Part shown: positions 1 to 51,691 of the stretch, piece after piece | Numbering within the stretch: position 1 is the first letter of the stretch | Layout of the letters: each line of letters begins with the position of its first letter | NCBI GenBank assembly: GCA_021463645.1 | Contig: JAJTYI010000006.1 | Location: 1 to 51,691 of the forward strand | DNA: 51,691 bases | Origin: a bacterium | GTDB taxonomy: Bacteria > Patescibacteriota > Dojkabacteria > B142 > OLB20 | Reading direction: 5' to 3' | Made by a program: the position numbers and the translations under genes | Notes under the pieces: generated by a model | Databases searched by the model: none | Seen by the model: the letters and a program-made list of their open reading frames with translations, nothing else | What the model was told of the DNA's origin: nothing

Positions 1-52
1 GAGTTCAGATGGAATCATAGGGGAAGAATTTATGATATACTTCTCTCAGAAT

Positions 53-313
53 TTAGAAAAAATCCACTCTAAAGTTGTCTAGACCCAAATTAAAAGTGAA
101 TCCCAAATTTAAAGGCCCTGCATAATTATCATCTCCGGATAAATTTGTATTAATTCCTGTGTAGTTGATCTCTCCTTCGATTGCACTAGAATTTTGCAAG
201 AATAGTAGATTGAAGATTAGTAAGGATATTACAAATAACAAACCTTGATAAATCTTCCGAGACATAGAATTATAAAAAGTTATGAGTACAGAGCTATCTA
301 TTATTGTAAACAT
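53..313 (-). CDS. small hypothetical protein with signal-peptide-like N-terminus
   Basis: 86-aa ORF. An internal Met (codon 17) is followed by the hydrophobic stretch LLFVISLLIFNLLFL and an SSA cleavage-like site. The mature part is Gly/Asn-rich and ends in FF. No family recognised. Confidence 0.3.
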   Translation of the reverse strand: MFTIIDSSVLITFYNSMSRKIYQGLLFVISLLIFNLLFLQNSSAIEGEINYTGINTNLSGDDNYAGPLNLGFTFNLGLDNFRVDFF

Positions 314-420
314 TTAAAATTCCGTTGGGAGTAATATAAAGATAGTTTATCTGATTATTTAGCGTAAATAAATGGATAATTGGAAAATTTTTATAATAAT
401 ATCATCCCCGTGAATTGACA

Positions 421-921
421 CTATGAGGACAATGCAGACTCATCCCATTCCCCAAGCTTTTTGTTCATAATATAATTCTTCTGACCAAAATATCCTTGTT
501 CCCTAACACCAACTCTTTTGAATCCTAGTTTCAAATAAAATGGTTCAACCTTTGGATATGTGTAAAGTTCTATCAAATGCGCTTTTTTTGTTTTGGCAAA
601 ATCTTCATAAACAGAATAAAGAGACAACCCCACTCCTTTTTTTCTAAACTCTTCTTTCACTCCTAACCAACTGATAAATGCAACGCCACCATAGGTGTAG
701 TCACCAACAATGAAACCAATTACTTTTTCACTTTCAATTGCGATGTAAATATTCCTGAAAAATCTTTCCAACCATAGAAAAAAGTTTGTTTTATTGTAAT
801 CTTTCGTGAGGAAATGATTGATGAGAGAAGGGGTATAACCTGCATAACCTTCATGCATTATTTCGGTAAACAGCTCATAAAATGCATCTAAATCCGAAGT
901 TGTAGCTTGTTTGATTACCAT
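421..921 (-). CDS. GNAT family N-acetyltransferase
   Basis: 166 aa with acetyl-CoA binding motif A (RKKGVGLSLY) and typical GNAT length and pattern. Overlaps the upstream gene by 7 nt. Confidence 0.8.
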   Translation of the reverse strand: MVIKQATTSDLDAFYELFTEIMHEGYAGYTPSLINHFLTKDYNKTNFFLWLERFFRNIYIAIESEKVIGFIVGDYTYGGVAFISWLGVKEEFRKKGVGLSLYSVYEDFAKTKKAHLIELYTYPKVEPFYLKLGFKRVGVREQGYFGQKNYIMNKKLGEWDESALSS

Positions 922-1820
922 TCTTTAGACAGTCGTTTATTTTTGGAAATCAATTTAAAATTCTTTCCACCTGTGATTAACCAATCCATCAAGATTGGTT
1001 TTAGGAAGATATGAAGTAACATTGAATAGAGTAGAACAAATGCCAATGCAATAATCAATAACAACAAATCAACTCTTATTGCTAGGAAGGCAATCAAAGT
1101 CGCTCCAATCACAACATAATATTTAATTTCTCCCATTTTGAGAGAATTTATTGCATCAATCCATTCGTTTGAGAGTTTGGAAGTGACACTTAATTTCAAA
1201 TTTCTTGAGATTATTATATTTAAGAACAGTGCATAAATGAATATTGTTAGAGCATAGTTTACTGTTTGAGCATTTATATTTAAGCCCAAGAATCCAATAG
1301 AATTAACTATTCCTATAGTTGTAAGAACTAACATTGCAAAAAGTAAAACATCACCGACCAACAGCCAAATTAAATTTACTCTAGAAATCCCACTTCCTTT
1401 CAACAAATATGCGAGGAATATTAAATAGATTATTGTTAAGGCATACAAACCATATAAAATCCTTCCACCAATCAAAATTAAGGTTGTCGGATTGTAAACT
1501 AAAACTTGAAATTCGGAAATATCTCCCAGTTTTTCAGTATAATCATCTTCCAGTTCGGAAAGTTCTTCAAGAGAGACATTTTGATAATAAACCTGATACT
1601 TGCCATCAGAGAAGGCATCAATTCGATCGAAGTCACTTAATTCTTTGATTTTAGAACTGACTTCATCAACATTCTTCACTTCTGTTAACTTAAAAGAAAC
1701 GACATTGCTACTTGCGTAATCTACTCCTAGATATAATCCTCCAAAAAGTAACAATCCCAATAACGCCAATAAAGGTACTAGGCTTGCCAAGACTATTGTT
1801 AAGGTTCTATTTTTTTGCAC
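915..1820 (-). CDS. secF: protein-export membrane protein SecF-like (divergent)
   Basis: 301 aa. An N-terminal TM is followed by LGVDYASS (compare the SecF GIDFTGG motif), an exported domain and a C-terminal multi-TM bundle. It is translationally coupled by a 14-nt overlap to the secD-like gene. Confidence 0.55.
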   Translation of the reverse strand: MQKNRTLTIVLASLVPLLALLGLLLFGGLYLGVDYASSNVVSFKLTEVKNVDEVSSKIKELSDFDRIDAFSDGKYQVYYQNVSLEELSELEDDYTEKLGDISEFQVLVYNPTTLILIGGRILYGLYALTIIYLIFLAYLLKGSGISRVNLIWLLVGDVLLFAMLVLTTIGIVNSIGFLGLNINAQTVNYALTIFIYALFLNIIISRNLKLSVTSKLSNEWIDAINSLKMGEIKYYVVIGATLIAFLAIRVDLLLLIIALAFVLLYSMLLHIFLKPILMDWLITGGKNFKLISKNKRLSKEW

Positions 1821-3183
1821 TTTTGATTGGTCTCATAAATAGTTTAAATATCGGAACAAAGAAAACAATTTTGTATATCTGCCAAACCAATACTCCCATA
1901 ATTATCACCTGGATAAATTGATTCACAGAAGCAGTAAGCAAATTCTCAAAGAATATTATAAGAGGGACCAAAATTAAAATGTTAAAGATTGGTCTCCAAC
2001 CCCTTAAGGTTTTTGATTCAACATACTCCTCAAGAAGTTTCGACTTTTTATCAAATTTATTCACCCTGAGAACTGTAGTAATCTGCTCCAAGATAAAGAG
2101 TGTCACTATCAACTGAGTAGCGAATATTAAAGAAAGACTAAGGTTTAGGTTTAAGATTTTGTGTAAAGCAATATTAACGACAGCGAATATGAAGCTCGCC
2201 ATAATCACATATAATGATTTCTTACGAAGAATTACGACTGTCAATAAAGTCATAAACCCAATTAAAGCAATGGTTATCAATTTTGCATTTTGTAACGAGT
2301 CACTCCCGTATGTGGGATTGACTACCACTGCAGGATTTGCAACTACAATCGTATCCAAACTGGGGCTACTCATCACCGCTCCTAAGACTGCATTGTTTAA
2401 TTTGCTATCAACAAGAGTTGTGTAGAGGAGAATTCGATCATGGTCTTGGTATGGATCCATATAGTATCCGCTTGCTTGGAGTGCTACGAAGGAGCCATCA
2501 AGTGAGAATATAAGTGGAGTTCCAGTAGAGATATTTGACAGAAGAGCAAGCTGTAACTTCTGTTTCGCTTCAGGTTTAAATACAATTTCTAAACCGAAAT
2601 TGTTTGGAGTCTCGGGATCACCTGAATATATACGCGAATCTGAGATAACACTCATGCCTAGAATATCATCATTTGTAATACCTGATGATCTTCTACCATC
2701 CGTGATTGAGGCAGTTTCTGCTTCGGGATCTTGAGGTGCCTCTGGATCATCTACTAAAACATCCAAATTGCCTGGACTTGAAAGTACTTGTACCAATGTT
2801 GTTTCAAGTTCTTCAGGAGTGGTCAAATGTAATTGAAATACTTCATCTTCAAGATTATAGAAACTTGTGAATTCGAAATCCCGTAAACCAATCAATCCCA
2901 TTCTTCTTGCAATAGTTTCCTCTACCTGTTTAAATTTTTGAACTTTATCACCTTCAAAAGTTTTCAAATCAACATCATATACGACCTTTGATCCACCTTG
3001 AATGTCTAAAGCAGGTTTATATGAGAAAGAATCTTGAATTAATTGAAGATTTAAATCAGTAGGATTTGGATTTGTGATTTCGTAAGACTTATCTTTATAA
3101 GTAAATGAAATTGTAGGTATTGCTACTACTAGAGCGACAAGAGCCAAAACTGCTATTAAAAACAACTGTAGTTTTAATTTCAT
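1807..3183 (-). CDS. secD: protein-export membrane protein SecD-like (divergent)
   Basis: 458 aa. N-terminal TM, then DIQGGSKVVYDVD (SecD LDLxGG-type motif), a large exported domain and C-terminal TM helices. Adjacent to the secF-like gene. Confidence 0.6.
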   Translation of the reverse strand: MKLKLQLFLIAVLALVALVVAIPTISFTYKDKSYEITNPNPTDLNLQLIQDSFSYKPALDIQGGSKVVYDVDLKTFEGDKVQKFKQVEETIARRMGLIGLRDFEFTSFYNLEDEVFQLHLTTPEELETTLVQVLSSPGNLDVLVDDPEAPQDPEAETASITDGRRSSGITNDDILGMSVISDSRIYSGDPETPNNFGLEIVFKPEAKQKLQLALLSNISTGTPLIFSLDGSFVALQASGYYMDPYQDHDRILLYTTLVDSKLNNAVLGAVMSSPSLDTIVVANPAVVVNPTYGSDSLQNAKLITIALIGFMTLLTVVILRKKSLYVIMASFIFAVVNIALHKILNLNLSLSLIFATQLIVTLFILEQITTVLRVNKFDKKSKLLEEYVESKTLRGWRPIFNILILVPLIIFFENLLTASVNQFIQVIIMGVLVWQIYKIVFFVPIFKLFMRPIKSAKK

Positions 3184-3287
3184 TTCACTGAGAACAATAA
3201 GGGCTAATTCTATCAGTTGGATTGAAGTTTGTATATATTTACCCCATAGATTTTCCGAGTTATAATCACGAAACGAATTAATATTAC

Positions 3288-4478
3288 ATGGACAAACGTT
3301 TAAAACGAAACCTTATTCTCTTCTATATAACTAGAAGTCTGTTTATACCTTTTTTCTGGCTGGCTATTTTATATATCTATCTGACAGAAAACAAAGGTCT
3401 TAGTCCAGCATCCACAATGTTCCTACTTAGTTTGCAAGAATTCTTATTAATTTTTTTGGAAGTTCCAACAGGTGTAATTGCGGATAAAATCTCACGTAGA
3501 GTTTCTGTTGCCCTAGGATATATTCTCACTTCGTTACCATTTCTGATTATTCCATTCACCGACAGTTATTTAATATTTATTGCAATTTTTTCAATCAAAG
3601 CTATAGGAAAAGCCCTAACTTCTGGAGCTGACAATTCCCTACTATATGATTTACTCGCGGACTATGATTCGACTAGCTTATACAAAAAAATCCTAAACAA
3701 ATCGAAGTCGTTGATGATGCTTGTAACCGCTATATGCATTTTTATCGGGGGGTTCTTGGCCGAAATAAATATCGAGCTAACTTTAATTCTCCCTTTCCCT
3801 TTGATGCTAATTGGAGCCATATCAGTAATTTTAATGGACGAGCCAGAAACATCTAGAAAAGCAAAAGAAATCCAACAACAAAATTATTTTAATCATACAT
3901 CAGAAGCATTTCGAAATATTCTTGGGAATAGACAACTTTTAACCCTAGCTCTCATTTGGTCAATAGTTATGGGGTTAATTGTTAATCTAAAATGGATTTA
4001 TACTCCAATTTTCCAAGCTTTGGAATTAAATTTAGTTATCATAGGAGGCCTAACAACAGGATTATACTTATTGAGATCTGTTTTAGCCTTTATCAGCGTC
4101 AGATTAATGCAGATTGATAACTTAAAATCTTTGCCGCTATACTCAATAATTTTGTCAATTTCATTTATTTTCCCTATTCTTATCTATAATCCAATTATTG
4201 TTATCCTGACCCTAATCAGCATTACTCTCTTTTCGGAGACTTTGATGGCTATCTCGGAAGAGGAAATTCAATTAAAAATTGAAAGTAAGAATAGATCTAC
4301 TGCAATGTCGGGAATAAATTTAATTTCTAGCGTAGTGGCTACAATTATGTTGAATGGTTTTGGAATTCTTAACAATGACTACGGTATAAAAATATCTCTT
4401 TTATTCTTAGTATTACTACTATCGGTAAATATATTCCTGAGTATCTATTATAGAAAGTTGAAGTTATCTAGAATTTAG
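3288..4478 (+). CDS. MFS transporter
   Basis: 396 aa with about 12 predicted TM helices. The loop motif LEVPTGVIADKISRR resembles the MFS signature between TM2 and TM3. Confidence 0.75.
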   Translation: MDKRLKRNLILFYITRSLFIPFFWLAILYIYLTENKGLSPASTMFLLSLQEFLLIFLEVPTGVIADKISRRVSVALGYILTSLPFLIIPFTDSYLIFIAIFSIKAIGKALTSGADNSLLYDLLADYDSTSLYKKILNKSKSLMMLVTAICIFIGGFLAEINIELTLILPFPLMLIGAISVILMDEPETSRKAKEIQQQNYFNHTSEAFRNILGNRQLLTLALIWSIVMGLIVNLKWIYTPIFQALELNLVIIGGLTTGLYLLRSVLAFISVRLMQIDNLKSLPLYSIILSISFIFPILIYNPIIVILTLISITLFSETLMAISEEEIQLKIESKNRSTAMSGINLISSVVATIMLNGFGILNNDYGIKISLLFLVLLLSVNIFLSIYYRKLKLSRI

Positions 4479-4492
4479 AGAAGTTAAGAACT

Positions 4493-6571
4493 TTACCAAG
4501 CACCACTACCGCCTCCACCACCTCCTCCTCCGGAGAAGCCACCTGAGAAACCTCCACCCCCACTCCAACCACCACCAGTTGCAGTCCCTGATGATGAAGG
4601 ACTCACCGTCATAGCGGTTGCTGTAGTTGTGTTGAAAGTAGAAAGCGAATTTACCAGATAAATCGTGTTAAAAGTACTTATGTCTCCTTCATACCAATCA
4701 GGGGTGCCTTTGTAGATGTCTTTGAATTTTTCTGCCCATTGTTTTTCGATTCCAAAAACAATCGCATATGGTAAGAATTTCTCAAAAGTTTCGGGTGTAA
4801 GATTCTGTACACGATATTTCTCTGCCGTTTCCATATACATTTTGAAACCCAATACTTTGTGGAATATTTGGGATCCGAGCTCTGTCTTCGATGGCATATG
4901 CTTTGAAACAATGAGCAATACCAAACCTAATATTCCTAAGGCAATTCCGGTCCCCCAGAAAATTGGCAAAACCGTAGAGGCCACTACTAAACCTACTCCA
5001 ACAATCATTACCAGAAATCCAATTCCCAAATATTTAGTTCTGACGCTATCAGGTTTGTCATCGAAGTATTTCGCAGAGACCAGTTCTTCGTAAATTTTCT
5101 TTTTTATTCCGGGAAGGCGTGTGTAGAATTTATTCTTTAAGTCATTTGTAGTAACCCTTTCCTTGGTGCCAAATACCGCACCCATTAGTTCTTTTTCGGG
5201 TTCCGAGAGATCAGTAAATTCCTTTTGTTTGATTAATTCGAAATCAGCCTTTTTCAGTTTGATTCCCAAAACTTCTTTCGCACCAAATTCTTTGATTTTA
5301 ATGTATCCACGGTATGCAAGATCAATAATCGAAGATGTAATATCTTTAATATCGACCATTTCGTCTTTTAATGATCCCAATAAATATGGTCGAATCTCAT
5401 CAGGAGGACTATATTCAGGAACAACAATACTTTTATCAATACGATCACGACCTTTAGTCTTCCAAAGTTGATATATCCTAATAGCGCCAAGTGGTAATAA
5501 CAATATTCCAAGAAGATTTATTACAAATATTAAGCTCTGTTTAATTTTTTCTTCTCGGGTAAATTCTAGATTTACTTCCAAATCTTTTATTTCGCCTGAT
5601 TCTAATTCAATGTTGAATTCTTTTGGGATGCGACCTTTTTGACTAAAAACAAGCTTATGTTCACCAGGAGGTAACCCTGCTACTTTCTCACTAACTCCTG
5701 GAAAACTTACAACATTGTTAATGACCAAATCCTGTTCCTCAGGGTTAAGTTTCAAATTTAAAGTAGCGTATTTATCAATCATTCCCTTTGGAAGTTTTTG
5801 CAGAACAGTTAAATTCTCTCCCGGAAGAAGATTATCTTTTGTGATTATTACTCTTGTTCCATTATTTGCTGACTCCACAGAATAATCGTTTCCATGACCA
5901 GGAATAGTCAAGCTTAAATTTGAAGTATCTACAGGACCTGGGTAGTTAATTGTGACACGACCTTTCTCAACAACATAATCACGATCATCCCATATTGCAT
6001 TCCAGTAAAGCAAATCATGGTCATCAAAATACCCTGGGGCACCAAACACCTTGTACTTCAGAGAGAATGTAACTACTTCATTGTTAAAATTTATCCCTTC
6101 TTCAGAAAAAATCCAATTAATTGCGAATATTTTATCGCTCCCGTCTTGTTTAATTAACACCAAGTATTTGTTTGGTGGGACAACTGGGTTACCATTACTT
6201 GTGTAGGTTATTTCGTCATCATCTGCCATTTCAAGTAAATTTCCATCATTGTCTCTTACTTCCAACAAATCTAAAGTCTCGAAACCACCACATAATAAAT
6301 ATTGATTTTCTTTGCACCTTTGTAGTGCCTCACTGGAAATTAAACGTATATCTCTCGTAATAGCATGGTATTCCCCATTAAATCTATAACGTAAGACTTC
6401 AGTCACATCCATTGTAGAGTCTTTGTTTTGATCGATAGTTACATCAATTGTTTCGTAAACAAAACTTCTCTCCTGCGCTATGACTATTCCCGGACTGAGA
6501 AATAGGTAACCTAAAGTTAATAAGAATGCGACTACAAAATACTTAATATTACTAATAAGTTTAGTCATCAT
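4493..6571 (-). CDS. DUF2207-type membrane protein with poly-Gly C-terminal tail
   Basis: 692 aa. Signal/TM segment, large exported domain, three central TM helices, and a C-terminal tail GGGWSGGGGFSGGFSGGGGGGGGSGAW. It lies immediately downstream of lemA, the usual pairing. Confidence 0.75.
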   Translation of the reverse strand: MMTKLISNIKYFVVAFLLTLGYLFLSPGIVIAQERSFVYETIDVTIDQNKDSTMDVTEVLRYRFNGEYHAITRDIRLISSEALQRCKENQYLLCGGFETLDLLEVRDNDGNLLEMADDDEITYTSNGNPVVPPNKYLVLIKQDGSDKIFAINWIFSEEGINFNNEVVTFSLKYKVFGAPGYFDDHDLLYWNAIWDDRDYVVEKGRVTINYPGPVDTSNLSLTIPGHGNDYSVESANNGTRVIITKDNLLPGENLTVLQKLPKGMIDKYATLNLKLNPEEQDLVINNVVSFPGVSEKVAGLPPGEHKLVFSQKGRIPKEFNIELESGEIKDLEVNLEFTREEKIKQSLIFVINLLGILLLPLGAIRIYQLWKTKGRDRIDKSIVVPEYSPPDEIRPYLLGSLKDEMVDIKDITSSIIDLAYRGYIKIKEFGAKEVLGIKLKKADFELIKQKEFTDLSEPEKELMGAVFGTKERVTTNDLKNKFYTRLPGIKKKIYEELVSAKYFDDKPDSVRTKYLGIGFLVMIVGVGLVVASTVLPIFWGTGIALGILGLVLLIVSKHMPSKTELGSQIFHKVLGFKMYMETAEKYRVQNLTPETFEKFLPYAIVFGIEKQWAEKFKDIYKGTPDWYEGDISTFNTIYLVNSLSTFNTTTATAMTVSPSSSGTATGGGWSGGGGFSGGFSGGGGGGGGSGAW

Positions 6572-6576
6572 ATTCG

Positions 6577-7161
6577 TTATTTGGTTTCCTTTTCGGAGAA
6601 ATCTACTTTTACGTTTTGTTTCTCAGCTTCGTCAGCTTCGAAGAATTCTTTGTTCTTGAATCCTAGAACACCACCGATAAGATTGTTTGGAAAAACTGCA
6701 AGTTTAAGATTGAATTCACGCACTGCACCGTTGTAATAGCGTCTTGCTCCTTGGATTTCTTCTTCTATAGTTTGAAGTGTTTTTTGTAAATCTAGGAAGT
6801 TTGCGTCTGCTTTCAATTGAGGGTAATTTTCTGCAACTGCAAACAATGTTCTCAAAGTTGAAGTAAGTTCACCTTCAATTTTTCCTTTTTCCTCAACGCT
6901 CTCAGTTTTCATTGCGGCCGATCTCAGTTCTGCGATTTTCTCGAATGTCTCTTTTTCGTGCTTAGCATAACCTTTTACCGTTTCGACAATATTAGGTATC
7001 AAGTCATATCTTCGTTTTAATTGTACATCAATCCCACTCCATGCCTCTTCGACAAGCACTCGTAATTTAACCAATCCATTGTATAGGGCAATTACAAACC
7101 CAACTAATCCTAAGATTACTGCGCCAATAATTACAAAAACTGCCATTGATCCTGCAAACAT
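6577..7161 (-). CDS. lemA: LemA family protein
   Basis: 194 aa. N-terminal TM followed by the conserved LemA core (YNGLVKLR, WSGIDVQLKRRYDLIPN, RRYYNGAVREFN). Confidence 0.9.
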   Translation of the reverse strand: MFAGSMAVFVIIGAVILGLVGFVIALYNGLVKLRVLVEEAWSGIDVQLKRRYDLIPNIVETVKGYAKHEKETFEKIAELRSAAMKTESVEEKGKIEGELTSTLRTLFAVAENYPQLKADANFLDLQKTLQTIEEEIQGARRYYNGAVREFNLKLAVFPNNLIGGVLGFKNKEFFEADEAEKQNVKVDFSEKETK

Positions 7162-7182
7162 TTTATTTATTTAATAATTAAA

Positions 7183-9021
7183 TTAATTAATATATATTCT
7201 CCAATTTTCAATAGTATCGAACCGTTCTTCCAGATTGCTAATCTTCGAAATATCCACATTCTTCACTCTTCTGTTAATTATATAAGTTTCCTTAGGATGG
7301 TACAAGAAAATTACCGGTACATCCTCTGCAATAATCTCCTGAAAGAGTGTGTATTTGGTTGTTCTCGTTTCTTTATTTGTGATTTTTCTGGCGTCATCAA
7401 GGATATCATCTATCTCTGGAATTTTTTTTGTAACAACCCTACCTTGTTTCTCAGGATCTGGAACAACTGCCAAAACTTCACGCGATGACCTATAAGAACT
7501 GATATTAAGTCCTGGATGGCTTATCTGTGAACTATGAAAAAGCTCATATCTGTCTGGGTCTATAAATGTCTGTACACCAAATAGCAACGATCCGAATTGT
7601 TTTGGGATAATATACTCATCGCGAACTTTTGCCAAACTTTCTGGAACTATTTTGACATTTATGCCCACTTCCGCGAGATCCTGGTTTATGACCGTAGCAA
7701 TCTTTTCTCGATCTTCATTGTCTACATAGAGAAGTTCAAACTCCAGCTGCTTACCATCTTTCTCTCGGTATAGCTTACCCGGAGGCAATACCCATCCAAG
7801 TTCATCTAATAATTCTGCAGATTTAACTGGATCAAAAGAATATTTATTTACATCTGCATATGCGAAAGAACTTCTTGGAATTGAACTGTCCGAAACCTCA
7901 GCATATCCTAGCAGTGTTTCGACAATTCTGTCTTTGTTGATTGCGGAGGAGATTGCCTGTCGCAACTTTTTTTCTGCAAATAATTCATTGTCCAAGTTAA
8001 AATACATCGCCCAGTATTGATTATAAATAACGTCACTTGTGAGAACCTGTGTGGCGTAATTGTCATTCAAATCTCGCAAATTATCTATGCTAATGCCTGC
8101 CAAACCATGAATCTGACCAGATTTGATTGCATTAACAGCACTAACTTCGCTTGGGAATAAATCAAACTTTAATATCTCAATCGCAATCTCTTGCCTGTAC
8201 TGCAGATTTCTTCTCAGCGTAATAGACTGAGCTTCTACTCTCTGTAATCGGAAAGGACCTGTACCTACTGGATTTCTATTAAGGATAGGATCCGATGTGT
8301 TTATATTCTGTGGATTCACATCAGTTAGCATATGTTCAGGAAGGATTTTGAAACTCATTGCTTCGAAAAAAGATGGGATTACGGTGTTTTCTTGGAATGA
8401 AATGTCAAAGGAATAATCGTCTATTACGTTCAGTTTCATATTCACTGCAGCTCTCGAATGGATAGTGCTAGTCTCAGCAGAATTTTCCAGTTGTTGGAGT
8501 AGTTTAAATGTGGCAGAGACGTCTTTGGAAGTAAGGGTCTCCCCATCATGCCACGTCACGTCTTTCAGTAGATGGAATCGATAACGGCTTCCATTGTCCA
8601 GAGATTCGTAATTTTCAATTAAAATATTTTGAATATTTCCACTCTGATCAATTTTAATCAAGCTTTCATACACTAAGTCTCCCAAGTCTTTTTCTAACTG
8701 AATTTCACTAACGATTAAAGGACTTACTCTGTTAAGTTGTCTAAGTTCCCCATTGGTATCGACTCCCACGATTACCCCTTCAACAAAAGTATTGGTATTT
8801 ATTTTAAAGAATGCATTTACGTTTTGAGATACCAAAGAAACAATTCCAACAGTCACGAAAATAATGGTGAAAAAATGACTAAATGGTCTTGAATCTCTAT
8901 AGAGATCCGCCAATCTGATTACAGGAGAAGAATTTCCTATAAAAAGTAAATCAGGAATATTCCAAAGGTAACTTCTAATCGAATAAATTAGTTTTTGGAG
9001 CGATTGTAGTAAAAAAAGCAT
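7183..9021 (-). CDS. ABC transporter substrate-binding protein, family 5 (peptide/nickel type)
   Basis: 612 aa. N-terminal membrane anchor and family-5 SBP-like blocks (VTWHDGETLTSKDV, GTGPFRL, DLFPSE). Confidence 0.75.
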   Translation of the reverse strand: MLFLLQSLQKLIYSIRSYLWNIPDLLFIGNSSPVIRLADLYRDSRPFSHFFTIIFVTVGIVSLVSQNVNAFFKINTNTFVEGVIVGVDTNGELRQLNRVSPLIVSEIQLEKDLGDLVYESLIKIDQSGNIQNILIENYESLDNGSRYRFHLLKDVTWHDGETLTSKDVSATFKLLQQLENSAETSTIHSRAAVNMKLNVIDDYSFDISFQENTVIPSFFEAMSFKILPEHMLTDVNPQNINTSDPILNRNPVGTGPFRLQRVEAQSITLRRNLQYRQEIAIEILKFDLFPSEVSAVNAIKSGQIHGLAGISIDNLRDLNDNYATQVLTSDVIYNQYWAMYFNLDNELFAEKKLRQAISSAINKDRIVETLLGYAEVSDSSIPRSSFAYADVNKYSFDPVKSAELLDELGWVLPPGKLYREKDGKQLEFELLYVDNEDREKIATVINQDLAEVGINVKIVPESLAKVRDEYIIPKQFGSLLFGVQTFIDPDRYELFHSSQISHPGLNISSYRSSREVLAVVPDPEKQGRVVTKKIPEIDDILDDARKITNKETRTTKYTLFQEIIAEDVPVIFLYHPKETYIINRRVKNVDISKISNLEERFDTIENWRIYIN

Positions 9022-9023
9022 TT

Positions 9024-9260
9024 TTAAGTAGCATTAGCTATAGCAATAGCCAATCCCACAACAACAAATAATACAATTAGTAAGATGGTTGCATTAAAAA
9101 AGAATTTTTCTGCACCTCTTTTTGAGCGATAGCTTTCGCCACCCCCAGAACCACCAAACATAGTACCTAATCCAGACCCTTGTTGTTGTAAAAGAATAAA
9201 AATAACCAACAATACACCTATTATGATGAAGACAATGTTTAGTATGTTCTTTATGTCCAT
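9024..9260 (-). CDS. secG: preprotein translocase subunit SecG
   Basis: 78 aa with two TM helices flanking the Gly-rich loop LLQQQGSGLGTMFGGSGGG, typical of bacterial SecG. Confidence 0.8.
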   Translation of the reverse strand: MDIKNILNIVFIIIGVLLVIFILLQQQGSGLGTMFGGSGGGESYRSKRGAEKFFFNATILLIVLFVVVGLAIAIANAT

Positions 9261-9276
9261 TTTGAAAATTATAAAT

Positions 9277-9696
9277 TTAGAATTTCCCTTTGTTCAGGAA
9301 CTGTAAAATTATACTACAAATGTTTGAAAAGACAGAAACAAATCCTATTACAGAGAGTGCATTTGGTAAAGTCAATAATTTAGGTGTTGTAAACCAAATA
9401 AAATCAAAATCACCTACGAAACCACGTGAGAAGTTCATCACATCGGGAATAGTCACTGATATTACCCAGAGAAAAATAAAGGTTAAACCACCACCTATTA
9501 ATAATTTCCCCCATACATTCTTTGGAAATCGAAAAAATCTTAGTATTTCAGGTAATACCAAAATCAATAATCCATAGATTGATGCCGTGATGAAATAACC
9601 AGCGGAGCCATTAGGACTTGAGACTCCTGGCATGGTGCTTACAACTAACCAAAAAATCATAAAGTGAATTACAAAATGTTCTATATTTTTGAGCAT
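9277..9696 (-). CDS. hypothetical 4-TM membrane protein
   Basis: 139 aa with four hydrophobic helices. No catalytic motif recognised. Confidence 0.4.
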   Translation of the reverse strand: MLKNIEHFVIHFMIFWLVVSTMPGVSSPNGSAGYFITASIYGLLILVLPEILRFFRFPKNVWGKLLIGGGLTFIFLWVISVTIPDVMNFSRGFVGDFDFIWFTTPKLLTLPNALSVIGFVSVFSNICSIILQFLNKGKF

Positions 9697-9743
9697 TATA
9701 TTGACTAATAATTAGAATATTGTAGTCCAATCAAAGAATTGTC

Positions 9744-10457
9744 TCAAGTAACTTCTGTCCCGACATATTCTTGACCTTTGAGATATTTACCGAAGTTCTC
9801 CAGATCATCTCCTCCTAAGATTACAAACTTCAATTTTCTTTCCATTGCCATTCTGCTGGCAATAGGATCAATTGGATAGTTTCCACCTGGTTCATGTTTA
9901 TCTTTATTTCCTATAATATCCAGATATTCTCGCCATGAAATTTTCGACAGTCTTTTAGCTTTTGGATTTAACTTAGGGTCTGCATCATAAACTCCATCGA
10001 CATTTTTCAAGCTTACAATGATTTTAGAATTAAGCATATCACTAGCAAGTATGGCATCTACGTCTCCACTATGACCAGGTCTACCACCACCTCCTACTTT
10101 TATTTTATGATCAATCTTGAACTTTTCTTTTTCTCCTTCGTAGTAATCCTCGTATTTTATGACGTCTTCGTCAGCTAATTGTGCAAAATAGGCGTTTACT
10201 AAATATGCATGCAGAACGTTGACAGTAGTACCCACCCAATGGATACTCATATCGTCTACGACACCCGCCTCTCGGGCTAAATCACGATATTTTCGCATTG
10301 TATATCCACCTCCTACAGCTATGAAAAATTTGTTTTCTTGAAGACTAGCTTCTGTTAATACATCTTTCAAGCCTGATAAATAGCCATAGTCAAAAACCTC
10401 AGTCTCACTTTTAGACAATAATGATCCACCTAATTTGATTACAATAGTTGATTCCAT
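9744..10457 (-). CDS. pyrH: UMP kinase, short archaeal-like type (amino-acid kinase fold)
   Basis: 237 aa. Motifs IVIKLGGSLL, VGGGYTMRKY, GGGGRPGHSGDVDAILAS and NVDGVYDADPKLNPKA. The PGHSxD block resembles archaeal PyrH rather than the bacterial GNPFFTTD block. Confidence 0.7.
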   Translation of the reverse strand: MESTIVIKLGGSLLSKSETEVFDYGYLSGLKDVLTEASLQENKFFIAVGGGYTMRKYRDLAREAGVVDDMSIHWVGTTVNVLHAYLVNAYFAQLADEDVIKYEDYYEGEKEKFKIDHKIKVGGGGRPGHSGDVDAILASDMLNSKIIVSLKNVDGVYDADPKLNPKAKRLSKISWREYLDIIGNKDKHEPGGNYPIDPIASRMAMERKLKFVILGGDDLENFGKYLKGQEYVGTEVT

Positions 10458-10564
10458 ATATTCATAATAATATTTAAGAAATATGACATTATTAACACAA
10501 AAATAACAGATATTCAGGAATTTTTCAGTTTTTTATTATTAAATTAGATAGATTAATTTGATAA

Positions 10565-10729
10565 ATGGATATCTTCATAAAACATCTCGAGAATATTATT
10601 CATGCTACTCTCAGAAAGCAAGAGCGTAATTTTTTATCGGAGCTCAGATTAACAGAGGCTTTACTTCGGTCTGATATTAATGAACTAAACACAAAAATAG
10701 ATAAACTTATAGAAATTCGATCACCTTAA
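10565..10729 (+). CDS. possible small ORF (54 aa, helical/coiled-coil-like)
   Basis: Hand translation gives MDIFIKHLENIIHATLRKQERNFLSELRLTEALLRSDINELNTKIDKLIEIRSP followed by a stop. It falls below the ORF-track cutoff and lies in the 330-bp gap upstream of nnr. No clear SD sequence. Confidence 0.2.
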   Translation: MDIFIKHLENIIHATLRKQERNFLSELRLTEALLRSDINELNTKIDKLIEIRSP

Positions 10730-10789
10730 AGAACAAATTTATAAAATTACTGTTGTAATAAACTCCCATTGCTTTAGAATATAAGTACA

Positions 10790-12298
10790 ATGAAAATCTT
10801 AACTGCCCGACAGATTAAATTACTTGAATCTGCAACTCTGCAGACTCAAAATGTTCAAGAACTAGAACTCGTAAAGCGAGCAGGCTTGGTTTTGTTTAAA
10901 TCCATAACTTCAAAATTAAAATATCACTCTGAATTTGCAGTTTTCTGTGGAACTGGAAAAAACGGAGCTGATGGGCTCTACTGTGCCAAGTTGCTTGGTG
11001 AAATGGGACATAAATGTAGAGTTTATGTACTGAAACTTTCAAAAACTCCAAACAACACATTTCTCAAAATCCTGGATCAACTTGATCAGACACTTGTTCC
11101 CGTGGAGTACATCAATTCAATAAACAATTTCCCTAAAATCCGCTCAAAAACCATAATTATCGATGCAATGGTAGGCACAGGTCTGAACAGACCCCTGAAA
11201 GGACTGATGGCCAATGTGGTACAAAAGATTAATGCTACACGAAATAATATTGTCGTTTCTGTTGATATGCCGACAGGATTGATGACAGAAGTTGTAGCGA
11301 GCTCTTCTGATGTCATTCAGGCTAATTATACTTTTACTTTCGAAACACCCAAACTCACACAACTACTCCCTGAAAGTTATCCTTATGTAGGAGAGTGGAA
11401 GGTTTTGCCAATTGGATTAGATCAGAAGTATTTAAATAAAATTGAAACTCATCTTCAATATATCGACTCCGAATCCATAAAAACACTCTCGAAGAAATTG
11501 CATAGGGAGAAATTCTCTCACAAGGGCGATTTCGGTCATACACTTGTAGTAGCAGGTAGCATTGGGAAAATGGGTGCCGCTATTTTAACTACCAAATCTG
11601 CTCTAAAAAGCGGTGCTGGATTAGTTACCGCACTAGTGCCTGCAATAGGCTACGAGATTATGCAAATATCAGTTCCCGAAGCCATGACCAACATATCAAA
11701 CGATTCTGATTTTATTGAGAACATAGATGTTGACCTGAACGTATACAAAACAATCGCAATAGGCCCAGGGATAGGTATGTCAACCGAAACAATTAAAGCC
11801 ATAAAGACACTATTAAGAAAAGTTACTTATCCAATAGTGATTGATGCTGATGCGATAAATATTATTAGTGCAGACCGCTCAATCCTTGAAGAAATCCCAA
11901 AAAATTCAATATTTACTCCTCACATCAAAGAGTTCGATCGGTTAGTTGGCCCATCTACAAATTCCATACAAAGACTTGAGAAACAAAGAACTTTTGCAAT
12001 TAGGTATAACCAAATAGTTGTACTCAAAGGTGCACATACTTCAATTTCATTTCCAAACGGATTGATTTTATTCAATTCAACTGGGAATCCAGGTATGGCA
12101 ACGGCTGGTTCGGGTGATGTCCTTACCGGAACAATTGCAGGAATGCTCTCCCAAGGTCTCAAAAGTTCCCAAGCTGCAATATTAGGAGTTTATTATCATG
12201 GGTTAGCGGGTGACTTAGCAAAAAAAGAACTTGGAATGATTGGAATAAACGCTACCGATATAATCAATAATCTCCCTCAAGCTATCAACAGTCTTTAA
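10790..12298 (+). CDS. nnr: bifunctional NAD(P)H-hydrate repair enzyme (epimerase + ADP-dependent dehydratase)
   Basis: 502 aa. An N-terminal YjeF_N-like domain (CGTGKNGADG, DAMVGTGL) is followed by a C-terminal carbohydrate-kinase-like domain (KGDFGHTLVVAGS, GSGDVLTG). Confidence 0.9.
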   Translation: MKILTARQIKLLESATLQTQNVQELELVKRAGLVLFKSITSKLKYHSEFAVFCGTGKNGADGLYCAKLLGEMGHKCRVYVLKLSKTPNNTFLKILDQLDQTLVPVEYINSINNFPKIRSKTIIIDAMVGTGLNRPLKGLMANVVQKINATRNNIVVSVDMPTGLMTEVVASSSDVIQANYTFTFETPKLTQLLPESYPYVGEWKVLPIGLDQKYLNKIETHLQYIDSESIKTLSKKLHREKFSHKGDFGHTLVVAGSIGKMGAAILTTKSALKSGAGLVTALVPAIGYEIMQISVPEAMTNISNDSDFIENIDVDLNVYKTIAIGPGIGMSTETIKAIKTLLRKVTYPIVIDADAINIISADRSILEEIPKNSIFTPHIKEFDRLVGPSTNSIQRLEKQRTFAIRYNQIVVLKGAHTSISFPNGLILFNSTGNPGMATAGSGDVLTGTIAGMLSQGLKSSQAAILGVYYHGLAGDLAKKELGMIGINATDIINNLPQAINSL

Positions 12299-12416
12299 TC
12301 CCAACCCTCGCAATACTTATTTCTCTTGTTGTTAAATTAAACAGTTTATATAGTATTTTAAAGATTTGCTTTCAGCATTCCTGAAAGTTACAATATAAAA
12401 AATTTCAATTATTCAG

Positions 12417-13190
12417 ATGAATTTGTTCCTTAGCAAGGTATATGCTCAAGTTGATGGAGTAGTCTCTCCAACAATACCTTTCACTCCTCCTGGGAGCATT
12501 ACCCCTACCACAGCAGGACCCACCACGGCGGTTGTAGGACCATCGATTTCCCTGACTTCTGATGAAACAACTCTAGAAGTTGGAACTACTTCGAAAATTC
12601 AAGTTGTGATTGATACACAACTCCAACCAATTAGCCAATATTCTATACAAATACTTTTCAGTCCTGAATTCTTAAGGGTGGTTGATTTCGATGATAGTAC
12701 AGATAGTATTGAGATTGATTTTAGGGACACATTCTTCGACTCCACGATTAACGAAGTATCACAACAACAAGGAATTATCACAATCAGTGCCGAGAACCCT
12801 GCTGGTTCATCTAGTATCACTAGTCGAGTTGTAGCAGAAATCCAAGTAGAAGCACTCAAAGCGGGTTTTGCAGAAGTTTCGATTGGTCGAGAAAATTCCA
12901 ATTTACTGACTTCGGGATCTGCTGATATTCTCCAAAATACCACTACTGTTGAATTTGTGATTGGTGGAGGCGGAGGAACTGGGCCTACCATAGTAATTCC
13001 TTCTACAAGCATCAATCCTAACGTAACGGTACTACCTTCAAGTAATATACCATTACCAAGTCAGACTCCTGACACTGCCATAACTGATAATCTCCGAGCC
13101 CCAGCTGCCCTTATTCTAGGTGTCATCTTGATATCTATGGGAAGCTACTTCATCAAACTTAGAAATACGAATGAGAGTAAGAAAAATTGA
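12417..13190 (+). CDS. secreted cohesin-like domain protein with C-terminal TM anchor
   Basis: 257 aa. Signal-like N-terminus, a Pro/Thr linker, a beta-rich domain of about 140 aa with a cohesin-like alternating pattern, a GGGGGTGPT linker, and a C-terminal hydrophobic helix with a basic tail. Confidence 0.45.
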   Translation: MNLFLSKVYAQVDGVVSPTIPFTPPGSITPTTAGPTTAVVGPSISLTSDETTLEVGTTSKIQVVIDTQLQPISQYSIQILFSPEFLRVVDFDDSTDSIEIDFRDTFFDSTINEVSQQQGIITISAENPAGSSSITSRVVAEIQVEALKAGFAEVSIGRENSNLLTSGSADILQNTTTVEFVIGGGGGTGPTIVIPSTSINPNVTVLPSSNIPLPSQTPDTAITDNLRAPAALILGVILISMGSYFIKLRNTNESKKN

Positions 13191-13206
13191 ACAGGAAAAG
13201 GTATTT

Positions 13207-14100
13207 ATGAATACCATAATCCATATCACTCTATTCTCTGACAAACCAACTGTATACACCCAACAGAAAATTCAGGAAGCATTTACTTGTTTTGATCAAG
13301 TTGTAAAGAAATACACACGATTTTCTCCCAAAAGCGAACTGTCTGCGCTGAATAACTCGGGAGGAAAACCAATGAAAGTCTCTGATGAGTTTTATTACCT
13401 GATTGAGTACATGCTCGAACTCAGTAAACTTACAGATGGAAATTATGATCCTACGATTATCGACCTACTCGAAACTTACGGTTACGGTGAGAATCGCAAC
13501 TTCAAAGAACTCGACGATCCCAATCTTTACGAAAATATACGAACTCTTGTAAAGAAAAGACCAAGTCCTTCCCAAATAAAATTAAATAAAAAAAATAGAA
13601 CAGTGCAATTCGCACCAAGACAAAGAATCGACCTGGGGAGTATCGGAAAAGGTTATGCAATTGATCTTGCATACGATGTCTTAGAGGATTTTCCAGCGTT
13701 TATGATAAATGCGGGGGGCGATATTCGTGTCAAGGGTCCAAAGCCCGATGGGGAGAAATGGAAAGTTGGACTTTACAAAAGTCAGCTCCCTAACCAAGCA
13801 TTACCGAAAGATGATTACACAGGAATTATAGAACTCGAGAATGGGAGTATATGCGGATCAGGGGGTTGGGCAAGGAAGGTCAGATTCTTCCATCATTTAT
13901 TAAATCCCAAAACAGGTTTTCCTATCAATGAAATAACCCAGACATACGTAATCGCACCAAAAGCTATAGAAGCCGACTCCTGGGCAACTGTATTATTTAC
14001 AATGGGAAAAAGTGGATTACAACTATTGAGAGACAAAGGATTTAGGGGAATAATAATAGATCAAAAGGGGGAAATATCACAAACAGCAAAAATAATATAG
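13207..14100 (+). CDS. apbE: FAD:protein FMN transferase (ApbE family)
   Basis: ApbE blocks GSIGKGYAIDLA and INAGGDIRV. I prefer the start at 13207 because it has a GGAAAAGG SD sequence 5 nt upstream. The ORF track allows a start at 13171, which would overlap the upstream gene. Confidence 0.85.
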   Translation: MNTIIHITLFSDKPTVYTQQKIQEAFTCFDQVVKKYTRFSPKSELSALNNSGGKPMKVSDEFYYLIEYMLELSKLTDGNYDPTIIDLLETYGYGENRNFKELDDPNLYENIRTLVKKRPSPSQIKLNKKNRTVQFAPRQRIDLGSIGKGYAIDLAYDVLEDFPAFMINAGGDIRVKGPKPDGEKWKVGLYKSQLPNQALPKDDYTGIIELENGSICGSGGWARKVRFFHHLLNPKTGFPINEITQTYVIAPKAIEADSWATVLFTMGKSGLQLLRDKGFRGIIIDQKGEISQTAKII

Positions 14101-14299
14101 ATATTTCTAAGAAAAAACTTTCCACAACTAAAGCACGCGACATCATAAAGATTTGGGATAACTTAACTACTCTTCACCCCTAGACAGATATGATTTGTCG
14201 GACAACGATATTCATATGGACATTTTACACTAATGTTCTACAAGTTAATTTCACTTCCTACATTAACTAAAGTACCTAAATTTTACTTCCCCCTTACTG

Positions 14300-14329
14300 T
14301 TTACGAATGAAGTGGTTGTCTAGTATAAT
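14300..14329 (+). promoter_or_regulatory. putative sigma70-type promoter for the large glycan array
   Basis: TTTACG (14300-14305), an 18-nt spacer, then TATAAT (14324-14329), inside a 300-bp non-coding gap. Confidence 0.3.
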
Positions 14330-14364
14330 TAACAACCATTACTTAATCTAACCTAATTCTGCCC

Positions 14365-14387
14365 ATCCTGATTCGTCGGGATTTTTT
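14365..14387 (+). terminator. terminator/attenuator-like hairpin (UUCG tetraloop + U6) 13 nt before the start codon
   Basis: ATCCTGA (14365-14371) pairs with TCGGGAT (14376-14382) to give 7 bp including one G-U pair. The loop is TTCG and a T-run follows to 14387. Confidence 0.4.
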
Positions 14388-14400
14388 AACATTAGTTACA

Positions 14401-17400
14401 ATGTTTGAATTGGAAATTGTCGTCCCCGTTCTCAACGAAGAGAGGGCAGTGACAGAGTTAGTAAAACGTATCGACAAGGTCATGCGATCTGATAAAATCA
14501 CATACCGTATAATCTTTGTTGATGACCATTCTACAGATAGAACTGCGGAGATTATCCATTCGTTGGAAAACAGCTATCCTATACTACTTCACATAAAACA
14601 AGGTAAACCTGGCAAAGCGTACTCAATCCTTGAGGGTGCAAAACTTGCTGAGTCTGAGAAAATCGCCATGATTGATGGCGATCTACAATATCCACCCGAG
14701 GTGCTTCCACGCATGTTCAGACTTTCTGAAGTCTACGGAGTCGTTGTGGCAGATAGAAAAAAAGACCACTTGTCGTTAGTACGCAGAATTCTATCAAATC
14801 TCAATTCACAAATGATTGGTAAACATCTGCTTGGGCTGGACTGTGATTCTCAATCCGGACTTAAAGTATTCAGGAGGGAAATAATTGAACAGTTAAACAA
14901 AAAGGAGTTACAGCCCTGGGCACTTGATATGCCCTTGCTATACGCTGCGTTGAACATGCGTTATAAAATAGGAACAGTAGAGATTGATTTTGTAGATCGA
15001 GCGCATGGGAAATCCAAAGTCAATTTCATCAAAACCACATTTGAAATTATCTCCACCGCAATATCGCTTAAATTTTTCTCTTCAAAAATAGTATCTATAA
15101 AACCGAACAAAGACTCAATGCTTGGGTCAGGAGTTATTTATAAAAACAAGAAGTATATAACTCATACTACGCTTCCGCATTCCGAGTCCGCGCTATATAC
15201 GTTTACACGCACACAGAAGATAATTATTTTAGGTTTGATTGCAGGAGTATTAGCAGGATTAATACTAAACCCGCTGAATGCATTGATTGTGATTGTGGCA
15301 ATTTTGAGTTTGATCTATTTTGCAGATGTTGTTTTTGGAGCGTATGTATTGGCAAAGAGCTTACATTATCCTCCAGAATTAACATTTGATGGAGATGAAT
15401 TAAATAATTTGAAAACGAAAGACCTGCCTACCTACAGTATTCTTTGTCCACTATACAAAGAAGGTAATATATTGCCTGAATTTGTAAAATCCATCAGAAA
15501 TCTCGACTGGCCAAAGCGTAAATTAGATGTCTTAATACTACTTGAAAAAGATGATAAAGAGACTCTTGCTGCTGCAAAAAAGCTTAAACTTCCAAAGTAC
15601 ATTAGAGTTATTGTAGTTCCCGATTCACAACCCAGAACCAAACCGAAGGCTTGTAATTATGGTCTACAACTAGCGAAAGGGGAATACGTCGTAATTTTCG
15701 ATGCAGAAGACAAACCAGACCCACTTCAATTAAAGAAAGCGTATCTCGGATTCCGAAAAAGTGGGGAGAAAGTATTCTGTTTGCAGTCTAAACTTAATTA
15801 CTACAATCCAGACGATAATCTTCTGACCAGACTTTTTACAGCGGAATATTCTCTGTGGTTCGATGTTATCCTTCCTGGATTGCAATCAATCAAAACAACA
15901 ATCCCACTTGGAGGAACAAGCAATCACTTCCGGACAAAGCAATTGATTACTATGCAAGGTTGGGATCCATTTAATGTTACCGAAGATTGCGATCTCGGTG
16001 TCAGAATCTTCAAAGCAGGATATTCAACAGCAATAATCGACTCAACGACTTACGAAGAAGCAAATAGCTCTCCGAAAAATTGGGTTAGACAACGCTCCCG
16101 ATGGATTAAGGGCTATATGCAAACATATTTGGTTCATATGAGAAATCCTCTAAAATTTCTACGAGAGCACGGAATTCATGCTCTCATCTTTCAATTAATT
16201 ATAGGTATGCGAATCAGCTTTATGCTGATTAACCCTTTATTATGGTTGGCTACATTTGTCTATTTTGCATTTAGACCTTTTGTTGGGGAATACATCGAAG
16301 CACTTTATCCGTCATGGATCTTCTATATCGCAGGAATTTCACTTGTCGGTGGAAATTTTATGTACATATTTAATTATATGATTGGATGTGCGAAGAAGGA
16401 ACACTATAGTTTGATTAAGTATGTTTTCTTTATACCACTTTATTGGATTCTTGCTAGTGTAGCCGCATTCAAAGCTGCGCAACAGCTGATCTTTAAACCG
16501 CACTTCTGGGAGAAAACTCATCACGGGCTGCATCTTGCCGATACAAAGAAAAAGTCCCAACAACAGAAGACAGAGAAAGAAAGACTGTGGATACCGGGAT
16601 GGCTGGAAGGAAGACTCACAGCCAATGGCAATTTTAACCTTCACTACTCACGAGCTAAAACCTTTTTGAGAACCGGTGGTATTGGGGTCGTACTTTTGGT
16701 TGGCTCATCCGTTTTTGCTAATTTTCTGGATTTCCTGACTAGTTCTTACCTGGGCAGAAACCTCGGATCAGAAGAATTCGGGCTAATAGGTCTTATGGGA
16801 AGTTTTATGTTTATTGTTTCACTGATCTCGTCAGGAGTAAACAAAACTATTTCCCATCAAACTGCTTTCGTATTTGGTAAATATGGCTCCCCTGTCGGGA
16901 AATTATGGTATGAACACAGACCAAAAGTGTTAAAGGTTTCGTTGGTTTTCACTTTAATGTGGATACTAATAGTTCCGTTTACAGAAAACTTTTTTAACTC
17001 ACATACTCTATTTCCGTTTATTGTGTTTACTCCAGTTTGGGCTATCCTAATGCTCAGAGCCTGGGATGGTGGTTATTTAGAAGGAGGACTGAAATTTGTC
17101 TGGTTGGCAGTATTGACTTCAGTAACTGCTTCCTCAAAGCTTATATTCTCCGTAGCTTTTGTTACTTCAGGAGCGGAGCAATTAGTCTATGCAGCAGGCC
17201 CATTATCTCTATTTGTAGGTCTATGCGGAGGATGGATAGTTGCTAGAAAAGTAGCTAATCGCAACCTTAGCAGCAAAACTGCCCCTTCGAAAATAAGTAT
17301 GAAGTTTTCAAAAAGGTTCCTTGCTACTGCTACAATGACGAAGATTTCCTCAATTTCATTTCTGAGTTTGGACTTGATCTTTGTTAAACACTTCTTGTCC

Positions 17401-19158
17401 GCTTCAGAAGCGGGTCAATATGCATTGCTTGTATTGGTGGGTAGGATTATCTACATTGTGGGTGGTTTTTCCTCCCAATTTATACTGCCTGTCATAAGTA
17501 AAGAAAAAGGACAAGGTGTAAAACAAAGTAGAACATCCACATTAATAATGCTAAGTGTAATTGCGTCAACCTTGCTGGCGTTTTTCATGGTTGGTCCATT
17601 AGGGTTTTTAGTTGTCCCGCTGATGTTTGGAGAAAATGCCTTGCCGATAATCCCTTATCTAACACCGTTTGCGATGGCAATGGTACTTTTCACGGTTGCC
17701 TATAGTCTTGTAACTTATCATCAGGCTAGAAAAGAATATGCTTTTGCCTTCACAGGGATTATGACCGCTACAGTTCAGTTTGTATGTTTATTTCTTTTCC
17801 ATGCCAATATCGGTCAAGTGGTAGCTGGGATGTTTGTAAGTGGAGCGTTCTTCCTGGTAACCACCTTAGTCATGCATATACGATACGATGATATTAAACA
17901 CATCCAGTCAAATTTAACTGACTTTTGGGATTTAATAATTAGACCGAAAAAGAACTTCACTGAAATAACCGAAAATCCCAGACTGAATATTTTGATATAT
18001 AACTGGCGTGACACAAAGCATGTCTGGGCTGGCGGAGCAGAGGTATATGTACATGAATTGGCAAAGCGCTGGGTAGCAGAGGGAAATAATGTTACTATCT
18101 TTTGCGGAAATGACGACGAAAATGAGCGCCATGAAATAATTGATGGAGTAAGCGTAATTCGCAGGGGCGGATTATACACAGTGTATCTTTGGGCTGTTTT
18201 GTACTATTTGCTTAGACTTAGAGGGAAATATGATTTGATTGTTGACAGTGAAAACAGTATGCCGTTTTTTACTCCTCTATTCGCCAGAATTCCTAAAATC
18301 GGTTTAATCCATCACGTTCACAGTGACATTATCTTGAAAGAGTTGAAATTACCTATTACCCGAATCCCTGCGGCAGTTGTTGCTAAATATGTCGAAAGTA
18401 CACTAATGCCTGTTCTCTACAGAAATGTCCAAATGGTAACGGTGTCAGAGTCGAGTAAAAAAGATATGGAAAAGCTTGGTTTTGGTAAAAACAAACCAAT
18501 ACAAATTATCAACCCCGGAATTGACCTGGATGTATTGAAACCCGGTCCTAAATCAAAAGAACCCACACTTCTATATCTGGGCAGACTAAAACCATACAAA
18601 TCCATAGACACTCTAATTAAGGCGGCTGATGAATTAAGAGAAACAATTCCAAATCTGAAAGTTAAAATAGCCGGTTTTGGAGAAAGTAGAAAAGACCTGG
18701 AAAGATTAACCAAGAAGCTAGGTTTGCAAAAGTATGTAGAATTTCTTGGCAGAGTATCTGAAACCGACAAAGTGCGATTACTTGGAGAGGCCTGGGTATT
18801 TGTTCAACCATCGACATTCGAAGGCTGGGGAATCTCAGTATTGGAAGCCAATGCTTGTGGAACTCCAATTGTTGCCTCAAGAGTTCCAGGACTTATTGAT
18901 TCAGTCAAAAATCCGTCAACCGGCTATACCGTCAAGGTGAAAGACGAAAAAGCTTTTGCAAAGGCTATTGCAAAATTACTTAACGACAATGATCTGAGAG
19001 AAAAATTTTCAGACAATTCCATAAAATGGGCAGAACAATTTAACTGGGAAGTAAAATCGCAGGAATTCATGAAACTGATAGAATTTGAGATTACTGCCAA
19101 TAATTTACCTCTGATGTACTCAGAAACAATGAGCACTAATAATAATGAGATTGACTAA
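14401..19158 (+). CDS. four-module glycan assembly protein: GT2 (polyprenol-P-sugar synthase-like) + processive GT2 synthase-like + MOP/Wzx-like flippase + GT4
   Basis: Uninterrupted 1585-aa ORF with four modules.
- Module 1: VPVLNEE, FVDDHSTD and DGDLQYPPE (14674-14700).
- Module 2: DAEDKPD (from 15700), TEDCDLG and QRSRW (16090-16104), plus flanking TM helices.
- Module 3: about 12 TM helices, roughly 16650-17880.
- Module 4: a GT4 with E-x7-E (EGWGISVLEA from 18820). Confidence 0.85.
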   Translation: MFELEIVVPVLNEERAVTELVKRIDKVMRSDKITYRIIFVDDHSTDRTAEIIHSLENSYPILLHIKQGKPGKAYSILEGAKLAESEKIAMIDGDLQYPPEVLPRMFRLSEVYGVVVADRKKDHLSLVRRILSNLNSQMIGKHLLGLDCDSQSGLKVFRREIIEQLNKKELQPWALDMPLLYAALNMRYKIGTVEIDFVDRAHGKSKVNFIKTTFEIISTAISLKFFSSKIVSIKPNKDSMLGSGVIYKNKKYITHTTLPHSESALYTFTRTQKIIILGLIAGVLAGLILNPLNALIVIVAILSLIYFADVVFGAYVLAKSLHYPPELTFDGDELNNLKTKDLPTYSILCPLYKEGNILPEFVKSIRNLDWPKRKLDVLILLEKDDKETLAAAKKLKLPKYIRVIVVPDSQPRTKPKACNYGLQLAKGEYVVIFDAEDKPDPLQLKKAYLGFRKSGEKVFCLQSKLNYYNPDDNLLTRLFTAEYSLWFDVILPGLQSIKTTIPLGGTSNHFRTKQLITMQGWDPFNVTEDCDLGVRIFKAGYSTAIIDSTTYEEANSSPKNWVRQRSRWIKGYMQTYLVHMRNPLKFLREHGIHALIFQLIIGMRISFMLINPLLWLATFVYFAFRPFVGEYIEALYPSWIFYIAGISLVGGNFMYIFNYMIGCAKKEHYSLIKYVFFIPLYWILASVAAFKAAQQLIFKPHFWEKTHHGLHLADTKKKSQQQKTEKERLWIPGWLEGRLTANGNFNLHYSRAKTFLRTGGIGVVLLVGSSVFANFLDFLTSSYLGRNLGSEEFGLIGLMGSFMFIVSLISSGVNKTISHQTAFVFGKYGSPVGKLWYEHRPKVLKVSLVFTLMWILIVPFTENFFNSHTLFPFIVFTPVWAILMLRAWDGGYLEGGLKFVWLAVLTSVTASSKLIFSVAFVTSGAEQLVYAAGPLSLFVGLCGGWIVARKVANRNLSSKTAPSKISMKFSKRFLATATMTKISSISFLSLDLIFVKHFLSASEAGQYALLVLVGRIIYIVGGFSSQFILPVISKEKGQGVKQSRTSTLIMLSVIASTLLAFFMVGPLGFLVVPLMFGENALPIIPYLTPFAMAMVLFTVAYSLVTYHQARKEYAFAFTGIMTATVQFVCLFLFHANIGQVVAGMFVSGAFFLVTTLVMHIRYDDIKHIQSNLTDFWDLIIRPKKNFTEITENPRLNILIYNWRDTKHVWAGGAEVYVHELAKRWVAEGNNVTIFCGNDDENERHEIIDGVSVIRRGGLYTVYLWAVLYYLLRLRGKYDLIVDSENSMPFFTPLFARIPKIGLIHHVHSDIILKELKLPITRIPAAVVAKYVESTLMPVLYRNVQMVTVSESSKKDMEKLGFGKNKPIQIINPGIDLDVLKPGPKSKEPTLLYLGRLKPYKSIDTLIKAADELRETIPNLKVKIAGFGESRKDLERLTKKLGLQKYVEFLGRVSETDKVRLLGEAWVFVQPSTFEGWGISVLEANACGTPIVASRVPGLIDSVKNPSTGYTVKVKDEKAFAKAIAKLLNDNDLREKFSDNSIKWAEQFNWEVKSQEFMKLIEFEITANNLPLMYSETMSTNNNEID

Positions 19159-20140
19159 TTCCTCCAGTTCATCAAGATTTGAAGTCTTGTTAAACAGTTT
19201 TTTCTCTGTTTTCTCTTTACGGCGGAAAGAGCTTAATCAGATGGGTGTTCCGACGGAGGCCCCCAAAATGCTTGCCAGAGGGAGATATCAATTCACAGCA
19301 TATCTAAGTAATAAATCCTACTTCTTTAGAATAGCTGAATACAAAGATCTGGATGGAAATAAATATATCGCAAAAATCTGGACATCGAAGAACAAAGACA
19401 AAAATTATTACAGAATAAAAAACGAGTTGGTTGCTTACAGAACTTTTTGGGAAATACTACAATCAGAAGAATATAATAAGATTACAAAAGATTTCGATAT
19501 TTCCATTCCAAAACTTGAGTATTATGAAGAAGAAAAAACCAGGTTAGTTTTACTTTTGGAAAAGATTCCAGGTGTACCTCTCGGAGAAATACCGAATAAG
19601 GAAAGGATCAGAGTAGTGGATCAAAGCATCACTTTTTTGCAGACCCTATTTGAAAGCTCTGAAAACCCCACAAAACTTGGATTAAGAAATATAAAGCCAC
19701 TATTCTTTATATTAATGATCTTTTTGCTGATGCCACTTTCACTCGCAAAGAATCTGAAACTGGCACCCTCTTTACTCAAGCTGTATCTTTTTGTTCCACT
19801 GAGTGTTATCCCTATTTTAAAATGTAAAGAACTTTCCTTTGTTCATAGAGACTTGCATCCATGGAACATCATCAGTGTAAAAGAGAAATCGTATTTATTC
19901 GACCTTGAAATTATTTCAATTGGGCCCAAGAGTCACGACCTAGGGAATGCAATATTCAGGAGCTGGAACATGGAGGATAACGCAGCGTTGATTGAATATA
20001 TGAATAATTTAAAGACTAGTACCAATTATTATGAATTGAAATTTATGTGTATATATGGACTTGTCTATGATCTAGTTTTTAATGTGTCTGATACAATACC
20101 TCGGGCTAAAGGCTTTATCGAATATTTAAAATACTTTTAA
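19145..20140 (+). CDS. APH/choline-kinase-fold phosphotransferase with hydrophobic insert
   Basis: 331 aa. Lys motif YIAKIW, catalytic loop HRDLHPWN (19844-19867), metal-binding FDLE, and a hydrophobic insertion of about 45 aa (FFILMIFLLMPLSLA...). It overlaps the upstream gene by 14 nt. The start is uncertain because of internal Met codons at 33 and 42. Confidence 0.65.
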   Translation: MRLTNSSSSSRFEVLLNSFFSVFSLRRKELNQMGVPTEAPKMLARGRYQFTAYLSNKSYFFRIAEYKDLDGNKYIAKIWTSKNKDKNYYRIKNELVAYRTFWEILQSEEYNKITKDFDISIPKLEYYEEEKTRLVLLLEKIPGVPLGEIPNKERIRVVDQSITFLQTLFESSENPTKLGLRNIKPLFFILMIFLLMPLSLAKNLKLAPSLLKLYLFVPLSVIPILKCKELSFVHRDLHPWNIISVKEKSYLFDLEIISIGPKSHDLGNAIFRSWNMEDNAALIEYMNNLKTSTNYYELKFMCIYGLVYDLVFNVSDTIPRAKGFIEYLKYF

Positions 20141-20154
20141 ACTTTTTACTAATT

Positions 20155-21255
20155 TTGAGAATTATAATTTCCACCTACGATGATATTAAGAATCCGAATT
20201 ACGGCGGAGGTGGAGCTATTGCTTTGCATGAACTGGCAAAACGACTGTCAAAAAACTACGAAGTTAAAGTTATCAGCTGGAATCACTCCGGCGTCAAAAC
20301 TGAAAGTATTGACGGAGTTGAATACACGCGTATAGGATTCAGTTTCATTTCTCCTAAAATTGCGATGTTTCTGTTTCAAATGGTTTTACCTTTGTTTGCG
20401 ATATTTAAAAAGTTTGACCTCTGGATAGAAAGTTTCGCTCCGCCGTTCACTACTGCGTTCTTGCCGATGTTTACAAGGAAACCTGTTGTTGGAGTAGTTC
20501 ATATGCTGGCTGCAGAAGACATGAAACGAAAATACAAAGTAAATTTCAGTATAATCGAAAATGCCGGAATCAGAAGATATAAGTACATAGTTTCAACCCA
20601 GGAGATAGTTCGCGAAAAAATACTTGCTATAAACCCCAAATGCAACTGTGCTGTTATAAGCAACGGGATTGACAAGATTTATCCTGAAAAGTTCACAAAG
20701 AAAAATCAATTATTATTTCTAGGTCGCATTGAAGTTGATCAAAAAGGTCTTGATTTGCTGGTATCTGCTTTTAAAAAATTCAGCGAATTATCAAACAAAA
20801 AATATCAATTAGTAATTGCAGGTTCAGGACTTGATGCTGATATGCAGAATCTGCAACAACTTGTCAAAGAAGCCGGGCTGGGAAAGCAGATTGTTCTTGC
20901 TGGCAGAGTTGAGGGTGAAGCAAAAGCAGACTTGATGAAAGAGTCTGTCGCAATGGTTTTGACCTCACGGTTTGAAACATTTTCTATGGTTGCTTTGGAA
21001 TCGCTGGCTTTTGGTTTACCATTAATTACATTTGATATCGAAGGACTGAGATGGATTCCTGATAATGCTGTCAGGAAGGCGAAATCATTTGACACAGACG
21101 ACCTGGCAGAAAGAATGTTGGAAGTCTCGACCCATGGAGAGCTTAGAGAAACTATGCGAACCGAAGGTTTAAAATACGCAGAGAAATACACCTGGGACAA
21201 TATTGCTATATCTTATGAAAAACTTATTGAAACAATAACTAATGCCAAACACTAA
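20155..21255 (+). CDS. GT4 family glycosyltransferase
   Basis: 366 aa with a TTG start. N-terminal GGGGAIALHELAKRL and the E-x7-E motif FETFSMVALE. Confidence 0.85.
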   Translation: MRIIISTYDDIKNPNYGGGGAIALHELAKRLSKNYEVKVISWNHSGVKTESIDGVEYTRIGFSFISPKIAMFLFQMVLPLFAIFKKFDLWIESFAPPFTTAFLPMFTRKPVVGVVHMLAAEDMKRKYKVNFSIIENAGIRRYKYIVSTQEIVREKILAINPKCNCAVISNGIDKIYPEKFTKKNQLLFLGRIEVDQKGLDLLVSAFKKFSELSNKKYQLVIAGSGLDADMQNLQQLVKEAGLGKQIVLAGRVEGEAKADLMKESVAMVLTSRFETFSMVALESLAFGLPLITFDIEGLRWIPDNAVRKAKSFDTDDLAERMLEVSTHGELRETMRTEGLKYAEKYTWDNIAISYEKLIETITNAKH

Positions 21256-22018
21256 CCAATTAATCACAGAAATTCTTGCGAAAAAGCTGAGATGCGTCTT
21301 TATCTCTCCTCATCTTGACGATGCTATTTTATCGTGTGGAGGGCTGATGCAAGAACTTGCCCGTAAAACTGAGCTTACAGTGATAAATGTATTTACATCA
21401 GCGCATAGTGGCCCATACACTTTATCCGCGCGGAAATTCTTGCAGGCTTCGGGAGACTTCAGTAATGCAGCGGAACTTTATCAAGCTAGAATAGAAGAAG
21501 ATCAGCGAGCGTTATTGAAGCTCGGAGTGAATGTTACCAATCTCGGTTTAAAAGACGCATTGTTTAGAACAAAACCTAAAGAGAGTTTATTTGGCAAAAT
21601 TTTGCCGGAATTTAACCATGTTTATCCGACTTATAAATGGCACATTACTGGATCAGTTAACAAAAACGATCCGGCGTTGGCTGATCTACGCAAGCAGCTC
21701 GAAAAACTCAATCTGAAAGAAGCTGTAGTATTTGCTCCTTATGGAATCGGAAATCATGTCGATCATCAATTAGTAAGCGCTGTGAGCAGAAGTTTATTCA
21801 AAAAACTTGTTCTGTATTCTGATTTTCCATATAACATTCGATTAGATGATTATGGTTCTGAAAACGGTATGTACCGCAAGATAGAACTCACACCAAATCT
21901 TAAAGAAAAAATAAAATTGATTAAATTTTATCAAACTCAATTTACCGGATTGTTCTCTGACGGAGAAGTTCCGGGACATAAAGAAGTTTATTTTGTTAAA
22001 AAAGTCGATGGAAAATAA
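21242..22018 (+). CDS. PIG-L/LmbE family N-acetylglucosaminyl deacetylase
   Basis: 258 aa with the zinc-site motifs ISPHLDDAILSCGG and GNHVDHQ. It overlaps the GT4 gene by 14 nt. Confidence 0.85.
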   Translation: MPNTNQLITEILAKKLRCVFISPHLDDAILSCGGLMQELARKTELTVINVFTSAHSGPYTLSARKFLQASGDFSNAAELYQARIEEDQRALLKLGVNVTNLGLKDALFRTKPKESLFGKILPEFNHVYPTYKWHITGSVNKNDPALADLRKQLEKLNLKEAVVFAPYGIGNHVDHQLVSAVSRSLFKKLVLYSDFPYNIRLDDYGSENGMYRKIELTPNLKEKIKLIKFYQTQFTGLFSDGEVPGHKEVYFVKKVDGK

Positions 22019-22559
22019 TCTTATCAAAAAATTAGTTAATGAAATAAAACTCTTTCGAAAAGCGCCGAAAGAGTATATTTGGGTTTATACATATCCCAAA
22101 GACCAGAAGGTCGAAATCGGAGAATATAACCCGAGAGTGAAAAAACAAGGGCAAGACTTGATTGATGAGATAAAAAAGAAATTACCTGAATTGAAAATCC
22201 ACTTCTTAGGGTCAGTAGCGCTTGAAATCCCTGGACAAAAAGATATAGACATATTTATAGAATGTCTACCGAAAAACTTCCATAACGTGATTCCAGAGCT
22301 AAACAAAATAATTGGTCAGCCAGTTAAAAAGAGGGAACGATTTGTTGAATGGGTTTTCGAAAAGAATGATATTCCTGTGGAATTATTTCTGATAGATCCA
22401 ACTTGGCAGAAATTCTTGAATAAGCTTTCCAATTTCGAAACATTAAAGAAGAATAGACAGGCCTATACCGAATTTAAGATAAAAAATATTGGCAAGTCAA
22501 TGCGTGAGTACGAACGAAAAAAGTATGAATTTTTTTACACTGGATTAAATTTCAAATAA
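22008..22559 (+). CDS. Pol-beta superfamily nucleotidyltransferase (GrpB/KNTase-like)
   Basis: The motif G-S-x10-D-I-D (GSVALEIPGQKDIDIFIE) is the minimal NTase signature. An alternative TTG start lies at 21993. Confidence 0.55.
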   Translation: MENNLIKKLVNEIKLFRKAPKEYIWVYTYPKDQKVEIGEYNPRVKKQGQDLIDEIKKKLPELKIHFLGSVALEIPGQKDIDIFIECLPKNFHNVIPELNKIIGQPVKKRERFVEWVFEKNDIPVELFLIDPTWQKFLNKLSNFETLKKNRQAYTEFKIKNIGKSMREYERKKYEFFYTGLNFK

Positions 22560-22583
22560 ATATAACTGGAACTGCAAAACATT

Positions 22584-23618
22584 ATGTTTACAAAACTGCA
22601 TATCAAAACGAATAAACCTCATCCGAAGAAATCGGATTTTATCACTATACCGAGGGTTCTTTATGGTTATCTTTCTAATTTTGTTTTTAGAGAAAAAATA
22701 AACTTAAAGGAATTTCCGGCAATCCAAGGTTATGAACTGGTTAACCTCATTAGGATTCAAGGTGGTGCCGACCAAAACAGTGTTGGTATCTATCGAAATG
22801 AGGACGGCAAGAAGGTTATTATTAAAAGTTTGACCTATAAAAAGAATCTTCTTGCTGCGAGCCAACTTAGGCATGAAGGAGCGATGTTAGATTTACTACA
22901 AGAATATCAATATTCAGGTAAGCTGCAAGAGATACGATTTCCCAAGTTGTACGAAGTAATCAACAACCCCGATTCTATTTCTATCGTGATGGAATTTGTA
23001 GAAGGAAAGCCTATTGCCGAGCTTGACACGGTAACTAAACTAAAACTACTTGATGATTGTATTAACTGCTTCAAGCAAACAACACATGACTTACCGCAAG
23101 AAATGTTTTCTAAAATTCCAAAAAGGACAAAAACCTTTATGACTATTACTTTTTTTGTCTATTTATTATTTGCGCTCAAACAAAATTTAAAATTAACAGG
23201 ATTGTTGCTTAGTGTAGCTGTTCAATTTTATAAATATTCTGTAATTTCCCGTTTCCAGAAGACATCTTTTGTATTGACTCACAAAGCACTGCATGAGGAA
23301 AATGTTATTGTAAGCGGGCACTCGGCCACTATTATTGACCCTCAAACAGGAATATTAGCGGAAGAATTCTCAGAAATTGCAATTATCCCGAAGTTCTATT
23401 TGAAAGATACTGGTATAATTGAGATTAAGAAATTCTTACTGAAATTTTTGCATTCCGAAGACGAAGTAAAGAATTTTTTTAGATTATCGATTTATTATAC
23501 GATACAAACTTTGGCATTGACCGGTAAAGACTATCCGAAATACGAAGAAGCTAAAAAGTATCTGGAGATTTTAAACAGTACATTATTTAAAGATTTATTA
23601 AAGTCACTAAAGGCCTAA
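22584..23618 (+). CDS. APH-fold kinase paralog lacking the catalytic Asp (putative pseudokinase)
   Basis: 344 aa and collinear with the 19145 gene, including the same hydrophobic insert. The catalytic loop reads HKALHEEN (23280-23303), with Ala where HxD is expected. The downstream metal-binding Asp (IIDPQ) is retained. Confidence 0.55.
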   Translation: MFTKLHIKTNKPHPKKSDFITIPRVLYGYLSNFVFREKINLKEFPAIQGYELVNLIRIQGGADQNSVGIYRNEDGKKVIIKSLTYKKNLLAASQLRHEGAMLDLLQEYQYSGKLQEIRFPKLYEVINNPDSISIVMEFVEGKPIAELDTVTKLKLLDDCINCFKQTTHDLPQEMFSKIPKRTKTFMTITFFVYLLFALKQNLKLTGLLLSVAVQFYKYSVISRFQKTSFVLTHKALHEENVIVSGHSATIIDPQTGILAEEFSEIAIIPKFYLKDTGIIEIKKFLLKFLHSEDEVKNFFRLSIYYTIQTLALTGKDYPKYEEAKKYLEILNSTLFKDLLKSLKA

Positions 23619-23628
23619 AAACTTAATA

Positions 23629-25227
23629 ATGAAATTATCAAATACTACAATAAAAATTATAAACATCATGACCCAGGGCATACTGCTGATATTTGTAGTG
23701 GTGATAATGATGGGTTCAATCAGAGGGATTGCAGGGAATCCGACAGCAGAAGAACTAAACTCCCCGATCTGGAAAGAACAAGGTCCTTTCGAGTTGTCTC
23801 CCGAACGGGGTCGCTTTGCTTTGACATACTCTGTTTTGGAAGATCAATCTGTAATCTTTTCAATCCCTGTAGCTCGGTTTGTTACCCCTGATCTCGGTTA
23901 CACTGATGGAAACTTTGTCTCCCTATTCGCCCCCGGAGTATCATATCTTGTCATCCCAGGCTATCTGGTAGGTCAGTTTTTTGGTTTAGCTCAAGTCGGA
24001 ACTTACGCAGCGATCGGATTGTTTGCAATTATTAATTACCTCTTGATCAGATCAATAAGCCGTTCTTTAGGTGCGAATCCCTTGGCATCTGCAATTGGTG
24101 GGATGGTCTTTCTTTTTGCAACGCCTGCTTTTGCATATGGGGTTAGTCTTTATCAACATCACATTTCAACTTTTCTGATTCTGGCCGGAGTTTATCTGCT
24201 TATCAGATTTAAGAAAAGGTGGCTAGCCATGTTCTGTGTCTGGTTTTTATGTGCTTTGGGTATAGCAGTAGATAACCCCAATCTATTTATGATGTTCCCT
24301 TTGGGAGTCTTTGCATTGATGCAGGCCTTAAATATTGGAGAAACTGAAAAGAATCTAATTGTCAAAATTAACCCTAAATACTTTGTTGCGGTACTGGGAG
24401 TCGTTATACCTATTATGGGATTTATGTATTTCAACCATCTTTCCTACGGAAGTCCTTTCCAGCTTGGTGGTACAGTAAATAGTGTCGATGCTATTAATGA
24501 AGAAGGTCGACCAGTAACTTCTGAAGATATCCTAACACCGGAAGAACTTGCGCAAGCTGGAGAATTTGAAGAGGAAGACAGGTCGTCAGTCGGCTTCTTT
24601 GAAGCACGGGATATGGTAAACGGTCTTTACATCCATTTGCTGAGTCCGGATAGAGGAGTCTTGTATTTTACTCCGGTGATTCTTATAGGAGTGGTTGGGA
24701 TGTTTGTTTTGTATAAATCCAAAAATAAACATCTACCGCTATTGCTGAGTATTGTCGGTGTGAACCTTGTACTTTATTCTATGTGGGGTGACCCATGGGG
24801 AGGCTGGGCATTCGGGTCAAGGTATTTGATACCAAGTTATGCCATTATGTCGATATTCATTGCAATGGCATTAACCAGATATTCCAGAAATATTCTATTC
24901 TTGCTCGTTTTTGCTGTACTTTTTGTCTATTCAACTGCAATAAACACACTAGGAGCTATCACTACCAGTGCAATACCTCCCAAAGTACAAGCTATTCCGC
25001 TTGAAGCATTGACGGGAAAAGAAGAAAAATACAACTACAAAAGAAGCTGGGACTTCTTAAACAATAATGGCTCTAAATCATATTTCTACCAGGAATTTCT
25101 GAAAGATAGTGTTCCAGCAAAAGATTTTTATATCACTCTTGTGTCAGCGATATCCACAGTATCAATGATGACATTAATCGGAGTCTATTTAACAAAAAGA
25201 AAAACTAAAGATGAAAATAAAGATTGA
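23629..25227 (+). CDS. polytopic membrane protein, GT-C-like putative glycosyltransferase
   Basis: 532 aa with about 12 TM helices. The first extracytoplasmic loop carries acidic residues (ELSPERG, LEDQ), followed by a long loop and a C-terminal TM. It sits in an operon with the glycan genes. Confidence 0.45.
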   Translation: MKLSNTTIKIINIMTQGILLIFVVVIMMGSIRGIAGNPTAEELNSPIWKEQGPFELSPERGRFALTYSVLEDQSVIFSIPVARFVTPDLGYTDGNFVSLFAPGVSYLVIPGYLVGQFFGLAQVGTYAAIGLFAIINYLLIRSISRSLGANPLASAIGGMVFLFATPAFAYGVSLYQHHISTFLILAGVYLLIRFKKRWLAMFCVWFLCALGIAVDNPNLFMMFPLGVFALMQALNIGETEKNLIVKINPKYFVAVLGVVIPIMGFMYFNHLSYGSPFQLGGTVNSVDAINEEGRPVTSEDILTPEELAQAGEFEEEDRSSVGFFEARDMVNGLYIHLLSPDRGVLYFTPVILIGVVGMFVLYKSKNKHLPLLLSIVGVNLVLYSMWGDPWGGWAFGSRYLIPSYAIMSIFIAMALTRYSRNILFLLVFAVLFVYSTAINTLGAITTSAIPPKVQAIPLEALTGKEEKYNYKRSWDFLNNNGSKSYFYQEFLKDSVPAKDFYITLVSAISTVSMMTLIGVYLTKRKTKDENKD

Positions 25228-26815
25228 AAAAGCAAAAATTAACAATTTAACTCGTTTCCTAGAGAAGTACGCGCTAACGTTAATTGTATTAACTCTGATT
25301 CTAGTAGCAACTGCTACTTGGTATGGGTTCTATCAAAATGGATTAGGGCTCGCATACAACGACGCTCGCTCACATCTAAACATCGGTAGACGTGTGGTTG
25401 AAGGTTTGAAACCAGGCTTAGCACAGATTGGATCTGTTTGGTTACCTTTGCCTCATTTACTGATGGTACCTACCATCTGGAATGACTTCTTCTGGCATTC
25501 AGGACTCTCTGGAGCAATTCAATCTATGGGATCATTTGTCATTACGGGTGTTCTTGTTTACTTATATCTGAAAAAACTAGGAGCCTCAATATTTGCACGA
25601 TTCTTTGGTGTAGCATTATTTGCTCTAAATTTAAATGTATTGTATCTGCAATCTACCGCAATGACCGAGCTTCTTTTGATTGCTACCATGACTGCTGGTT
25701 CGTATTACTTGTTGTTGTGGGCGCAAAAGGAAAATATAGTTGATCTCTTAAAGTGTTCTCTATTTATAATGCTTTCCACTCTAATCCGCTATGATGGCTG
25801 GTTCTTGATTTTCATAGCTACTTTGATTGTGGCATTCCAAATATTTCGCAAGAAAGGCTACAAAGCGACAGAAGGAATGTCAATCATGTTTATGTCTCTT
25901 GGTGGTCTGGGTATTGCGCTTTGGGTGTTATGGAACTTATTAATTTTCGGAGATCCGTTATTTTTTGCTTTTGGTCCATTTTCAGCACATTCTCAGCAGG
26001 AACAGTTATTAGCAGCAGGGAATCTCCCTACAAAGGGCGATATACTACTCTCAATCAAAATGTATCTATATGCCCTATTTTTCAATTCTTATACATTACC
26101 GGCGATTCTAGGGCTATTTGGAGGTATAAGTCTATGGTTTAACAAGAAAATTAATATAAATGCTCGAATTGCCACCCTGGCTTTGATTGCTCCATTTATT
26201 TTCAACATTTTAGCACTTTACCTTGGTCACTCAGTTTTGTTTATTCAAGGGATTTCCGGAGATACTTGGTTCAATGTCCGCTATGGAGTCATGCTTGCCC
26301 CTTCTATTGCCATTTTCGTGGCATATTTAACTGATAAAGTGAAACCAATGAGATTCGTTATAGTGGGTCTTTCTTTGCTGGTTCTGACATTTGCTTTTCT
26401 AAACCAAGATGCTGTAACAATTGATGATGCACGAGTTGGCTCTAGTCAGAAAAATGTTTCCGAAGTATCCGACTGGCTAGCTGATAATGCAGGAGACAAA
26501 GAAGGCTTTATTCTAATTTCTGCTGCCTCTCATGATGCTATAATCTTTTCGTCAGGAATGGATATGAGTAGATTTATCCATGAAGGAACAGGACTTTACT
26601 GGGATACTGCTCTCGGGAACCCTGACCATTGGGCTAGATGGATAGTAATGAGAACCCATGACGAAAATGATTTAGTATTCAGAGAAATCAACAAAGAAGC
26701 ATGGGAAGATCATTACACACTTGTAGATCATTATCCTTTTGCAGATATCTACGAACTAAAACCAGATTCAATGACTAATTTAAACACAGAACCTGTTCTT
26801 AAGAATGTGAAATAA
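25211..26815 (+). CDS. GT-C fold (ArnT/PMT-like) membrane glycosyltransferase, putative
   Basis: 534 aa. It has 11-13 TM helices, a first-loop YNDARSH motif and a soluble C-terminal domain of about 130 aa. It overlaps the upstream gene by 17 nt. Confidence 0.5.
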   Translation: MKIKIEKAKINNLTRFLEKYALTLIVLTLILVATATWYGFYQNGLGLAYNDARSHLNIGRRVVEGLKPGLAQIGSVWLPLPHLLMVPTIWNDFFWHSGLSGAIQSMGSFVITGVLVYLYLKKLGASIFARFFGVALFALNLNVLYLQSTAMTELLLIATMTAGSYYLLLWAQKENIVDLLKCSLFIMLSTLIRYDGWFLIFIATLIVAFQIFRKKGYKATEGMSIMFMSLGGLGIALWVLWNLLIFGDPLFFAFGPFSAHSQQEQLLAAGNLPTKGDILLSIKMYLYALFFNSYTLPAILGLFGGISLWFNKKININARIATLALIAPFIFNILALYLGHSVLFIQGISGDTWFNVRYGVMLAPSIAIFVAYLTDKVKPMRFVIVGLSLLVLTFAFLNQDAVTIDDARVGSSQKNVSEVSDWLADNAGDKEGFILISAASHDAIIFSSGMDMSRFIHEGTGLYWDTALGNPDHWARWIVMRTHDENDLVFREINKEAWEDHYTLVDHYPFADIYELKPDSMTNLNTEPVLKNVK

Positions 26816-27826
26816 ATGATGGATTTTATTGAAAAGCTAAGAAGACTTAGCCTCAAACAAATTATATCTGGGCTTTTAATAGCAAGTTTAATTTCTTTAC
26901 TAGTTTATCTCTACATTTCATCGGTGCAAGGTCCAAATAAACCAGCTAATCTCTGGGAAGTTCAATCTATTGACACTATGAAATTTTCCAGAGACTTAGC
27001 TAGAGAAAAACTACTCGATAATACATTTGATGATGAGATTGATCATCAAGTTCGAAATATCAAAGAAATGGGTGCAACTCACGTCGCAGTTGGAACACCT
27101 TATGATGAAGAATTTGTACCCTATATTTCAAGATGGGTGAATATTGCACGAAAACATCGACTAAAAGTATGGTTTCGTGGGAACTTCTCTGGGTGGGAAC
27201 AATGGTTTGACTACGAGGAGATAACTCCAGAAAAACATCAGGAGCTAATTGAAACATTCATTATTAATAATCCACAACTTTTCCAGGATGGAGACATTTT
27301 CTCACCATGTACTGAATGTGAAAATGGAGTATTGGGAGACCCGAGACTCACTGGTAATGTCAATGACTATAAAATATTCTTAGTCGAAGAATATGATATA
27401 GCCAATACCGCATTCGATAGAATTGAAAAAGACGTTACAGTAAATTTCCCAATGAACGGAGATGTCGCAGAATTAATTATGGACAAACGGATGACTCAAA
27501 ATCTGGGAGGAGTAGTCGTCGTGGATCATTACGTCGAAAGACCGGAACAATTAGCAGAAGACGTAAGACATTATGCAAAATTAAGCGGGGGCAAAGTAAT
27601 CCTAGGCGAAATAGGTGTTTATATTCCTGGAATCCATCCCCAAATGAATGATTTCGAACAGGCAGACTGGCTTGAACAAGCTTTAACCCTGCTTGCAGAA
27701 GAGGAAGACCTTGCAGGTATTAATTATTGGGTATTTAGCGATGGTACAACACAACTATGGGAAAAAGATACTCGTGTGAAAAGGAAAGCAGCTGATGTTC
27801 TACAAAATTTCTATAAACCCAAGTAG
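26816..27826 (+). CDS. membrane-anchored protein, possible clan GH-A-like (TIM barrel) glycoside hydrolase
   Basis: 336 aa. N-terminal TM, a candidate acid/base ECENG and a candidate nucleophile LGEIG. The start codon abuts the upstream stop. Confidence 0.3.
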   Translation: MMDFIEKLRRLSLKQIISGLLIASLISLLVYLYISSVQGPNKPANLWEVQSIDTMKFSRDLAREKLLDNTFDDEIDHQVRNIKEMGATHVAVGTPYDEEFVPYISRWVNIARKHRLKVWFRGNFSGWEQWFDYEEITPEKHQELIETFIINNPQLFQDGDIFSPCTECENGVLGDPRLTGNVNDYKIFLVEEYDIANTAFDRIEKDVTVNFPMNGDVAELIMDKRMTQNLGGVVVVDHYVERPEQLAEDVRHYAKLSGGKVILGEIGVYIPGIHPQMNDFEQADWLEQALTLLAEEEDLAGINYWVFSDGTTQLWEKDTRVKRKAADVLQNFYKPK

Positions 27827-27907
27827 GGAGACATTTTTGGCAAAATTTGATAAAATCATGCACTAGGTAAAGGAATTACTATATTAGTACATATTTTTTA
27901 AAGCATT

Positions 27908-28975
27908 ATGAAAATAATAATTTTCGCTGGAGGGCATGGTACTCGATTATGGCCACTCAGTCGTAAAAACTCCCCTAAACAATTCGAGAAAATGTTTAAC
28001 GGTAAATCTACTCTACAATTGATGGTAGATAGGGTTAAACCCGTTGTTGGCATTGAGAACGTATATATCTCAACCGGTAGCGCTTTCAAAGAAATTATTG
28101 AAAGTCAGCTCACGGAACTTCCCAGGGAAAATATCATCTACGAACCAGCAAAAAGAGATCTCGCCGCTGCAGTTGGTCTTGCTTTTCTAACATTAAAACA
28201 AAAAGGTGTGAACGAGCCTGTAGCAATATTATGGTCTGATCATCTGGTTGAAAATCTATCTGAATTTCAAAATGCATTAAGAACAGGTGAGCAACTTATC
28301 AATGAAAATCCAAACAGATTTATCTTTAACGGAGAAATACCTAGATTTGCAAATAATAATTTAGGTTGGATTAGTATCGGAGACACAATTGAAAATAAAA
28401 ATGGATTTGATGTCCATAGTTTTGAAGGTTGGATTTACAGACCTGATGTCGAATTATGCAATCAATTATTCGAATCAAAAAGAGCAGTCTGGAACACTGG
28501 ATATTTTGTTACTTCCGTCGATTTTGTAACAGGCTTGTATGAACAGCATATGCCTGAAATGTATTCTCAACTTCAACAAGTAGTTTCCAGCCCTGAACTT
28601 TTGGATTCTATCTACCCGACAATTGAATCTATACATTTTGACGAAGCAATAGTACAAAAATCACGTCCCGATCAAGCTGTCGTATTGACTTTTGACATAG
28701 GATGGAGTGATCCTGGAACACTTTACGCCCTTAAAGAGGCCATAGTAGCTAATAAGAACGATAATTATATCCATGGTAAAGCAGTATCACTGGCTACTTC
28801 AGATTCTATGATCTTTAATCAACAACAGAATAAATTAGTCGCAACTATCGGACTAGACGGATTTGTAGTAGTAAATACAGAAGATGCTGTTTTCGTATGT
28901 CACAAGGACAATATTAGAGAGATAACACAGTTATTAAAACAAATTGAAGCAGAAGGATACTCGGAGTACCTATAA
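27908..28975 (+). CDS. manC: mannose-1-phosphate guanylyltransferase-like sugar nucleotidyltransferase
   Basis: 355 aa with N-terminal IIIFAGGHGTRLWPLSRKNSPKQF, typical of ManC/CpsB. Confidence 0.8.
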   Translation: MKIIIFAGGHGTRLWPLSRKNSPKQFEKMFNGKSTLQLMVDRVKPVVGIENVYISTGSAFKEIIESQLTELPRENIIYEPAKRDLAAAVGLAFLTLKQKGVNEPVAILWSDHLVENLSEFQNALRTGEQLINENPNRFIFNGEIPRFANNNLGWISIGDTIENKNGFDVHSFEGWIYRPDVELCNQLFESKRAVWNTGYFVTSVDFVTGLYEQHMPEMYSQLQQVVSSPELLDSIYPTIESIHFDEAIVQKSRPDQAVVLTFDIGWSDPGTLYALKEAIVANKNDNYIHGKAVSLATSDSMIFNQQQNKLVATIGLDGFVVVNTEDAVFVCHKDNIREITQLLKQIEAEGYSEYL

Positions 28976-29024
28976 TTGTATACAATAAATAGAGGACATC
29001 TTTCTTATCTATTAGGAACTTTAA

Positions 29025-30305
29025 TTGGCCCAGAAAGCAATCCGTGAGTACTACGGAAAAAAATTGATTTTTCAGTATCTGCCAGAATTCTTAACCAGCT
29101 TCAGTCAAGGCTATAAAGGGGTAGAAATTGATTCTAAACAGTTAAATCAAATTAATAAACTTCCAAATTTCAAATATGGTTATGTTGCAAAGCCAGACGA
29201 GCTTTTTGGCAAGAGAGGAAAGAACAATCTCGTATTTATTAATACTGATCAGAAAAAAGTATTAAACTGGATAAAATCAAAATCATCAGTAAAAACCGTT
29301 ATCAAACAAAATGAAAAAGAACTCTCTGGGAGTTTAAGAAGATTTATTTTAGAACCTTTCATCCCTCACGACGAAGAATATTACTTAGCTATTAAAACTG
29401 AAAGATTAGTAGATAAATTATATTTTTCCACCTCAGGAGGCGTAGAGGTTGAAGATAATTGGGAGAAAGTTACCGGTATAGATATCCCATTTAGCCTTGA
29501 TAACTCACCTATTCACTCCTACGTTTCGAATACGATTGGCAAACTCATCAAAGATAAACAAGAAAGCACTCTATTAGCTGATTTCGTTTCTGCAATTTAC
29601 CAGGTTTTTAAATTACTGGATTTTTCATATCTTGAGATTAATCCTTTTGTAATTAATGATGGAGAGATCCATTTACTTGATTTTGTTGCCAGAATGGATA
29701 ACACAGCAGTATACAAAAACAGAAAACTATATGAAGTAATAGGGGAACCAGAATTCGCTCCACCATTTGGTAGTGAAATGCCAGAATCAGAAACTAAAAT
29801 TATTGAGATGGACGAAAGCTCTGGCGCATCTTTGAAATATAAGCTAATAAATCCAGATGGGAAAATTTGGCTTCTAACTTCCGGAGGAGGAGGAAGCGTG
29901 ATTTTTGCAGATACGGTTGGAGATTTGGGCTATCATTCAGAAATTGCAAATTACACTGATTATAGTGGAAACCCCAATACAGATGAAACTCAGGAGTTTT
30001 GTGAAATTATATTCTCCGATATGTTTAAAAGTAATAGAAAAGATAAAGTGTTAATTGTCGGAGGGGGAATAGCCAATTTTACAGATATTGCAAAAACGTT
30101 CACGGGGGTAGCTAGAGCAATAGAAAAACATCATAAACAATTCAATCAGCAGAAAATCAGAATTTTCGTACGTAGGGGAGGACCAAATTATAAAAGAGGG
30201 CTTGAATTCATGAAAAGTATGGCTGAAAAATATAATATAGAGATAACAGTACATGGTCCCGAGATGTATATGACAGAGGTGGTCAGATTGGCACTAGAAA
30301 CTTAA
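29025..30305 (+). CDS. aclB: ATP-citrate lyase, ATP-grasp/citrate-binding subunit (AclB type)
   Basis: 426 aa. TTG start with an AGGA sequence 8 nt upstream. It is collinear with the N-terminal part of eukaryotic ACLY as I recall it. Matching blocks are VAKPDELFGKRGK, FILEPFIPH, YLEINPF, SGASLKYKLINPDGKIWLLTSGGGGSV, IANYTDYSGNP, GGGIANFTD and IFVRRGGPNY. Confidence 0.9.
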   Translation: MAQKAIREYYGKKLIFQYLPEFLTSFSQGYKGVEIDSKQLNQINKLPNFKYGYVAKPDELFGKRGKNNLVFINTDQKKVLNWIKSKSSVKTVIKQNEKELSGSLRRFILEPFIPHDEEYYLAIKTERLVDKLYFSTSGGVEVEDNWEKVTGIDIPFSLDNSPIHSYVSNTIGKLIKDKQESTLLADFVSAIYQVFKLLDFSYLEINPFVINDGEIHLLDFVARMDNTAVYKNRKLYEVIGEPEFAPPFGSEMPESETKIIEMDESSGASLKYKLINPDGKIWLLTSGGGGSVIFADTVGDLGYHSEIANYTDYSGNPNTDETQEFCEIIFSDMFKSNRKDKVLIVGGGIANFTDIAKTFTGVARAIEKHHKQFNQQKIRIFVRRGGPNYKRGLEFMKSMAEKYNIEITVHGPEMYMTEVVRLALET

Positions 30306-30315
30306 ATTTATAAAT

Positions 30316-32133
30316 TTGAAAATGCAGGAACTATTTACGAAAAATACTAAAGTAATCTTTTATAATGAACATCCTGTGCCTATTCAAGCAATGCTCGATT
30401 ATGATTGGATTTGCGCGAAATCAGAACCCTGTGTTTCAGCAATTATAAATCCAAAGAAATCGGGCTTCCACAAGACTTTTTTCGGACCAAAGGAGATACT
30501 CATACCAGTTTTCAAGACGCTGGAAGAGGCCGTCCGATATGATCCAAAAGCAGATGTGTTAATCAATTTTGCTTCAGTAAGAAGTAGTTTTGAAAGCACT
30601 AAAGTTGCGCTAGAAGCTCCAAATATACGGACTGTGGTTTTGGTAGCGGAAGGAATCCCCGAAAATCAGACAAGAGAACTTATTAGACTAGCCAAGGAAA
30701 ACAAGAAATGGATAATAGGACCTTCAACAGTTGGAGCAATCAAAGCGGGTGCGATTCGAGTAGGATATAGTGGTGGAAGTAGTGAAAACATCATCGAAAG
30801 CAAACTTTACCAACCTGGAAGTGTAGGAGTGGTGACAGTTTCAGGAGGAATGTCGAATGAGGTTTATAGCATAGTGAATAACAATACTGACGGTGTGAAC
30901 GAAGGTGTGGCGATAGGAGGTGACACTTATCCTGGATCAACACTTTTAGAGAATGTCATGAGATTACACGACAATCCTGAGATTAAAATGTTGGTAGTTT
31001 TAGGAGAAATCGGAGGCACCGATGAATACGAAATTGCAGATGCAATTAAATCAGGAAAAATCAATAAGCCAGTTGTGGCATGGGTGAGTGGGACTGTTGC
31101 AGAATTATTCCCAACTGAGGTTCAATTTGGTCACGCAGGCGCGAGATCAGGTAGTCGTAAAGTATCAGCAGTAGCGAAGAACAAGGCACTTAAAGACGCC
31201 GGGGCATACATTCCCAAGTCATTCAATCAATTTGGCTATTTAATTAAAAAGGTTTTTGATGATGAAGTCCGAAAGAAAAAAGACTATATACCTCCTACTC
31301 AAGTAACTCCTCAAATCCCCGCTCTTGACTTTGAAAGCGCAATTCGAGATGGATTGATTAGGAGAAGAACTTCGATAGTATCTGGAATCAGTGACGATAG
31401 GGGAGACAAACTAACCTACAATGGCGTTGATATTGATAAAATCGTTGATAAACCACTATCTTACACGATAAATGCACTTTGGTTTGAAAATCGACTGGAT
31501 GAAACAGGTATGGATTTTCTTGAATTGTGCTTGAAACTAACTGCAGATCACGGACCAGCAGTTGTAACAGCACATAACGCAATTACTACAGCTAGAGCTG
31601 GTAAGGACTTGGTTTCTTCTGTAGTTTCTGGACTCTTAACAATTGGACCGAGACATGGTGGAGCAATTAATGATGCAGCAAAATGGCAGTTCGAATGTAT
31701 CACCAATCAAATTGATTCAGCAGATTTTGTAAAGGAGATGAATTCTAAAGGGGAATTAATTATGGGAATAGGGCATAGAATCAAATCTATTCAAAATCCA
31801 GATGAGAGAGTTCAACTAATTAAGAAATTTGCTAAAAAAAATCTAAAACAGACAGAACATTTGGAATTTGCTTTAGAAGTGGAGAACGAAACTACGAAGA
31901 AAAAGAACAACTTGATCCTGAATGTCGATGGAGCAATCGGAGCAGTTTTCTTGGACATTTTAAAGTCCAATAAATATGAGGATGAAGAAATTTTGGAACT
32001 GATTGAAATGGAATTATTTAATGCGATATTTTTACTAGGTAGAACAATAGGAATCATAGGACATGTATTAGACCAGAAAAGAATGAAGGAGCCGCTTTAC
32101 AGGCACCCTTGGGACGATATTTTGTATAAGTAA
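30316..32133 (+). CDS. aclA: ATP-citrate lyase, CoA-binding/citryl-CoA lyase subunit (AclA type)
   Basis: 605 aa. Phospho-His loop VQFGHAGA (His codon at 31132-31134). Other blocks are SGGMSNE, VAIGGDTYPGS, VVLGEIGGTDE and TADHGPAV, plus a citrate-synthase-like C-terminus LDQKRMKEPLYRHPWDDI. An alternative ATG start lies at 30322. Confidence 0.9.
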   Translation: MKMQELFTKNTKVIFYNEHPVPIQAMLDYDWICAKSEPCVSAIINPKKSGFHKTFFGPKEILIPVFKTLEEAVRYDPKADVLINFASVRSSFESTKVALEAPNIRTVVLVAEGIPENQTRELIRLAKENKKWIIGPSTVGAIKAGAIRVGYSGGSSENIIESKLYQPGSVGVVTVSGGMSNEVYSIVNNNTDGVNEGVAIGGDTYPGSTLLENVMRLHDNPEIKMLVVLGEIGGTDEYEIADAIKSGKINKPVVAWVSGTVAELFPTEVQFGHAGARSGSRKVSAVAKNKALKDAGAYIPKSFNQFGYLIKKVFDDEVRKKKDYIPPTQVTPQIPALDFESAIRDGLIRRRTSIVSGISDDRGDKLTYNGVDIDKIVDKPLSYTINALWFENRLDETGMDFLELCLKLTADHGPAVVTAHNAITTARAGKDLVSSVVSGLLTIGPRHGGAINDAAKWQFECITNQIDSADFVKEMNSKGELIMGIGHRIKSIQNPDERVQLIKKFAKKNLKQTEHLEFALEVENETTKKKNNLILNVDGAIGAVFLDILKSNKYEDEEILELIEMELFNAIFLLGRTIGIIGHVLDQKRMKEPLYRHPWDDILYK

Positions 32134-32178
32134 TTGGTGTTGAGTATAATTATTTCAATTAATCATTAACCTTACAGG

Positions 32179-33177
32179 ATGAACATACTATTAACAGGCG
32201 GAGCAGGGTATATCGGATCACATTGCACATTGGAACTGATAAAACGAGGTCATAAGGTAACAGTTCTGGACAATCTCGAGCGAGGTCACCAAGAAACTCT
32301 AGACACAATCAAGCAACAAGGAGGGGAGTTTGAATTTTTGAAACTCGACCTACGAAACCTTGAGGAGCTTCGAAACGGACTAAGAGACAGGCAATTTGAT
32401 GCAGTAATACACTTTGCCGCTTATATTGACGTAGGAGAATCAGTCAGAGAACCTGCAAAGTATTTTGAGAATAATGTAGTAGGTAGCCAATATTTATTCC
32501 AGATACTTTTAGAAAATAAAGTAAATAATGTAATTTTCTCTTCAAGTGCTGCAGTTTATGGGACACAAGAAATCGTTCCAATTCCAGAAACCGCAGAAAA
32601 GCATCCTGACAGCCCTTATGGGGAAACGAAGTTATTGATGGAAATGATTCTTGAAAACTATTGCCAATATTCAGGTATGAACGCCGTGGCTTTGAGATAT
32701 TTCAATCCATCTGGAGCAGAAGGGAACATAGGGGAGAGGCATTACCCAGAAACTCATGCAGTTCCTCGAGTATTAAAAGCATTGATGGATGATAAGTTCA
32801 CATTCGGTGTTTTTGGATCTGATTACAACACTCCAGATGGTAGTTGCATCCGAGACTTCATCCATATTCAAGATTTAGTAGATGCCCATATCGCCTGTAT
32901 AGATTTTTTGAACAATAACAAAGGTTTCCATGCATTTAATGTAGCTACTGGTAAAGGCACAAGTGTTTTAGAGCTAATAAATACAGCAGAGGAGGTTTCT
33001 GGTAGAAAATTAAACTATAAAATTCAACCAAGACGTGAAGGCGATCCAGCACAACTTGTTGCAGACCCCACGAAAATCAGCTCAGAGATTGGCTGGAAAG
33101 CTAAATTTGATATCAAAGACATCCTCAAGTCAGCTTGGGAGTTTGAACAAAAACGTCCTATGAGTGATTATCAATGA
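32179..33177 (+). CDS. galE: UDP-glucose 4-epimerase
   Basis: 332 aa with TGGAGYIGSH, SSSAAVYG and the YGETK catalytic Tyr/Lys. Confidence 0.9.
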   Translation: MNILLTGGAGYIGSHCTLELIKRGHKVTVLDNLERGHQETLDTIKQQGGEFEFLKLDLRNLEELRNGLRDRQFDAVIHFAAYIDVGESVREPAKYFENNVVGSQYLFQILLENKVNNVIFSSSAAVYGTQEIVPIPETAEKHPDSPYGETKLLMEMILENYCQYSGMNAVALRYFNPSGAEGNIGERHYPETHAVPRVLKALMDDKFTFGVFGSDYNTPDGSCIRDFIHIQDLVDAHIACIDFLNNNKGFHAFNVATGKGTSVLELINTAEEVSGRKLNYKIQPRREGDPAQLVADPTKISSEIGWKAKFDIKDILKSAWEFEQKRPMSDYQ

Positions 33178-33215
33178 GGTCGTTCCGCGGCTTGACAAGA
33201 AACCACACATCCGAG

Positions 33216-33345
33216 GTCTTCCCGTGGTTTAACCACGGGAACCCGTTATACCTATAGGTGCGTTTGAGAGTGTTCACGAGACTCCGCGGTCCCTCCCTTT
33301 CGGCAGGTCAGGTAACCGCGGAGAGACTGCGAGTATTGAGTAAAT
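33216..33345 (+). repeat. solo array of the hairpin repeat family also found flanking the GIY-YIG genes
   Basis: GC-rich island. The hairpin is TTCCCGTGG-tttaa-CCACGGGAA (33216-33244). It is followed by ATAGGTGCG ... AGACTCC and a degenerate second hairpin CCCTCCC-tttc-GGCAGG. The same spacer words (ATAGGTGaCG ... AGACTCC) occur at 43681-43710. Confidence 0.6.
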
Positions 33346-33358
33346 AAGGGAGTTTTCG

Positions 33359-33367
33359 TGATATAAT
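33359..33367 (+). promoter_or_regulatory. extended -10 promoter-like element (TGaTATAAT)
   Basis: TG at 33359-33360 and TATAAT at 33362-33367. It lies upstream of an AT-rich leader of about 130 nt that ends in a terminator. Confidence 0.35.
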
Positions 33368-33484
33368 GTATAAATTAATAAGGGAAATGAATTTCGCTAA
33401 ACAAATTAACAATACTTATCATTGGAATAAACTACTTCACGTGGCGGATTTTCCTATTTAAATAAATATTCAATCAATTTATTA

Positions 33485-33505
33485 CCGCCGAAAGGCGGTT
33501 TTTTT
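33485..33505 (+). terminator. intrinsic terminator/attenuator (GAAA tetraloop + U7)
   Basis: CCGCC (33485-33489), GAAA loop, GGCGG (33494-33498), then TTTTTTT (33499-33505). It lies 17 nt upstream of the ATG at 33523. Confidence 0.6.
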
Positions 33506-33522
33506 GTTATTAAAAAACTAAC

Positions 33523-34530
33523 ATGAAATTACCAAAAGTATACGCATTAGACAAAAGCTTAGAATCTGACTCAATCGATATGACATTGAGCATAAATCCT
33601 TTGGGCTGTTCTCAAAAAGTCTTAGATGAATTACAAAAAATAAATATGAGCGATATCAGTAAATATCCTAATGACAGAAAGATTCGAAAGTCGATATCCG
33701 AGAAATTTAATGTAAAAGAAGAAAATGTGTTAATGGGAGCTGGTTCAGAACAACTCATAAAACTAATTGCTCAGACCTTTGTTGAAAAAGGTGACTCAGT
33801 GTTGGTTCAAACTGGCTCGTTTCCGTTATTTACAAAAGAATCGAAACTGGCAGGCGGTAAAGTACAATATTTCAATCCACGAAACTTTAGAACAAGTACG
33901 AATCCAAAATTAATATTCATAAGTAACCCGAGTACGCCAACGGGAGAATTTTTTGAGGACCAAATCATACAAAAACTAATTAAAGACTTTCCCAAAACAA
34001 TGGTTATAGTGGACGAAGCAAATGGAGAGTTCAATAATCAAACATCCATTAATTCAGTTCTGAATAACGAAAATTTGATTGTATTAAGAACGTTTTCAAA
34101 AGTTTATGGACTAGCGGGACTCAGAATTGGATTCGCAGTTGGAAAGGGGAAGATGTTTACAAAATTAATTAAGGCACAACAACCATTCGCTGTATCCTCT
34201 GTTGGTTGCAGACTTGTCGAAATTGCCCTCTCTGATGATGTTTTCGTTGACCGTACAACAAATTTCTTCAATACAGAGCGATTATTTGTTACAAAGAATC
34301 TTCGAAACCTAGGATTAGATGTATCTAGTTCGATTACCAACAACTTATTTATTTCTGGAAAAAATATTGAAATCCTCATGAAAAAATTGAAAGAAATGGG
34401 GGTAGGGGTTATTGATAATTCTTACTTTCCAAATCTCCAGGAAAAAGGTTTTAGAATTTCGTTAAGGGATAAGAACACTAATAGGAAATTCATTAATATA
34501 GTTAAAGGGATTATGAAGGTGCCTACTTAA
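33523..34530 (+). CDS. class I/II pyridoxal-phosphate aminotransferase (HisC-like)
   Basis: 335 aa with SINPLG near the N-terminus, VDEANGEF, and the PLP-lysine block FSKVYGLAGLRIGF. Confidence 0.65.
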   Translation: MKLPKVYALDKSLESDSIDMTLSINPLGCSQKVLDELQKINMSDISKYPNDRKIRKSISEKFNVKEENVLMGAGSEQLIKLIAQTFVEKGDSVLVQTGSFPLFTKESKLAGGKVQYFNPRNFRTSTNPKLIFISNPSTPTGEFFEDQIIQKLIKDFPKTMVIVDEANGEFNNQTSINSVLNNENLIVLRTFSKVYGLAGLRIGFAVGKGKMFTKLIKAQQPFAVSSVGCRLVEIALSDDVFVDRTTNFFNTERLFVTKNLRNLGLDVSSSITNNLFISGKNIEILMKKLKEMGVGVIDNSYFPNLQEKGFRISLRDKNTNRKFINIVKGIMKVPT

Positions 34531-34548
34531 TCCAACTTAACCCCATAC

Positions 34549-34593
34549 TTATCCACAATCGATACAAAAGTTTTAGCCCTATAGTTATCCACA
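34549..34593 (+). promoter_or_regulatory. two perfect DnaA-box consensus 9-mers (TTATCCACA), same orientation
   Basis: Exact TTATCCACA at 34549-34557 and at 34585-34593, in the 216-bp gap upstream of the GT4 gene. The only other near match I noticed is TTATCCACc at 37181. Confidence 0.45.
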
Positions 34594-34746
34594 TTTGTTA
34601 ACTTATCGTATCTTTTTCGTATCTCCCTTATTTGACTTATGCTGTGAAACAATTAAAGTGTATATCGAAAATTTACCAAATATCGCCCTACTCTCGTTAC
34701 AAAAATTCCAAAACTATGGTTTAATACAGGTATAGCTTTTTTCACT

Positions 34747-35829
34747 ATGAAAATAGGAATAGATTTATCCCCCGTAGAGAAAGATCCAGCCGGTATAGGC
34801 CAATATTCACTTAGCCTGTTCACTGAATTATGCAAGATTGATAAAAAGAACACATATATCGTTTACACCACTGCCCCATTTCTGTTCGCAAATACAAAAA
34901 ACAAAGTAATCAAAGTCAATAAAAAATTACCAGCCTATGGTAGTCGTTGGATGAAATCAGTTGCGGAAGATGCGAAAAAGGAAGAATTGGATTTATTCAT
35001 CTCCCCTTCTAATCATCTTTTCACAAAGCTATTTCCCAAAACTATTCAGTATGTACATGATTTGGCACCCATCAAATTTCCAAAATTCTTTGGACGACGA
35101 GCATCTCTGAAATACAAAGCCACACTCAAACTTGCCACTTCAAAAGCACTACAAATTTTAACTATCAGCCAGTCAGTGAAAGAGGAAATCATCCATGATT
35201 ACCCGAAGACAAAAGGAAAAATTAACTTTATCTATCCTGGCCTAAATAAATGGATTGAGCTCGAGAACAAAGATCCTAATGCAATTATGGATAAATATGC
35301 CATTGATTATGACTACATTCTTACCTTGAGCACACTTGAACCTCGAAAGAACCATATTAATATGATTAAAGCATTCCATTTATTCAAAAAATCCACTAAC
35401 TCACCACTGAAATTCGCAATTATTGGCAAGAAGGGTTGGTTCTTTGATGAGATTTTCAAAATCGTTGCAGACCTCAACCTAGAGACCGAGGTTAAGTTCC
35501 TAGGCTATGTACCTAATCAAGAACTCAACCCAATTATAAAGAAAGCAAAAGCATTTATGTTCATGAGCTTTTATGAAGGATTCGGTATTCCTCCCATCGA
35601 GGCATTAAGTCTAAATGTGAAAACACTTGTTTCCGATATCCCAATCTTCCATGAAGCTTTTCAGGACAAAGTCGTGTATACAGATCCCTATTCACCTGAT
35701 AAAATAGCCCTTGCAATACAAAAGATCCTGGAACGAAATTACCAAAATACAGAGAAGTTCGTAGAGGATCGATATAGCTGGGAAAAGTCAGCGCACAAAC
35801 TATTATCGATTATTAATGAGTATAGATAA
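34747..35829 (+). CDS. GT4 family glycosyltransferase
   Basis: 360 aa with the E-x7-E motif YEGFGIPPIEA and KIGIDLSP at the N-terminus. Confidence 0.85.
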   Translation: MKIGIDLSPVEKDPAGIGQYSLSLFTELCKIDKKNTYIVYTTAPFLFANTKNKVIKVNKKLPAYGSRWMKSVAEDAKKEELDLFISPSNHLFTKLFPKTIQYVHDLAPIKFPKFFGRRASLKYKATLKLATSKALQILTISQSVKEEIIHDYPKTKGKINFIYPGLNKWIELENKDPNAIMDKYAIDYDYILTLSTLEPRKNHINMIKAFHLFKKSTNSPLKFAIIGKKGWFFDEIFKIVADLNLETEVKFLGYVPNQELNPIIKKAKAFMFMSFYEGFGIPPIEALSLNVKTLVSDIPIFHEAFQDKVVYTDPYSPDKIALAIQKILERNYQNTEKFVEDRYSWEKSAHKLLSIINEYR

Positions 35830-36367
35830 AAAAATATTAAAACAGTTTACCAAAGACGCAATTCGGAACCCCCTCTCTGTTTTTAAATACAGCTTTTTTA
35901 GATATATATTAATCGGAGTTTTAACGGTATTTGTGGGATTTGGAATTTTTAATTTCATTTCACTTACATCTGATATTCACGGAGGAGCTGCAAACTTCAT
36001 AGCAACCTTAATTTCATTAATATTTAATTTTTCCATGTCATACGCCTGGACTTTCAAGGTTCAGGGTAAACAAAAGATTAGAAGTCTTACAAGATACTCT
36101 ATGCTTGCAGCCTTTAATCTAAGTTTCGAGACATTCTCCATGTATGGTTTCATAGAGTTACTTGAGTCTAGATTAATCAACTTTTTGCTAGATAGCCCAA
36201 ACGTTGTAAAGGCTGTAGACTTCATATTAGTCGAGCTGGACTTTTATGAAGGAACCCAGGAAGGACTTATGCAGGCAATATTGCGAAACTTACTTAAAGT
36301 GATTGCGTTATTAATGATCATTTCTTGGAATTTTGTACTCTATAAGAGATGGGTTTTTAGGAAGTAA
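35816..36367 (+). CDS. GtrA-like membrane protein
   Basis: 183 aa with four TM helices and an N-terminal FFRYILIGVLTVFVGFGIF typical of the GtrA family. It overlaps the GT4 gene by 14 nt. Confidence 0.65.
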   Translation: MSIDKKILKQFTKDAIRNPLSVFKYSFFRYILIGVLTVFVGFGIFNFISLTSDIHGGAANFIATLISLIFNFSMSYAWTFKVQGKQKIRSLTRYSMLAAFNLSFETFSMYGFIELLESRLINFLLDSPNVVKAVDFILVELDFYEGTQEGLMQAILRNLLKVIALLMIISWNFVLYKRWVFRK

Positions 36368-36378
36368 TAACCATCCAT

Positions 36379-36448
36379 CCCGTGGTCATTCCTTGCTTTA
36401 AGCACGGAATCCCGTTTTCCTGATAAGTGCGAAAGAGAGCTTACGAGG
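36379..36448 (+). repeat. solo copy of the hairpin repeat family
   Basis: GTCATTCCTTGC-tttaa-GCACGGAATC (36386-36412), followed by CCCGTTTTCCTGATAAGTGCGAAAGAGAGCTTACGAG. This aligns with 33241-33280. Confidence 0.55.
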
Positions 36449-36478
36449 AGATTAATTTTGTTCTCAAAATAACTAAAT

Positions 36479-36784
36479 TCAATCTTTCCAGAGATTTCTA
36501 TTAGTTTCATTATATACGGCCCACAATTCCACGTCTCTTCCTACAAGCGCTAATAAGGTTGATCTCATGGGTTGCTCAAGTTTATCCATTATCAATTCAG
36601 TTGCATTAGAGTTACATAGAAAGTTGATTAGGTCCAGGTCAGAGCCATCCGTCAACCTCTCATTTTGTAATACGTCAGAAGCACTCATAATAGTTTGTGC
36701 CAAAGGCCAATCCTCTTGGAGTATCTCCGAAGGTAATAATCTCCAAAGTCTAGTACTAAATCTATATGTGGTCATGTGTACCAA
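36479..36784 (-). CDS. hypothetical protein
   Basis: 101-aa ORF, the last gene of the minus-strand unit 39427-36479. No family recognised. A 79-aa ORF lies antisense to it. Confidence 0.4.
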   Translation of the reverse strand: MVHMTTYRFSTRLWRLLPSEILQEDWPLAQTIMSASDVLQNERLTDGSDLDLINFLCNSNATELIMDKLEQPMRSTLLALVGRDVELWAVYNETNRNLWKD

Positions 36785-36825
36785 GAAATTAACGCAATAT
36801 AGATAACGGTAGGAAATATAATTTG

Positions 36826-39039
36826 TCAGCCCAAATATTGAGAAAGTAGCACCCTACTCTGCTTCTCCCACGAATTCTCTTCTACATACCTACGGACTTT
36901 GGAAAGTTCGCTCTGATACAAGTTGTTATTTTCAAGGAGAACTTTGACACCATCAGCAATAGTTGCTGGCTTGTTGTCATTTATACGGAAACCGACATCT
37001 CCTAAATCACTAAAGATGGCTGAATTCGTTATTATAACTGGTCTTTGAGAAGCGAAAGAGTATCGTACTGCCCCACTCGCTCCTTCTTGTAAATCAGAAT
37101 ACGGAAGTACAATCAAATCAGCAATATGCAACAACTTGATAATCTCTTGTTTTTCAATAAAATCTGAAACAAAGATAACATTATCCACCAAATTATTTTC
37201 TCTCACTTTTTCTTTCATCTGATTGAACACAGCCGATGATGTTGAATTGTCTGTATTTACTGCATTGATGCTTAAAAACAATATTTTAGGGAAATCATCC
37301 TTTAAAATCTTCAGTGCTTCTATTGTTTCTAGCAAACCTTTGTGTTCATGTATTAAACCATGAGAAGCGATGATAGGTGTATGATTTATTTCAAGTTTTT
37401 GTCTTAATTTTTCTTTATTTTCATCTGAGAATACTTTTACACCATGTGTAAATATTTCCACATTATTTATGCCCCCCTGCTTTAGTTTCTCAAAGTCTTT
37501 TTGTGAATGAACGACAATCTTGTCTACCCGAGACAAGTCTTCAGAGTATTTTTTGAGATTAACTTCCGGAATAGAATGAATTGTCAAAAGCACCTGTTTT
37601 TTTCTATTTTTCAATTCTTTTACGAGTATAGAAAGTGAATCTAGTGAATAAAATGGACCATTGTATTGAATATGAACTAATTCTGGATCAAACTTATCAA
37701 TTTCTAGTAATGTTGATGAAAAATCCTTTTCAGAATATTCCCAAGTCCTTACAATTTTTTCATTGTCTTTAAAAACTATTTCAGCATCAGAATTTGCAAA
37801 ATAATTAACCTCATTAAACGCTCCCTCAATCAATGGATACAAGTCCTTGCTGTATTCTGCAATTCCGCATTTAGAGTTGTACGTCGTTATTACAGCTAAT
37901 TTCTGCTCTTTTAATGGTTTAATTTTCTTCAAATATTCTATGAATTCTAGTACTTTCTTAGAAGTCCACTCCCAAGTTAGAGTCTTGGCTGTGTTATATG
38001 CTTTCTCGACTTTTGAATTAACTTCCAACTCACCACGATTCTCGAAAAGATAACGCATTTTTTTCTTAAGTTGCTCAATGTCTGGTTCTGCCCAATAGGA
38101 ATTGTGCAAATCTAGTTGCGACTCTGCCTTAACAAGTTCGTAATCAATTAACCATGCATTTTCATCAGAAACGAAGTCCATCTGTCCACTATATGCAGTT
38201 GTAACGACAGGAAGTTGCTTTAACATCGCTTCGGCAACAGGTAATCCGAAACCTTCAGCTCTACTTGGAATAATTACAGCATCAGATTGTTCATACAGAG
38301 AAGCAATCTGTCCTTCAGTTAAATTTAAATCATAAATCACTTCAATTTCAGGAGAATTGCTTTTATCCAAGTCTTTTAATAATTCGGGGATAATGTTTGA
38401 TTCATTACGATATGTTTTGATAATAAGAGAGACGTCCTCAGTAGCACCAAATTCCTCAGTAAAAGCTTTGATTAAAACGTCCACACCTTTTCGTGGCAAC
38501 CCTGAACTAATATGCAAAAACTTATATCCTCTCTTGGTTTTCAATTTATAATCCTCGGACTTCAACAAATTCTGATTAATCCCTTCGCTGACATTTACAA
38601 TAGGGATTGTTAAACCCGAGTTTCGCATAACTTGCAAGACATGTTCGCTGGTGACCATCAATCCATGTAACTCTCGATTAAATTCTTCAATAATTTTATG
38701 TGGAAAAACGGATTCCTCCCAAGCCAAATAGCCAATCTTGATATCCGCATCAACCTTATCCAAACCGAAACTGTGTGGGAATGTTTTAGGGAAAGTATTG
38801 ATAATTGCAACTTCACAATGCCCCTTTTCCTCTGCGTATATATCTTTCAGAAAAGGATATCTAGCAAAATCATCCTTGGTGGGAAGACGATCGGCAACAT
38901 TGTGGTCACCCCAGAGCCTTATCTCGTACTCATCTGTGAGAGATGCTAGACTTGTCGCAAGTTCACGGTTCACTTTCGCCAATGAATACTCAGTAGCATA
39001 AGGTCCGATGATTCGAATTTCGGGCTTATTTTGACTCAT
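36826..39039 (-). CDS. tandem double GT4 glycosyltransferase
   Basis: 737 aa with two GT-B/GT4 halves. The first contains AEGFGLPVAEA. The second contains GLIHEHKGL and QEGASGAVRYSFA. Confidence 0.8.
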   Translation of the reverse strand: MSQNKPEIRIIGPYATEYSLAKVNRELATSLASLTDEYEIRLWGDHNVADRLPTKDDFARYPFLKDIYAEEKGHCEVAIINTFPKTFPHSFGLDKVDADIKIGYLAWEESVFPHKIIEEFNRELHGLMVTSEHVLQVMRNSGLTIPIVNVSEGINQNLLKSEDYKLKTKRGYKFLHISSGLPRKGVDVLIKAFTEEFGATEDVSLIIKTYRNESNIIPELLKDLDKSNSPEIEVIYDLNLTEGQIASLYEQSDAVIIPSRAEGFGLPVAEAMLKQLPVVTTAYSGQMDFVSDENAWLIDYELVKAESQLDLHNSYWAEPDIEQLKKKMRYLFENRGELEVNSKVEKAYNTAKTLTWEWTSKKVLEFIEYLKKIKPLKEQKLAVITTYNSKCGIAEYSKDLYPLIEGAFNEVNYFANSDAEIVFKDNEKIVRTWEYSEKDFSSTLLEIDKFDPELVHIQYNGPFYSLDSLSILVKELKNRKKQVLLTIHSIPEVNLKKYSEDLSRVDKIVVHSQKDFEKLKQGGINNVEIFTHGVKVFSDENKEKLRQKLEINHTPIIASHGLIHEHKGLLETIEALKILKDDFPKILFLSINAVNTDNSTSSAVFNQMKEKVRENNLVDNVIFVSDFIEKQEIIKLLHIADLIVLPYSDLQEGASGAVRYSFASQRPVIITNSAIFSDLGDVGFRINDNKPATIADGVKVLLENNNLYQSELSKVRRYVEENSWEKQSRVLLSQYLG

Positions 39040-39427
39040 CTTTATGTTTTCCCTCTAATTTATCAAGTCTTTCCTTTAAATCACGATTTTCATTATATAA
39101 ATGCATTAATAAAGTGTATGAATTATCATTGAATTTCTGTTGCCTCATAACGCTCTTTTCAACAACATTTCTGGCAACATTGCCAATTTTTCCGAGTGTG
39201 AGATTTTTCAATTTACCAATTATTCCTGATTTCTCAAATAGAAAAGGCTCATAGATAAATCTCCCTGCATCGCGGAATTTATCCAAAGCTGGAAGAAGAT
39301 AAGTTTCTACTTCATTCTCAAGTTCAACCTTGTCTTGAGTTGATAAACCCTCTTTTTTTAGGACTTGCCTCACCCTATCGAGCAACTGCTCTCCTCTTAC
39401 GACTGACTCTAGTTTCGAATTAGACAT
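39026..39427 (-). CDS. hypothetical coiled-coil protein
   Basis: 133 aa, helical and charged, with C-terminal ENRDLKERLDKLEGK. It overlaps the double GT4 gene by 14 nt. Confidence 0.45.
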   Translation of the reverse strand: MSNSKLESVVRGEQLLDRVRQVLKKEGLSTQDKVELENEVETYLLPALDKFRDAGRFIYEPFLFEKSGIIGKLKNLTLGKIGNVARNVVEKSVMRQQKFNDNSYTLLMHLYNENRDLKERLDKLEGKHKDESK

Positions 39428-39484
39428 GATTTACTATAACTAATGGTAGAATTCTACTATAATAAACTGCTAAATTAAACTTCC

Positions 39485-40294
39485 ATGGAGAAACAACCTC
39501 TTGTAGCGATAATAATCGTAACCTGGAACAATCAGGATGAAATACGTAATTGTCTAGACTCCATAAAGAGATCCAGCTACGAAAACTATAAAATCATCAT
39601 TGTTGATAATGCCTCAAAAGACTCCACAACTAAGATAATTAATAAAGATTATCCCGAATTTGACTTAATCAAGAACGAAAGAAACTCCCATTTTACAGGA
39701 GGTAACAATATTGGCTTTAAATATGCAATTGAGAAATACAATCCTGATTTTTTGATGATATTAAATCCTGATACGATTATTGATGATGATGTGATAGATA
39801 AATTAGTCCAGATTGCCACGAACGATGATGGGATTGGTGCGGTCGGACCTAAGATAAAATTCAAAGGTGGCAAAAACGACGGGAAGATTAATTCTGCTAG
39901 TCTTTTTTACGATAATTTCCACTCTGCATATGATCTAGGATTTGGAGAAGTTGATAAAGGCCAGTTTAATGAGACGAAAGAAGTTTTCGCAGTGACTGGT
40001 ACTTGTATATTATTTCGAACAGAAGTGATTAAAAAAACTGGTGGATTTTGGGAAATATTAAAAATGTACACAGACGAAGTTGAATTATTGATTAGGGTGC
40101 ACAAACTGGGCTGGAAAGTTATCTATACCGGAGAAGTGACAGTCTGGCATAAGTATATGAAGTCCACAAATCAAGAACATGAGACCAATTATGATAAACT
40201 GAAGATGAGAAATTGGTTACTTATCGCTTTAAGACACTACAGCGTACGTGATAAACTCAGAATGATTCGAGATTATCTTAAATTTATTTTTTAA
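39485..40294 (+). CDS. GT2 family glycosyltransferase (rhamnosyltransferase-like)
   Basis: 269 aa with VAIIIVTWNN, IIIVDNASKDST and LNPDT. Confidence 0.85.
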   Translation: MEKQPLVAIIIVTWNNQDEIRNCLDSIKRSSYENYKIIIVDNASKDSTTKIINKDYPEFDLIKNERNSHFTGGNNIGFKYAIEKYNPDFLMILNPDTIIDDDVIDKLVQIATNDDGIGAVGPKIKFKGGKNDGKINSASLFYDNFHSAYDLGFGEVDKGQFNETKEVFAVTGTCILFRTEVIKKTGGFWEILKMYTDEVELLIRVHKLGWKVIYTGEVTVWHKYMKSTNQEHETNYDKLKMRNWLLIALRHYSVRDKLRMIRDYLKFIF

Positions 40295-40303
40295 TATTTT
40301 TCA

Positions 40304-40831
40304 ATGAAACCATCACAAGTTACTGAAGAATGGTTGAAGAAACAAAAGTTCACCATCGAGAAAGGAATCACTATTGAAGGAGTATTTATGAAAGAATTGA
40401 AAGCTCATGTTGATGATAGGGGTGATGTTATCGAACTTTGGAGCACTGCATGGCCAGAATATATAGATGGAACCGTTATCAACACAACACACAGCTATCA
40501 AAGTGCTACTGACCCCGGAGTTGTTAAGTGTTGGCATCTGCACGAAATACACACAGACCAATTCACTGTTACAAGAGGGAAACTTCAAGTATCTTTGGTC
40601 GATATCAGAGAAGGCTCCCCTACTTTTGGTAAAGCTAATTACGTAATAATGGGACATGGTATTCCTCGATTTATGAAAATCCCTGCAGGAATTATGCATG
40701 GATGGAAAGCACTTGGAGACAAAGAAAGCATTGTAGTGAATTATCAGTCACACCCGTATGACGCAAGTGACGAGTACAAATACACTTGGGACTGTGTATT
40801 ACCTGAGATTTGGGGACCTCACAATGGCTAA
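40304..40831 (+). CDS. rmlC: dTDP-4-dehydrorhamnose 3,5-epimerase-like cupin
   Basis: 175 aa with DDRGDVIELW, WHLHEIHTDQFTVTRGKLQVSLVDIREGSPTFGK and GWKALG. Confidence 0.75.
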   Translation: MKPSQVTEEWLKKQKFTIEKGITIEGVFMKELKAHVDDRGDVIELWSTAWPEYIDGTVINTTHSYQSATDPGVVKCWHLHEIHTDQFTVTRGKLQVSLVDIREGSPTFGKANYVIMGHGIPRFMKIPAGIMHGWKALGDKESIVVNYQSHPYDASDEYKYTWDCVLPEIWGPHNG

Positions 40832-41258
40832 TCAAGAAGTTAAAGTCTTAAAATTTGATAACATTGGCGACAGTAAAGGTCCCGTAATCAATCTTGATTT
40901 CACTGGGAAAAATATTGTCGAAATACCTGTTTTTTATAGAGAATCAGGGTCCAACCCCGAAGGTCACTTTCATAAAGGTACTGATGCATCATTCGATCCA
41001 CAATTCGTGTATGTATTGAAGGGGAAAATGGAATTTAGCTGTATTTATCCAAACGGACAAACTGAAGTGTTTATAATTGAAGAATTGCAGGGAATCATAC
41101 TCCCAAAGTTGGTTTACCATAGATACAAAACCTTAGATTACACGATATTCTGTGAGCCCAGACTTGAGAAATACGACATTAACAACAATGACAAAATCAT
41201 CTGCTCAGCAGAGGATTATCCAAAGCTAATTTCTGAAATAATAAATAATGAAGAGTAA
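40824..41258 (+). CDS. second cupin-fold protein (possible sugar ketoisomerase/epimerase-like)
   Basis: The start is refined to ATG 40824, giving an 8-nt ATGGCTAA overlap with the rmlC stop. It has a His-containing cupin core (EGHFHKG ... YHRY). The track ORF from 40758 would overlap rmlC by 74 nt. Confidence 0.4.
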   Translation: MANQEVKVLKFDNIGDSKGPVINLDFTGKNIVEIPVFYRESGSNPEGHFHKGTDASFDPQFVYVLKGKMEFSCIYPNGQTEVFIIEELQGIILPKLVYHRYKTLDYTIFCEPRLEKYDINNNDKIICSAEDYPKLISEIINNEE

Positions 41259-42138
41259 AAAAGTACTAGTTATCGGAAGTCATGGATTACTTGGCTCGAC
41301 ATTAGTAAAACTTTTAAAAGAAAAAGGTTACATGGTATTCACTTCTGATATCAGCGATGAAGGTGGGATTGATATCACAAAGCCGGATTCTGTTGAAAAA
41401 CAGTTTAGTAAGGTCAAGCCAGATTTTGTTGTAAACTGTGCAGCATATACAAATGTAGAGGCCTGCGAAGATCCTGAACAATACAAAATTGCTTATGCAG
41501 TAAATGCAGATGGACCTAGAAATCTAGCAGTTGCATCTATCAACCATAATACAAATCTGATACATATCTCCACCGACTATGTTTTCGGGGAAAATAGTGA
41601 GAGAGGTTATGAAGAATCACACATCCCCTATTCTCCTTTAAATAAATATGGTGAGACAAAAGCCGAGGGCGAAACAAATATTATCAAAGAGATGGAAGGA
41701 ATCGTGGAATCGGATTTCATATCGCAAAATACTTTATCCTACATTGTCAGAACCTCTGCTCTTTTCGGAGAAGGTGCAACAAACTTTATCGCAAAAATCC
41801 TTCAATACGCAAAAGAGAAAGAGTTTCTAGAGGTGGTCACGGATGAAGTCGTAAGTCCCACATACGTGAAAGATTTATCAGAGGGAATCATTTATTTAAT
41901 CGAAAACGAACCAAAAGGTGGAATCTACCACTACTCCGGAGAAGGCTCATGCACACGGAATGAATTCGCTAAAGAAATATTGAAATTGGCTGGTATTGAT
42001 ACTCCAGTAAAACCAACCACTCTCGATAAATTTAATCGGAAAGCCAAGATTCCTAATGTTTCGATTTTGAAAAATACGAAGTTCCCGGAGATTAGGAGAT
42101 GGGAGGAGATGTTGGAGGATTTCTTAATACAAAAATGA
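41248..42138 (+). CDS. rmlD: dTDP-4-dehydrorhamnose reductase
   Basis: 296 aa with VIGSHGLLGS, NCAAYTNVEACE, STDYVF and YGETK. Confidence 0.85.
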   Translation: MKSKKVLVIGSHGLLGSTLVKLLKEKGYMVFTSDISDEGGIDITKPDSVEKQFSKVKPDFVVNCAAYTNVEACEDPEQYKIAYAVNADGPRNLAVASINHNTNLIHISTDYVFGENSERGYEESHIPYSPLNKYGETKAEGETNIIKEMEGIVESDFISQNTLSYIVRTSALFGEGATNFIAKILQYAKEKEFLEVVTDEVVSPTYVKDLSEGIIYLIENEPKGGIYHYSGEGSCTRNEFAKEILKLAGIDTPVKPTTLDKFNRKAKIPNVSILKNTKFPEIRRWEEMLEDFLIQK

Positions 42139-42698
42139 AGAAGTTAGAAATAAACCCACAAAAAGTAGCCAAATTAGAAGTAAATTGGTGGAAAGCACAT
42201 CATTATGGTGACAAAAAATCTCTAGTCGTAAATCTCCTAAAACACAATCAAACACTATATGGGATAAACATATTTCAAGCGTTAATACTTGTTAGAACAC
42301 TTGTACCCGCCGCTAAAGCACATAATCAGAGAGACAAAGTTAGTGCCTTAAAACATATGACGGAGTACTACGAAAGAGTCAAGCATTACCTTGGTTCAGA
42401 AATGATTCCTGCAAAAGTTGCAGAAGCAGAAGTCGAAAGTTGGTGGGTTCACGATAATTCTGAAAAGTCATCGGATAAAAGTGCCTTAGTTAAATCTTTT
42501 CAGAGACTCTACTCTAACCTACTCGTTTTGGATGAAAATCATGTAAAGAAACTAGCAGAGCTGAAGACCATTGCGAACACTAATCACGACAAGGCAGAGT
42601 CAACTAAGGACAAAACCGTAGAAGCGCAATATTGGGAAATAACTGAAGATTCGTTGGTAGAGTTTTATGACGAATTAAATTTAGTTATGAAAAAATAA
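42135..42698 (+). CDS. hypothetical all-helical protein
   Basis: The start is refined to ATG 42135, giving an ATGA overlap with the rmlD stop. 187 aa with no recognised family. Confidence 0.45.
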   Translation: MKKLEINPQKVAKLEVNWWKAHHYGDKKSLVVNLLKHNQTLYGINIFQALILVRTLVPAAKAHNQRDKVSALKHMTEYYERVKHYLGSEMIPAKVAEAEVESWWVHDNSEKSSDKSALVKSFQRLYSNLLVLDENHVKKLAELKTIANTNHDKAESTKDKTVEAQYWEITEDSLVEFYDELNLVMKK

Positions 42699-42699
42699 A

Positions 42700-43224
42700 A
42701 TGAATTGGAAAAAGTTAAAGTCTGAGACCGTTTTACAAACACCCTGGATAAAGGTTATTCAGGATGATGTAACAATGCCAAATGGAAAAGAAGGAAAATA
42801 TACATTTATTTCGAGAACCGAGGGTATTGGAATAATTGTTAATATCGATGATGAAATCTTCATGGTCAAACAATATCGGTATCCTACAGGAAAGACTATG
42901 GTACAGTTCCCTTTCGAAGGTCTAGAAGAGGGAGAAAATGAAGAGGAAGGTGCCGTTCGCTGTGCAGTCGAGGAATTAGGTATTGCCGTTACCAATCTCA
43001 AAGTAATAGGCTCTGCATTTGTTGATGCCGGATTAAACACACAAAGAATCACTTATTTCTCTGCCGACTATGATGGAAAAAAGACCGCAACTACTTTCGA
43101 CGAGACTGAGGATATTGAGATAGTAAAGGTGAAGATTTCGGAATTGTCCAATATGATCAAAACTGGTGAAATTGAAGACTTTCATACTATTGTTGGGATT
43201 CATTACTTATTGAATCAGAGTTAA
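42700..43224 (+). CDS. NUDIX hydrolase (nucleoside-diphosphate-sugar/ADP-ribose pyrophosphatase-like)
   Basis: 174 aa with the Nudix box GLEEGENEEEGAVRCAVEELG. Confidence 0.85.
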   Translation: MNWKKLKSETVLQTPWIKVIQDDVTMPNGKEGKYTFISRTEGIGIIVNIDDEIFMVKQYRYPTGKTMVQFPFEGLEEGENEEEGAVRCAVEELGIAVTNLKVIGSAFVDAGLNTQRITYFSADYDGKKTATTFDETEDIEIVKVKISELSNMIKTGEIEDFHTIVGIHYLLNQS

Positions 43225-43289
43225 TAATTATTAGATAGAATCCCTCATCATTGTCATTCCTGCGTATTGTTTTAACTCCTGCGCTTTAT

Positions 43290-43680
43290 TGTCACTCCTG
43301 CGTAGGCAGGAGTCCACCTCAAATTAACACTAAATCATCCCAATTTGGATTCATTTCCTCAATCATTCTAATTTTCCAATTACGTTTCCACTTTTTTACA
43401 TTCTTCTCCCTTCTGATAGCATCCCAAACATAGTTATATACTTCGTAATAAACCAACCGATGAAGAGAATATCTTGATGTAAAGCTATTCTCAATTAGGT
43501 CGTTTTTGTGTTCGTAGACTCGTTTAATTAAATTATTTGTTATCCCTATGTAAAGAGTGCCTTTGTGTTTGTTTGTCATTATGTAGACGTAATAGTATTT
43601 CATGGTGTTATTTTAAAACAGGATTCTGGAAATTTAATGAGTTTTAGGCAAATTGGACCCCTGCCTTCGCAGGGGTGACA
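43290..43680 (-). mobile_element. GIY-YIG cassette copy 1, bounded by inverted 25-26-nt hairpin repeats
   Basis: The left end is TGTCACTCCTGCGTAGGCAGGAGTCC (43290-43315). The right end is GGACCCCTGCCTTCGCAGGGGTGACA (43655-43680), in reverse-complement orientation. The unit is 391 bp, identical in length to copy 2. Confidence 0.55.
43319..43603 (-). CDS. GIY-YIG nuclease family protein (short UPF0213/COG2827-like)
   Basis: 94 aa with YYVYIMTN...GTLYIGITNNL, RVYEHK and REKNVKKWKR. Confidence 0.9.
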   Translation of the reverse strand: MKYYYVYIMTNKHKGTLYIGITNNLIKRVYEHKNDLIENSFTSRYSLHRLVYYEVYNYVWDAIRREKNVKKWKRNWKIRMIEEMNPNWDDLVLI

Positions 43681-43862
43681 ATAGGTGACGTATTGCTAGA
43701 ATAGACTCCTACCCCTGTCTTCACAGGGGTGACATTCATTCGCAGAAGTGACGTTCAGAGTCAGAGATACCTCTTGAGTTCCATGTTCTGCATTCCGGAT
43801 ACTGAACTCTGTACTCTTATCATGTATAATAATCCCAAATCTATTTCATCAACACACAAATA

Positions 43863-44882
43863 ATGAACATACTAATCACAGGAGGGGCGGGTTTTATCGG
43901 ATCGAACTTTACGACATACTGGGCGAATAAATACACAAACGACGACATTGTTGTTTACGATAAACTCACTTATGCAGGTAATATAGAAAACCTGAAAGAA
44001 CTTTTTGACAATCCAAAGTTTAGCTTTGTTGAGGGTGACATTGTTGATGGGGAGTTGTTCGAGAAAACCATTGTTGACCACGAGGTAAATACAATTGTAC
44101 ATTTCGCAGCAGAGACCCATGTTGATAGAAGTATCGAAGGACCGGAAGCATTTGTGCACACAAATATCATGGGAACTTTTAGAATTCTTGAGGTTTTGAG
44201 GAAATACCCCGCAATTAGATTCCACCACATCTCAACAGATGAAGTTTTTGGAGAGTTGCCACTTGATGATCCGAACGCAAAATTTAGTGAAACTACAGCC
44301 TATGATCCACGAAGTCCCTACTCTGCCTCAAAAGCAGCATCAGATCATCTTGTGAGAGCGTATGTGAACACCTACAAGATAAAAGCAACTATTTCGAATT
44401 GTTCGAATAACTATGGTCCTTATTGTTTCCCCGAAAAACTGATTCCTCTTACTATCACAAGAGCAATAAATAATCAGGAAATCCCTGTCTATGGAGATGG
44501 CATGCAAGTCAGAGACTGGATTCATGTGGATGATCACTGCCTTGGCGTCGATCTCATACTCGAAAAAGGTAAACTCGGAGAAACGTACATCTTAGGTGGT
44601 CATGGAGAAAAACCAAACATCTACATCGTGAAAGAAATCCTAAAGCTCCTTAGTAAGCCAGAATCGTTAATAGTTCATGTTGGAGACAGAAAAGGTCATG
44701 ATAAAAGATACGCAATGGATTTCACAAAGGCAAAAAATGAATTAGGATTTGAACCACAAAAACCACTAGAGAAACGACTTGAAGAGACAGTCCAATGGTA
44801 CGTAGATAATCAAGACTGGTGGGCACCTCTTAAAGCCGAAGGCGATAGAATCGCTGAAGGTTACCTACGAAACAGAATCTAA
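43863..44882 (+). CDS. rmlB: dTDP-glucose 4,6-dehydratase
   Basis: 339 aa with TGGAGFIGSNF, YDKLTYAGN, HFAAETHVDRSI, STDEVFG and YSASKAASDHL. Confidence 0.95.
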   Translation: MNILITGGAGFIGSNFTTYWANKYTNDDIVVYDKLTYAGNIENLKELFDNPKFSFVEGDIVDGELFEKTIVDHEVNTIVHFAAETHVDRSIEGPEAFVHTNIMGTFRILEVLRKYPAIRFHHISTDEVFGELPLDDPNAKFSETTAYDPRSPYSASKAASDHLVRAYVNTYKIKATISNCSNNYGPYCFPEKLIPLTITRAINNQEIPVYGDGMQVRDWIHVDDHCLGVDLILEKGKLGETYILGGHGEKPNIYIVKEILKLLSKPESLIVHVGDRKGHDKRYAMDFTKAKNELGFEPQKPLEKRLEETVQWYVDNQDWWAPLKAEGDRIAEGYLRNRI

Positions 44883-44949
44883 GTGCATCGACCTCGCCTC
44901 TATCCATTTCGGAAAGAAAGCGAGGATCGACGAATCTTGATTTATCAAA

Positions 44950-45747
44950 TTAGCATCTCCCTATGCAAATCGCACCATAATCTGAAGTCAAATTTAATAC
45001 ACCTCCGGATTCATCTACTTTCAGTAAAGTTGTATTTCCAACCTCTCGTATCGACAAACCGTTTTTAGCACCGGGTCCATCACCACCCATTCGTATTGTA
45101 GCCTGGTCTCCACTCCATCCGAGTCCAACACCTGCTAAGTTGTTATTATTAGAGCTAATTGATGCACCTCCTCTCGTGGCAATATCTCCGTTTACATCTA
45201 ATTTTGCAATCGGGCTATAGTTGTCAATTCCGACCCTAGTCCCAGTAAAACTCAATGCATCATCTCCCACAAGTATCAATCTAGCGTCATAATCCGAATT
45301 TGTGTCATTGCTGAAATCAAGATATGGAGTGCCTTTGTCACCGAGTTCGATAGAACCACCTTGATCTGGTCGAAGAATTCCACCACCACCCCAACTAATA
45401 TTTCCACTTGGACCATTAATCATCATCCTCAGAATTTCTGCGCCTCTTGGACCTGAATAAAACTCTGTATCAGGGTAATCAGATGCACCTCTTAAAACAA
45501 TTCTGGGTGTTTGTATATTCTTTGAATCAGCAGTAGTGAACTCCATGGTATGAGGCCCGCCTTTTAATCCCTGAGTGATACTTACGTCCATCCCTCCACG
45601 TCCAGCATTAAACAAAGAAAACTGATCTTGAATCTGCCAATTTTTCGACACTATGGCATATACCGTCTCATATTTAAAAGCCATTATCAGGAGGAGTCCA
45701 GAAATCAAAGCCATAGGAATTAGAAACAACATTCTTTTTCGTCTCAT
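44950..45747 (-). CDS. secreted Gly-rich protein with tail-fibre-like motif
   Basis: 265 aa. Signal/TM N-terminus, Gly-rich beta-like repeats, VGIDNYSPIAKLDVNGDI (a motif common in phage tail-fibre and surface beta-helix proteins), and C-terminal CIGRC. Confidence 0.5.
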   Translation of the reverse strand: MRRKRMLFLIPMALISGLLLIMAFKYETVYAIVSKNWQIQDQFSLFNAGRGGMDVSITQGLKGGPHTMEFTTADSKNIQTPRIVLRGASDYPDTEFYSGPRGAEILRMMINGPSGNISWGGGGILRPDQGGSIELGDKGTPYLDFSNDTNSDYDARLILVGDDALSFTGTRVGIDNYSPIAKLDVNGDIATRGGASISSNNNNLAGVGLGWSGDQATIRMGGDGPGAKNGLSIREVGNTTLLKVDESGGVLNLTSDYGAICIGRC

Positions 45748-45872
45748 AATAATTGTACTTTAATAAATAAAATCGCTCTGCAGAGATTTCAACTTGTTTG
45801 ATTTTATTATTTTGTCTAAAGGAAATACTTTGTGTAGTGATACAAGATTTTCTGGGGAAATGATGGCCTCGT

Positions 45873-46263
45873 TGTCACTCCTGCGAAGGCAGGAGTCTAC
45901 TTCAAATTAATGTGATTTCTTCCCAATTCGGATTCACTTCCTCAATCATCCTAATCTTCCAATTCCGTTTCCACTTTTTTATATTCTTCTCCCTTCCGAT
46001 AGCATCCCAAACATAGCTATATACTTCGTAATAAACCAAACGATGAAGAGAATATCTTGATGTAAAGCTATTCTCAATTAGATCGTTTTTGTGTTCATAG
46101 ACGCGTCTAATCAAATTATTTGTTATCCCAATGTAAAGTGTGCCTTTGGGTTTGTTTGTCATTATGTAGACATAGTAGTTTTTCATGGTGTTATTCTAAA
46201 ATAGGATTCTGGAAATTAAATGACTTTTAGGCAGATTGGACTCCTGCCTTCGCAGGAGTGACA
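45873..46263 (-). mobile_element. GIY-YIG cassette copy 2, bounded by inverted 25-nt hairpin repeats
   Basis: TGTCACTCCTGCGAAGGCAGGAGTC (45873-45897) and its exact reverse complement GACTCCTGCCTTCGCAGGAGTGACA (46239-46263). The unit is 391 bp and is about 90% identical by eye to copy 1. Confidence 0.6.
45902..46186 (-). CDS. GIY-YIG nuclease family protein (paralog)
   Basis: 94 aa, differing from the 43319-43603 product at about 10 positions. Confidence 0.9.
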   Translation of the reverse strand: MKNYYVYIMTNKPKGTLYIGITNNLIRRVYEHKNDLIENSFTSRYSLHRLVYYEVYSYVWDAIGREKNIKKWKRNWKIRMIEEVNPNWEEITLI

Positions 46264-46361
46264 GTTGGTGGCGTGTTAATCGGGTGAACCCCTGCCCCTG
46301 TCTTGAAGGGAGGACACTCCTACTCAGGAATGACACTACGCTGGATTTTACCCCCACCCAT

Positions 46362-46370
46362 TGCTATAAT
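46362..46370 (+). promoter_or_regulatory. extended -10 promoter-like element (TGcTATAAT)
   Basis: TG at 46362-46363 and TATAAT at 46365-46370, 22 nt upstream of the ATG at 46392. Confidence 0.3.
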
Positions 46371-46391
46371 TTGGGGCTTATTCCAATATAA

Positions 46392-47336
46392 ATGAAACAG
46401 AAAAAATCAATTTCCTATGTTTTGCCCGTATACAACGAACAAGAAGGCCTCGCAGAGTTTTATAACGCTTTGACCAAGGCGACAGACACCATCTCAGAAA
46501 ACTATAATTTTGAATATGTCTTTATAAACGACGGAAGTAAAGATAATTCTTTTAGCATCCTTCAAAGTCTTTTTGAGAAAGATTCGAGAGTAAAAGTAAT
46601 CAATTTCTCCAAGAACTTCGGACACCAGATGGCAATCACAGCAGGAATTGATATGGCAGAAGGTGACGCTGTAATAATTATGGATACTGACCTTCAGGAC
46701 CCTCCAGAAGCAAGTTTGAAATTGGTAGAAAAATGGCAAGAAGGCTTTGAAGTTATATATGCCCAAAGAGAACAAAGACGTGATGGAGCTATTAAAAAAT
46801 TAACAGCATATATGTTTTACAGAATTCTTGATATCTTAAGCGAAGTTAAAATCCCCAAGGATACTGGAGACTTCCGACTTCTCGACCGAAAAGTAGTATT
46901 AGAAATGAGAAGGTTCCGAGAGACTAACAGATTTATGCGGGGTTTGACATCTTATGTGGGATTTAAACAGACAGCCGTACTGTTTAACCGAGACAAGAGA
47001 TTCGCAGGTGAGACACACTACCCTTTCAGGAAAATGTTCAAATTGGCATTCGACGGAATAACCAGTTTCTCTACAGTACCACTTAAATTAATCACTCAGT
47101 TTGGTTTTTATGTTTCTTTTGTAAGCTTCTTAGGAATAATTTATGCATTGGTTGTTAGGATTTTCTACCCAGAAATGACGGTACAAGGTACCACATTCGC
47201 TATCATTTCAGTTTTGTTTATGGGTGGAGTTCAGATGGTAATGTTGGGAATTCTAGGCGAATATGTAGGCAGAATCTATCAAGAAGTTCAGAACAGACCT
47301 TTATACATTGTTTCTTCTGTTTTAAGTAAAAAATAA
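46392..47336 (+). CDS. GT2 polyprenol-phosphate glycosyltransferase (GtrB/ArnC-like)
   Basis: 314 aa with LPVYNEQE, FINDGSKDNS and DTDLQDPPE, plus two C-terminal TM helices. Confidence 0.9.
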   Translation: MKQKKSISYVLPVYNEQEGLAEFYNALTKATDTISENYNFEYVFINDGSKDNSFSILQSLFEKDSRVKVINFSKNFGHQMAITAGIDMAEGDAVIIMDTDLQDPPEASLKLVEKWQEGFEVIYAQREQRRDGAIKKLTAYMFYRILDILSEVKIPKDTGDFRLLDRKVVLEMRRFRETNRFMRGLTSYVGFKQTAVLFNRDKRFAGETHYPFRKMFKLAFDGITSFSTVPLKLITQFGFYVSFVSFLGIIYALVVRIFYPEMTVQGTTFAIISVLFMGGVQMVMLGILGEYVGRIYQEVQNRPLYIVSSVLSKK

Positions 47337-47359
47337 CTATTAAATATTAAAATTTCCAT

Positions 47360-48247
47360 ATGAAAGGAATCATATTAGCCGGTGGAAAAGGCACTAGACT
47401 TAGCCCACTAACTTTGGCAACTAGTAAACAGTTAATGCCTGTTTACGATAAGCCGATGATATACTACCCACTCTCAACACTGATGCAAGCGAAGATTCAG
47501 GAGATTTTGATAATTTCTACACCGGAAGATTTACCTAGATTCGAAAATCTACTTGGTGATGGTAGTGAATTGGGGATGAAATTTAGCTATAAAGAACAAC
47601 TCGAAGCAAATGGTCTCGCACAAGCATTTGTCTTAGGTGAGGAATTTATAGGATCTGACAAAGTTGCCTTGATTCTAGGAGATAATATTTTCTATGGTTC
47701 TACAATGGACGCTTCACTAATCGAACACACAGATCCTGATGGTGGTGTAGTTTTCGCTTATCACGTAAACGATGACGATGCTAGACGACTTGGTGTTGTA
47801 GAATTCGATGAGGCTTTCAATGCCCTTTCAATCGAAGAAAAACCAGCAGAACCAAAATCAAACTATGCTGTTCCTGGACTGTACTTCTATGACAATGAAG
47901 TTGTAAAAATCGCTAAATCACTCAAACCGAGTGCCAGAGGTGAATACGAAATCACTGATGTAAACAATGCTTACTTACAAAGAGGTAAATTAAAAGTAGG
48001 AGTTCTAGACCGTGGTACAGCTTGGTTAGATACGGGGACCTTCTCTTCTCTCATGCAAGCCGGTCAATTCGTACAAGTAATCGAAGAAAGACAAGGATTG
48101 AAAGTTGGTTGCATCGAAGAAATTGCTTTCAGGAATAAATTCATTGATGCAAAACAACTTGAAAAACTCGCAGAGAAATATATGAAGAGTGGTTACGGCC
48201 AATACTTACTAGGAGTTATGGATGATAAGGTAAAAAATGGGGATTAA
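47360..48247 (+). CDS. rmlA: glucose-1-phosphate thymidylyltransferase
   Basis: 295 aa with [38 protein letters not shown], and EKP and YFYD blocks. Confidence 0.95.
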
Positions 48248-48986
48248 AGATTATAGCTATAATATTCTCCAATACAGAGTAAAACAAATAATCAAAAGAC
48301 TGCTCAAAGGTATGGATGAGCCGTTTCTTTGTATTATCACACCAGTGTTTGATCCATGTCTTAAAAGTCTTAAAGGACTTATCGCAGATCTTCAATATCA
48401 AACTTATGAAAATTTCATCCATGTAAGTATTGCGAATGGTAAAGAGCCTAAAATTCACAATTTAATTGAACACGTCCGCATCAACGACAAGAGATTTGTG
48501 TATGATGAAATACCTTTTGATAATAGTTATAAAGATTCCGGTCTTGTGGAAAATTTACTAATTATTAATGGAAAGCGCAGGAATTTTGTAATGTCTAAGT
48601 ATGATGCACTAATGTATCTAAATATTGGAGCTGACTTCAAACTGACCGATAATCAGATTTTCGAGAAGTTACATAATACACATATGGAGACCAGAAAAGA
48701 TATTATCATTCTGGAATCAGAAGTTGCGGAGAAAAAATATCCCCTTTATCCAATTAACAAACATCGCCATATCGATCTTACAAATTTCTGCTACTCAAAG
48801 AAACTGGCTCGAACAATTCCCTATCCTGAAGATATTGACCCAGAATTTGATGTAGCAAACGACTTTAGATATTTTGATAAAATTGCGAATTTCAAAGTTC
48901 TAGAAGGAATTTATGGTCAAAAAGATGGAAGAAATTTCTATAAAACAATCGAAGACATTTATAATGAGCAACACACAAAAAAATAG
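48237..48986 (+). CDS. hypothetical protein (weak GT2-like N-terminus)
   Basis: 249 aa. CIITPVFDP resembles the first strand of GT-A enzymes, but no clear DxD motif is present. Confidence 0.3.
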
Positions 48987-49605
48987 CTGGACAATATTTG
49001 GATTAAGCAACTTTTCATACGACATTTTAGATGCAATCGAATCCAACGGTGACAAAGTTAAATATTTCGTCAGAAATCAAGATGTCGACGAAGAGATTGT
49101 TAAGCGAGTGCCACAAGATATTGAAATCATAGATTTAGCAGATTTCAAACCCAGTACAGACAAGTACTTCATTGGATTTATGGATTATAGAAAAGATGAT
49201 TTACTCAATGAGTTATTGAAGTTTAATTTGCGTTTCGACAATATAATTCATAAAGGTGCATACGTTTCTCACTACTCCACAATTGGATTTGGTAATTTCA
49301 TCGGAGCAAACGCAACAATAGCACCTCAAGTTACATTGGGAGATTTTAACTTCATAAACCGAAATTGTTCAGTTGGGCATCATACTGTTATTGGAAATAG
49401 AAACAAGACTGGACCGGGAGTAACAATTTGTAGCTTGTGTGAAATCGAGGATAACAATGCTTTTGGAGCAAATTGCACAATAATTCCTGAACTCAAAATC
49501 GCTTCAGAAGTGGAAATTGGCGCAGGTGCCGTGTTGACTGAGAATATTTCCGAAAGTGGTTTGTATGTAGGAATACCTGCGAAATTAGTTCAAAGGAAGG
49601 CCTAA
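48964..49605 (+). CDS. NeuD/PglB-like hexapeptide-repeat sugar acyltransferase
   Basis: The start is refined to ATG 48964. An N-terminal Rossmann-like segment (WTIFGLSNFSYDILDAIESNG) is followed by left-handed beta-helix hexapeptide repeats (IGANATIAPQVTLGD..., IGAGAVL). Confidence 0.7.
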   Translation: MSNTQKNSWTIFGLSNFSYDILDAIESNGDKVKYFVRNQDVDEEIVKRVPQDIEIIDLADFKPSTDKYFIGFMDYRKDDLLNELLKFNLRFDNIIHKGAYVSHYSTIGFGNFIGANATIAPQVTLGDFNFINRNCSVGHHTVIGNRNKTGPGVTICSLCEIEDNNAFGANCTIIPELKIASEVEIGAGAVLTENISESGLYVGIPAKLVQRKA

Positions 49606-50433
49606 ACGTTCTCTAGTTTCCTCAATTGTAGATACTTCCAAATCCATTAAATCAATAATCTTATTAATCCTTTCTAACTGACCTTGATTGGTTGCTAAAA
49701 CTTCTTTTTCTTGATTCAGATAAATATTATCTTCTAATCCAAGTCTCACTCCTCCTCCCATTGTCAAACCCATGACATTTGCGCGAAGTTGGAATCTCCC
49801 CAGTCCAGCAAAAGCCCAATTTGCGTTTTTTGGAAGAAGATTTAACAATGCTGAAATATTCGTGACCTCAAGTGGTGCAGTCCCAAGATTTCCTAGGAAA
49901 ATATTAAAATAAGGATTTTCATCCTTAATCATTCCTCGTTCGAGCATAAAGTTAGCTTTATGAATCATTCCTGGCTCAAAAATCTCAAATTCAGGTTTGA
50001 TACCGTTTTTTTGCATAGTAGTCGCTAATTTCTCAATCATTTCGGGAGAATTCATAGATGCGGTATTGATAAAATTCATAGAACCCATGGTCAAAGTGGC
50101 CATATCTGGCTTTATATCACCATCAAGCTCAAGCACTTCTGCTCTTTTCTCAAATTCGGACCAATTCCTTCCACTTGTGCTCACGGTGATAATCACCTTG
50201 GGCTGTTTATCTCGAATCCTCTTGATGATTTCTGCATAGATATCTTTTTTCCATGTTGGTTTACCCGATTTACCTCTAGCGTGCACATGTACGATACTCG
50301 CTCCATATTTAACAGCCATATCTACATCTTCTGCAATCTCCTGAGGGGTAAGGGGAACTGATTGATTCAGTTCCTTTGTGGGGATCATACCGGTGAGAGC
50401 GCAGTTGATGATTACTTTATCGGTTGTTTTCAT
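49585..50433 (-). CDS. beta-keto acid cleavage enzyme (BKACE/DUF849, 3-keto-5-aminohexanoate cleavage family)
   Basis: 282 aa, TIM-barrel-like, with VIINCALTGMIPTKE, IVHVHARG and VRLGLEDN. Its 3' end overlaps the convergent acyltransferase gene by 21 nt. Confidence 0.75.
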   Translation of the reverse strand: MKTTDKVIINCALTGMIPTKELNQSVPLTPQEIAEDVDMAVKYGASIVHVHARGKSGKPTWKKDIYAEIIKRIRDKQPKVIITVSTSGRNWSEFEKRAEVLELDGDIKPDMATLTMGSMNFINTASMNSPEMIEKLATTMQKNGIKPEFEIFEPGMIHKANFMLERGMIKDENPYFNIFLGNLGTAPLEVTNISALLNLLPKNANWAFAGLGRFQLRANVMGLTMGGGVRLGLEDNIYLNQEKEVLATNQGQLERINKIIDLMDLEVSTIEETRERLGLPLN

Positions 50434-50468
50434 AAATTCAGTAATTCGAATTCTTTATCCTAATCAGC

Positions 50469-51691
50469 CTACCGTCCAATTCCTTTGTAATAAATTCCCA
50501 ATTGATGGATTTTCTCAGAATCCAAACAATTTCTTCCATCAATGATTGCTTTTAATTTTGGGTATTTAGAAAAATCGACCTTTTTAATCTCATTATGATT
50601 TGTAGCAACTAATAGAGCTTCTGCAGATTTCAAACCTTTCTCTAATGACTCCACATTCGACATATCAAGTAAATATGGATCGAATTTAATAATATCTGCA
50701 CCAAGTTCTTCTAGCAATTTCAATATCTTCAAAGCAGGGCTTTCTCGTAGATCTCCTACATTAGCTTTATAGGATAATCCATACACCATTACTTTCGCAC
50801 CCTTTACTGGCATGGAGATTGCATTTAATCCATCTTGTAATAAATCAACAGTATAGTTTGGCATGCTGTTGTTCACCTCTCTAGCATATTTTAAGAATTG
50901 GTGATCAAAACCACTTTGTTTTGCTCTTTTTATCAAATAATATGGATCAACTGGAATACAATGACCTCCTACTCCGGCTCCAGGATAATGCGCCATAAAA
51001 GCAAACGGTTTATTTGAAGCTGCTTCAATTGTTTCTACTAAATCAATTCCCATTTTATCGAATGATTTCGCAAGTTCGTTTACATAGGCAATATTAATAT
51101 CTCGGAAAGTGTTTTCAATAATTTTTGTTGATTCGGCCACCTTCAATGACGAAACCACATTGACTTGAGCTTTTATAAATGTTCTATAGAATTTTGCAAT
51201 TTCCTCCGCACCACTTTTCGTAGTTGCTCCAATATTTCTAGGGATGTTGTATACGCTCCATCTTGGGTCCCCTGGATTTATCCTCTCTGGACAATGCGCA
51301 AGATCAAAGTCTTTACCTGCTTTCAATCCCGAAACTTCCTCAATCACAGGGATTACTTCTTCTTCACACACTCCGGGATTAATGGTTGATTCAACGATAA
51401 CCTTTGCACCAGTTTTCATATTCCTAGCAATGGTTGCAGAAGCTGACTTCACTGGGCCTAAATCGGGCTCAAATAAATCTGTGACAGGTGTAGGGACACA
51501 TACAATATAGAAATCTGCGTTTTTAATTTTTGATTCATCTTTCGTAGCTTGAACCTTCGTTTCTTTCATCCTCTCTTCAAGTTCAGGATCACTAAATGGT
51601 GGTTTACCAGAATCTATTGCTTTCAAAACTCTATCTGAGATATCAAATCCAACTACATCATACTTCCCAGTTTCTTTGATAGCGACTGCGA
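50469..51691 (-). CDS. nucleotide-sugar dehydrogenase (UDP-glucose/GDP-mannose dehydrogenase family), 5'-truncated by the window edge
   Basis: Motifs CVPTP and GGHCIPVDP (catalytic Cys), and a C-terminal UDPG_MGDP_dh-like domain. Hand translation shows the frame stays open upstream of the TTG at 51626 (..AVAIKETGKYDVVGFDISDRV..), so the gene continues beyond the window. Confidence 0.9.
   Translation of the reverse strand, partial: AVAIKETGKYDVVGFDISDRVLKAIDSGKPPFSDPELEERMKETKVQATKDESKIKNADFYIVCVPTPVTDLFEPDLGPVKSASATIARNMKTGAKVIVESTINPGVCEEEVIPVIEEVSGLKAGKDFDLAHCPERINPGDPRWSVYNIPRNIGATTKSGAEEIAKFYRTFIKAQVNVVSSLKVAESTKIIENTFRDINIAYVNELAKSFDKMGIDLVETIEAASNKPFAFMAHYPGAGVGGHCIPVDPYYLIKRAKQSGFDHQFLKYAREVNNSMPNYTVDLLQDGLNAISMPVKGAKVMVYGLSYKANVGDLRESPALKILKLLEELGADIIKFDPYLLDMSNVESLEKGLKSAEALLVATNHNEIKKVDFSKYPKLKAIIDGRNCLDSEKIHQLGIYYKGIGR

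Follow-up and report, generated by a model that had tools for sequence, protein, structure and literature searches.

Here we report that one uninterrupted open reading frame (ORF) in the genome of a member of the Dojkabacteria (Patescibacteriota; assembly GCA_021463645.1, contig JAJTYI010000006.1) encodes a lipid-sugar synthase-like GT2, a processive-type GT2, a 12-TM MOP module and a GT4 on a single chain. This four-module fusion is real and conserved in its family, combines known families in a new architecture, and marks an undescribed cell-envelope sugar pathway. On balance, the chain probably unites two cooperating subsystems that build one envelope glycoconjugate together with partners on the outer face of the membrane. 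The features of the analysed stretch of 51,691 nucleotides (the window) are listed in Table 1. An earlier note on this DNA knew of no described example with this exact order of modules, and no published description of it was found in our search of the literature.

Table 1. Features of the four-module ORF and its surroundings in the window
Feature	Position	Strand	Evidence
5' leader (putative): promoter-like TTTACG-18-TATAAT (14300-14329) and hairpin/T-run (14365-14392)	14300..14392	+	Consensus scan, sequence
Four-module ORF, 1585 aa	14401..19158	+	Pfam, alignment, hydropathy
Module 1, aa 1-232: GT2, polyprenyl-phosphate glycosyltransferase-like (DPMS/GtrB/ArnC/PgfS type)	14401..15096	+	Pfam, NCBIfam, PDB
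Pre-membrane segment aa 233-272 and two TM helices aa ~273-318	15097..15354	+	Alignment, hydropathy
Module 2, aa 325-709: membrane-embedded processive-type GT2 synthase	15373..16527	+	Pfam PF13641/PF13632, NCBIfam, PDB
Lys/Gln-rich cytoplasmic linker aa 710-760, variable	16528..16680	+	Sequence, alignment, hydropathy
Module 3, aa 761-1160: 12-TM MOP-superfamily (PST/Wzx-like) transporter module	16681..17880	+	Orthologue Pfam, AF2, Foldseek
Module 4, aa 1196-1560: GT4 (GT-B fold) glycosyltransferase	17986..19080	+	Pfam PF13439 + PF00534, PDB
Kinase-like protein (APH/ePK-like, HRDLHPWN), 331 aa, internal hydrophobic hairpin	19145..20140	+	Pfam APH 5.8e-7
Second GT4	20155-21255	+	Pfam
PIG-L-family de-N-acetylase	21242-22018	+	Pfam
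mem532: polytopic GT-C-like, ~11 TM	23629..25227	+	Hydropathy, alignment
mem534: PMT_2-type GT-C glycosyltransferase	25211..26815	+	Orthologue Pfam, alignment
p336: N-terminal TM anchor and (beta/alpha)8 barrel, clan-GH-A glycanase type	26816..27826	+	AF2, Foldseek
Mannose-1-phosphate guanylyltransferase-like NTP transferase	27908..28975	+	Pfam NTP_transferase + ManC_GMP_beta-helix
GtrA/DPMS_TM-family small membrane protein	35816..36367	+	Pfam PF04138 2.3e-14

Integrity of the chain

Translation confirmed the single frame described in the earlier note, as well as the positions that it had given for the catalytic motifs. The ORF begins with an ATG, immediately preceded by the hairpin and T-run of the leader, and overlaps only short antisense ORFs. 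Its G + C content is about 38%, with an even composition along the whole length, and the chance of 1585 open codons, computed from the base composition, is about 1e-47. The catalytic motifs (DGDLQYPPE, DAEDKPD, TED, QRSRW and E-x7-E) are invariant across a family alignment of 32 sequences, and family-averaged hydropathy predicts about 18 TM helices, grouped 2 + 4 + 12.

The same four-module chain was found in at least 120 orthologue clusters (1513-1620 aa, 47-81% identity, 98-100% coverage), which were drawn from Microgenomates-type assemblies in NCBI, JGI, ENA and Logan sources and stem from different projects and assemblers. Stops or frameshifts at the module junctions, which the earlier note had named as a sign against the fusion, were not encountered in these independently assembled clusters, which makes an assembly artefact extremely unlikely. 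A mis-assembly or frameshift that merged neighbouring genes might be suspected from the split forms 1|2-3-4, 1-2|3-4 and 1-2-3|4 of some relatives, although some of these splits may themselves be errors, or real. The unbroken orthologues, the uniform composition and the junction segments, which can be aligned throughout the family and include invariant residues inside junction 1|2, leave this explanation with next to no probability; it is already effectively refuted.

The four modules

All four domain assignments of the earlier note held, those of the two GT2 modules and the GT4 by Pfam and PDB matches and that of the MOP/Wzx-like module by orthologue profiles and fold. The closest relatives of module 1 across the whole catalytic domain are lipid-phosphate-charging enzymes: the PDB matches over aa 2-232 are the archaeal DPM synthase of P. 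furiosus (5mlz, 1.1e-18; the best match), ArnC (1e-14) and GtrB sll0501 (2e-12), and the matches that come after these span only aa 4-101. Pfam PF00535 was detected at aa 6-163, and the NCBIfam matches, PgfS and ArnC, were all below equivalog cut-offs. The motif DGDLQYPPE occupies aa 92-100 (nt 14674-14700) and includes a DxD (D92/D94) conserved without exception in the 32 aligned orthologues. The pair of TM helices downstream of module 1 is part of the module-2 unit. The segment ahead of them is conserved (T254, H255, L258, A264 and Q272 are invariant), stand-alone relatives of module 2 align from aa ~249-263 onward, and the whole stretch, as judged from the alignment, forms the N-terminal part of the synthase unit of module 2.

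Module 2 is the best-conserved part of the protein. It contains a Pfam GT2 domain at aa 343-621, aligns with NCBIfam PgaC_IcaA at aa 325-699, and matches BcsA (4hg6, 1e-11) in an alignment that spans the D, DxD, TED and QxxRW motifs. These correspond to DAEDKPD at aa 434-440 (DAED at 434-437), TED at aa 527-529 and QRSRW at aa 564-568 (nt 16090-16104); the C-terminal motif PxxWEKTxHG (aa 700-709) is also invariant. Two hydropathy peaks precede the catalytic domain and four follow it (aa ~593-695), as counted from hydropathy alone. The linker behind module 2 is the point at which the chain is divided in relatives with the split form 1-2|3-4.

The relatives of module 2 extend beyond the Patescibacteria. 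Identity to MshEN-GT2 proteins of Chloroflexota, Solirubrobacterales and Bacillota is 48-50% over ~470 aa, with 48% over 469 aa between the module-2 unit and the MshEN-GT2 synthase of Clostridium drakei. The N-terminal slot, which is filled by module 1 here, carries MshEN in the non-Patescibacteria relatives (one to six copies in those from Chloroflexota, Actinomycetota and Bacillota), and a Pfam search of the 1585-aa protein gave no match to a PilZ or MshEN c-di-GMP receptor domain. The GT2-MshEN protein NfrB of E. coli is remote (20% identity over 174 aa); clostridial CcsA was considered as a member of the family and rejected, being a PilZ-bearing BcsA orthologue. The gene order in Clostridium drakei is ManC, PMT_2 GT-C, DPMS-like GT2, the synthase and a BcsB-like gene, and in two Chloroflexota loci the synthase is fused in frame to a PMT_2 GT-C of the mem534 type.

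Module 3 of this protein has no Pfam match even at E<=10 and no NCBIfam match, but 14 of 21 orthologous modules match PF01943 (best 2.8e-12) and two match PF13440. The AF2 model (pLDDT 84, pTM 0.82) resembles MATE, MurJ and WzxE in Foldseek (TM 0.63-0.75, probability 1.0). Twelve family-averaged hydropathy peaks lie between aa 771 and 1148, and Lys/Arg-rich loops alternate in a positive-inside pattern that places both ends of the module inside. Of the charged residues near predicted helix centres, K913 and D991 are invariant and K996 is nearly so. By its orthologues' PF01943 matches and its modelled fold, which has the 12 TM helices and the N-in/C-in termini of the MOP fold, module 3 is a predicted MOP/PST transporter. 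Among the 150 best-matching relatives of the MOP module, 51 are proteins in which a MOP domain is accompanied by ~400 further aa.

Module 4 has the two Rossmann-like halves (Pfam spans aa 1211-1377 and 1381-1543) and the E-x7-E motif (E1474/E1482, from nt 18820) of a GT4; both glutamates are invariant in the family alignment. Its PDB matches are MshA (3c48, 6.5e-21) and also PimA/PimB. The module is predicted to face the cytoplasm, and the topology suggested by hydropathy and the positive-inside pattern agrees with a cytoplasmic location of all GT domains, which the earlier note had raised.

Gene neighbourhood

The genes between 14401 and 27826 are tightly packed or overlapping, and an Amesbacteria locus (48% identity) has an identical gene order. 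The kinase-like gene, whose start overlaps the end of the four-module ORF by 14 nt, has an orthologue at the equivalent position of that locus. In some related loci, the second GT4 and the PIG-L protein, for which no TM segment is predicted, are joined in one chain. In mem532, E55 and D88 near the N-terminus are invariant, and 2 of 19 orthologues match PMT_2; in mem534, D51 is invariant after the first predicted TM segment, and 12 of 24 orthologues match PF13231 PMT_2 (best 4.6e-8). The AF2 model of p336 (pLDDT 90) has its best Foldseek matches in GH113 beta-mannanase, GH2, GH10, PslG and GH5; four glutamates (E128, E167, E169, E265) are invariant, and the modelled clan-GH-A-like barrel would fit a beta-linked polymer.

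The guanylyltransferase-like gene, whose homologue stands first in the Clostridium drakei locus, is a possible source of GDP-mannose. The GtrA-like protein is a candidate polyprenyl-P-sugar flippase, encoded 17 kb downstream of the four-module ORF; no homologue adjoining the related loci was found by BLAST. A Pfam scan of the window ORFs of at least 100 aa, save three short ones, detected no initiating phosphoglycosyltransferase, Wzy polymerase, chain-length regulator, LCP ligase or BcsB-like gene; genes of the first three kinds could lie elsewhere in the genome. Since neither a phosphoglycosyltransferase nor Wzy nor an LCP ligase is among the scanned ORFs, a lipid-PP-linked substrate of the MOP module is unsupported.

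Module shuffling and partner sets

The four modules are shuffled among relatives, which have 1-2|3-4, 2-3-4 without module 1, 1-2-4 without the MOP module, 1-2, or module 2 alone; 1-2-3-4 is the commonest multi-module arrangement (15 of 81 loci). The modules are thus combinatorial, and neither the pairing of module 1 and MOP nor that of MOP and GT4 can be called strict. Co-variation with neighbouring genes was assessed at the 59 loci with enough flanking sequence, 39 with and 20 without modules 3/4. The gene for mem534 was present in 35/39 loci with modules 3/4 and in 13/20 without, and no other partner accompanies module 2 as constantly. The other partners followed modules 3/4: mem532 (33/39 versus 2/20), p336 (26/39 versus 3/20), the second GT4 (21/39 versus 0/20) and PIG-L (15/39 versus 0/20). 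Module 2, with module 1, accordingly forms a set A with the PMT_2-type GT-C mem534, and MOP and GT4 form a set B with mem532, p336, the second GT4 and PIG-L; the partners of both sets are all encoded downstream within the window. This difference in partner sets points to two fused subsystems rather than one linear pathway.

The earlier note had inferred that carrier charging, polymerisation, flipping and a further transferase in one chain would be a self-contained assembly line. Spelled out as a linear line, module 1 would charge the carrier, module 2 would polymerise on it, MOP would flip the lipid-linked polymer and the GT4 would attach one more sugar, with no other proteins. The presence of all four activities on one conserved chain, which stands, and their 1-2-3-4 order, the commonest among multi-module loci, speak for such a line, and lipid-primed processive synthases do exist, as in the synthase-dependent O-antigen of Salmonella O:54. 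The linear self-sufficiency is not supported. Synthases of the BcsA/PgaC type, to which module 2 is related through BcsA, export their own product through their own channel, so module 2 would need no flippase; a GT4 that is predicted to be cytoplasmic cannot act after flipping; 1-2-4 fusions lack the MOP module and 2-3-4 fusions lack module 1; outer-face partners (GT-C proteins and a glycanase-like protein) are conserved; and modules 1-2 and 3-4 co-vary with separate partner sets. A self-sufficient line is therefore very unlikely.

Comparison with known systems

Three-component glycosylation systems consist of a GtrB-type synthase, a flippase (GtrA, SMR or MATE/MOP) and a GT-C protein (PMC11127046, PMC7389260), and in one of them the polyprenyl-P-sugar flippase, Citrobacter ORF14, belongs to the MOP superfamily (MATE; PMC11127046). 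This locus, too, encodes a candidate for each of the three components, which are presumably coupled in function: module 1 is DPMS/ArnC/GtrB/PgfS-like, the flippase could be the MOP-fold transporter, the GtrA-like protein or both, and two GT-C-like proteins are present. Here, however, a single chain unites the synthase-like GT2 with the transporter, a processive backbone synthase and a GT4, and the window contains an additional, separate GtrA-like gene. Module 1 also appears to have lost the GtrA/DPMS TM domain (no GtrA_DPMS_TM match in the 1585-aa protein by Pfam), which is kept as PF04138 in its Clostridium drakei homologue.

Module 2 shares the D, DxD, TED and QxxRW motifs and predicted flanking TM helices with the synthases of BcsA-BcsB-BcsZ and PgaC systems, and a putative extracytoplasmic glycanase-like protein (p336) accompanies it. 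It differs in that PilZ/MshEN is missing and a GT-C protein is its regular companion; a BcsB-like gene neighbours the synthase in Clostridium drakei but was not seen among the window ORFs scanned. Module 3 has the 12-TM MOP fold of Wzx and MurJ, with orthologue PF01943 matches, N-in/C-in termini and invariant mid-helix charges, but is covalently joined to glycosyltransferases, and its own sequence lies below Pfam detection. The phosphoglycosyltransferase, Wzy and chain-length regulator of the Wzx/Wzy pathway were not detected in the scanned ORFs.

In the Pel system, a GT4 (PelF) and a 12-TM MOP exporter (PelG) form a lipid-independent pair, and the deacetylase acts outside the cell (PMC13254593). 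The present locus likewise pairs a GT4 with a MOP protein of 12 TM helices and encodes a de-N-acetylase, and MOP-GT4 proteins are frequent among relatives; the likeness to PelF/PelG is by description. The chain could accordingly be a chance fusion of two independent exopolysaccharide synthases making two polymers, a BcsA-like one (1-2) and a Pel-like one (3-4), and MOP-GT4 two-module proteins are indeed common among relatives and each half has its own co-varying partners. However, the modules have been fused repeatedly in many permutations and stay linked in the operon, which argues for one shared product, PelD/PelE-like partners were not seen, PelG is absent among the families listed for the orthologous MOP modules, which match PF01943, and the deacetylase is of the PIG-L type without a predicted TM segment rather than the extracellular CE type. 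We consider two independent synthases quite unlikely.

The pathways of mycobacterial PIM/LM and eukaryotic GPI involve GT4 priming (PimA/PIG-A), de-N-acetylation by PIG-L, a flippase, a DPM/PPM synthase and mannosyltransferases of the GT-C type. The same enzyme classes occur here, the likeness being one of enzyme class. In a lipoglycan pathway of this type, the GT4s and PIG-L would make a GlcN glycolipid anchor that is flipped by MOP and extended by the two GT-C proteins with polyprenyl-P-mannose from module 1, and module 2 would add or supply a beta-glycan domain. This would agree with a GT4 closest to MshA/PimA/PimB, PIG-L, a flippase-like MOP, a DPMS-like GT2 whose best PDB match is archaeal, a ManC-like gene, two GT-C-like proteins and membrane-inserted kinase-like proteins that could modify a lipid-bound intermediate; that no phosphoglycosyltransferase was found among the scanned ORFs fits a non-polyprenyl-PP anchor. 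Yet PIG-L and the second GT4 occur in only 15 and 21 of the 39 suitable loci, nothing points to a particular lipid acceptor, and the resemblance is drawn from general pathway knowledge. Module 2 has no counterpart or role in the PIM/LM and GPI pathways known to us. Such a lipoglycan pathway is unlikely.

Proposed function

In the preferred reading of two cooperating subsystems, the protein would be one inner-membrane chain with three cytoplasmic GT domains that depends on the partners encoded downstream. In subsystem A, module 2 would use a nucleotide sugar to polymerise a beta-linked glycan, which it would thread through its own TM channel, and module 1 would load polyprenyl phosphate with a hexose, possibly mannose. 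Once flipped, this lipid-sugar could be the donor for mem534, which on the outer face would glycosylate either the polymer or a different acceptor in the envelope. In subsystem B, module 4, the second GT4, PIG-L and kinase-like proteins would produce a GlcNAc/GlcN-type glycan or glycolipid on the cytoplasmic face, which the MOP module may carry across either like Wzx (a lipid-linked intermediate) or like PelG (polymer export); outside, mem532 and the anchored glycanase p336 may act on this product. An additional or alternative cargo of the MOP module may be the lipid-sugar of module 1, for which the GtrA-family protein could be the flippase in its place. The domain identities, the conserved single chain, the pattern of topology, the co-variation of partners and the shuffling of modules come from the data, and from them we infer the substrates, the identity of the flipped lipid intermediate and the convergence of both arms on one product; the sugar specificities are guesses from best matches that lie far below equivalog cut-offs.

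Synthase-dependent and lipid-linked routes are alternatives in textbooks. It is conceivable, though doubtful, that the chain is a hybrid machine that merges the synthase-dependent with a lipid-linked (GPI/lipomannan-like: GT4, PIG-L, flippase, DPM synthase, GT-C) route, carrying a synthase-type channel and a Wzx-like flippase on one chain and making a major, undescribed envelope glycoconjugate of the uncultured, small-genome Patescibacteria of the Microgenomates type, a lipid-anchored or wall-linked beta-glycan decorated outside. If so, this product could take the functional place that lipoglycans or teichoic acids have in other monoderms.

Significance

Patescibacteria are abundant and mostly uncultured, and their envelopes are almost unknown. 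Loci with the four-module gene and its operon number in the hundreds across the genome collections, suggesting an important, likely central envelope function, and the fusions serve as a Rosetta stone that links a lipid-sugar synthase, an uncharacterised family of processive synthases, a MOP transporter, GT4s, GT-Cs and a glycanase. Members of that synthase family outside this group bear MshEN c-di-GMP receptor domains. The four-module protein may also help to reveal the cargo of MOP proteins that have no Wzy partner. Should the chain act as a unit, it would be a compact structural target for the coordination of polymer synthesis, lipid-donor supply and translocation.

Sequence and domain structure

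Translation bore out the single uninterrupted open reading frame (ORF) described in the earlier note, from an ATG start through 1585 codons up to the stop, with each listed motif at its claimed position (see table) and only short antisense ORFs overlapping it. At ~38% GC, stops are expected at ~6.6% of random triplets, and arithmetic from base composition gives an uninterrupted frame this long a chance of ~1e-47. Among 5.8 billion proteins searched, at least 120 clusters of 1513–1620 aa have the same single-chain architecture (98–100% query coverage, 47–81% identity); they stem from NCBI, JGI, ENA and Logan sources. Where names are given, these clusters are called "glycosyltransferase" or "XagB" and are assigned to Candidatus Microgenomates, Amesbacteria, Curtissbacteria, Gottesmanbacteria, Woesebacteria or Patescibacteria. 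In an alignment of 32 sequences, all catalytic motifs are invariant, as are T254, H255, L258, A264 and Q272 at the junction of modules 1 and 2; the 2/3 and 3/4 junctions are variable linkers. Neither the full-length clusters nor the alignment showed stops at the junctions. The window itself evidently derives from a Patescibacteria member of Microgenomates type. An assembly or sequencing artefact that merged separate genes is effectively excluded by the full-coverage clusters and the alignable junctions.

Module 1 matched PF00535 (aa 6–163) in Pfam, Pyrococcus DPM synthase (5mlz; 1.1e-18, aa 3–232), ArnC and GtrB sll0501 in the PDB, and PgfS and ArnC in NCBIfam; in sequence it is nearest to polyprenyl-phosphate-charging enzymes. 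Module 2 matched PF13641/PF13632 (aa 343–621), the PgaC/IcaA profile of NCBIfam (aligned across aa 325–699) and BcsA (PDB 4hg6; 1e-11), and module 4 matched PF13439 and PF00534 (aa 1211–1543), with MshA (6e-21), then PimA and PimB, as its nearest PDB matches. These results agree with the earlier assignments as a GtrB/Dpm1-like GT2, a processive-type GT2 and a C-terminal GT4 with E-x7-E. Substrate names are not transferable because the NCBIfam scores of the modules all lie far under the equivalog cut-offs. Two candidate families for module 2 were rejected: NfrB, which shares only 20% identity over 174 aa, and the clostridial cellulose synthase CcsA, which is orthologous to BcsA, bears a PilZ domain and has other partners.

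Module 3, the polytopic MOP region, had zero matches in Pfam and NCBIfam when searched alone, even at E ≤ 10, and its family profile found no match among PDB sequences. PF01943 (Polysacc_synt, Wzx/PST) was matched by 14 of 21 orthologous modules (best 2.8e-12) and PF13440 by two of the 21. An AlphaFold model built from the family alignment (pLDDT 84, pTM 0.82) resembled MATE transporters, MurJ and WzxE in fold comparison (probability 1.0, TM 0.63–0.75), and family-averaged hydropathy had 12 peaks at aa 771–1148. Orthologue matches, model and hydropathy thus support the proposed Wzx-like exporter of about 12 TM helices as regards fold and family, which does not imply a transport substrate; all four domain calls are supported.

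Two hydropathy peaks (aa 282 and 304) lie ahead of the module 2 catalytic domain and four (aa 602, 616, 648 and 683) behind it, the latter counted as helices by hydropathy alone. Lys/Arg-rich loops alternate in a pattern that places the Lys-rich linker (aa 710–760), the GT4 and the two ends of the MOP module inside, and all three GT domains are therefore predicted to face the cytoplasm.

Genomic context

The genes across 14401-27826 are packed or overlapping and all on the + strand.

Features of the four-module gene and its surroundings (aa, residues of the encoded protein)
Feature	Position (nt)	Strand	Remark
Ser/Thr/Pro/Gly-rich 257-aa protein	12417-13190	+	
Promoter-like site and hairpin	14300-14392	+	
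Four-module ORF	14401-19158	+	translation, Pfam
DGDLQYPPE (aa 92-100)	14674-14700	+	translation
DAEDKPD (aa 434-440)			translation
TED (aa 527-529)			translation
QRSRW (aa 564-568)	16090-16104	+	translation
E-x7-E (E1474...E1482)	from 18820	+	translation
Kinase-like protein	19145-20140	+	14-nt overlap with four-module ORF
GT4	20155-21255	+	
PIG-L de-N-acetylase	21242-22018	+	
GrpB	21993-22559	+	
Second kinase-like protein	22584-23618	+	
mem532	23629-25227	+	polytopic membrane protein
mem534	25211-26815	+	polytopic membrane protein
p336	26816-27826	+	N-terminal TM anchor
ManC-like nucleotidyltransferase	27908-28975	+	
ATP-citrate lyase-like gene pair	29025-32133	+	
GT4	34747-35829	+	
GtrA/DPMS_TM-family protein	35816-36367	+	
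737-aa protein	36826-39039	-	two GT4 C-terminal domains
GT2 genes	at 39485 and 46392		
RmlC-like	40304		dTDP-rhamnose pathway
RmlD	41248		dTDP-rhamnose pathway
RmlB-like	43863		dTDP-rhamnose pathway
RmlA	47360		dTDP-rhamnose pathway
Hexapeptide acyltransferase	at 48913		
BKACE-family enzyme	at 49585	-	
UDP-glucose/GDP-mannose dehydrogenase	at 50469	-	

Half of the mem534 orthologues (12/24) matched PF13231 (best 4.6e-8), and D51, just past the first predicted TM segment, is invariant in the alignment; its sequence features are those of a PMT_2-type GT-C. The neighbouring mem532, with invariant E55 and D88 and PMT_2 matches in 2/19 orthologues, is probably a GT-C too. The alignment profiles of both proteins found no match among PDB sequences. 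A model of p336, predicted with database homologues in the alignment, is a TM-anchored (beta/alpha)8 barrel (pLDDT 90) whose fold is most like clan GH-A (GH113 beta-mannanase, GH2, GH10, PslG and GH5), with E128, E167, E169 and E265 invariant; its profile had one marginal match among PDB sequences, a beta-glucuronidase (0.013), later backed by the fold search. Homologues of p336 are mostly ~410–430 aa long, with an extra C-terminal CarboxypepD_reg-like domain (PF13620) that is absent from the 336-aa protein of the window.

The two kinase-like proteins resemble paralogues, and a hydrophobic hairpin interrupts the sequence of each midway. An intact HRDLHPWN motif is present in the first; the corresponding site of the second reads HKALHEEN, and this second protein may be a pseudokinase. 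Fusions of kinase-like domains to PIG-L and GrpB occur in some relatives (locus L031). The window ORFs scanned include no phosphoglycosyltransferase, Wzy, Wzz or LCP protein, and a classical Wzx/Wzy locus was rejected because the first three are missing from these ORFs.

Ahead of the four-module gene lies a promoter-like site (10/12 match), then a 7-bp hairpin and a T-run that stops 9 nt short of the start codon, with no obvious Shine-Dalgarno sequence; the element may act as a leader or attenuator, or be due to chance. The 257-aa protein, encoded two genes before the four-module ORF, has a long Ser/Thr/Pro/Gly-rich stretch, a single hydrophobic segment near its C-terminus and no Pfam match, and is a candidate substrate of GT-C-type O-glycosylation. 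Two adjacent genes, with Citrate_synth_N plus Citrate_bind and Ligase_CoA plus Citrate_synt domains, appear to encode both ATP-citrate lyase subunits. The pair lies amid the glycan-biosynthesis island of what seems to be a Patescibacteria genome, is apparently unusual given the reduced metabolism of such organisms and has no counterpart among 82 related loci. A small GtrA/DPMS_TM-family membrane protein, whose gene overlaps the end of a GT4 gene, could be a flippase for the lipid-sugar of module 1. BLAST found no GtrA-like genes next to related loci, a negative of little weight given how short and divergent GtrA-like proteins are. The region 36826-51626 is a sugar-nucleotide and glycosyltransferase island. 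The tRNA and Rfam scans over the window were empty.

Related loci

A scan of GTDB species genomes yielded at least 595 loci; the best 80 were taken on, and the window proteins were compared by BLAST with every ORF of the best related loci. Modules 1–4 are combinatorial across these relatives. Among 81 loci (best matches of at least 595), 25 have module 2 alone, 15 the complete 1-2-3-4 fusion, eight 2-3-4, eight 1-2, five 1-2-4, five 1-2 beside a separate 3-4 gene, three 2 beside a separate 3-4 gene, and 12 other rarer architectures. Partners were counted in the 59 loci that have 8 kb or more of downstream sequence, 39 with module 3 or 4 and 20 without: mem534 occurs in 35/39 and 13/20, mem532 in 33/39 and 2/20, p336 in 26/39 and 3/20, a separate GT4 in 21/39 and 0/20, and PIG-L in 15/39 and 0/20, respectively. 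The split therefore defines two co-varying gene sets, set A (module 2, with or without module 1, and mem534) and set B (MOP and GT4 with mem532, p336, a second GT4 and PIG-L).

Four further results agree independently with this split. The MOP-module profile found 492 relatives at E ≤ 1e-30 among 1.84 billion representatives; among the 150 best, 53 have the size of a stand-alone protein, 51 consist of MOP followed by ~400 aa and nine have the size of the four-module chain. Two Chloroflexota loci have the synthase joined in frame to a mem534-like domain. A Clostridium drakei locus encodes, in order, ManC, a PMT_2 GT-C, a DPMS-like GT2 with a GtrA_DPMS_TM domain, an MshEN-GT2 synthase (48% identity to module 2 over 469 aa) and a BcsB-like protein. 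Beyond Patescibacteria, relatives of module 2 (46–50% identity) occur in Chloroflexota, Solirubrobacterales, Bacillota and others, and most of the nine scanned carry 1–6 N-terminal MshEN c-di-GMP receptor domains in the place of module 1. Three Chloroflexota synthases of ~1340–1380 aa (L069, L070, L082) carry MshEN in five or six tandem copies N-terminal to the GT2, an unusually high number for that receptor in a single protein.

One genome can hold two paralogous systems of differing architecture: in one metagenome-assembled genome (MAG), a 1-2-4 fusion is accompanied by all partners and a 1-2 protein by a mem534-like GT-C only (L033, L041), and another has 1-2 and 2, each beside a separate 3-4 gene (L049, L050). 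The same Patescibacteria-type operon (44–55% identity) was found in many third-party MAGs whose records name "uncultured Gammaproteobacteria", "Bdellovibrionales" or "Pseudomonadales" (L006–L009, L012, L021, L024, L028–L032 and others), labels that are probably unreliable.

The conserved single chain joins two subsystems that occur apart too, and is always accompanied by outer-face partners. It is improbable that two unrelated synthases were joined by accident, since the fusions are repeated and varied and the operon linkage is constant.

Proposed function

The earlier note envisaged a linear, self-contained assembly line for which one chain suffices. Its four modules are indeed present in one chain, but such self-sufficiency is quite improbable because BcsA-type synthases translocate their own product, the GT4 is predicted to be cytoplasmic, variants without the MOP module or module 1 occur, and the partner genes are conserved.

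We favour, with modest confidence, a partner-dependent model with two arms. In arm A, module 2 would polymerise and extrude a glycan, putatively beta-linked in view of the inverting mechanism of GT2 enzymes and of the clan-GH-A-like glycanase, which suits a beta-polymer. Module 1 would produce a polyprenyl-P-hexose, the hexose of which may be mannose, as the DPMS best match and the ManC genes weakly suggest. This lipid-sugar would serve mem534 as donor on the outer face, the role of lipid-sugars in three-component glycosylation systems (PMC11127046, PMC7389260).

In arm B, the GT4s and PIG-L would assemble a glycan or glycolipid of GlcNAc/GlcN type on the inner side of the membrane, perhaps with a contribution from the membrane-inserted kinase-like proteins; the fused MOP module would carry it across, and mem532 and p336 would act on it outside. 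The pairing of a GT4 with a MOP exporter has a precedent in Pel (PMC13254593). The MOP module could additionally, or alternatively, flip the product of module 1, and a MOP-superfamily (MATE) flippase for a polyprenyl-P-sugar donor is a precedent (PMC11127046); within the two-arm model, its mode may be Wzx-like, PelG-like or lipid-P-sugar flipping. A GPI/lipomannan-like lipoglycan route, drawn only by analogy, would be an attractive special form of arm B combined with the GT-C enzymes, and we regard it as unlikely, with a small but real chance.

Judged by their matches, all modules belong to known superfamilies, and the system shares its logic with synthase-dependent, Gtr-type three-component and Wzx- or Pel-type pathways. 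Literature searches on Patescibacteria, Microgenomates and CPR turned up no relevant account of such a fusion, and the database names are generic, in line with the earlier note, which knew of no described example. What is new is that these parts are covalently joined in a conserved manner, that a lipid-sugar synthase takes the place of a c-di-GMP receptor domain, and that an uncharacterised synthase family is tightly tied to GT-C proteins. The fusion as such is firmly supported and supplies several testable functional links.

Follow-up and report, generated by a model that had tools for sequence, protein, structure and literature searches.

Introduction

In teicoplanin and A40926 biosynthesis, a glycosyltransferase installs GlcNAc, the deacetylases Orf2* and Dbv21 free its amine and an N-acyltransferase re-acylates it. 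These two LmbE/PIG-L family members are the best solved relatives of the PIG-L protein considered here (Dbv21, 2e-9; Orf2*, 2e-5), with which they have the stretch SPHLDDA in common, and their logic is mirrored in relatives of the present locus, where PIG-L and Acetyltransf_6 acyltransferases occur as neighbours and as fusions. However, Orf2* and Dbv21 serve the glycopeptide aglycone of an NRPS cluster and partner with a GT1 enzyme, whereas the PIG-L described below belongs to a membrane glycan locus and partners with a GT4. No Acetyltransf_6 acyltransferase stands beside it in the analysed DNA, and the re-acylation logic rests on the relatives.

Extracytoplasmic glycosylation by three components is among the concepts covered by a published review (PMC8035078). 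GtrA/GtrB/GT-C systems of this kind (CsbB/GtcA/YfhO, GacI/GacL, ArnC/ArnEF/ArnT) resemble our locus in their polyprenyl-phosphate-sugar GT2, PMT_2/ArnT-type GT-Cs and GtrA-family protein. In contrast to these systems, the GT2 here is built into a 1585-aa fusion protein of four parts, the GT-Cs are always in tandem and sometimes fused, and the locus adds a hydrolase-like partner as well as a hypervariable glycosyltransferase and tailoring cassette. Protein N-glycosylation in Haloferax volcanii involves AglD (GT2), AglR (MOP flippase) and the two GT-C enzymes AglS and AglB (PMC3871713), and the Pgf system of S. mutans, which targets sortase-anchored adhesins, comprises PgfS (GT-A), the two GT-Cs PgfM1/M2 and PgfE (PMC12041528). 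With our locus they have in common a GT2 resembling DPMS, a flippase of the MOP type, a pair of GT-Cs and a variable cluster of soluble GT2/GT4 enzymes, the counterpart in Haloferax being the variable Agl glycosyltransferases. Besides, the pathways for GPI (PIG-A/PIG-L/PIG-M,V,B), PIM/LM (PimA/PimE/Mpt, Ppm1) and the thiols (MshA/B, BshA/B) draw on the same superfamilies, namely GT4, PIG-L, DPMS-like GT2 and GT-C.

Results

The window, i.e. the whole analysed stretch of 51,691 nucleotides, on whose forward strand all features below are encoded, was set against 85 related loci, which all seem to come from Microgenomates (CPR). The 80 loci retained were those nearest to the query; since the loci share kinship, frequencies and Fisher p values are only indicative. 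PIG-L presence or absence refers to the locus only, and a genome whose locus lacks the gene may carry it elsewhere. What is shown directly is the identity and fold of the gene products, their catalytic residues, and the synteny, variability and fusions of the genes. The second GT-C (TM2) has relatives in 273 species genomes of GTDB, and the taxa with names among them are Woese-, Levy-, Shapiro-, Ames-, Curtiss-, Gottesman-, Chisholm- and Daviesbacteria. Their loci follow a conserved order: a giant GT2-GT2-flippase-GT4 fusion, a variable region, the GT-C pair and an exported glycoside-hydrolase-like protein. Fusions among relatives join members of this frame with each other (TM1-TM2, GT2b-TM2, GT2a-GT2b-TM2, TM2-P410).

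The frame was complete in 50 loci, whose variable regions range from 858 to 7657 bp. It is in this region that PIG-L is found, yet just 16 of these loci have it. In 14 of the 16, a GT4 orthologue stands directly upstream of PIG-L, compared with 6 of the 34 PIG-L-free loci that have such an orthologue (Fisher p=3.5e-6, an indicative value as the 50 loci are phylogenetically related). Acetyltransf_6 enzymes occur in 8 loci and are fused to PIG-L in L055 and L073. Elsewhere, the region carries pyruvyl transferase, other GT2/GT4 genes or kinases, and one locus (L027) has zero space for genes between the giant glycosyltransferase and the GT-C pair.

The GT4 (20155–21255; 366 aa, TTG start; Pfam Glycos_transf_1, 97 bits) overlaps the PIG-L/LmbE zinc-dependent N-deacetylase (21242–22018; 258 aa; Pfam PIG-L, 56.0 bits versus a cutoff of 28.2) by a computed 14 nt, in exact agreement with the original prediction, whose listed genes were all recovered at the positions it gave. 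The zinc-site motifs that it had called intact, PHLDD (aa 23–27) and HVDH (aa 172–175), include six residues (H24, D26, D27, H172, D174, H175) conserved to 98–100% across 116 family members. H24 and D27 align to His16 and Asp19 of the teicoplanin deacetylase Orf2*, and HVDH to the HPDH of Orf2* and Dbv21; judged from these alignments, the zinc site and catalytic residues are intact. Neither a transmembrane (TM) segment nor a signal peptide was predicted in PIG-L, and deacetylation should therefore be cytoplasmic. A GlcN-containing product of the GT4 and PIG-L can reasonably be inferred.

On the other hand, the subfamily checks that had been proposed along with the prediction placed neither enzyme in a known pathway. 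The GT4 is of a generic subfamily: it reached no NCBIfam equivalog cutoff (MshA, 45 bits of 462; BshA, 53 of 274; GlcNAc-PG synthase, 37 of 480), has no PIGA domain and matches PimA in the C-terminal domain only (3e-7), where glycogen synthase matches equally well or better. Its match to the Agl16 model (6.8e-21) is sub-threshold. PIG-L scored 17 bits against the BshB1 equivalog, whose cutoff is 182.5.

Upstream lies the giant protein of 1585 aa. Its N-terminal domain (GT2a, aa 1–240; 14401–15120; Pfam Glycos_transf_2), of the polyprenyl-phosphate sugar synthase type, is the Ppm-like GT2 module that the prediction had recognised; its best PDB sequence matches are DPMS (5mlz, 1e-18), ArnC (9e-15) and GtrB (1.7e-12), and the NCBIfam matches to PgfS (1e-20) and ArnC (1e-19) are both under cutoff. 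A second, membrane-embedded GT2 of the synthase type (GT2b, aa 321–720; 15361–16560) matches Pfam Glyco_trans_2_3 (2.3e-23) and Glyco_tranf_2_3 (4.5e-23) and, again under cutoff, NCBIfam PgaC/IcaA (7.6e-28) and CelA (5.7e-20). Its translation contains DAED, TED and QRSRW motifs, and an equivalent domain is fused to a TM2-like GT-C in at least eight relatives. The following block (aa 741–1170; 16621–17910), with about 10–12 TM segments by hydropathy, is a putative MOP/Wzx-like flippase domain. This assignment was made through orthology: among 21 orthologous segments, six match Polysacc_synt (best 3.9e-11), two Polysacc_synt_3 and one MatE, and the L003 orthologue carries PF01943, while the window's own block gave no Pfam match and an empty profile search of PDB. 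A GT4 domain (17971–19158; Glycos_transf_1, 7.9e-47; Glyco_transf_4, 1.7e-18) forms the C-terminus.

Three genes of the block had been left unlisted in the prediction. Directly upstream of the GT4, an APH-family kinase-like protein (19145–20140; Pfam APH, 5.8e-7, 29.9 bits versus a cutoff of 23.2) has an intact catalytic loop, HRDLHPWN, and homologues behind the giant glycosyltransferase in many relatives. Between PIG-L and the first GT-C stand a GrpB-family protein of nucleotidyltransferase fold (21993–22559; Pfam GrpB, 5.1e-7, 30.4 bits versus a cutoff of 25.5), whose translation includes a GS...DID motif, and a second kinase-like protein (22584–23618; weak Pkinase and ABC1 matches). The latter has HKALHEEN in place of HxDLxxxN, as seen in a comparison of the catalytic loop with 30 relatives, and is probably catalytically dead. 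APH and GrpB are fused in L015, and a homologue of the second kinase-like protein is fused to TM1 in L082. For all of these genes, homologues number in the hundreds to thousands (E<1e-40), and therefore none of them is a chance ORF.

The two polytopic proteins, TM1 (23629–25227; 532 aa) and TM2 (25211–26815; 534 aa, with a C-terminal soluble domain), have neither Pfam nor PDB sequence matches. For their AlphaFold models (TM1, pLDDT 87.5, pTM 0.90; TM2, pLDDT 75.6), the high-probability Foldseek matches were exclusively GT-C enzymes. TM1 matched ArnT (2.8e-5), Pmt4, AglB, EmbC and STT3, with PimE at rank 23 (E=0.08); TM2 matched DPY19 (2.6e-6), STT3 (about 5e-6), PglB (1e-4), AglB and ArnT. TM-scores against ArnT were 0.45–0.50 for the pair, with TM2 at 0.50. 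On these models, the GT-C nature claimed in the prediction holds, and the grouping is with PMT_2/ArnT/OST-like enzymes, apart from GPI mannosyltransferases and PimE. A Wzy/WaaL-type identity was rejected, as the models match GT-C enzymes. TM1 evolves faster than TM2 and has invariant E55, S57, P58, R60, G61 and D88 between predicted TM segments 1 and 2; among 31 relatives, one matches GT22 (Alg9/PIG-B type) and three, weakly, the DolP-Man mannosyltransferase family PF15971, a further likeness to Agl. TM2, whose family counts 2654 representatives, is very strongly conserved, with an invariant YNDARSH loop. Its distant relatives (n=45) contain PMT_2 (22/45), GH5 Cellulase (8/45), GH113 (1/45) and PIG-V (1/45) domains.

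Downstream of TM2, a membrane-anchored exported protein (P336; 26816–27826) with an N-terminal TM segment and no Pfam match aligns by eye to the N-terminal 330 aa of P410 from L003, L005, L012 and L046, and appears to be a short form of this ~410-aa protein found behind TM2 in relatives. It is probably a clan-A-type glycoside hydrolase; the TM2-P410 fusions and the GH5/GH113 domains on distant TM2 relatives belong to the basis of this reading. The predicted manC was found at 27908–28975 and encodes a ManC-type mannose-1-phosphate guanylyltransferase for GDP-mannose supply (Pfam NTP_transferase and ManC beta-helix); its match to NCBIfam GMP_PMI (9.8e-59) stays under cutoff because it covers the N-terminal half only. 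Some 9 kb downstream, a small membrane protein of the GtrA/DPMS-TM family (35816–36367; Pfam GtrA_DPMS_TM, 2.3e-14) is possibly a polyprenyl-phosphate-sugar flippase partner. An initiating phosphoglycosyltransferase of the MraY/WecA or WbaP type was not found in the window.

Discussion

With moderate confidence, we regard the window as DNA of a Microgenomates-type CPR bacterium and positions 14401–27826 as the version that its lineage has of a class-wide envelope-glycoconjugate locus, in which GT4 and PIG-L form one of several alternative cassettes. The pair is optional, lies in the variable region and travels jointly; a reading as a serotype-like tailoring cassette therefore suits it best, and not one as the opening step of a GPI/PIM or mycothiol/bacillithiol pathway. 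Replaceable cassettes of this sort are typical of variable glycan loci of the O-antigen, capsule and Agl types, which points the opposite way from the original prediction that an anchor logic fits better than an O-antigen-type one. What it took for the pathway core is none: GT4 and PIG-L, which 16 of the 50 complete loci have, occupy the hypervariable centre of the locus and would represent an optional tailoring module within a surface-sugar gene cluster common to the Microgenomates, a class of tiny uncultured bacteria.

We propose that, at the cytoplasmic face, a lipid-linked glycan intermediate receives an N-acetylhexosamine (probably GlcNAc) from the GT4, from which sugar the soluble PIG-L would strip the N-acetyl group to yield a free amine (GlcN). 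In many relatives, an Acetyltransf_6 enzyme, at times fused to PIG-L, may re-acylate this amine; in the window's cassette, the APH-type kinase and the GrpB nucleotidyltransferase-fold protein may instead phosphorylate or nucleotidylate the glycan. The intermediate would then be flipped and, outside the membrane, extended or transferred by both GT-C enzymes using a polyprenyl-phosphate-sugar from the GT2a domain, with mannose, via ManC, as the obvious candidate in the window. The hydrolase-like protein might process the glycan. Donor sugar, acceptor and step order are tentative assignments, and the final glycoconjugate could be a wall polymer, a lipoglycan or a glycoprotein.

Alternatively, the cassette may set the composition of a lipid-linked glycan that one GT-C transfers to surface proteins, to which the other adds single sugars from polyprenyl-phosphate-sugar, as in Agl- or Pgf-like protein glycosylation. 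The parallel parts lists and the protein-modifying enzymes among the top structural matches of TM2 (DPY19, STT3, PglB, AglB) speak for this, as do the LAxTG surface protein and the sortase that accompany the frame in most relatives (downstream in 59/86 and 55/86 loci, respectively). Yet both are absent at the corresponding position in the window and in its nearest genome (L007), and the locus lacks a canonical oligosaccharyltransferase signature: TM2 has no STT3 Pfam match, nor does its 'YWD' form a conserved WWDxG motif. Together with the repeated TM2 fusions to GH5/GH113-type hydrolase domains and synthase-type GT2, which suggest a polysaccharide substrate, this makes protein glycosylation unlikely, and an acceptor protein is at best a candidate. 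Such a candidate target would be the LAxTG sortase substrate, which has a Ser/Thr/Gly-rich linker and whose gene, in most relatives, neighbours the locus.

We consider it slightly more doubtful that GT4 and PIG-L catalyse the two initial committed steps, attaching GlcNAc to a membrane lipid and then de-N-acetylating it, before the GT-C pair mannosylates the product outside from polyprenyl-phosphate-mannose, as in a GPI- or PIM/LM-like anchor. Admittedly, all members of such an enzyme set are there (intact PIG-L, GT4, DPMS-like GT2 domain, ManC, two GT-Cs), and a few relatives of TM1 and TM2 match GT22, DolP-Man or PIG-V families. However, the 34 of 50 complete loci without GT4 and PIG-L retain the same GT-C pair, including L027 with its geneless variable region, and the GT4, deacetylase and GT-Cs fall outside each subfamily of the GPI, PIM and thiol pathways (see above). 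The genes that the prediction had suggested looking for, inositol-phosphate synthase, PI synthase (CDP-alcohol phosphatidyltransferase) and cysteine ligase, were absent among the window ORFs scanned. Given the faint similarity of GT2b to GT21 lipid glucosyltransferases, the locus as a whole could conceivably yield a lipid-anchored glycan.

In the Arn and Francisella Flm/NaxD pathways, a polyprenyl-phosphate-aminosugar is de-N-acylated before GT-C transfer. By analogy with ArnC/ArnD/ArnT or FlmF2/NaxD/FlmK, PIG-L could deacetylate polyprenyl-phosphate-GlcNAc made by GT2a, and a GT-C could, after flipping, put single, positively charged GlcN residues on an envelope acceptor. The ArnC match of GT2a, the ArnT-like models of both GT-Cs and the nearby GtrA-like gene agree with this. 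We nevertheless give it little credence, as PIG-L co-varies with a separate GT4 while GT2a is in the frame with or without PIG-L, and the acyltransferase often encoded behind or fused to PIG-L would undo the charge change.

A soluble small molecule (mycothiol/bacillithiol-, compatible-solute- or aminoglycoside-like), made by a GT4 on a small phosphorylated acceptor, the phosphatase of relatives, PIG-L and an acyl- or aminoacyl-transferase, is highly improbable: the L007 genes for GT4, a Cof-type HAD sugar-phosphatase, PIG-L and Acetyltransf_6 do follow one another directly, mirroring the thiol pathway order MshA, MshA2, MshB, ligase/acyltransferase, and the APH-type kinase and nucleotidyltransferase-fold genes recall aminoglycoside-modifying enzymes, but the cassette always lies within the membrane-glycan frame, from giant glycosyltransferase to GT-C pair, the BshB1, BshA and MshA scores are far under cutoff, and the window has neither this phosphatase nor this acyltransferase, nor a cysteine ligase among its scanned ORFs.

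Compared with L007, the cassette and its frame show a mosaic pattern, with identities of 90% for TM2, 85% for GT4, 82% for PIG-L, 61% for TM1 and 36% for APH, and with Acetyltransf_6 and a GT4 in L007 in place of GrpB and the second kinase-like gene.

Gene content of the 19-kb block

Genes are tightly packed on the plus strand from 14401 to 33177, with intergenic gaps of -26 to +24 nt from the gene for a giant glycosyltransferase (giant GT, a 1585-aa fusion) through that for P336, the exported protein encoded behind the polytopic pair. As originally predicted, the GT4 gene (20155-21255, +; TTG start, 366 aa) overlaps by 14 nt the gene for a PIG-L/LmbE deacetylase (21242-22018, +; 258 aa), which belongs to PF02585 with 56.0 bits against a curated Pfam cutoff of 28.2. 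Its zinc site is intact, with the motifs PHLDD (aa 23-27) and HVDH (aa 172-175). Across 116 homologues, H24, D26, D27, H172, D174 and H175 are 98-100% conserved; the zinc ligands (His-x-x-Asp plus the distal His) and the adjacent catalytic Asp, i.e. H24, D26, D27 and H175, reach 100%. In the teicoplanin deacetylase Orf2*, the residues aligned with H24 and D27 are His16 and Asp19; HVDH corresponds to the HPDH of Orf2* and Dbv21. Besides, PIG-L is a soluble protein and hence acts in the cytoplasm.

Three further genes of this block had been overlooked. An APH-type kinase (19145-20140, +) carries an intact HRDLHPWN loop and precedes the GT4 gene, and a GrpB nucleotidyltransferase-fold protein with a GS...DID motif (21993-22559, +) follows PIG-L. 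In the third, a second kinase-like protein (22584-23618, +), HKALHEEN stands where almost all homologues of other loci show HxDLxxxN; it would thus have lost the catalytic Asp and is probably a pseudokinase in the window's lineage. A homologue of it is fused to the N-terminus of the first polytopic protein in the related locus L082.

Hairpins with T-runs that resemble terminators, at 14365-14382 and 33484-33499 (+), flank the 19-kb block from the giant GT to an epimerase, the latter hairpin being GC-rich and convincing. As promoter- and terminator-like sites were overall no commoner than in shuffled sequences, operon boundaries are only suggested.

The Ppm-like GT2 module of the original prediction corresponds to aa 1-240 of the giant protein. 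This domain (GT2a) matched Pyrococcus DPMS (1e-18, a match to the family and not to a particular sugar), ArnC (9e-15) and GtrB (1.7e-12). The following domain, GT2b, carries DxD, TED and QxxRW, the motifs that mark synthase-type GT2 enzymes, and its matches to the PgaC and CelA models were sub-threshold. Next comes a block of ∼12 transmembrane (TM) segments. The window copy had no Pfam match, and a profile search against the PDB found nothing; 9 of 21 orthologous segments matched Polysacc_synt, Polysacc_synt_3 or MatE, by which orthology the block is a putative MOP/Wzx-type domain. ManC (27908-28975, +) indeed lies behind the polytopic pair, after P336.

A pair of GT-C proteins

The two polytopic proteins, TM1 (23629-25227, +) and TM2 (25211-26815, +), had no Pfam match, and their sequences matched nothing in the PDB even at E≤10. 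Their alignment-based AlphaFold models (pLDDT 87.5 and pTM 0.90 for TM1; 75.6 and 0.78 for TM2) nonetheless bear out the GT-C-like nature that had been proposed for them. In Foldseek, TM1 matched ArnT (2.8e-5), Pmt4, AglB, EmbC, STT3, AftB and ALG3/9, and TM2 matched DPY19 (2.6e-6), STT3, PglB, AglB, ArnT and ALG9, all with a probability of ∼1; matches outside GT-C had probabilities of at most 0.2. A Pfam scan of 45 TM2 relatives yielded PMT_2 in 22 of them, a GH5 Cellulase domain in 8, CarboxypepD_reg in 3, and GH113 and GtrA in 1 each. TM1 and TM2 fall into the PMT_2/ArnT-like part of the GT-C superfamily. Acidic residues with a putative catalytic role are D51 of TM2, situated in an invariant YNDARSH segment directly after helix 7-43, and the invariant E55 and D88 of TM1, between its first and second predicted TM segments. 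The donor of this pair may be polyprenyl-phosphate-linked, as the co-encoded DPMS/ArnC/GtrB-like domain would suggest.

Among 1.84 billion representatives searched with a profile, 2654 relatives of TM2 were found; within the class, TM2 sequences share 60-70% identity. When a genome collection was scanned with the TM2 alignment, relatives were found in 273 species genomes, the named ones being Woese-, Levy-, Shapiro-, Ames-, Curtiss-, Gottesman-, Chisholm- and Daviesbacteria. Homologues of PIG-L, TM1 and TM2 alike stem overwhelmingly from metagenome bins of Patescibacteria and Microgenomates. Near-identical proteins (99-100%), P0003 and P0121, carry the label of a 'Niabella sp.' MAG, and many related contigs are labelled as, e.g. 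'uncultured Gammaproteobacteria' or 'Bathyarchaeia'; it would seem that these names stem from mis-binning, or from labels given automatically to CPR contigs.

A conserved frame around a variable region

ORFs called in 86 fetched loci were compared by phmmer with the proteins and domains of the window. Almost every locus reads, from 5' to 3', giant GT, a variable stretch, TM1, TM2 and an exported protein of ∼410 aa (P410), to whose N-terminal 330 aa the window's P336 (336 aa) corresponds. In the relatives, too, the giant GT is built in the order GT2a, GT2b, ∼12-TM block and GT4, and it is sometimes split in two. The frame is complete in 50 loci, and there the variable stretch between giant GT and TM1 measures 858-7657 bp, with a median of 4.8 kb.

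Within these 50 loci, PIG-L is present in 16, and in 14 of those an orthologue of the window's GT4 lies directly upstream of it; of the 34 loci devoid of PIG-L, only 6 have this GT4 (Fisher p = 3.5e-6 for the co-occurrence, for loci that are not independent of one another). Genes with an Acetyltransf_6 domain occur in 8 of the 50, 7 times together with PIG-L, and in L055 and L073 PIG-L and Acetyltransf_6 make up a single polypeptide. PIG-L is genetically coupled to one GT4 and often coupled or fused to an acyltransferase. Other occupants of the variable slot include a pyruvyl transferase (best match CsaB, sub-threshold), other GT2 and GT4 genes, and kinase-like genes; one locus (L027) has no gene at all in this region and still retains the GT-C pair. 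NCBIfam supplied no name for either the Acetyltransf_6 proteins or P410. The TM1 subtype was too weakly associated with the presence of PIG-L (12 of 29 vs 4 of 21 loci) to be of use.

The window was also compared with the closest genome, represented by locus L007. Identity between window and L007 is 90% for TM2, 85% for GT4, 82% for PIG-L, 61% for TM1 and 36% for the APH kinase, and L007 has an Acetyltransf_6 gene and a GT4 in place of GrpB and the second kinase-like gene, so the pattern is a mosaic one. In their identities and their occurrence, GT4 and PIG-L behave like a tailoring cassette that recombines within a locus for a surface glycan, and not like the core of a pathway.

Fusions tie the frame together. 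Among the best 150 of the 2654 TM2 relatives, TM2 is joined to TM1 in P0362, to GT2b in seven proteins, to GT2a and GT2b in P0408, and to a hydrolase-like domain of the P410 type in P0371, P0384, P0407 and P0485, the remaining ids of fusion proteins among the TM2 relatives being P0453, P0475, P0483, P0484, P0505, P0507 and P0510. Besides, TM1 is fused to a GT4 in P0060 and to GT2a in L043. These fusions indicate that the synthase-type GT2, both GT-C enzymes and the hydrolase-like protein almost certainly share one substrate.

In most loci, a secreted protein of ∼190 aa and then a sortase are encoded as well (the former with equivalents in 59 of 86 loci, e.g. L003 14535-15161), both of which are absent from the window. 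This LAxTG protein consists of a Cys-rich domain (FPxCxNPQG...QCFC...WWK), a Ser/Thr/Gly-rich linker, the LAxTG motif, a TM helix and a basic tail, and may be either a glycosylation target or the wall anchor of the glycan. It had no match in Pfam, nor did P336 or P410. P410 itself was considered as the sortase substrate and rejected, the P410 sequences examined ending without a sorting motif; the substrate is the separate LAxTG protein.

Proposed mechanism and product

We propose that the GT4 extends a lipid-linked intermediate by a HexNAc, the amine of which PIG-L would then free. Relatives would then re-acylate the amine, while the window, with its intact APH kinase and GrpB, may phosphorylate or nucleotidylate instead. 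After flipping, the GT-C enzymes would draw on a polyprenyl-phosphate sugar made by GT2a, a step for which GDP-Man from ManC would be the obvious feed in the window, and the exported hydrolase-like protein would process the product.

As for the nature of this product, the GH5/GH113 domains and the synthase fusions point towards a polysaccharide. The conserved LAxTG protein and its sortase, along with the parallels between the window locus and both Haloferax Agl and S. mutans Pgf, keep protein glycosylation alive. A more far-reaching suggestion, which we consider rather unlikely, is that the frame constitutes an undescribed CPR-class machine for envelope glycoconjugates that builds or attaches the main surface glycan of Microgenomates, with the synthase-type GT2, the Wzx-like flippase and the two GT-C proteins, which relatives fuse in several combinations, forming one complex. 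To this frame the GH-like exported protein would belong too, as would, in most relatives, the LAxTG protein and a sortase. Such a machine might, in the manner of Agl/Pgf, glycosylate a surface protein that is anchored by sortase. If the machine exists, swappable cassettes such as GT4+PIG-L might generate serotype-like surface diversity, with relevance to host attachment and phage recognition.

The Microgenomates, like other CPR bacteria, are uncultured organisms with tiny genomes that presumably live in attachment to other cells; to our knowledge, their surface chemistry is essentially unknown. With its presence in at least 273 species-level genomes, very strongly conserved edges and hypervariable middle, the locus ranks as a leading candidate for the group's main surface glycan and for strain-level diversity therein. 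As a pair, GT4+PIG-L is a commonplace set of enzymes, met here in a new setting. The literature that we searched (on Microgenomates/CPR glycosyltransferases, sortases and LA_3751/LA_3752) held no description of the class-wide locus, which, with its unusual fusions and the pair of GT-C enzymes, thus appears uncharacterised there; a preprint on a CPR pilus proved unrelated. Reading the pair as an optional amino-sugar cassette shifts the targets of future work to glycan serotyping and the GT-C/synthase complex, and away from the hunt for anchors of the GPI type or thiols of low molecular weight.

Comparison with known pathways

The locus is not a classical Wzx/Wzy system, since neither a Wzy polymerase nor an initiating phosphoglycosyltransferase was among the window ORFs scanned, and the polytopic proteins are, by Foldseek of their models, GT-C and not Wzy/WaaL. 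An oligosaccharyltransferase signature was likewise missing from the pair, in that Pfam gave no STT3 match and the Asp of a YWD in TM2, compared with WWDxG, is not conserved in the family consensus.

The original prediction had preferred a GPI/PIM-like glycolipid anchor over an O-antigen-type repeat unit, with GT4 and PIG-L as the first two steps. Its superfamily assignments were right, yet the specific pathway assignments failed every membership test that we ran, and the variability of the cassette contradicts the preference itself; overall, we regard the prediction as supported in part. Nor are these steps obligatory, given that the GT-C pair is retained, and PIG-L lacking, in 34 of the 50 complete loci. 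In Pfam at E≤0.01, the GT4 matched no PIGA domain; it scores below the GlcNAc-PG-synthase cutoff, and its match to PimA (3e-7) covers the C-terminal domain only and is no better than that to GlgA/glycogen synthase. TM1 and TM2 fall outside the GPI mannosyltransferase families GT50, GT76 and GT22 (GT22 in 1 of 31 TM1 relatives, PIG-V in 1 of 45 TM2 relatives) as well as outside the PimE family, PimE (9dm5) ranking 23rd for TM1 at E=0.08 and not being among the matches listed for TM2. Inositol and PI genes were not found among the window ORFs scanned.

A thiol pathway, the other option raised originally, fares no better: the GT4 reached 45.1 of 462.5 bits for MshA and 53.1 of 273.7 bits for BshA (equivalog models), the deacetylase reached 17.1 of 182.5 bits for BshB1 and did not match MshB, and the window ORFs scanned included no cysteine ligase. 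In L007, a Cof-type HAD sugar-phosphatase gene (4577-5425) is inserted between GT4 and PIG-L, an order that recalls MshA, phosphatase and MshB; its product scored 218 bits against a cutoff of 273 for the sugar-phosphatase model and 206 against 137 for the Cof subfamily. Aminoglycoside-type secondary metabolism was rejected, the cassette always lying inside a membrane-glycan frame.

Other genes in the window

Directly after ManC, the window encodes a two-subunit ATP-citrate lyase (29025-32133, +) with Citrate_bind, ATP-grasp, CoA-ligase and citrate-synthase domains, which is unexpected for a small CPR genome and, among the 86 related loci, is shared only by the window and L007. A second sugar-metabolism region (34747-49605) comprises a GT4, a GtrA-like protein, two GT2 genes, a NUDIX protein, a hexapeptide acyltransferase, a 737-aa double GT4 on the minus strand, and dTDP-rhamnose genes (RmlA-, RmlB-, RmlC- and RmlD-like). 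Together with a UDP-glucose dehydrogenase (50469-51626, -), this region makes the window largely a glycan island. A gene of the beta-keto acid cleavage enzyme (BKACE) family (49585-50433, -; 1.3e-84) adjoins these sugar genes.

Follow-up and report, generated by a model that had tools for sequence, protein, structure and literature searches.

ATP-citrate lyase (ACL) is the classical marker enzyme of the reverse TCA (rTCA) cycle. The classical bacterial form, AclBA of Chlorobium limicola (PDB 6HXJ), acts in a complete cycle of this kind. Human ACLY (PDB 6HXH, 6POE, 6UUZ) is a single chain that includes a regulatory linker of about 70 residues (420-489) with phosphorylation sites. In the methanogenic archaeon M. 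concilii (Methanosaeta/Methanothrix), two genes encode two subunits, ACLY-A and ACLY-B (PDB 6HXI, 6ZNW). One is a beta-like chain with ATP-grasp and citrate-binding parts, and the other is an alpha chain to which a citrate-synthase-homology module is fused. The acyl-CoA synthetase (NDP-forming) superfold and a mechanism through a phospho-histidine are common to these enzymes, to citryl-CoA synthetase (CcsAB, CCS) and citryl-CoA lyase (Ccl, CCL) of Hydrogenobacter (PDB 6HXQ, 6HXP), and to succinyl-CoA synthetase (SCS).

ACL has also been found in the CPR. A Gracilibacterium (BD1-5) with a reduced genome encodes a two-subunit enzyme with the active-site motif GHAGA, proposed to convert external citrate into acetyl-CoA and oxaloacetate (Sieber et al. 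2019, mBio, PMC6851277). This enzyme is most similar to archaeal proteins, and lateral transfer was inferred. The same report lists citrate transporters.

The two subunits and their relatives

The window analysed here is a stretch of 51,691 nucleotides that contains an ACL gene pair. Its host is a member of Candidatus Dojkabacteria (WS6, CPR), the label carried by the closest proteins. The first gene, aclB (29025-30305, + strand), encodes 426 aa from a TTG start with AGGA 8 nt upstream. The protein begins with MAQ, as its orthologs do whichever start codon they use (ATG, GTG or TTG). The second gene, aclA (30322-32133, + strand), encodes 603 aa from an ATG. A TTG at 30316 would give 605 aa, but the ATG is the likelier start because the AclA of relatives is annotated as 603 aa beginning MQELF. 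Both reading frames are full-length, with no stops or truncation, and dN/dS is 0.04-0.15.

AclB is the beta subunit, consisting of an ATP-grasp and a citrate-binding domain. It matches Pfam Citrate_synth_N at 193.8 bits (cutoff 83) and Citrate_bind at 222.3 bits (cutoff 26.8). Residues 1-425 align with M. concilii ACLY-A 1-418 and human ACLY 1-419. The best PDB match is M. concilii ACLY-A (342 bits, full length), followed by the human enzyme (275), Chlorobium (139) and citryl-CoA synthetase (CCS, 71). Residues K58, R66 and E118 (human numbering) are conserved, as is the citrate site, where G309, N346, T348 and R379 are identical to those of human ACLY and do not vary across the clade.

AclA is the alpha subunit, with a CoA-binding part, a CoA-ligase part bearing the phospho-histidine loop, and a C-terminal citrate-synthase-homology lyase module. 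Its Pfam matches are Ligase_CoA (59.7 bits) and the C-terminal domain Citrate_synt (97.9 bits). Residues 4-604 align with human ACLY 490-1093 at about 50% identity, and the PDB scores are 652 bits for human ACLY, 640 for M. concilii ACLY-B and 334 for Chlorobium. A direct read together with the human alignment places the codon of the catalytic phospho-histidine, CAC, at 31132-31134 (+ strand); it encodes His271, the equivalent of human His760, within EVQFGHAGA. The His760 loop, E599, H900, H975, D1026, R1065 and R1085 are identical to human ACLY, and the equivalents of these seven residues are invariant across 16 clade members.

The first-pass annotation had described a complete two-subunit ACL whose reading frames follow the two halves of eukaryotic ACLY, and the Pfam domains, PDB alignments and retained catalytic residues bear this out, including an intact lyase module. 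The Pfam search that it proposed matched Citrate_bind, Citrate_synth_N, Ligase_CoA and Citrate_synt. The histidine codon stands where it had been placed, and the LDQKR...LYRHPWDDI block is present in AclA. Block for block, the pair is collinear with human ACLY; the difference is that two polypeptides here lack the regulatory linker. The architecture is that of M. concilii, and Chlorobium AclBA shares both the domain organisation and the aclB-aclA order. The Chlorobium enzyme is nevertheless much more distant, with 334 bits against 640-652 for the ACLY type in AclA, and 139 against 342 in AclB.

Could the pair instead be a relative of succinyl-CoA or citryl-CoA synthetase without lyase activity? 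Among NCBIfam models, only those for SCS, CCL and citrate synthase match, all below threshold, and AclA goes by the name "citrate/2-methylcitrate synthase" in some NCBI records. However, the matches to the ACL-specific Pfam domains Citrate_bind and Citrate_synth_N lie far above cutoff. In addition, lyase module and alpha subunit are fused in one chain, unlike the arrangement in CcsAB/Ccl and SCS, and the equivalents of H900, H975 and D1026 are intact. Scores to those families are only 62-102 bits (for AclA, SCS-alpha at most 102, CCS 83 and CCL 62), and ACLY scores are 6- to 10-fold higher. Domains, fusion and scores effectively refute a synthetase identity. Judged by sequence, this is a genuine heteromeric ACL of the archaeal/eukaryote-like (ACLY) type, and probably a functional one.

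Origin of the gene pair

The closest relatives outside Dojkabacteria are archaeal, and the top PDB match of AclA is human ACLY, which might raise the suspicion of a chimeric assembly or of contamination from an archaeon or eukaryote. Several observations argue against this. The ACL segment has a tetranucleotide correlation of 0.963, which places it at the 87th percentile of sliding windows, so that the composition check suggested by the first-pass annotation marks it as native; codon-usage correlations of the two genes are 0.92 and 0.91. The manC-aclBA-galE junctions recur unchanged in at least five assemblies made independently and drawn from ENA, Logan, JGI and NCBI; among them are a complete, closed chromosome of 1.17 Mb and contigs of 216-620 kb. 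Moreover, identity between AclA and its archaeal or eukaryotic counterparts reaches only about 50-55%. Because the segment is compositionally native and its context is reproduced in independent assemblies, an artefact is effectively refuted.

In a neighbour-joining tree built without a Chlorobium, Nitrospira or Campylobacterota outgroup and without a Gracilibacteria sequence, all Dojkabacteria AclA form one clade (200 of 200 bootstraps) nested among archaeal sequences. A Methanosarcinales sequence, from a metagenome-assembled genome, is its commonest sister and occurs in the sister group in about 158 of 200 replicates. Compared with a Methanosarcinales-type relative (L083), AclA is about 54% identical and AclB about 39%. 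Phylogeny and composition suggest that the genes were transferred once, long ago: the ancestor of one Dojkabacteria subclade would have acquired them, and they would since have been inherited vertically and fully ameliorated. The donor was probably an archaeon, a tentative assignment in view of the long branches of Dojkabacteria and Methanosarcinales.

The Gracilibacterium enzyme resembles this one in its two subunits, GHAGA motif, archaeal affinity, reduced CPR genome and proposed citrate cleavage, but comes from a different CPR phylum. The two were probably acquired separately, since the 80 best GTDB relatives of Dojkabacteria AclA include no Gracilibacteria sequence.

The manC-aclBA-galE neighbourhood

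The pair lies between a manC-like sugar-1-phosphate nucleotidylyltransferase gene (27908-28975, + strand) and galE, encoding UDP-glucose 4-epimerase (32179-33177, + strand; NCBIfam TIGR01179, 384.9 bits against a cutoff of 262.3). The manC product is of the mannose-1-phosphate guanylyltransferase type without a PMI domain. It matches Pfam NTP_transferase and ManC_GMP_beta-helix, and its 199-bit match to NCBIfam GMP_PMI, below cutoff, spans the N-terminal 352 of 467 positions. ORFs and domain matches thus agree with the earlier claim of aclB followed by aclA between these two genes, and Pfam annotation of the window's ORFs likewise upholds their membership of a co-directional nucleotide-sugar and glycan array.

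The four genes are separated by gaps of 16-49 nt and probably form one transcript. A promoter-like site, GAGACA-17-TAAAAT with a TG extension (27828-27856, + strand), lies just 5' of manC and may possibly be the start of the unit, although such sites are no more frequent than in shuffled sequence in this consensus scan. In the same kind of scan, a hairpin resembling an intrinsic terminator, ACCGCC-GAAA-GGCGGT followed by T7 (33484-33509, + strand), lies 3' of galE. It is the only terminator-like + strand site in 26500-35000 and is likely the end of the unit.

This arrangement is conserved. A manC homolog lies 5' of aclB in all 15 Dojkabacteria loci that reach that far, and galE lies 3' of aclA in 14; in every locus the pair is flanked by nucleotide-sugar genes, with rmlA in place of galE in L008 and L009. 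Neither manC nor galE occurs near ACL in any of 71 archaeal or other non-Dojkabacteria bacterial loci, a difference in setting from M. concilii and its kind; compared with Gracilibacterium, too, a nucleotide-sugar operon context is described only here. Spacing in L014 is tight or overlapping, at most 18 nt across five genes. Since the position by manC persists across the Dojkabacteria ACL clade and is absent elsewhere, it is not accidental. In the ACL-bearing subclade, aclBA is always directly 3' of manC and usually 5' of galE.

The surroundings are partly conserved and partly variable. Upstream, a block encoding a 257-aa hypothetical protein and an ApbE FMN transferase (12417-14100, + strand), recognised by Pfam and synteny, directly adjoins manC in six relatives (L003, L005, L007, L008, L014 and L064). 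Here the two are separated by a glycan island of about 13.4 kb (14401-27826, + strand), delimited by Pfam and locus comparisons. It encodes a 1585-aa multi-GT protein, an APH-like protein, a GT4, a PIG-L deacetylase (21242-22018, + strand), GrpB and four unknown proteins; it is missing at that position in L003, L005, L007 and L008 and partly common to L001 and L012. Downstream, Pfam and synteny identify a conserved GT4 glycosyltransferase with a GtrA-like flippase component (34747-36367, + strand) and another GT4 (36826-39039, - strand), after which the conserved block continues with GT2 and rmlC/rmlD. Part of the ACL-sugar linkage could be inherited synteny rather than selected co-expression, because gene order is conserved for about 15 kb on each side of ACL in many loci. 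The manC-aclBA linkage is kept in L007 and L008 despite rearranged outer flanks.

The first-pass annotation called ACL unexpected in reduced-genome bacteria. The Gracilibacterium precedent makes this surprise overstated, but the placement between manC and galE is unusual as claimed. What stands out is only this conserved placement; the enzyme itself is ordinary and has its precedent elsewhere in the CPR.

Roles of the enzyme in Dojkabacteria

By homology to solved ACLY, AclB would bind ATP and citrate, and His271 of AclA would be phosphorylated and pass its phosphate to citrate. Attack by CoA would yield citryl-CoA, which the citrate-synthase-homology module (His410, His485, Asp536) would cleave to acetyl-CoA and oxaloacetate.

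The marker status of ACL would fit an ordinary autotrophy pair, providing the citrate-cleaving step of an rTCA cycle, but this is very improbable. The clade of the present enzyme is the M. concilii/human type, not the Chlorobium type. The earlier statement that no further gene of the TCA or rTCA cycle occurs in the window stands: a Pfam scan of non-nested ORFs, which set aside 10 antisense ORFs nested inside longer ones, gave no match to these families in the other 42 of at least 100 aa. Furthermore, Dojkabacteria genomes measure 0.6-1.2 Mb, and Wrighton et al. 2016 (PMC5113843) report that the WS6 lineage lacks a complete TCA cycle and electron transport chain.

The reaction catalysed by ACL lies near equilibrium. 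In Desulfobacter, it reportedly proceeds towards citrate and yields ATP (Moller, Schauder, Fuchs and Thauer, 1987). An enzyme working as in Desulfobacter postgatei would join acetyl-CoA and oxaloacetate into citrate and gain ATP by substrate-level phosphorylation. This is improbable here, as the window shows neither a source of oxaloacetate nor a way in which citrate would be used further or exported, and it is not obvious why an organism that lacks a TCA cycle would need citrate.

It is likely that citrate is cleaved here outside an rTCA cycle. The use of ACL on scavenged citrate in the CPR is not a new idea, having been proposed for the Gracilibacterium by Sieber et al. 2019 (PMC6851277). 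One possible, though rather unlikely, version is catabolic citrate fermentation, in which the sugar-operon position is historical. Oxaloacetate would be decarboxylated to pyruvate, whose oxidation would give a second acetyl-CoA, and both acetyl-CoA would become acetate with a net yield of about 1 ATP per citrate. The Gracilibacterium scheme is similar but has no acetate/ATP step (PMC6851277); published WS6 genomes are reported to have a pyruvate-to-acetate route with ATP steps and to lack the TCA cycle and upper glycolysis (PMC5113843); and the gene pair came by transfer into an already syntenic block. Against this, the Pfam scan of the window's ORFs found no oxaloacetate decarboxylase, malic enzyme, PFOR or Pta/AckA, and the window yielded no citrate transporter, in contrast to the Gracilibacteria report; its only MFS protein, an unassigned one, is at 3288-4478. 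Nor does fermentation account for a manC-aclBA linkage that outlasts flank rearrangement.

Alternatively, ACL may be a dedicated, eukaryote-like supplier of acetyl-CoA for N- or O-acetylation of envelope glycans, as the first-pass annotation suggested. This would explain the position in a glycan operon. The nucleotide-sugar genes that flank every Dojkabacteria ACL are in its favour, as are deep-branch loci in which two further genes, one HAD phosphatase-like and one unknown, lie interleaved with those of ACL. The window also encodes the PIG-L deacetylase, a GNAT (421-921) and a NeuD/PglB/VioB-type hexapeptide sugar N-acetyltransferase (48913-49605, + strand; NCBIfam TIGR03570, 139 bits against a cutoff of 160.8). 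No clear glycan enzyme dependent on acetyl-CoA lies closer to ACL than this last one, at a distance of about 17 kb. However, the conserved neighbourhood contains no acetyltransferase: homologs of the NeuD-like protein, the GNAT and the BKACE protein are absent within 10 kb of ACL in every other locus. The PIG-L island is a variable insertion, and ManC and GalE themselves use no acetyl-CoA. ACL need not be the acetyl-CoA source either, because WS6 genomes have the pyruvate-to-acetate route. A dedicated role is therefore doubtful; the conserved place in the operon suggests that ACL and nucleotide-sugar synthesis are co-regulated, yet falls short of proving a dedicated link.

The reading that best explains the whole, with a probability of roughly 70%, is an ACLY-type ACL, acquired in one transfer and held in a manC-aclBA-galE unit, that cleaves citrate non-cyclically, a role presumed to be like that of human ACLY. 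It most likely works outside any cycle, turning citrate from a host or the environment into acetyl-CoA and oxaloacetate. The acetyl-CoA could feed acetylation of the envelope and its glycans (including UDP-GlcNAc), the formation of acetate and ATP, or both.

Identity of the subunit pair

The two genes, aclB (beta subunit) and aclA (alpha subunit), are co-directional. The first occupies 29025-30305 and encodes 426 aa from a TTG start. The second ends at 32133 and can begin either at 30316 (TTG, 605 aa) or at 30322 (ATG, 603 aa); the ATG is the likelier start, because AclA in related genomes begins MQELF. Pfam profiles match AclB as Citrate_synth_N (193.8 bits, cutoff 83) and Citrate_bind (222.3 bits, cutoff 26.8), and both an ATP-grasp domain and the citrate-binding domain specific to ATP-citrate lyase (ACL) are present. 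AclA matches Ligase_CoA (59.7 bits) and has a C-terminal Citrate_synt domain (97.9 bits). The citrate-synthase-homology, or citryl-CoA lyase, module is thus fused to the AclA C-terminus, with its His/His/Asp triad kept.

Comparison with all PDB sequences gives the same picture. Residues 4-604 of AclA align with human ACLY 490-1093 at 652 bits. Methanosaeta concilii ACLY-B follows at 640 bits and Chlorobium limicola AclA at 334 bits, and the human CSH module (6HXK) matches residues 351-604 at 269 bits. Weaker matches are the alpha subunit of succinyl-CoA synthetase (SCS; at most 102 bits), the small subunit of citryl-CoA synthetase (CCS; 83 bits), citryl-CoA lyase (CCL; 62 bits) and citrate synthases (at most 46 bits). 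AclB matches M. concilii ACLY-A from end to end (342 bits), and human ACLY over residues 1-419 (275 bits). It scores 139 bits against Chlorobium AclB and 71 bits against the CCS large subunit, and the series ends at 40 bits or less.

These score gaps, together with the Pfam domains, rule out an SCS or a two-enzyme CCS/CCL system. In the latter, the synthetase subunits lack a fused lyase and a separate lyase of about 260 aa is found, whereas in the window the lyase is part of the 603-aa alpha subunit, and its scores against CCS and CCL are low. The pair is collinear over its full length with experimentally characterised ACL, and CCS/CCL, SCS and citrate synthase are all more distant from the pair. 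By every sequence-defined criterion, it is a heteromeric AclB/AclA ATP-citrate lyase (EC 2.3.3.8). Family-level placement, made from bit-score ratios and a neighbour-joining tree rooted on human ACLY, assigns it to the M. concilii/eukaryote-like branch and not to the Chlorobium branch. The first-pass annotation had described a two-subunit ACL between manC and galE, and the open reading frames, Pfam domains, PDB alignments and flanking-gene matches all bear this out.

The active sites appear intact. The phospho-histidine loop (G-H-A-G) of AclA reads EVQFGHAGA, and its His271 is encoded by CAC at 31132-31134, the position assigned to it at first pass. When human ACLY numbering is transferred through alignments, E599, H760, H900, H975, D1026, R1065 and R1085 are all kept in the window; their equivalents do not vary in 16 members of the AclA clade, where R976 is either R or K. 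In AclB, the citrate-site residues of human ACLY (G309, N346, T348 and R379 in its structure with citrate) are unchanged in 12 Dojkabacteria and three archaeal orthologs, as are the ATP-grasp residues K58, R66 and E118 (human numbering). Pairwise dN/dS for both subunits is 0.13-0.15 against the ortholog with 97% AclA identity, and about 0.04 against the one with 89%.

Public annotation of the AclA family is inconsistent. Records HRN85901.1 and HLD04063.1 carry the NCBI product name "citrate/2-methylcitrate synthase", and MCA9380337.1 and MCA9385155.1 the name "ATP citrate synthase". This is probably because NCBIfam has no ACL model that the window's AclA or AclB passes, and the SCS, CCL and citrate synthase models match below threshold only.

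The start codon of aclB varies among orthologs at one conserved M-A-Q position. Position 29025 was compared with loci including L005, L008, L017 and L031; the window shares TTG with L005 and an Asgard locus, L008 and L017 have GTG, and the others ATG.

Some protein matches of about 1,025 aa were considered as AclB-AclA fusions and rejected, as they proved to be internally duplicated AclA proteins. In this family from outside the window (P0017-P0029, about 1,020-1,040 aa), query residues ~167-602, which span the CoA-ligase and citrate-synthase-homology regions, are present twice in tandem. In P0017, the phospho-His loop EVQFGHAGA survives in the first copy, where the lyase motifs are degenerate (TADRDP, GIGHCTY, no LYRHPWDD). 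The second copy shows the reverse: its lyase motifs are intact and its His loop is degenerate (TKFGHMLV). These proteins cluster with human ACLY in neighbour-joining trees.

Gene order around the lyase genes

A manC-type nucleotidyltransferase gene (27908-28975) lies directly upstream of aclB, and galE (32179-33177; NCBIfam TIGR01179, 384.9 bits, cutoff 262.3) lies downstream of aclA. The gaps in manC-aclB-aclA-galE are 49, 16 and 45 nt. When window proteins were compared by tblastn with 89 loci, every Dojkabacteria locus that reaches far enough (15 of 15) had a ManC homolog upstream of aclB. GalE follows aclA in 14 Dojkabacteria loci, and rmlA takes its place in L008 and L009. Among 71 archaeal and other bacterial loci, none has a tblastn match to ManC or GalE within 10 kb of ACL.

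Spacing is tighter still in relatives, where aclB and aclA overlap by 1-4 nt; L014, the closed genome, has five genes lying no more than 18 nt apart. In the window, a terminator-like hairpin follows galE on the forward strand (33484-33509, the sole forward-strand site in 26500-35000), and a promoter-like site with a TG extension precedes manC, both being consensus matches only. Tight spacing, hairpin and promoter-like site together make co-transcription of manC-aclB-aclA-galE a likely prediction.

The order common to many loci extends further: AAK-YjeF-hyp257-ApbE-manC-aclB-aclA-galE-GT4-GtrA-GT4-hyp133-GT2-rmlC-rmlD. The manC-aclBA core is kept even where the outer flanks differ. For instance, ATP synthase genes lie upstream of it in L007, and in L008 it has SbcCD-like genes upstream and ribosomal genes downstream.

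Two kinds of gene interrupt the core in some Dojkabacteria. In three divergent, deep-branching loci, the subunit genes are split by a HAD_2-family hydrolase gene (L008:9346-9993; L016:2810-3490; L015:6406-7068), whose NCBIfam matches are weak and PpaX- or phosphoglycolate-phosphatase-like. A conserved protein of about 306-313 aa is encoded tightly between manC and aclB in four loci from the deeper Dojkabacteria branches (L014:7801-8721; L064:7792-8718; L015:2114-3049; L016:570-1511). Its copies are 52-57% identical to one another and have no Pfam or PDB match. The window has no homolog of either. The aclB-aclA gap of L015 also holds minus-strand reading frames of 132 and 92 aa, which might be a toxin-antitoxin pair.

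Envelope-glycan genes dominate the rest of the window. The Pfam scan covered 44 non-nested reading frames of at least 100 aa (10 antisense frames nested in longer ones were left out) and found GT2 and GT4 glycosyltransferases, PIG-L, GtrA, rmlA, rmlB, rmlC, rmlD and UDP-glucose dehydrogenase. Scans for tRNA genes and Rfam families gave no match. One frame of 1585 aa (14401-19158), unusually large for a multi-glycosyltransferase, has two GT2-type domains (~6-163 and ~343-621) and a C-terminal GT4 domain (~1211-1543).

Part of this glycan complement is variable. An island of about 13.4 kb containing PIG-L (14401-27826) is inserted between ApbE and manC; a block is present there in the window, L001 and L012, and absent at this position from L003, L005, L007 and L008. 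The island and manC (27908-28975) were compared with L001, L003, L005, L011 and L012. Identities to the window are discordant, ManC being 81% and AclA 68% identical in L012, but 65% and 89% in L003. This suggests that Dojkabacteria have exchanged or recombined the island and manC jointly, the breakpoint lying between manC and aclB. A class I/II aminotransferase gene (33523-34530; hisC/CobD-like, 213 bits, under the TIGR01141 cutoff) lies just past the terminator-like hairpin that follows galE. No other locus has it, not even L001, whose AclA is 97% identical, so it is a strain-specific insertion.

A 257-aa protein and an ApbE FMN transferase (12417-14100) are always paired just upstream of the manC-ACL block, also at orthologous positions in L003, L005, L007, L008, L014 and L064. 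The only Pfam match of the 257-aa protein is a weak Cohesin match in L008. L064 has a second, truncated ApbE-like frame, and L014 and L064 each have one CofD/YvcK-family gene between ApbE and manC.

Host and origin of the genes

Contamination or chimeric assembly was considered as an explanation for the ACL segment. The tetranucleotide profile of the ACL segment correlates with that of the whole window at 0.963 (87th percentile of sliding windows), codon-usage correlations of the two genes (0.92 and 0.91) are among the window's highest, and GC and GC3 are typical. Independently assembled contigs from ENA, Logan, JGI and NCBI, of up to 620 kb (the one that carries HRN85901.1), reproduce the manC-aclB-aclA-galE junctions. 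Native composition and independent assemblies therefore exclude this explanation for practical purposes.

The closest proteins point to the same host. Matches P0001, P0008, P0030 and P0049 (97%, 87%, 62% and 57% identical to the window's AclA) all carry the NCBI label Candidatus Dojkabacteria. GTDB species representatives were scanned with a 16-sequence AclA alignment. Among the best 80 relatives, nine are Dojkabacteria-type genomes with AclA 57-87% identical, including a closed chromosome of 1.17 Mb (CP129475.1), which has the operon at roughly 803-825 kb. Two metagenome-assembled genomes labelled "uncultured Candidatus Saccharibacteria" (L011, CAZZFI010000020.1; L012, CAYQRB010000004.1) have the Dojkabacteria-type ACL operon and synteny, and their AclA nests inside the Dojkabacteria clade, an inconsistency of labelling.

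Outside Dojkabacteria, the best GTDB relatives of AclA are 51-55% identical. The archaeal ones come from Thermoplasmata, Asgard groups (Promethearchaeota, Hodarchaeota and Hermodarchaeota), Micrarchaeota, Altiarchaeota, Aenigmatarchaeota, Bathyarchaeota and Methanosarcinales; the bacterial ones are a few Anaerolineae, Deltaproteobacteria, TA06 and others.

The neighbour-joining tree covers 54 AclA sequences and is rooted on human ACLY; it includes no Chlorobium-type outgroup or Gracilibacteria sequence, and the comparison with Chlorobium is one of bit scores. Dojkabacteria AclA is monophyletic in 200 of 200 bootstraps. Its sister group, recovered in about 158 of 200, includes a Methanosarcinales sequence, in agreement with M. 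concilii being the best PDB match for AclB. Identity within the clade averages 63% (minimum 55%), a depth that equals the divergence seen among the remaining archaeal and bacterial sequences of the sample. The simplest reading of a distance-based tree with long branches would be one old archaeal transfer into the ancestor of a Dojkabacteria subclade, followed by vertical inheritance.

Probable citrate cleavage in Dojkabacteria

ACL can serve the reverse TCA (rTCA) cycle. Among the window's 44 non-nested reading frames, Pfam finds no TCA or rTCA enzyme (2-oxoglutarate:ferredoxin oxidoreductase, fumarate reductase, aconitase, IDH, MDH and fumarase are all absent) and no recognisable citrate carrier, as the first-pass annotation had it for TCA and rTCA genes. 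Published WS6/Dojkabacteria genomes are reported to have neither a complete TCA cycle nor respiratory complexes nor upper glycolysis, and to keep a route from 3-phosphoglycerate through pyruvate to acetate and ATP (Wrighton et al. 2016, PMC5113843). Without a complete cycle, an rTCA role is very unlikely. The pyruvate-to-acetate route also means that another source of acetyl-CoA probably exists in at least some Dojkabacteria.

An alternative to a cyclic role has been proposed for another CPR lineage. A closed Gracilibacteria genome encodes a two-subunit, archaea-like ACL, "rarely detected in CPR", which was proposed to turn imported citrate into acetyl-CoA and oxaloacetate (Sieber et al. 2019, PMC6851277). 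The Dojkabacteria enzyme is likewise two-subunit, archaea-like and found in a CPR host, and is best seen as the second CPR case of Gracilibacteria's kind of enzyme. Non-cyclic cleavage of scavenged citrate is the best-supported explanation of it. The acetyl-CoA released may feed envelope acetylation, including UDP-GlcNAc, or yield acetate and ATP, or both.

At first pass, sugar acetylation had been put forward as the use of this acetyl-CoA. The linkage to nucleotide-sugar genes is genuine and holds throughout the Dojkabacteria lineage, which favours some functional or regulatory coupling. The specific claim is weakened on three points. First, no acetyl-CoA-using neighbour is conserved: an acetyltransferase kept near ACL across loci was looked for and none was found, and none of the window's own candidates, a NeuD/PglB/VioB-type acetyltransferase (48913-49605), a GNAT (421-921) and a BKACE, has a homolog lying within 10 kb of the ACL genes of another locus. 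Second, the PIG-L block is variable. Third, acetyl-CoA is a substrate of neither ManC nor GalE.

The BKACE, or beta-keto acid cleavage enzyme (49585-50433, minus strand), scores 284 bits with Pfam and, below cutoff, 253 bits as Kce-like. It depends on acetyl-CoA and is unexpected beside glycan genes in a reduced genome. Its gene and that of the NeuD-like acetyltransferase lie on opposite strands and overlap at the 3' end of the latter.

Part of this is already known: the enzyme is conventional, citrate scavenging through ACL in CPR has been published, and some orthologs are labelled "ATP citrate synthase". Literature searches pairing Dojkabacteria, Patescibacteria or CPR with ACL, citrate lyase, citrate or acetyl-CoA found nothing on ACL in Dojkabacteria; the co-occurrences in PMC10811913, PMC9868632 and PMC7038595 are unrelated mentions. 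The monophyletic Dojkabacteria clade and its fixed place inside a nucleotide-sugar operon are apparently undescribed.

CPR bacteria are thought to live on host metabolites, and which ones is mostly unknown. An intact, strongly conserved ACL in a Dojkabacteria lineage that apparently has no TCA cycle points to citrate as one of them, and Dojkabacteria become the second CPR phylum with such an enzyme, after the one case published for Gracilibacteria. It also joins the other archaea-like genes known in WS6, such as those for RubisCO (form II/III and III-like) and for AMP salvage. That aclBA is embedded between nucleotide-sugar genes throughout the lineage is unusual, as all 71 relatives examined outside Dojkabacteria lack this arrangement, and offers a handle on a possible coupling of acetyl-CoA supply to envelope glycan synthesis.

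A more ambitious reading, unlikely at roughly one chance in five, is that one Dojkabacteria lineage recruited an archaeal-derived ACL as a fixed part of an envelope nucleotide-sugar operon, manC-(unknown)-aclB-(HAD)-aclA-galE/rmlA. Host citrate would then be the dedicated carbon source of the acetyl groups on surface glycans and in peptidoglycan precursors, and acetyl supply would be regulated jointly with sugar activation. If true, bacteria would have a counterpart of the eukaryotic link from ACLY through acetyl-CoA to UDP-GlcNAc and acetylation, and citrate would stand out as a specific host-derived nutrient for these episymbionts.
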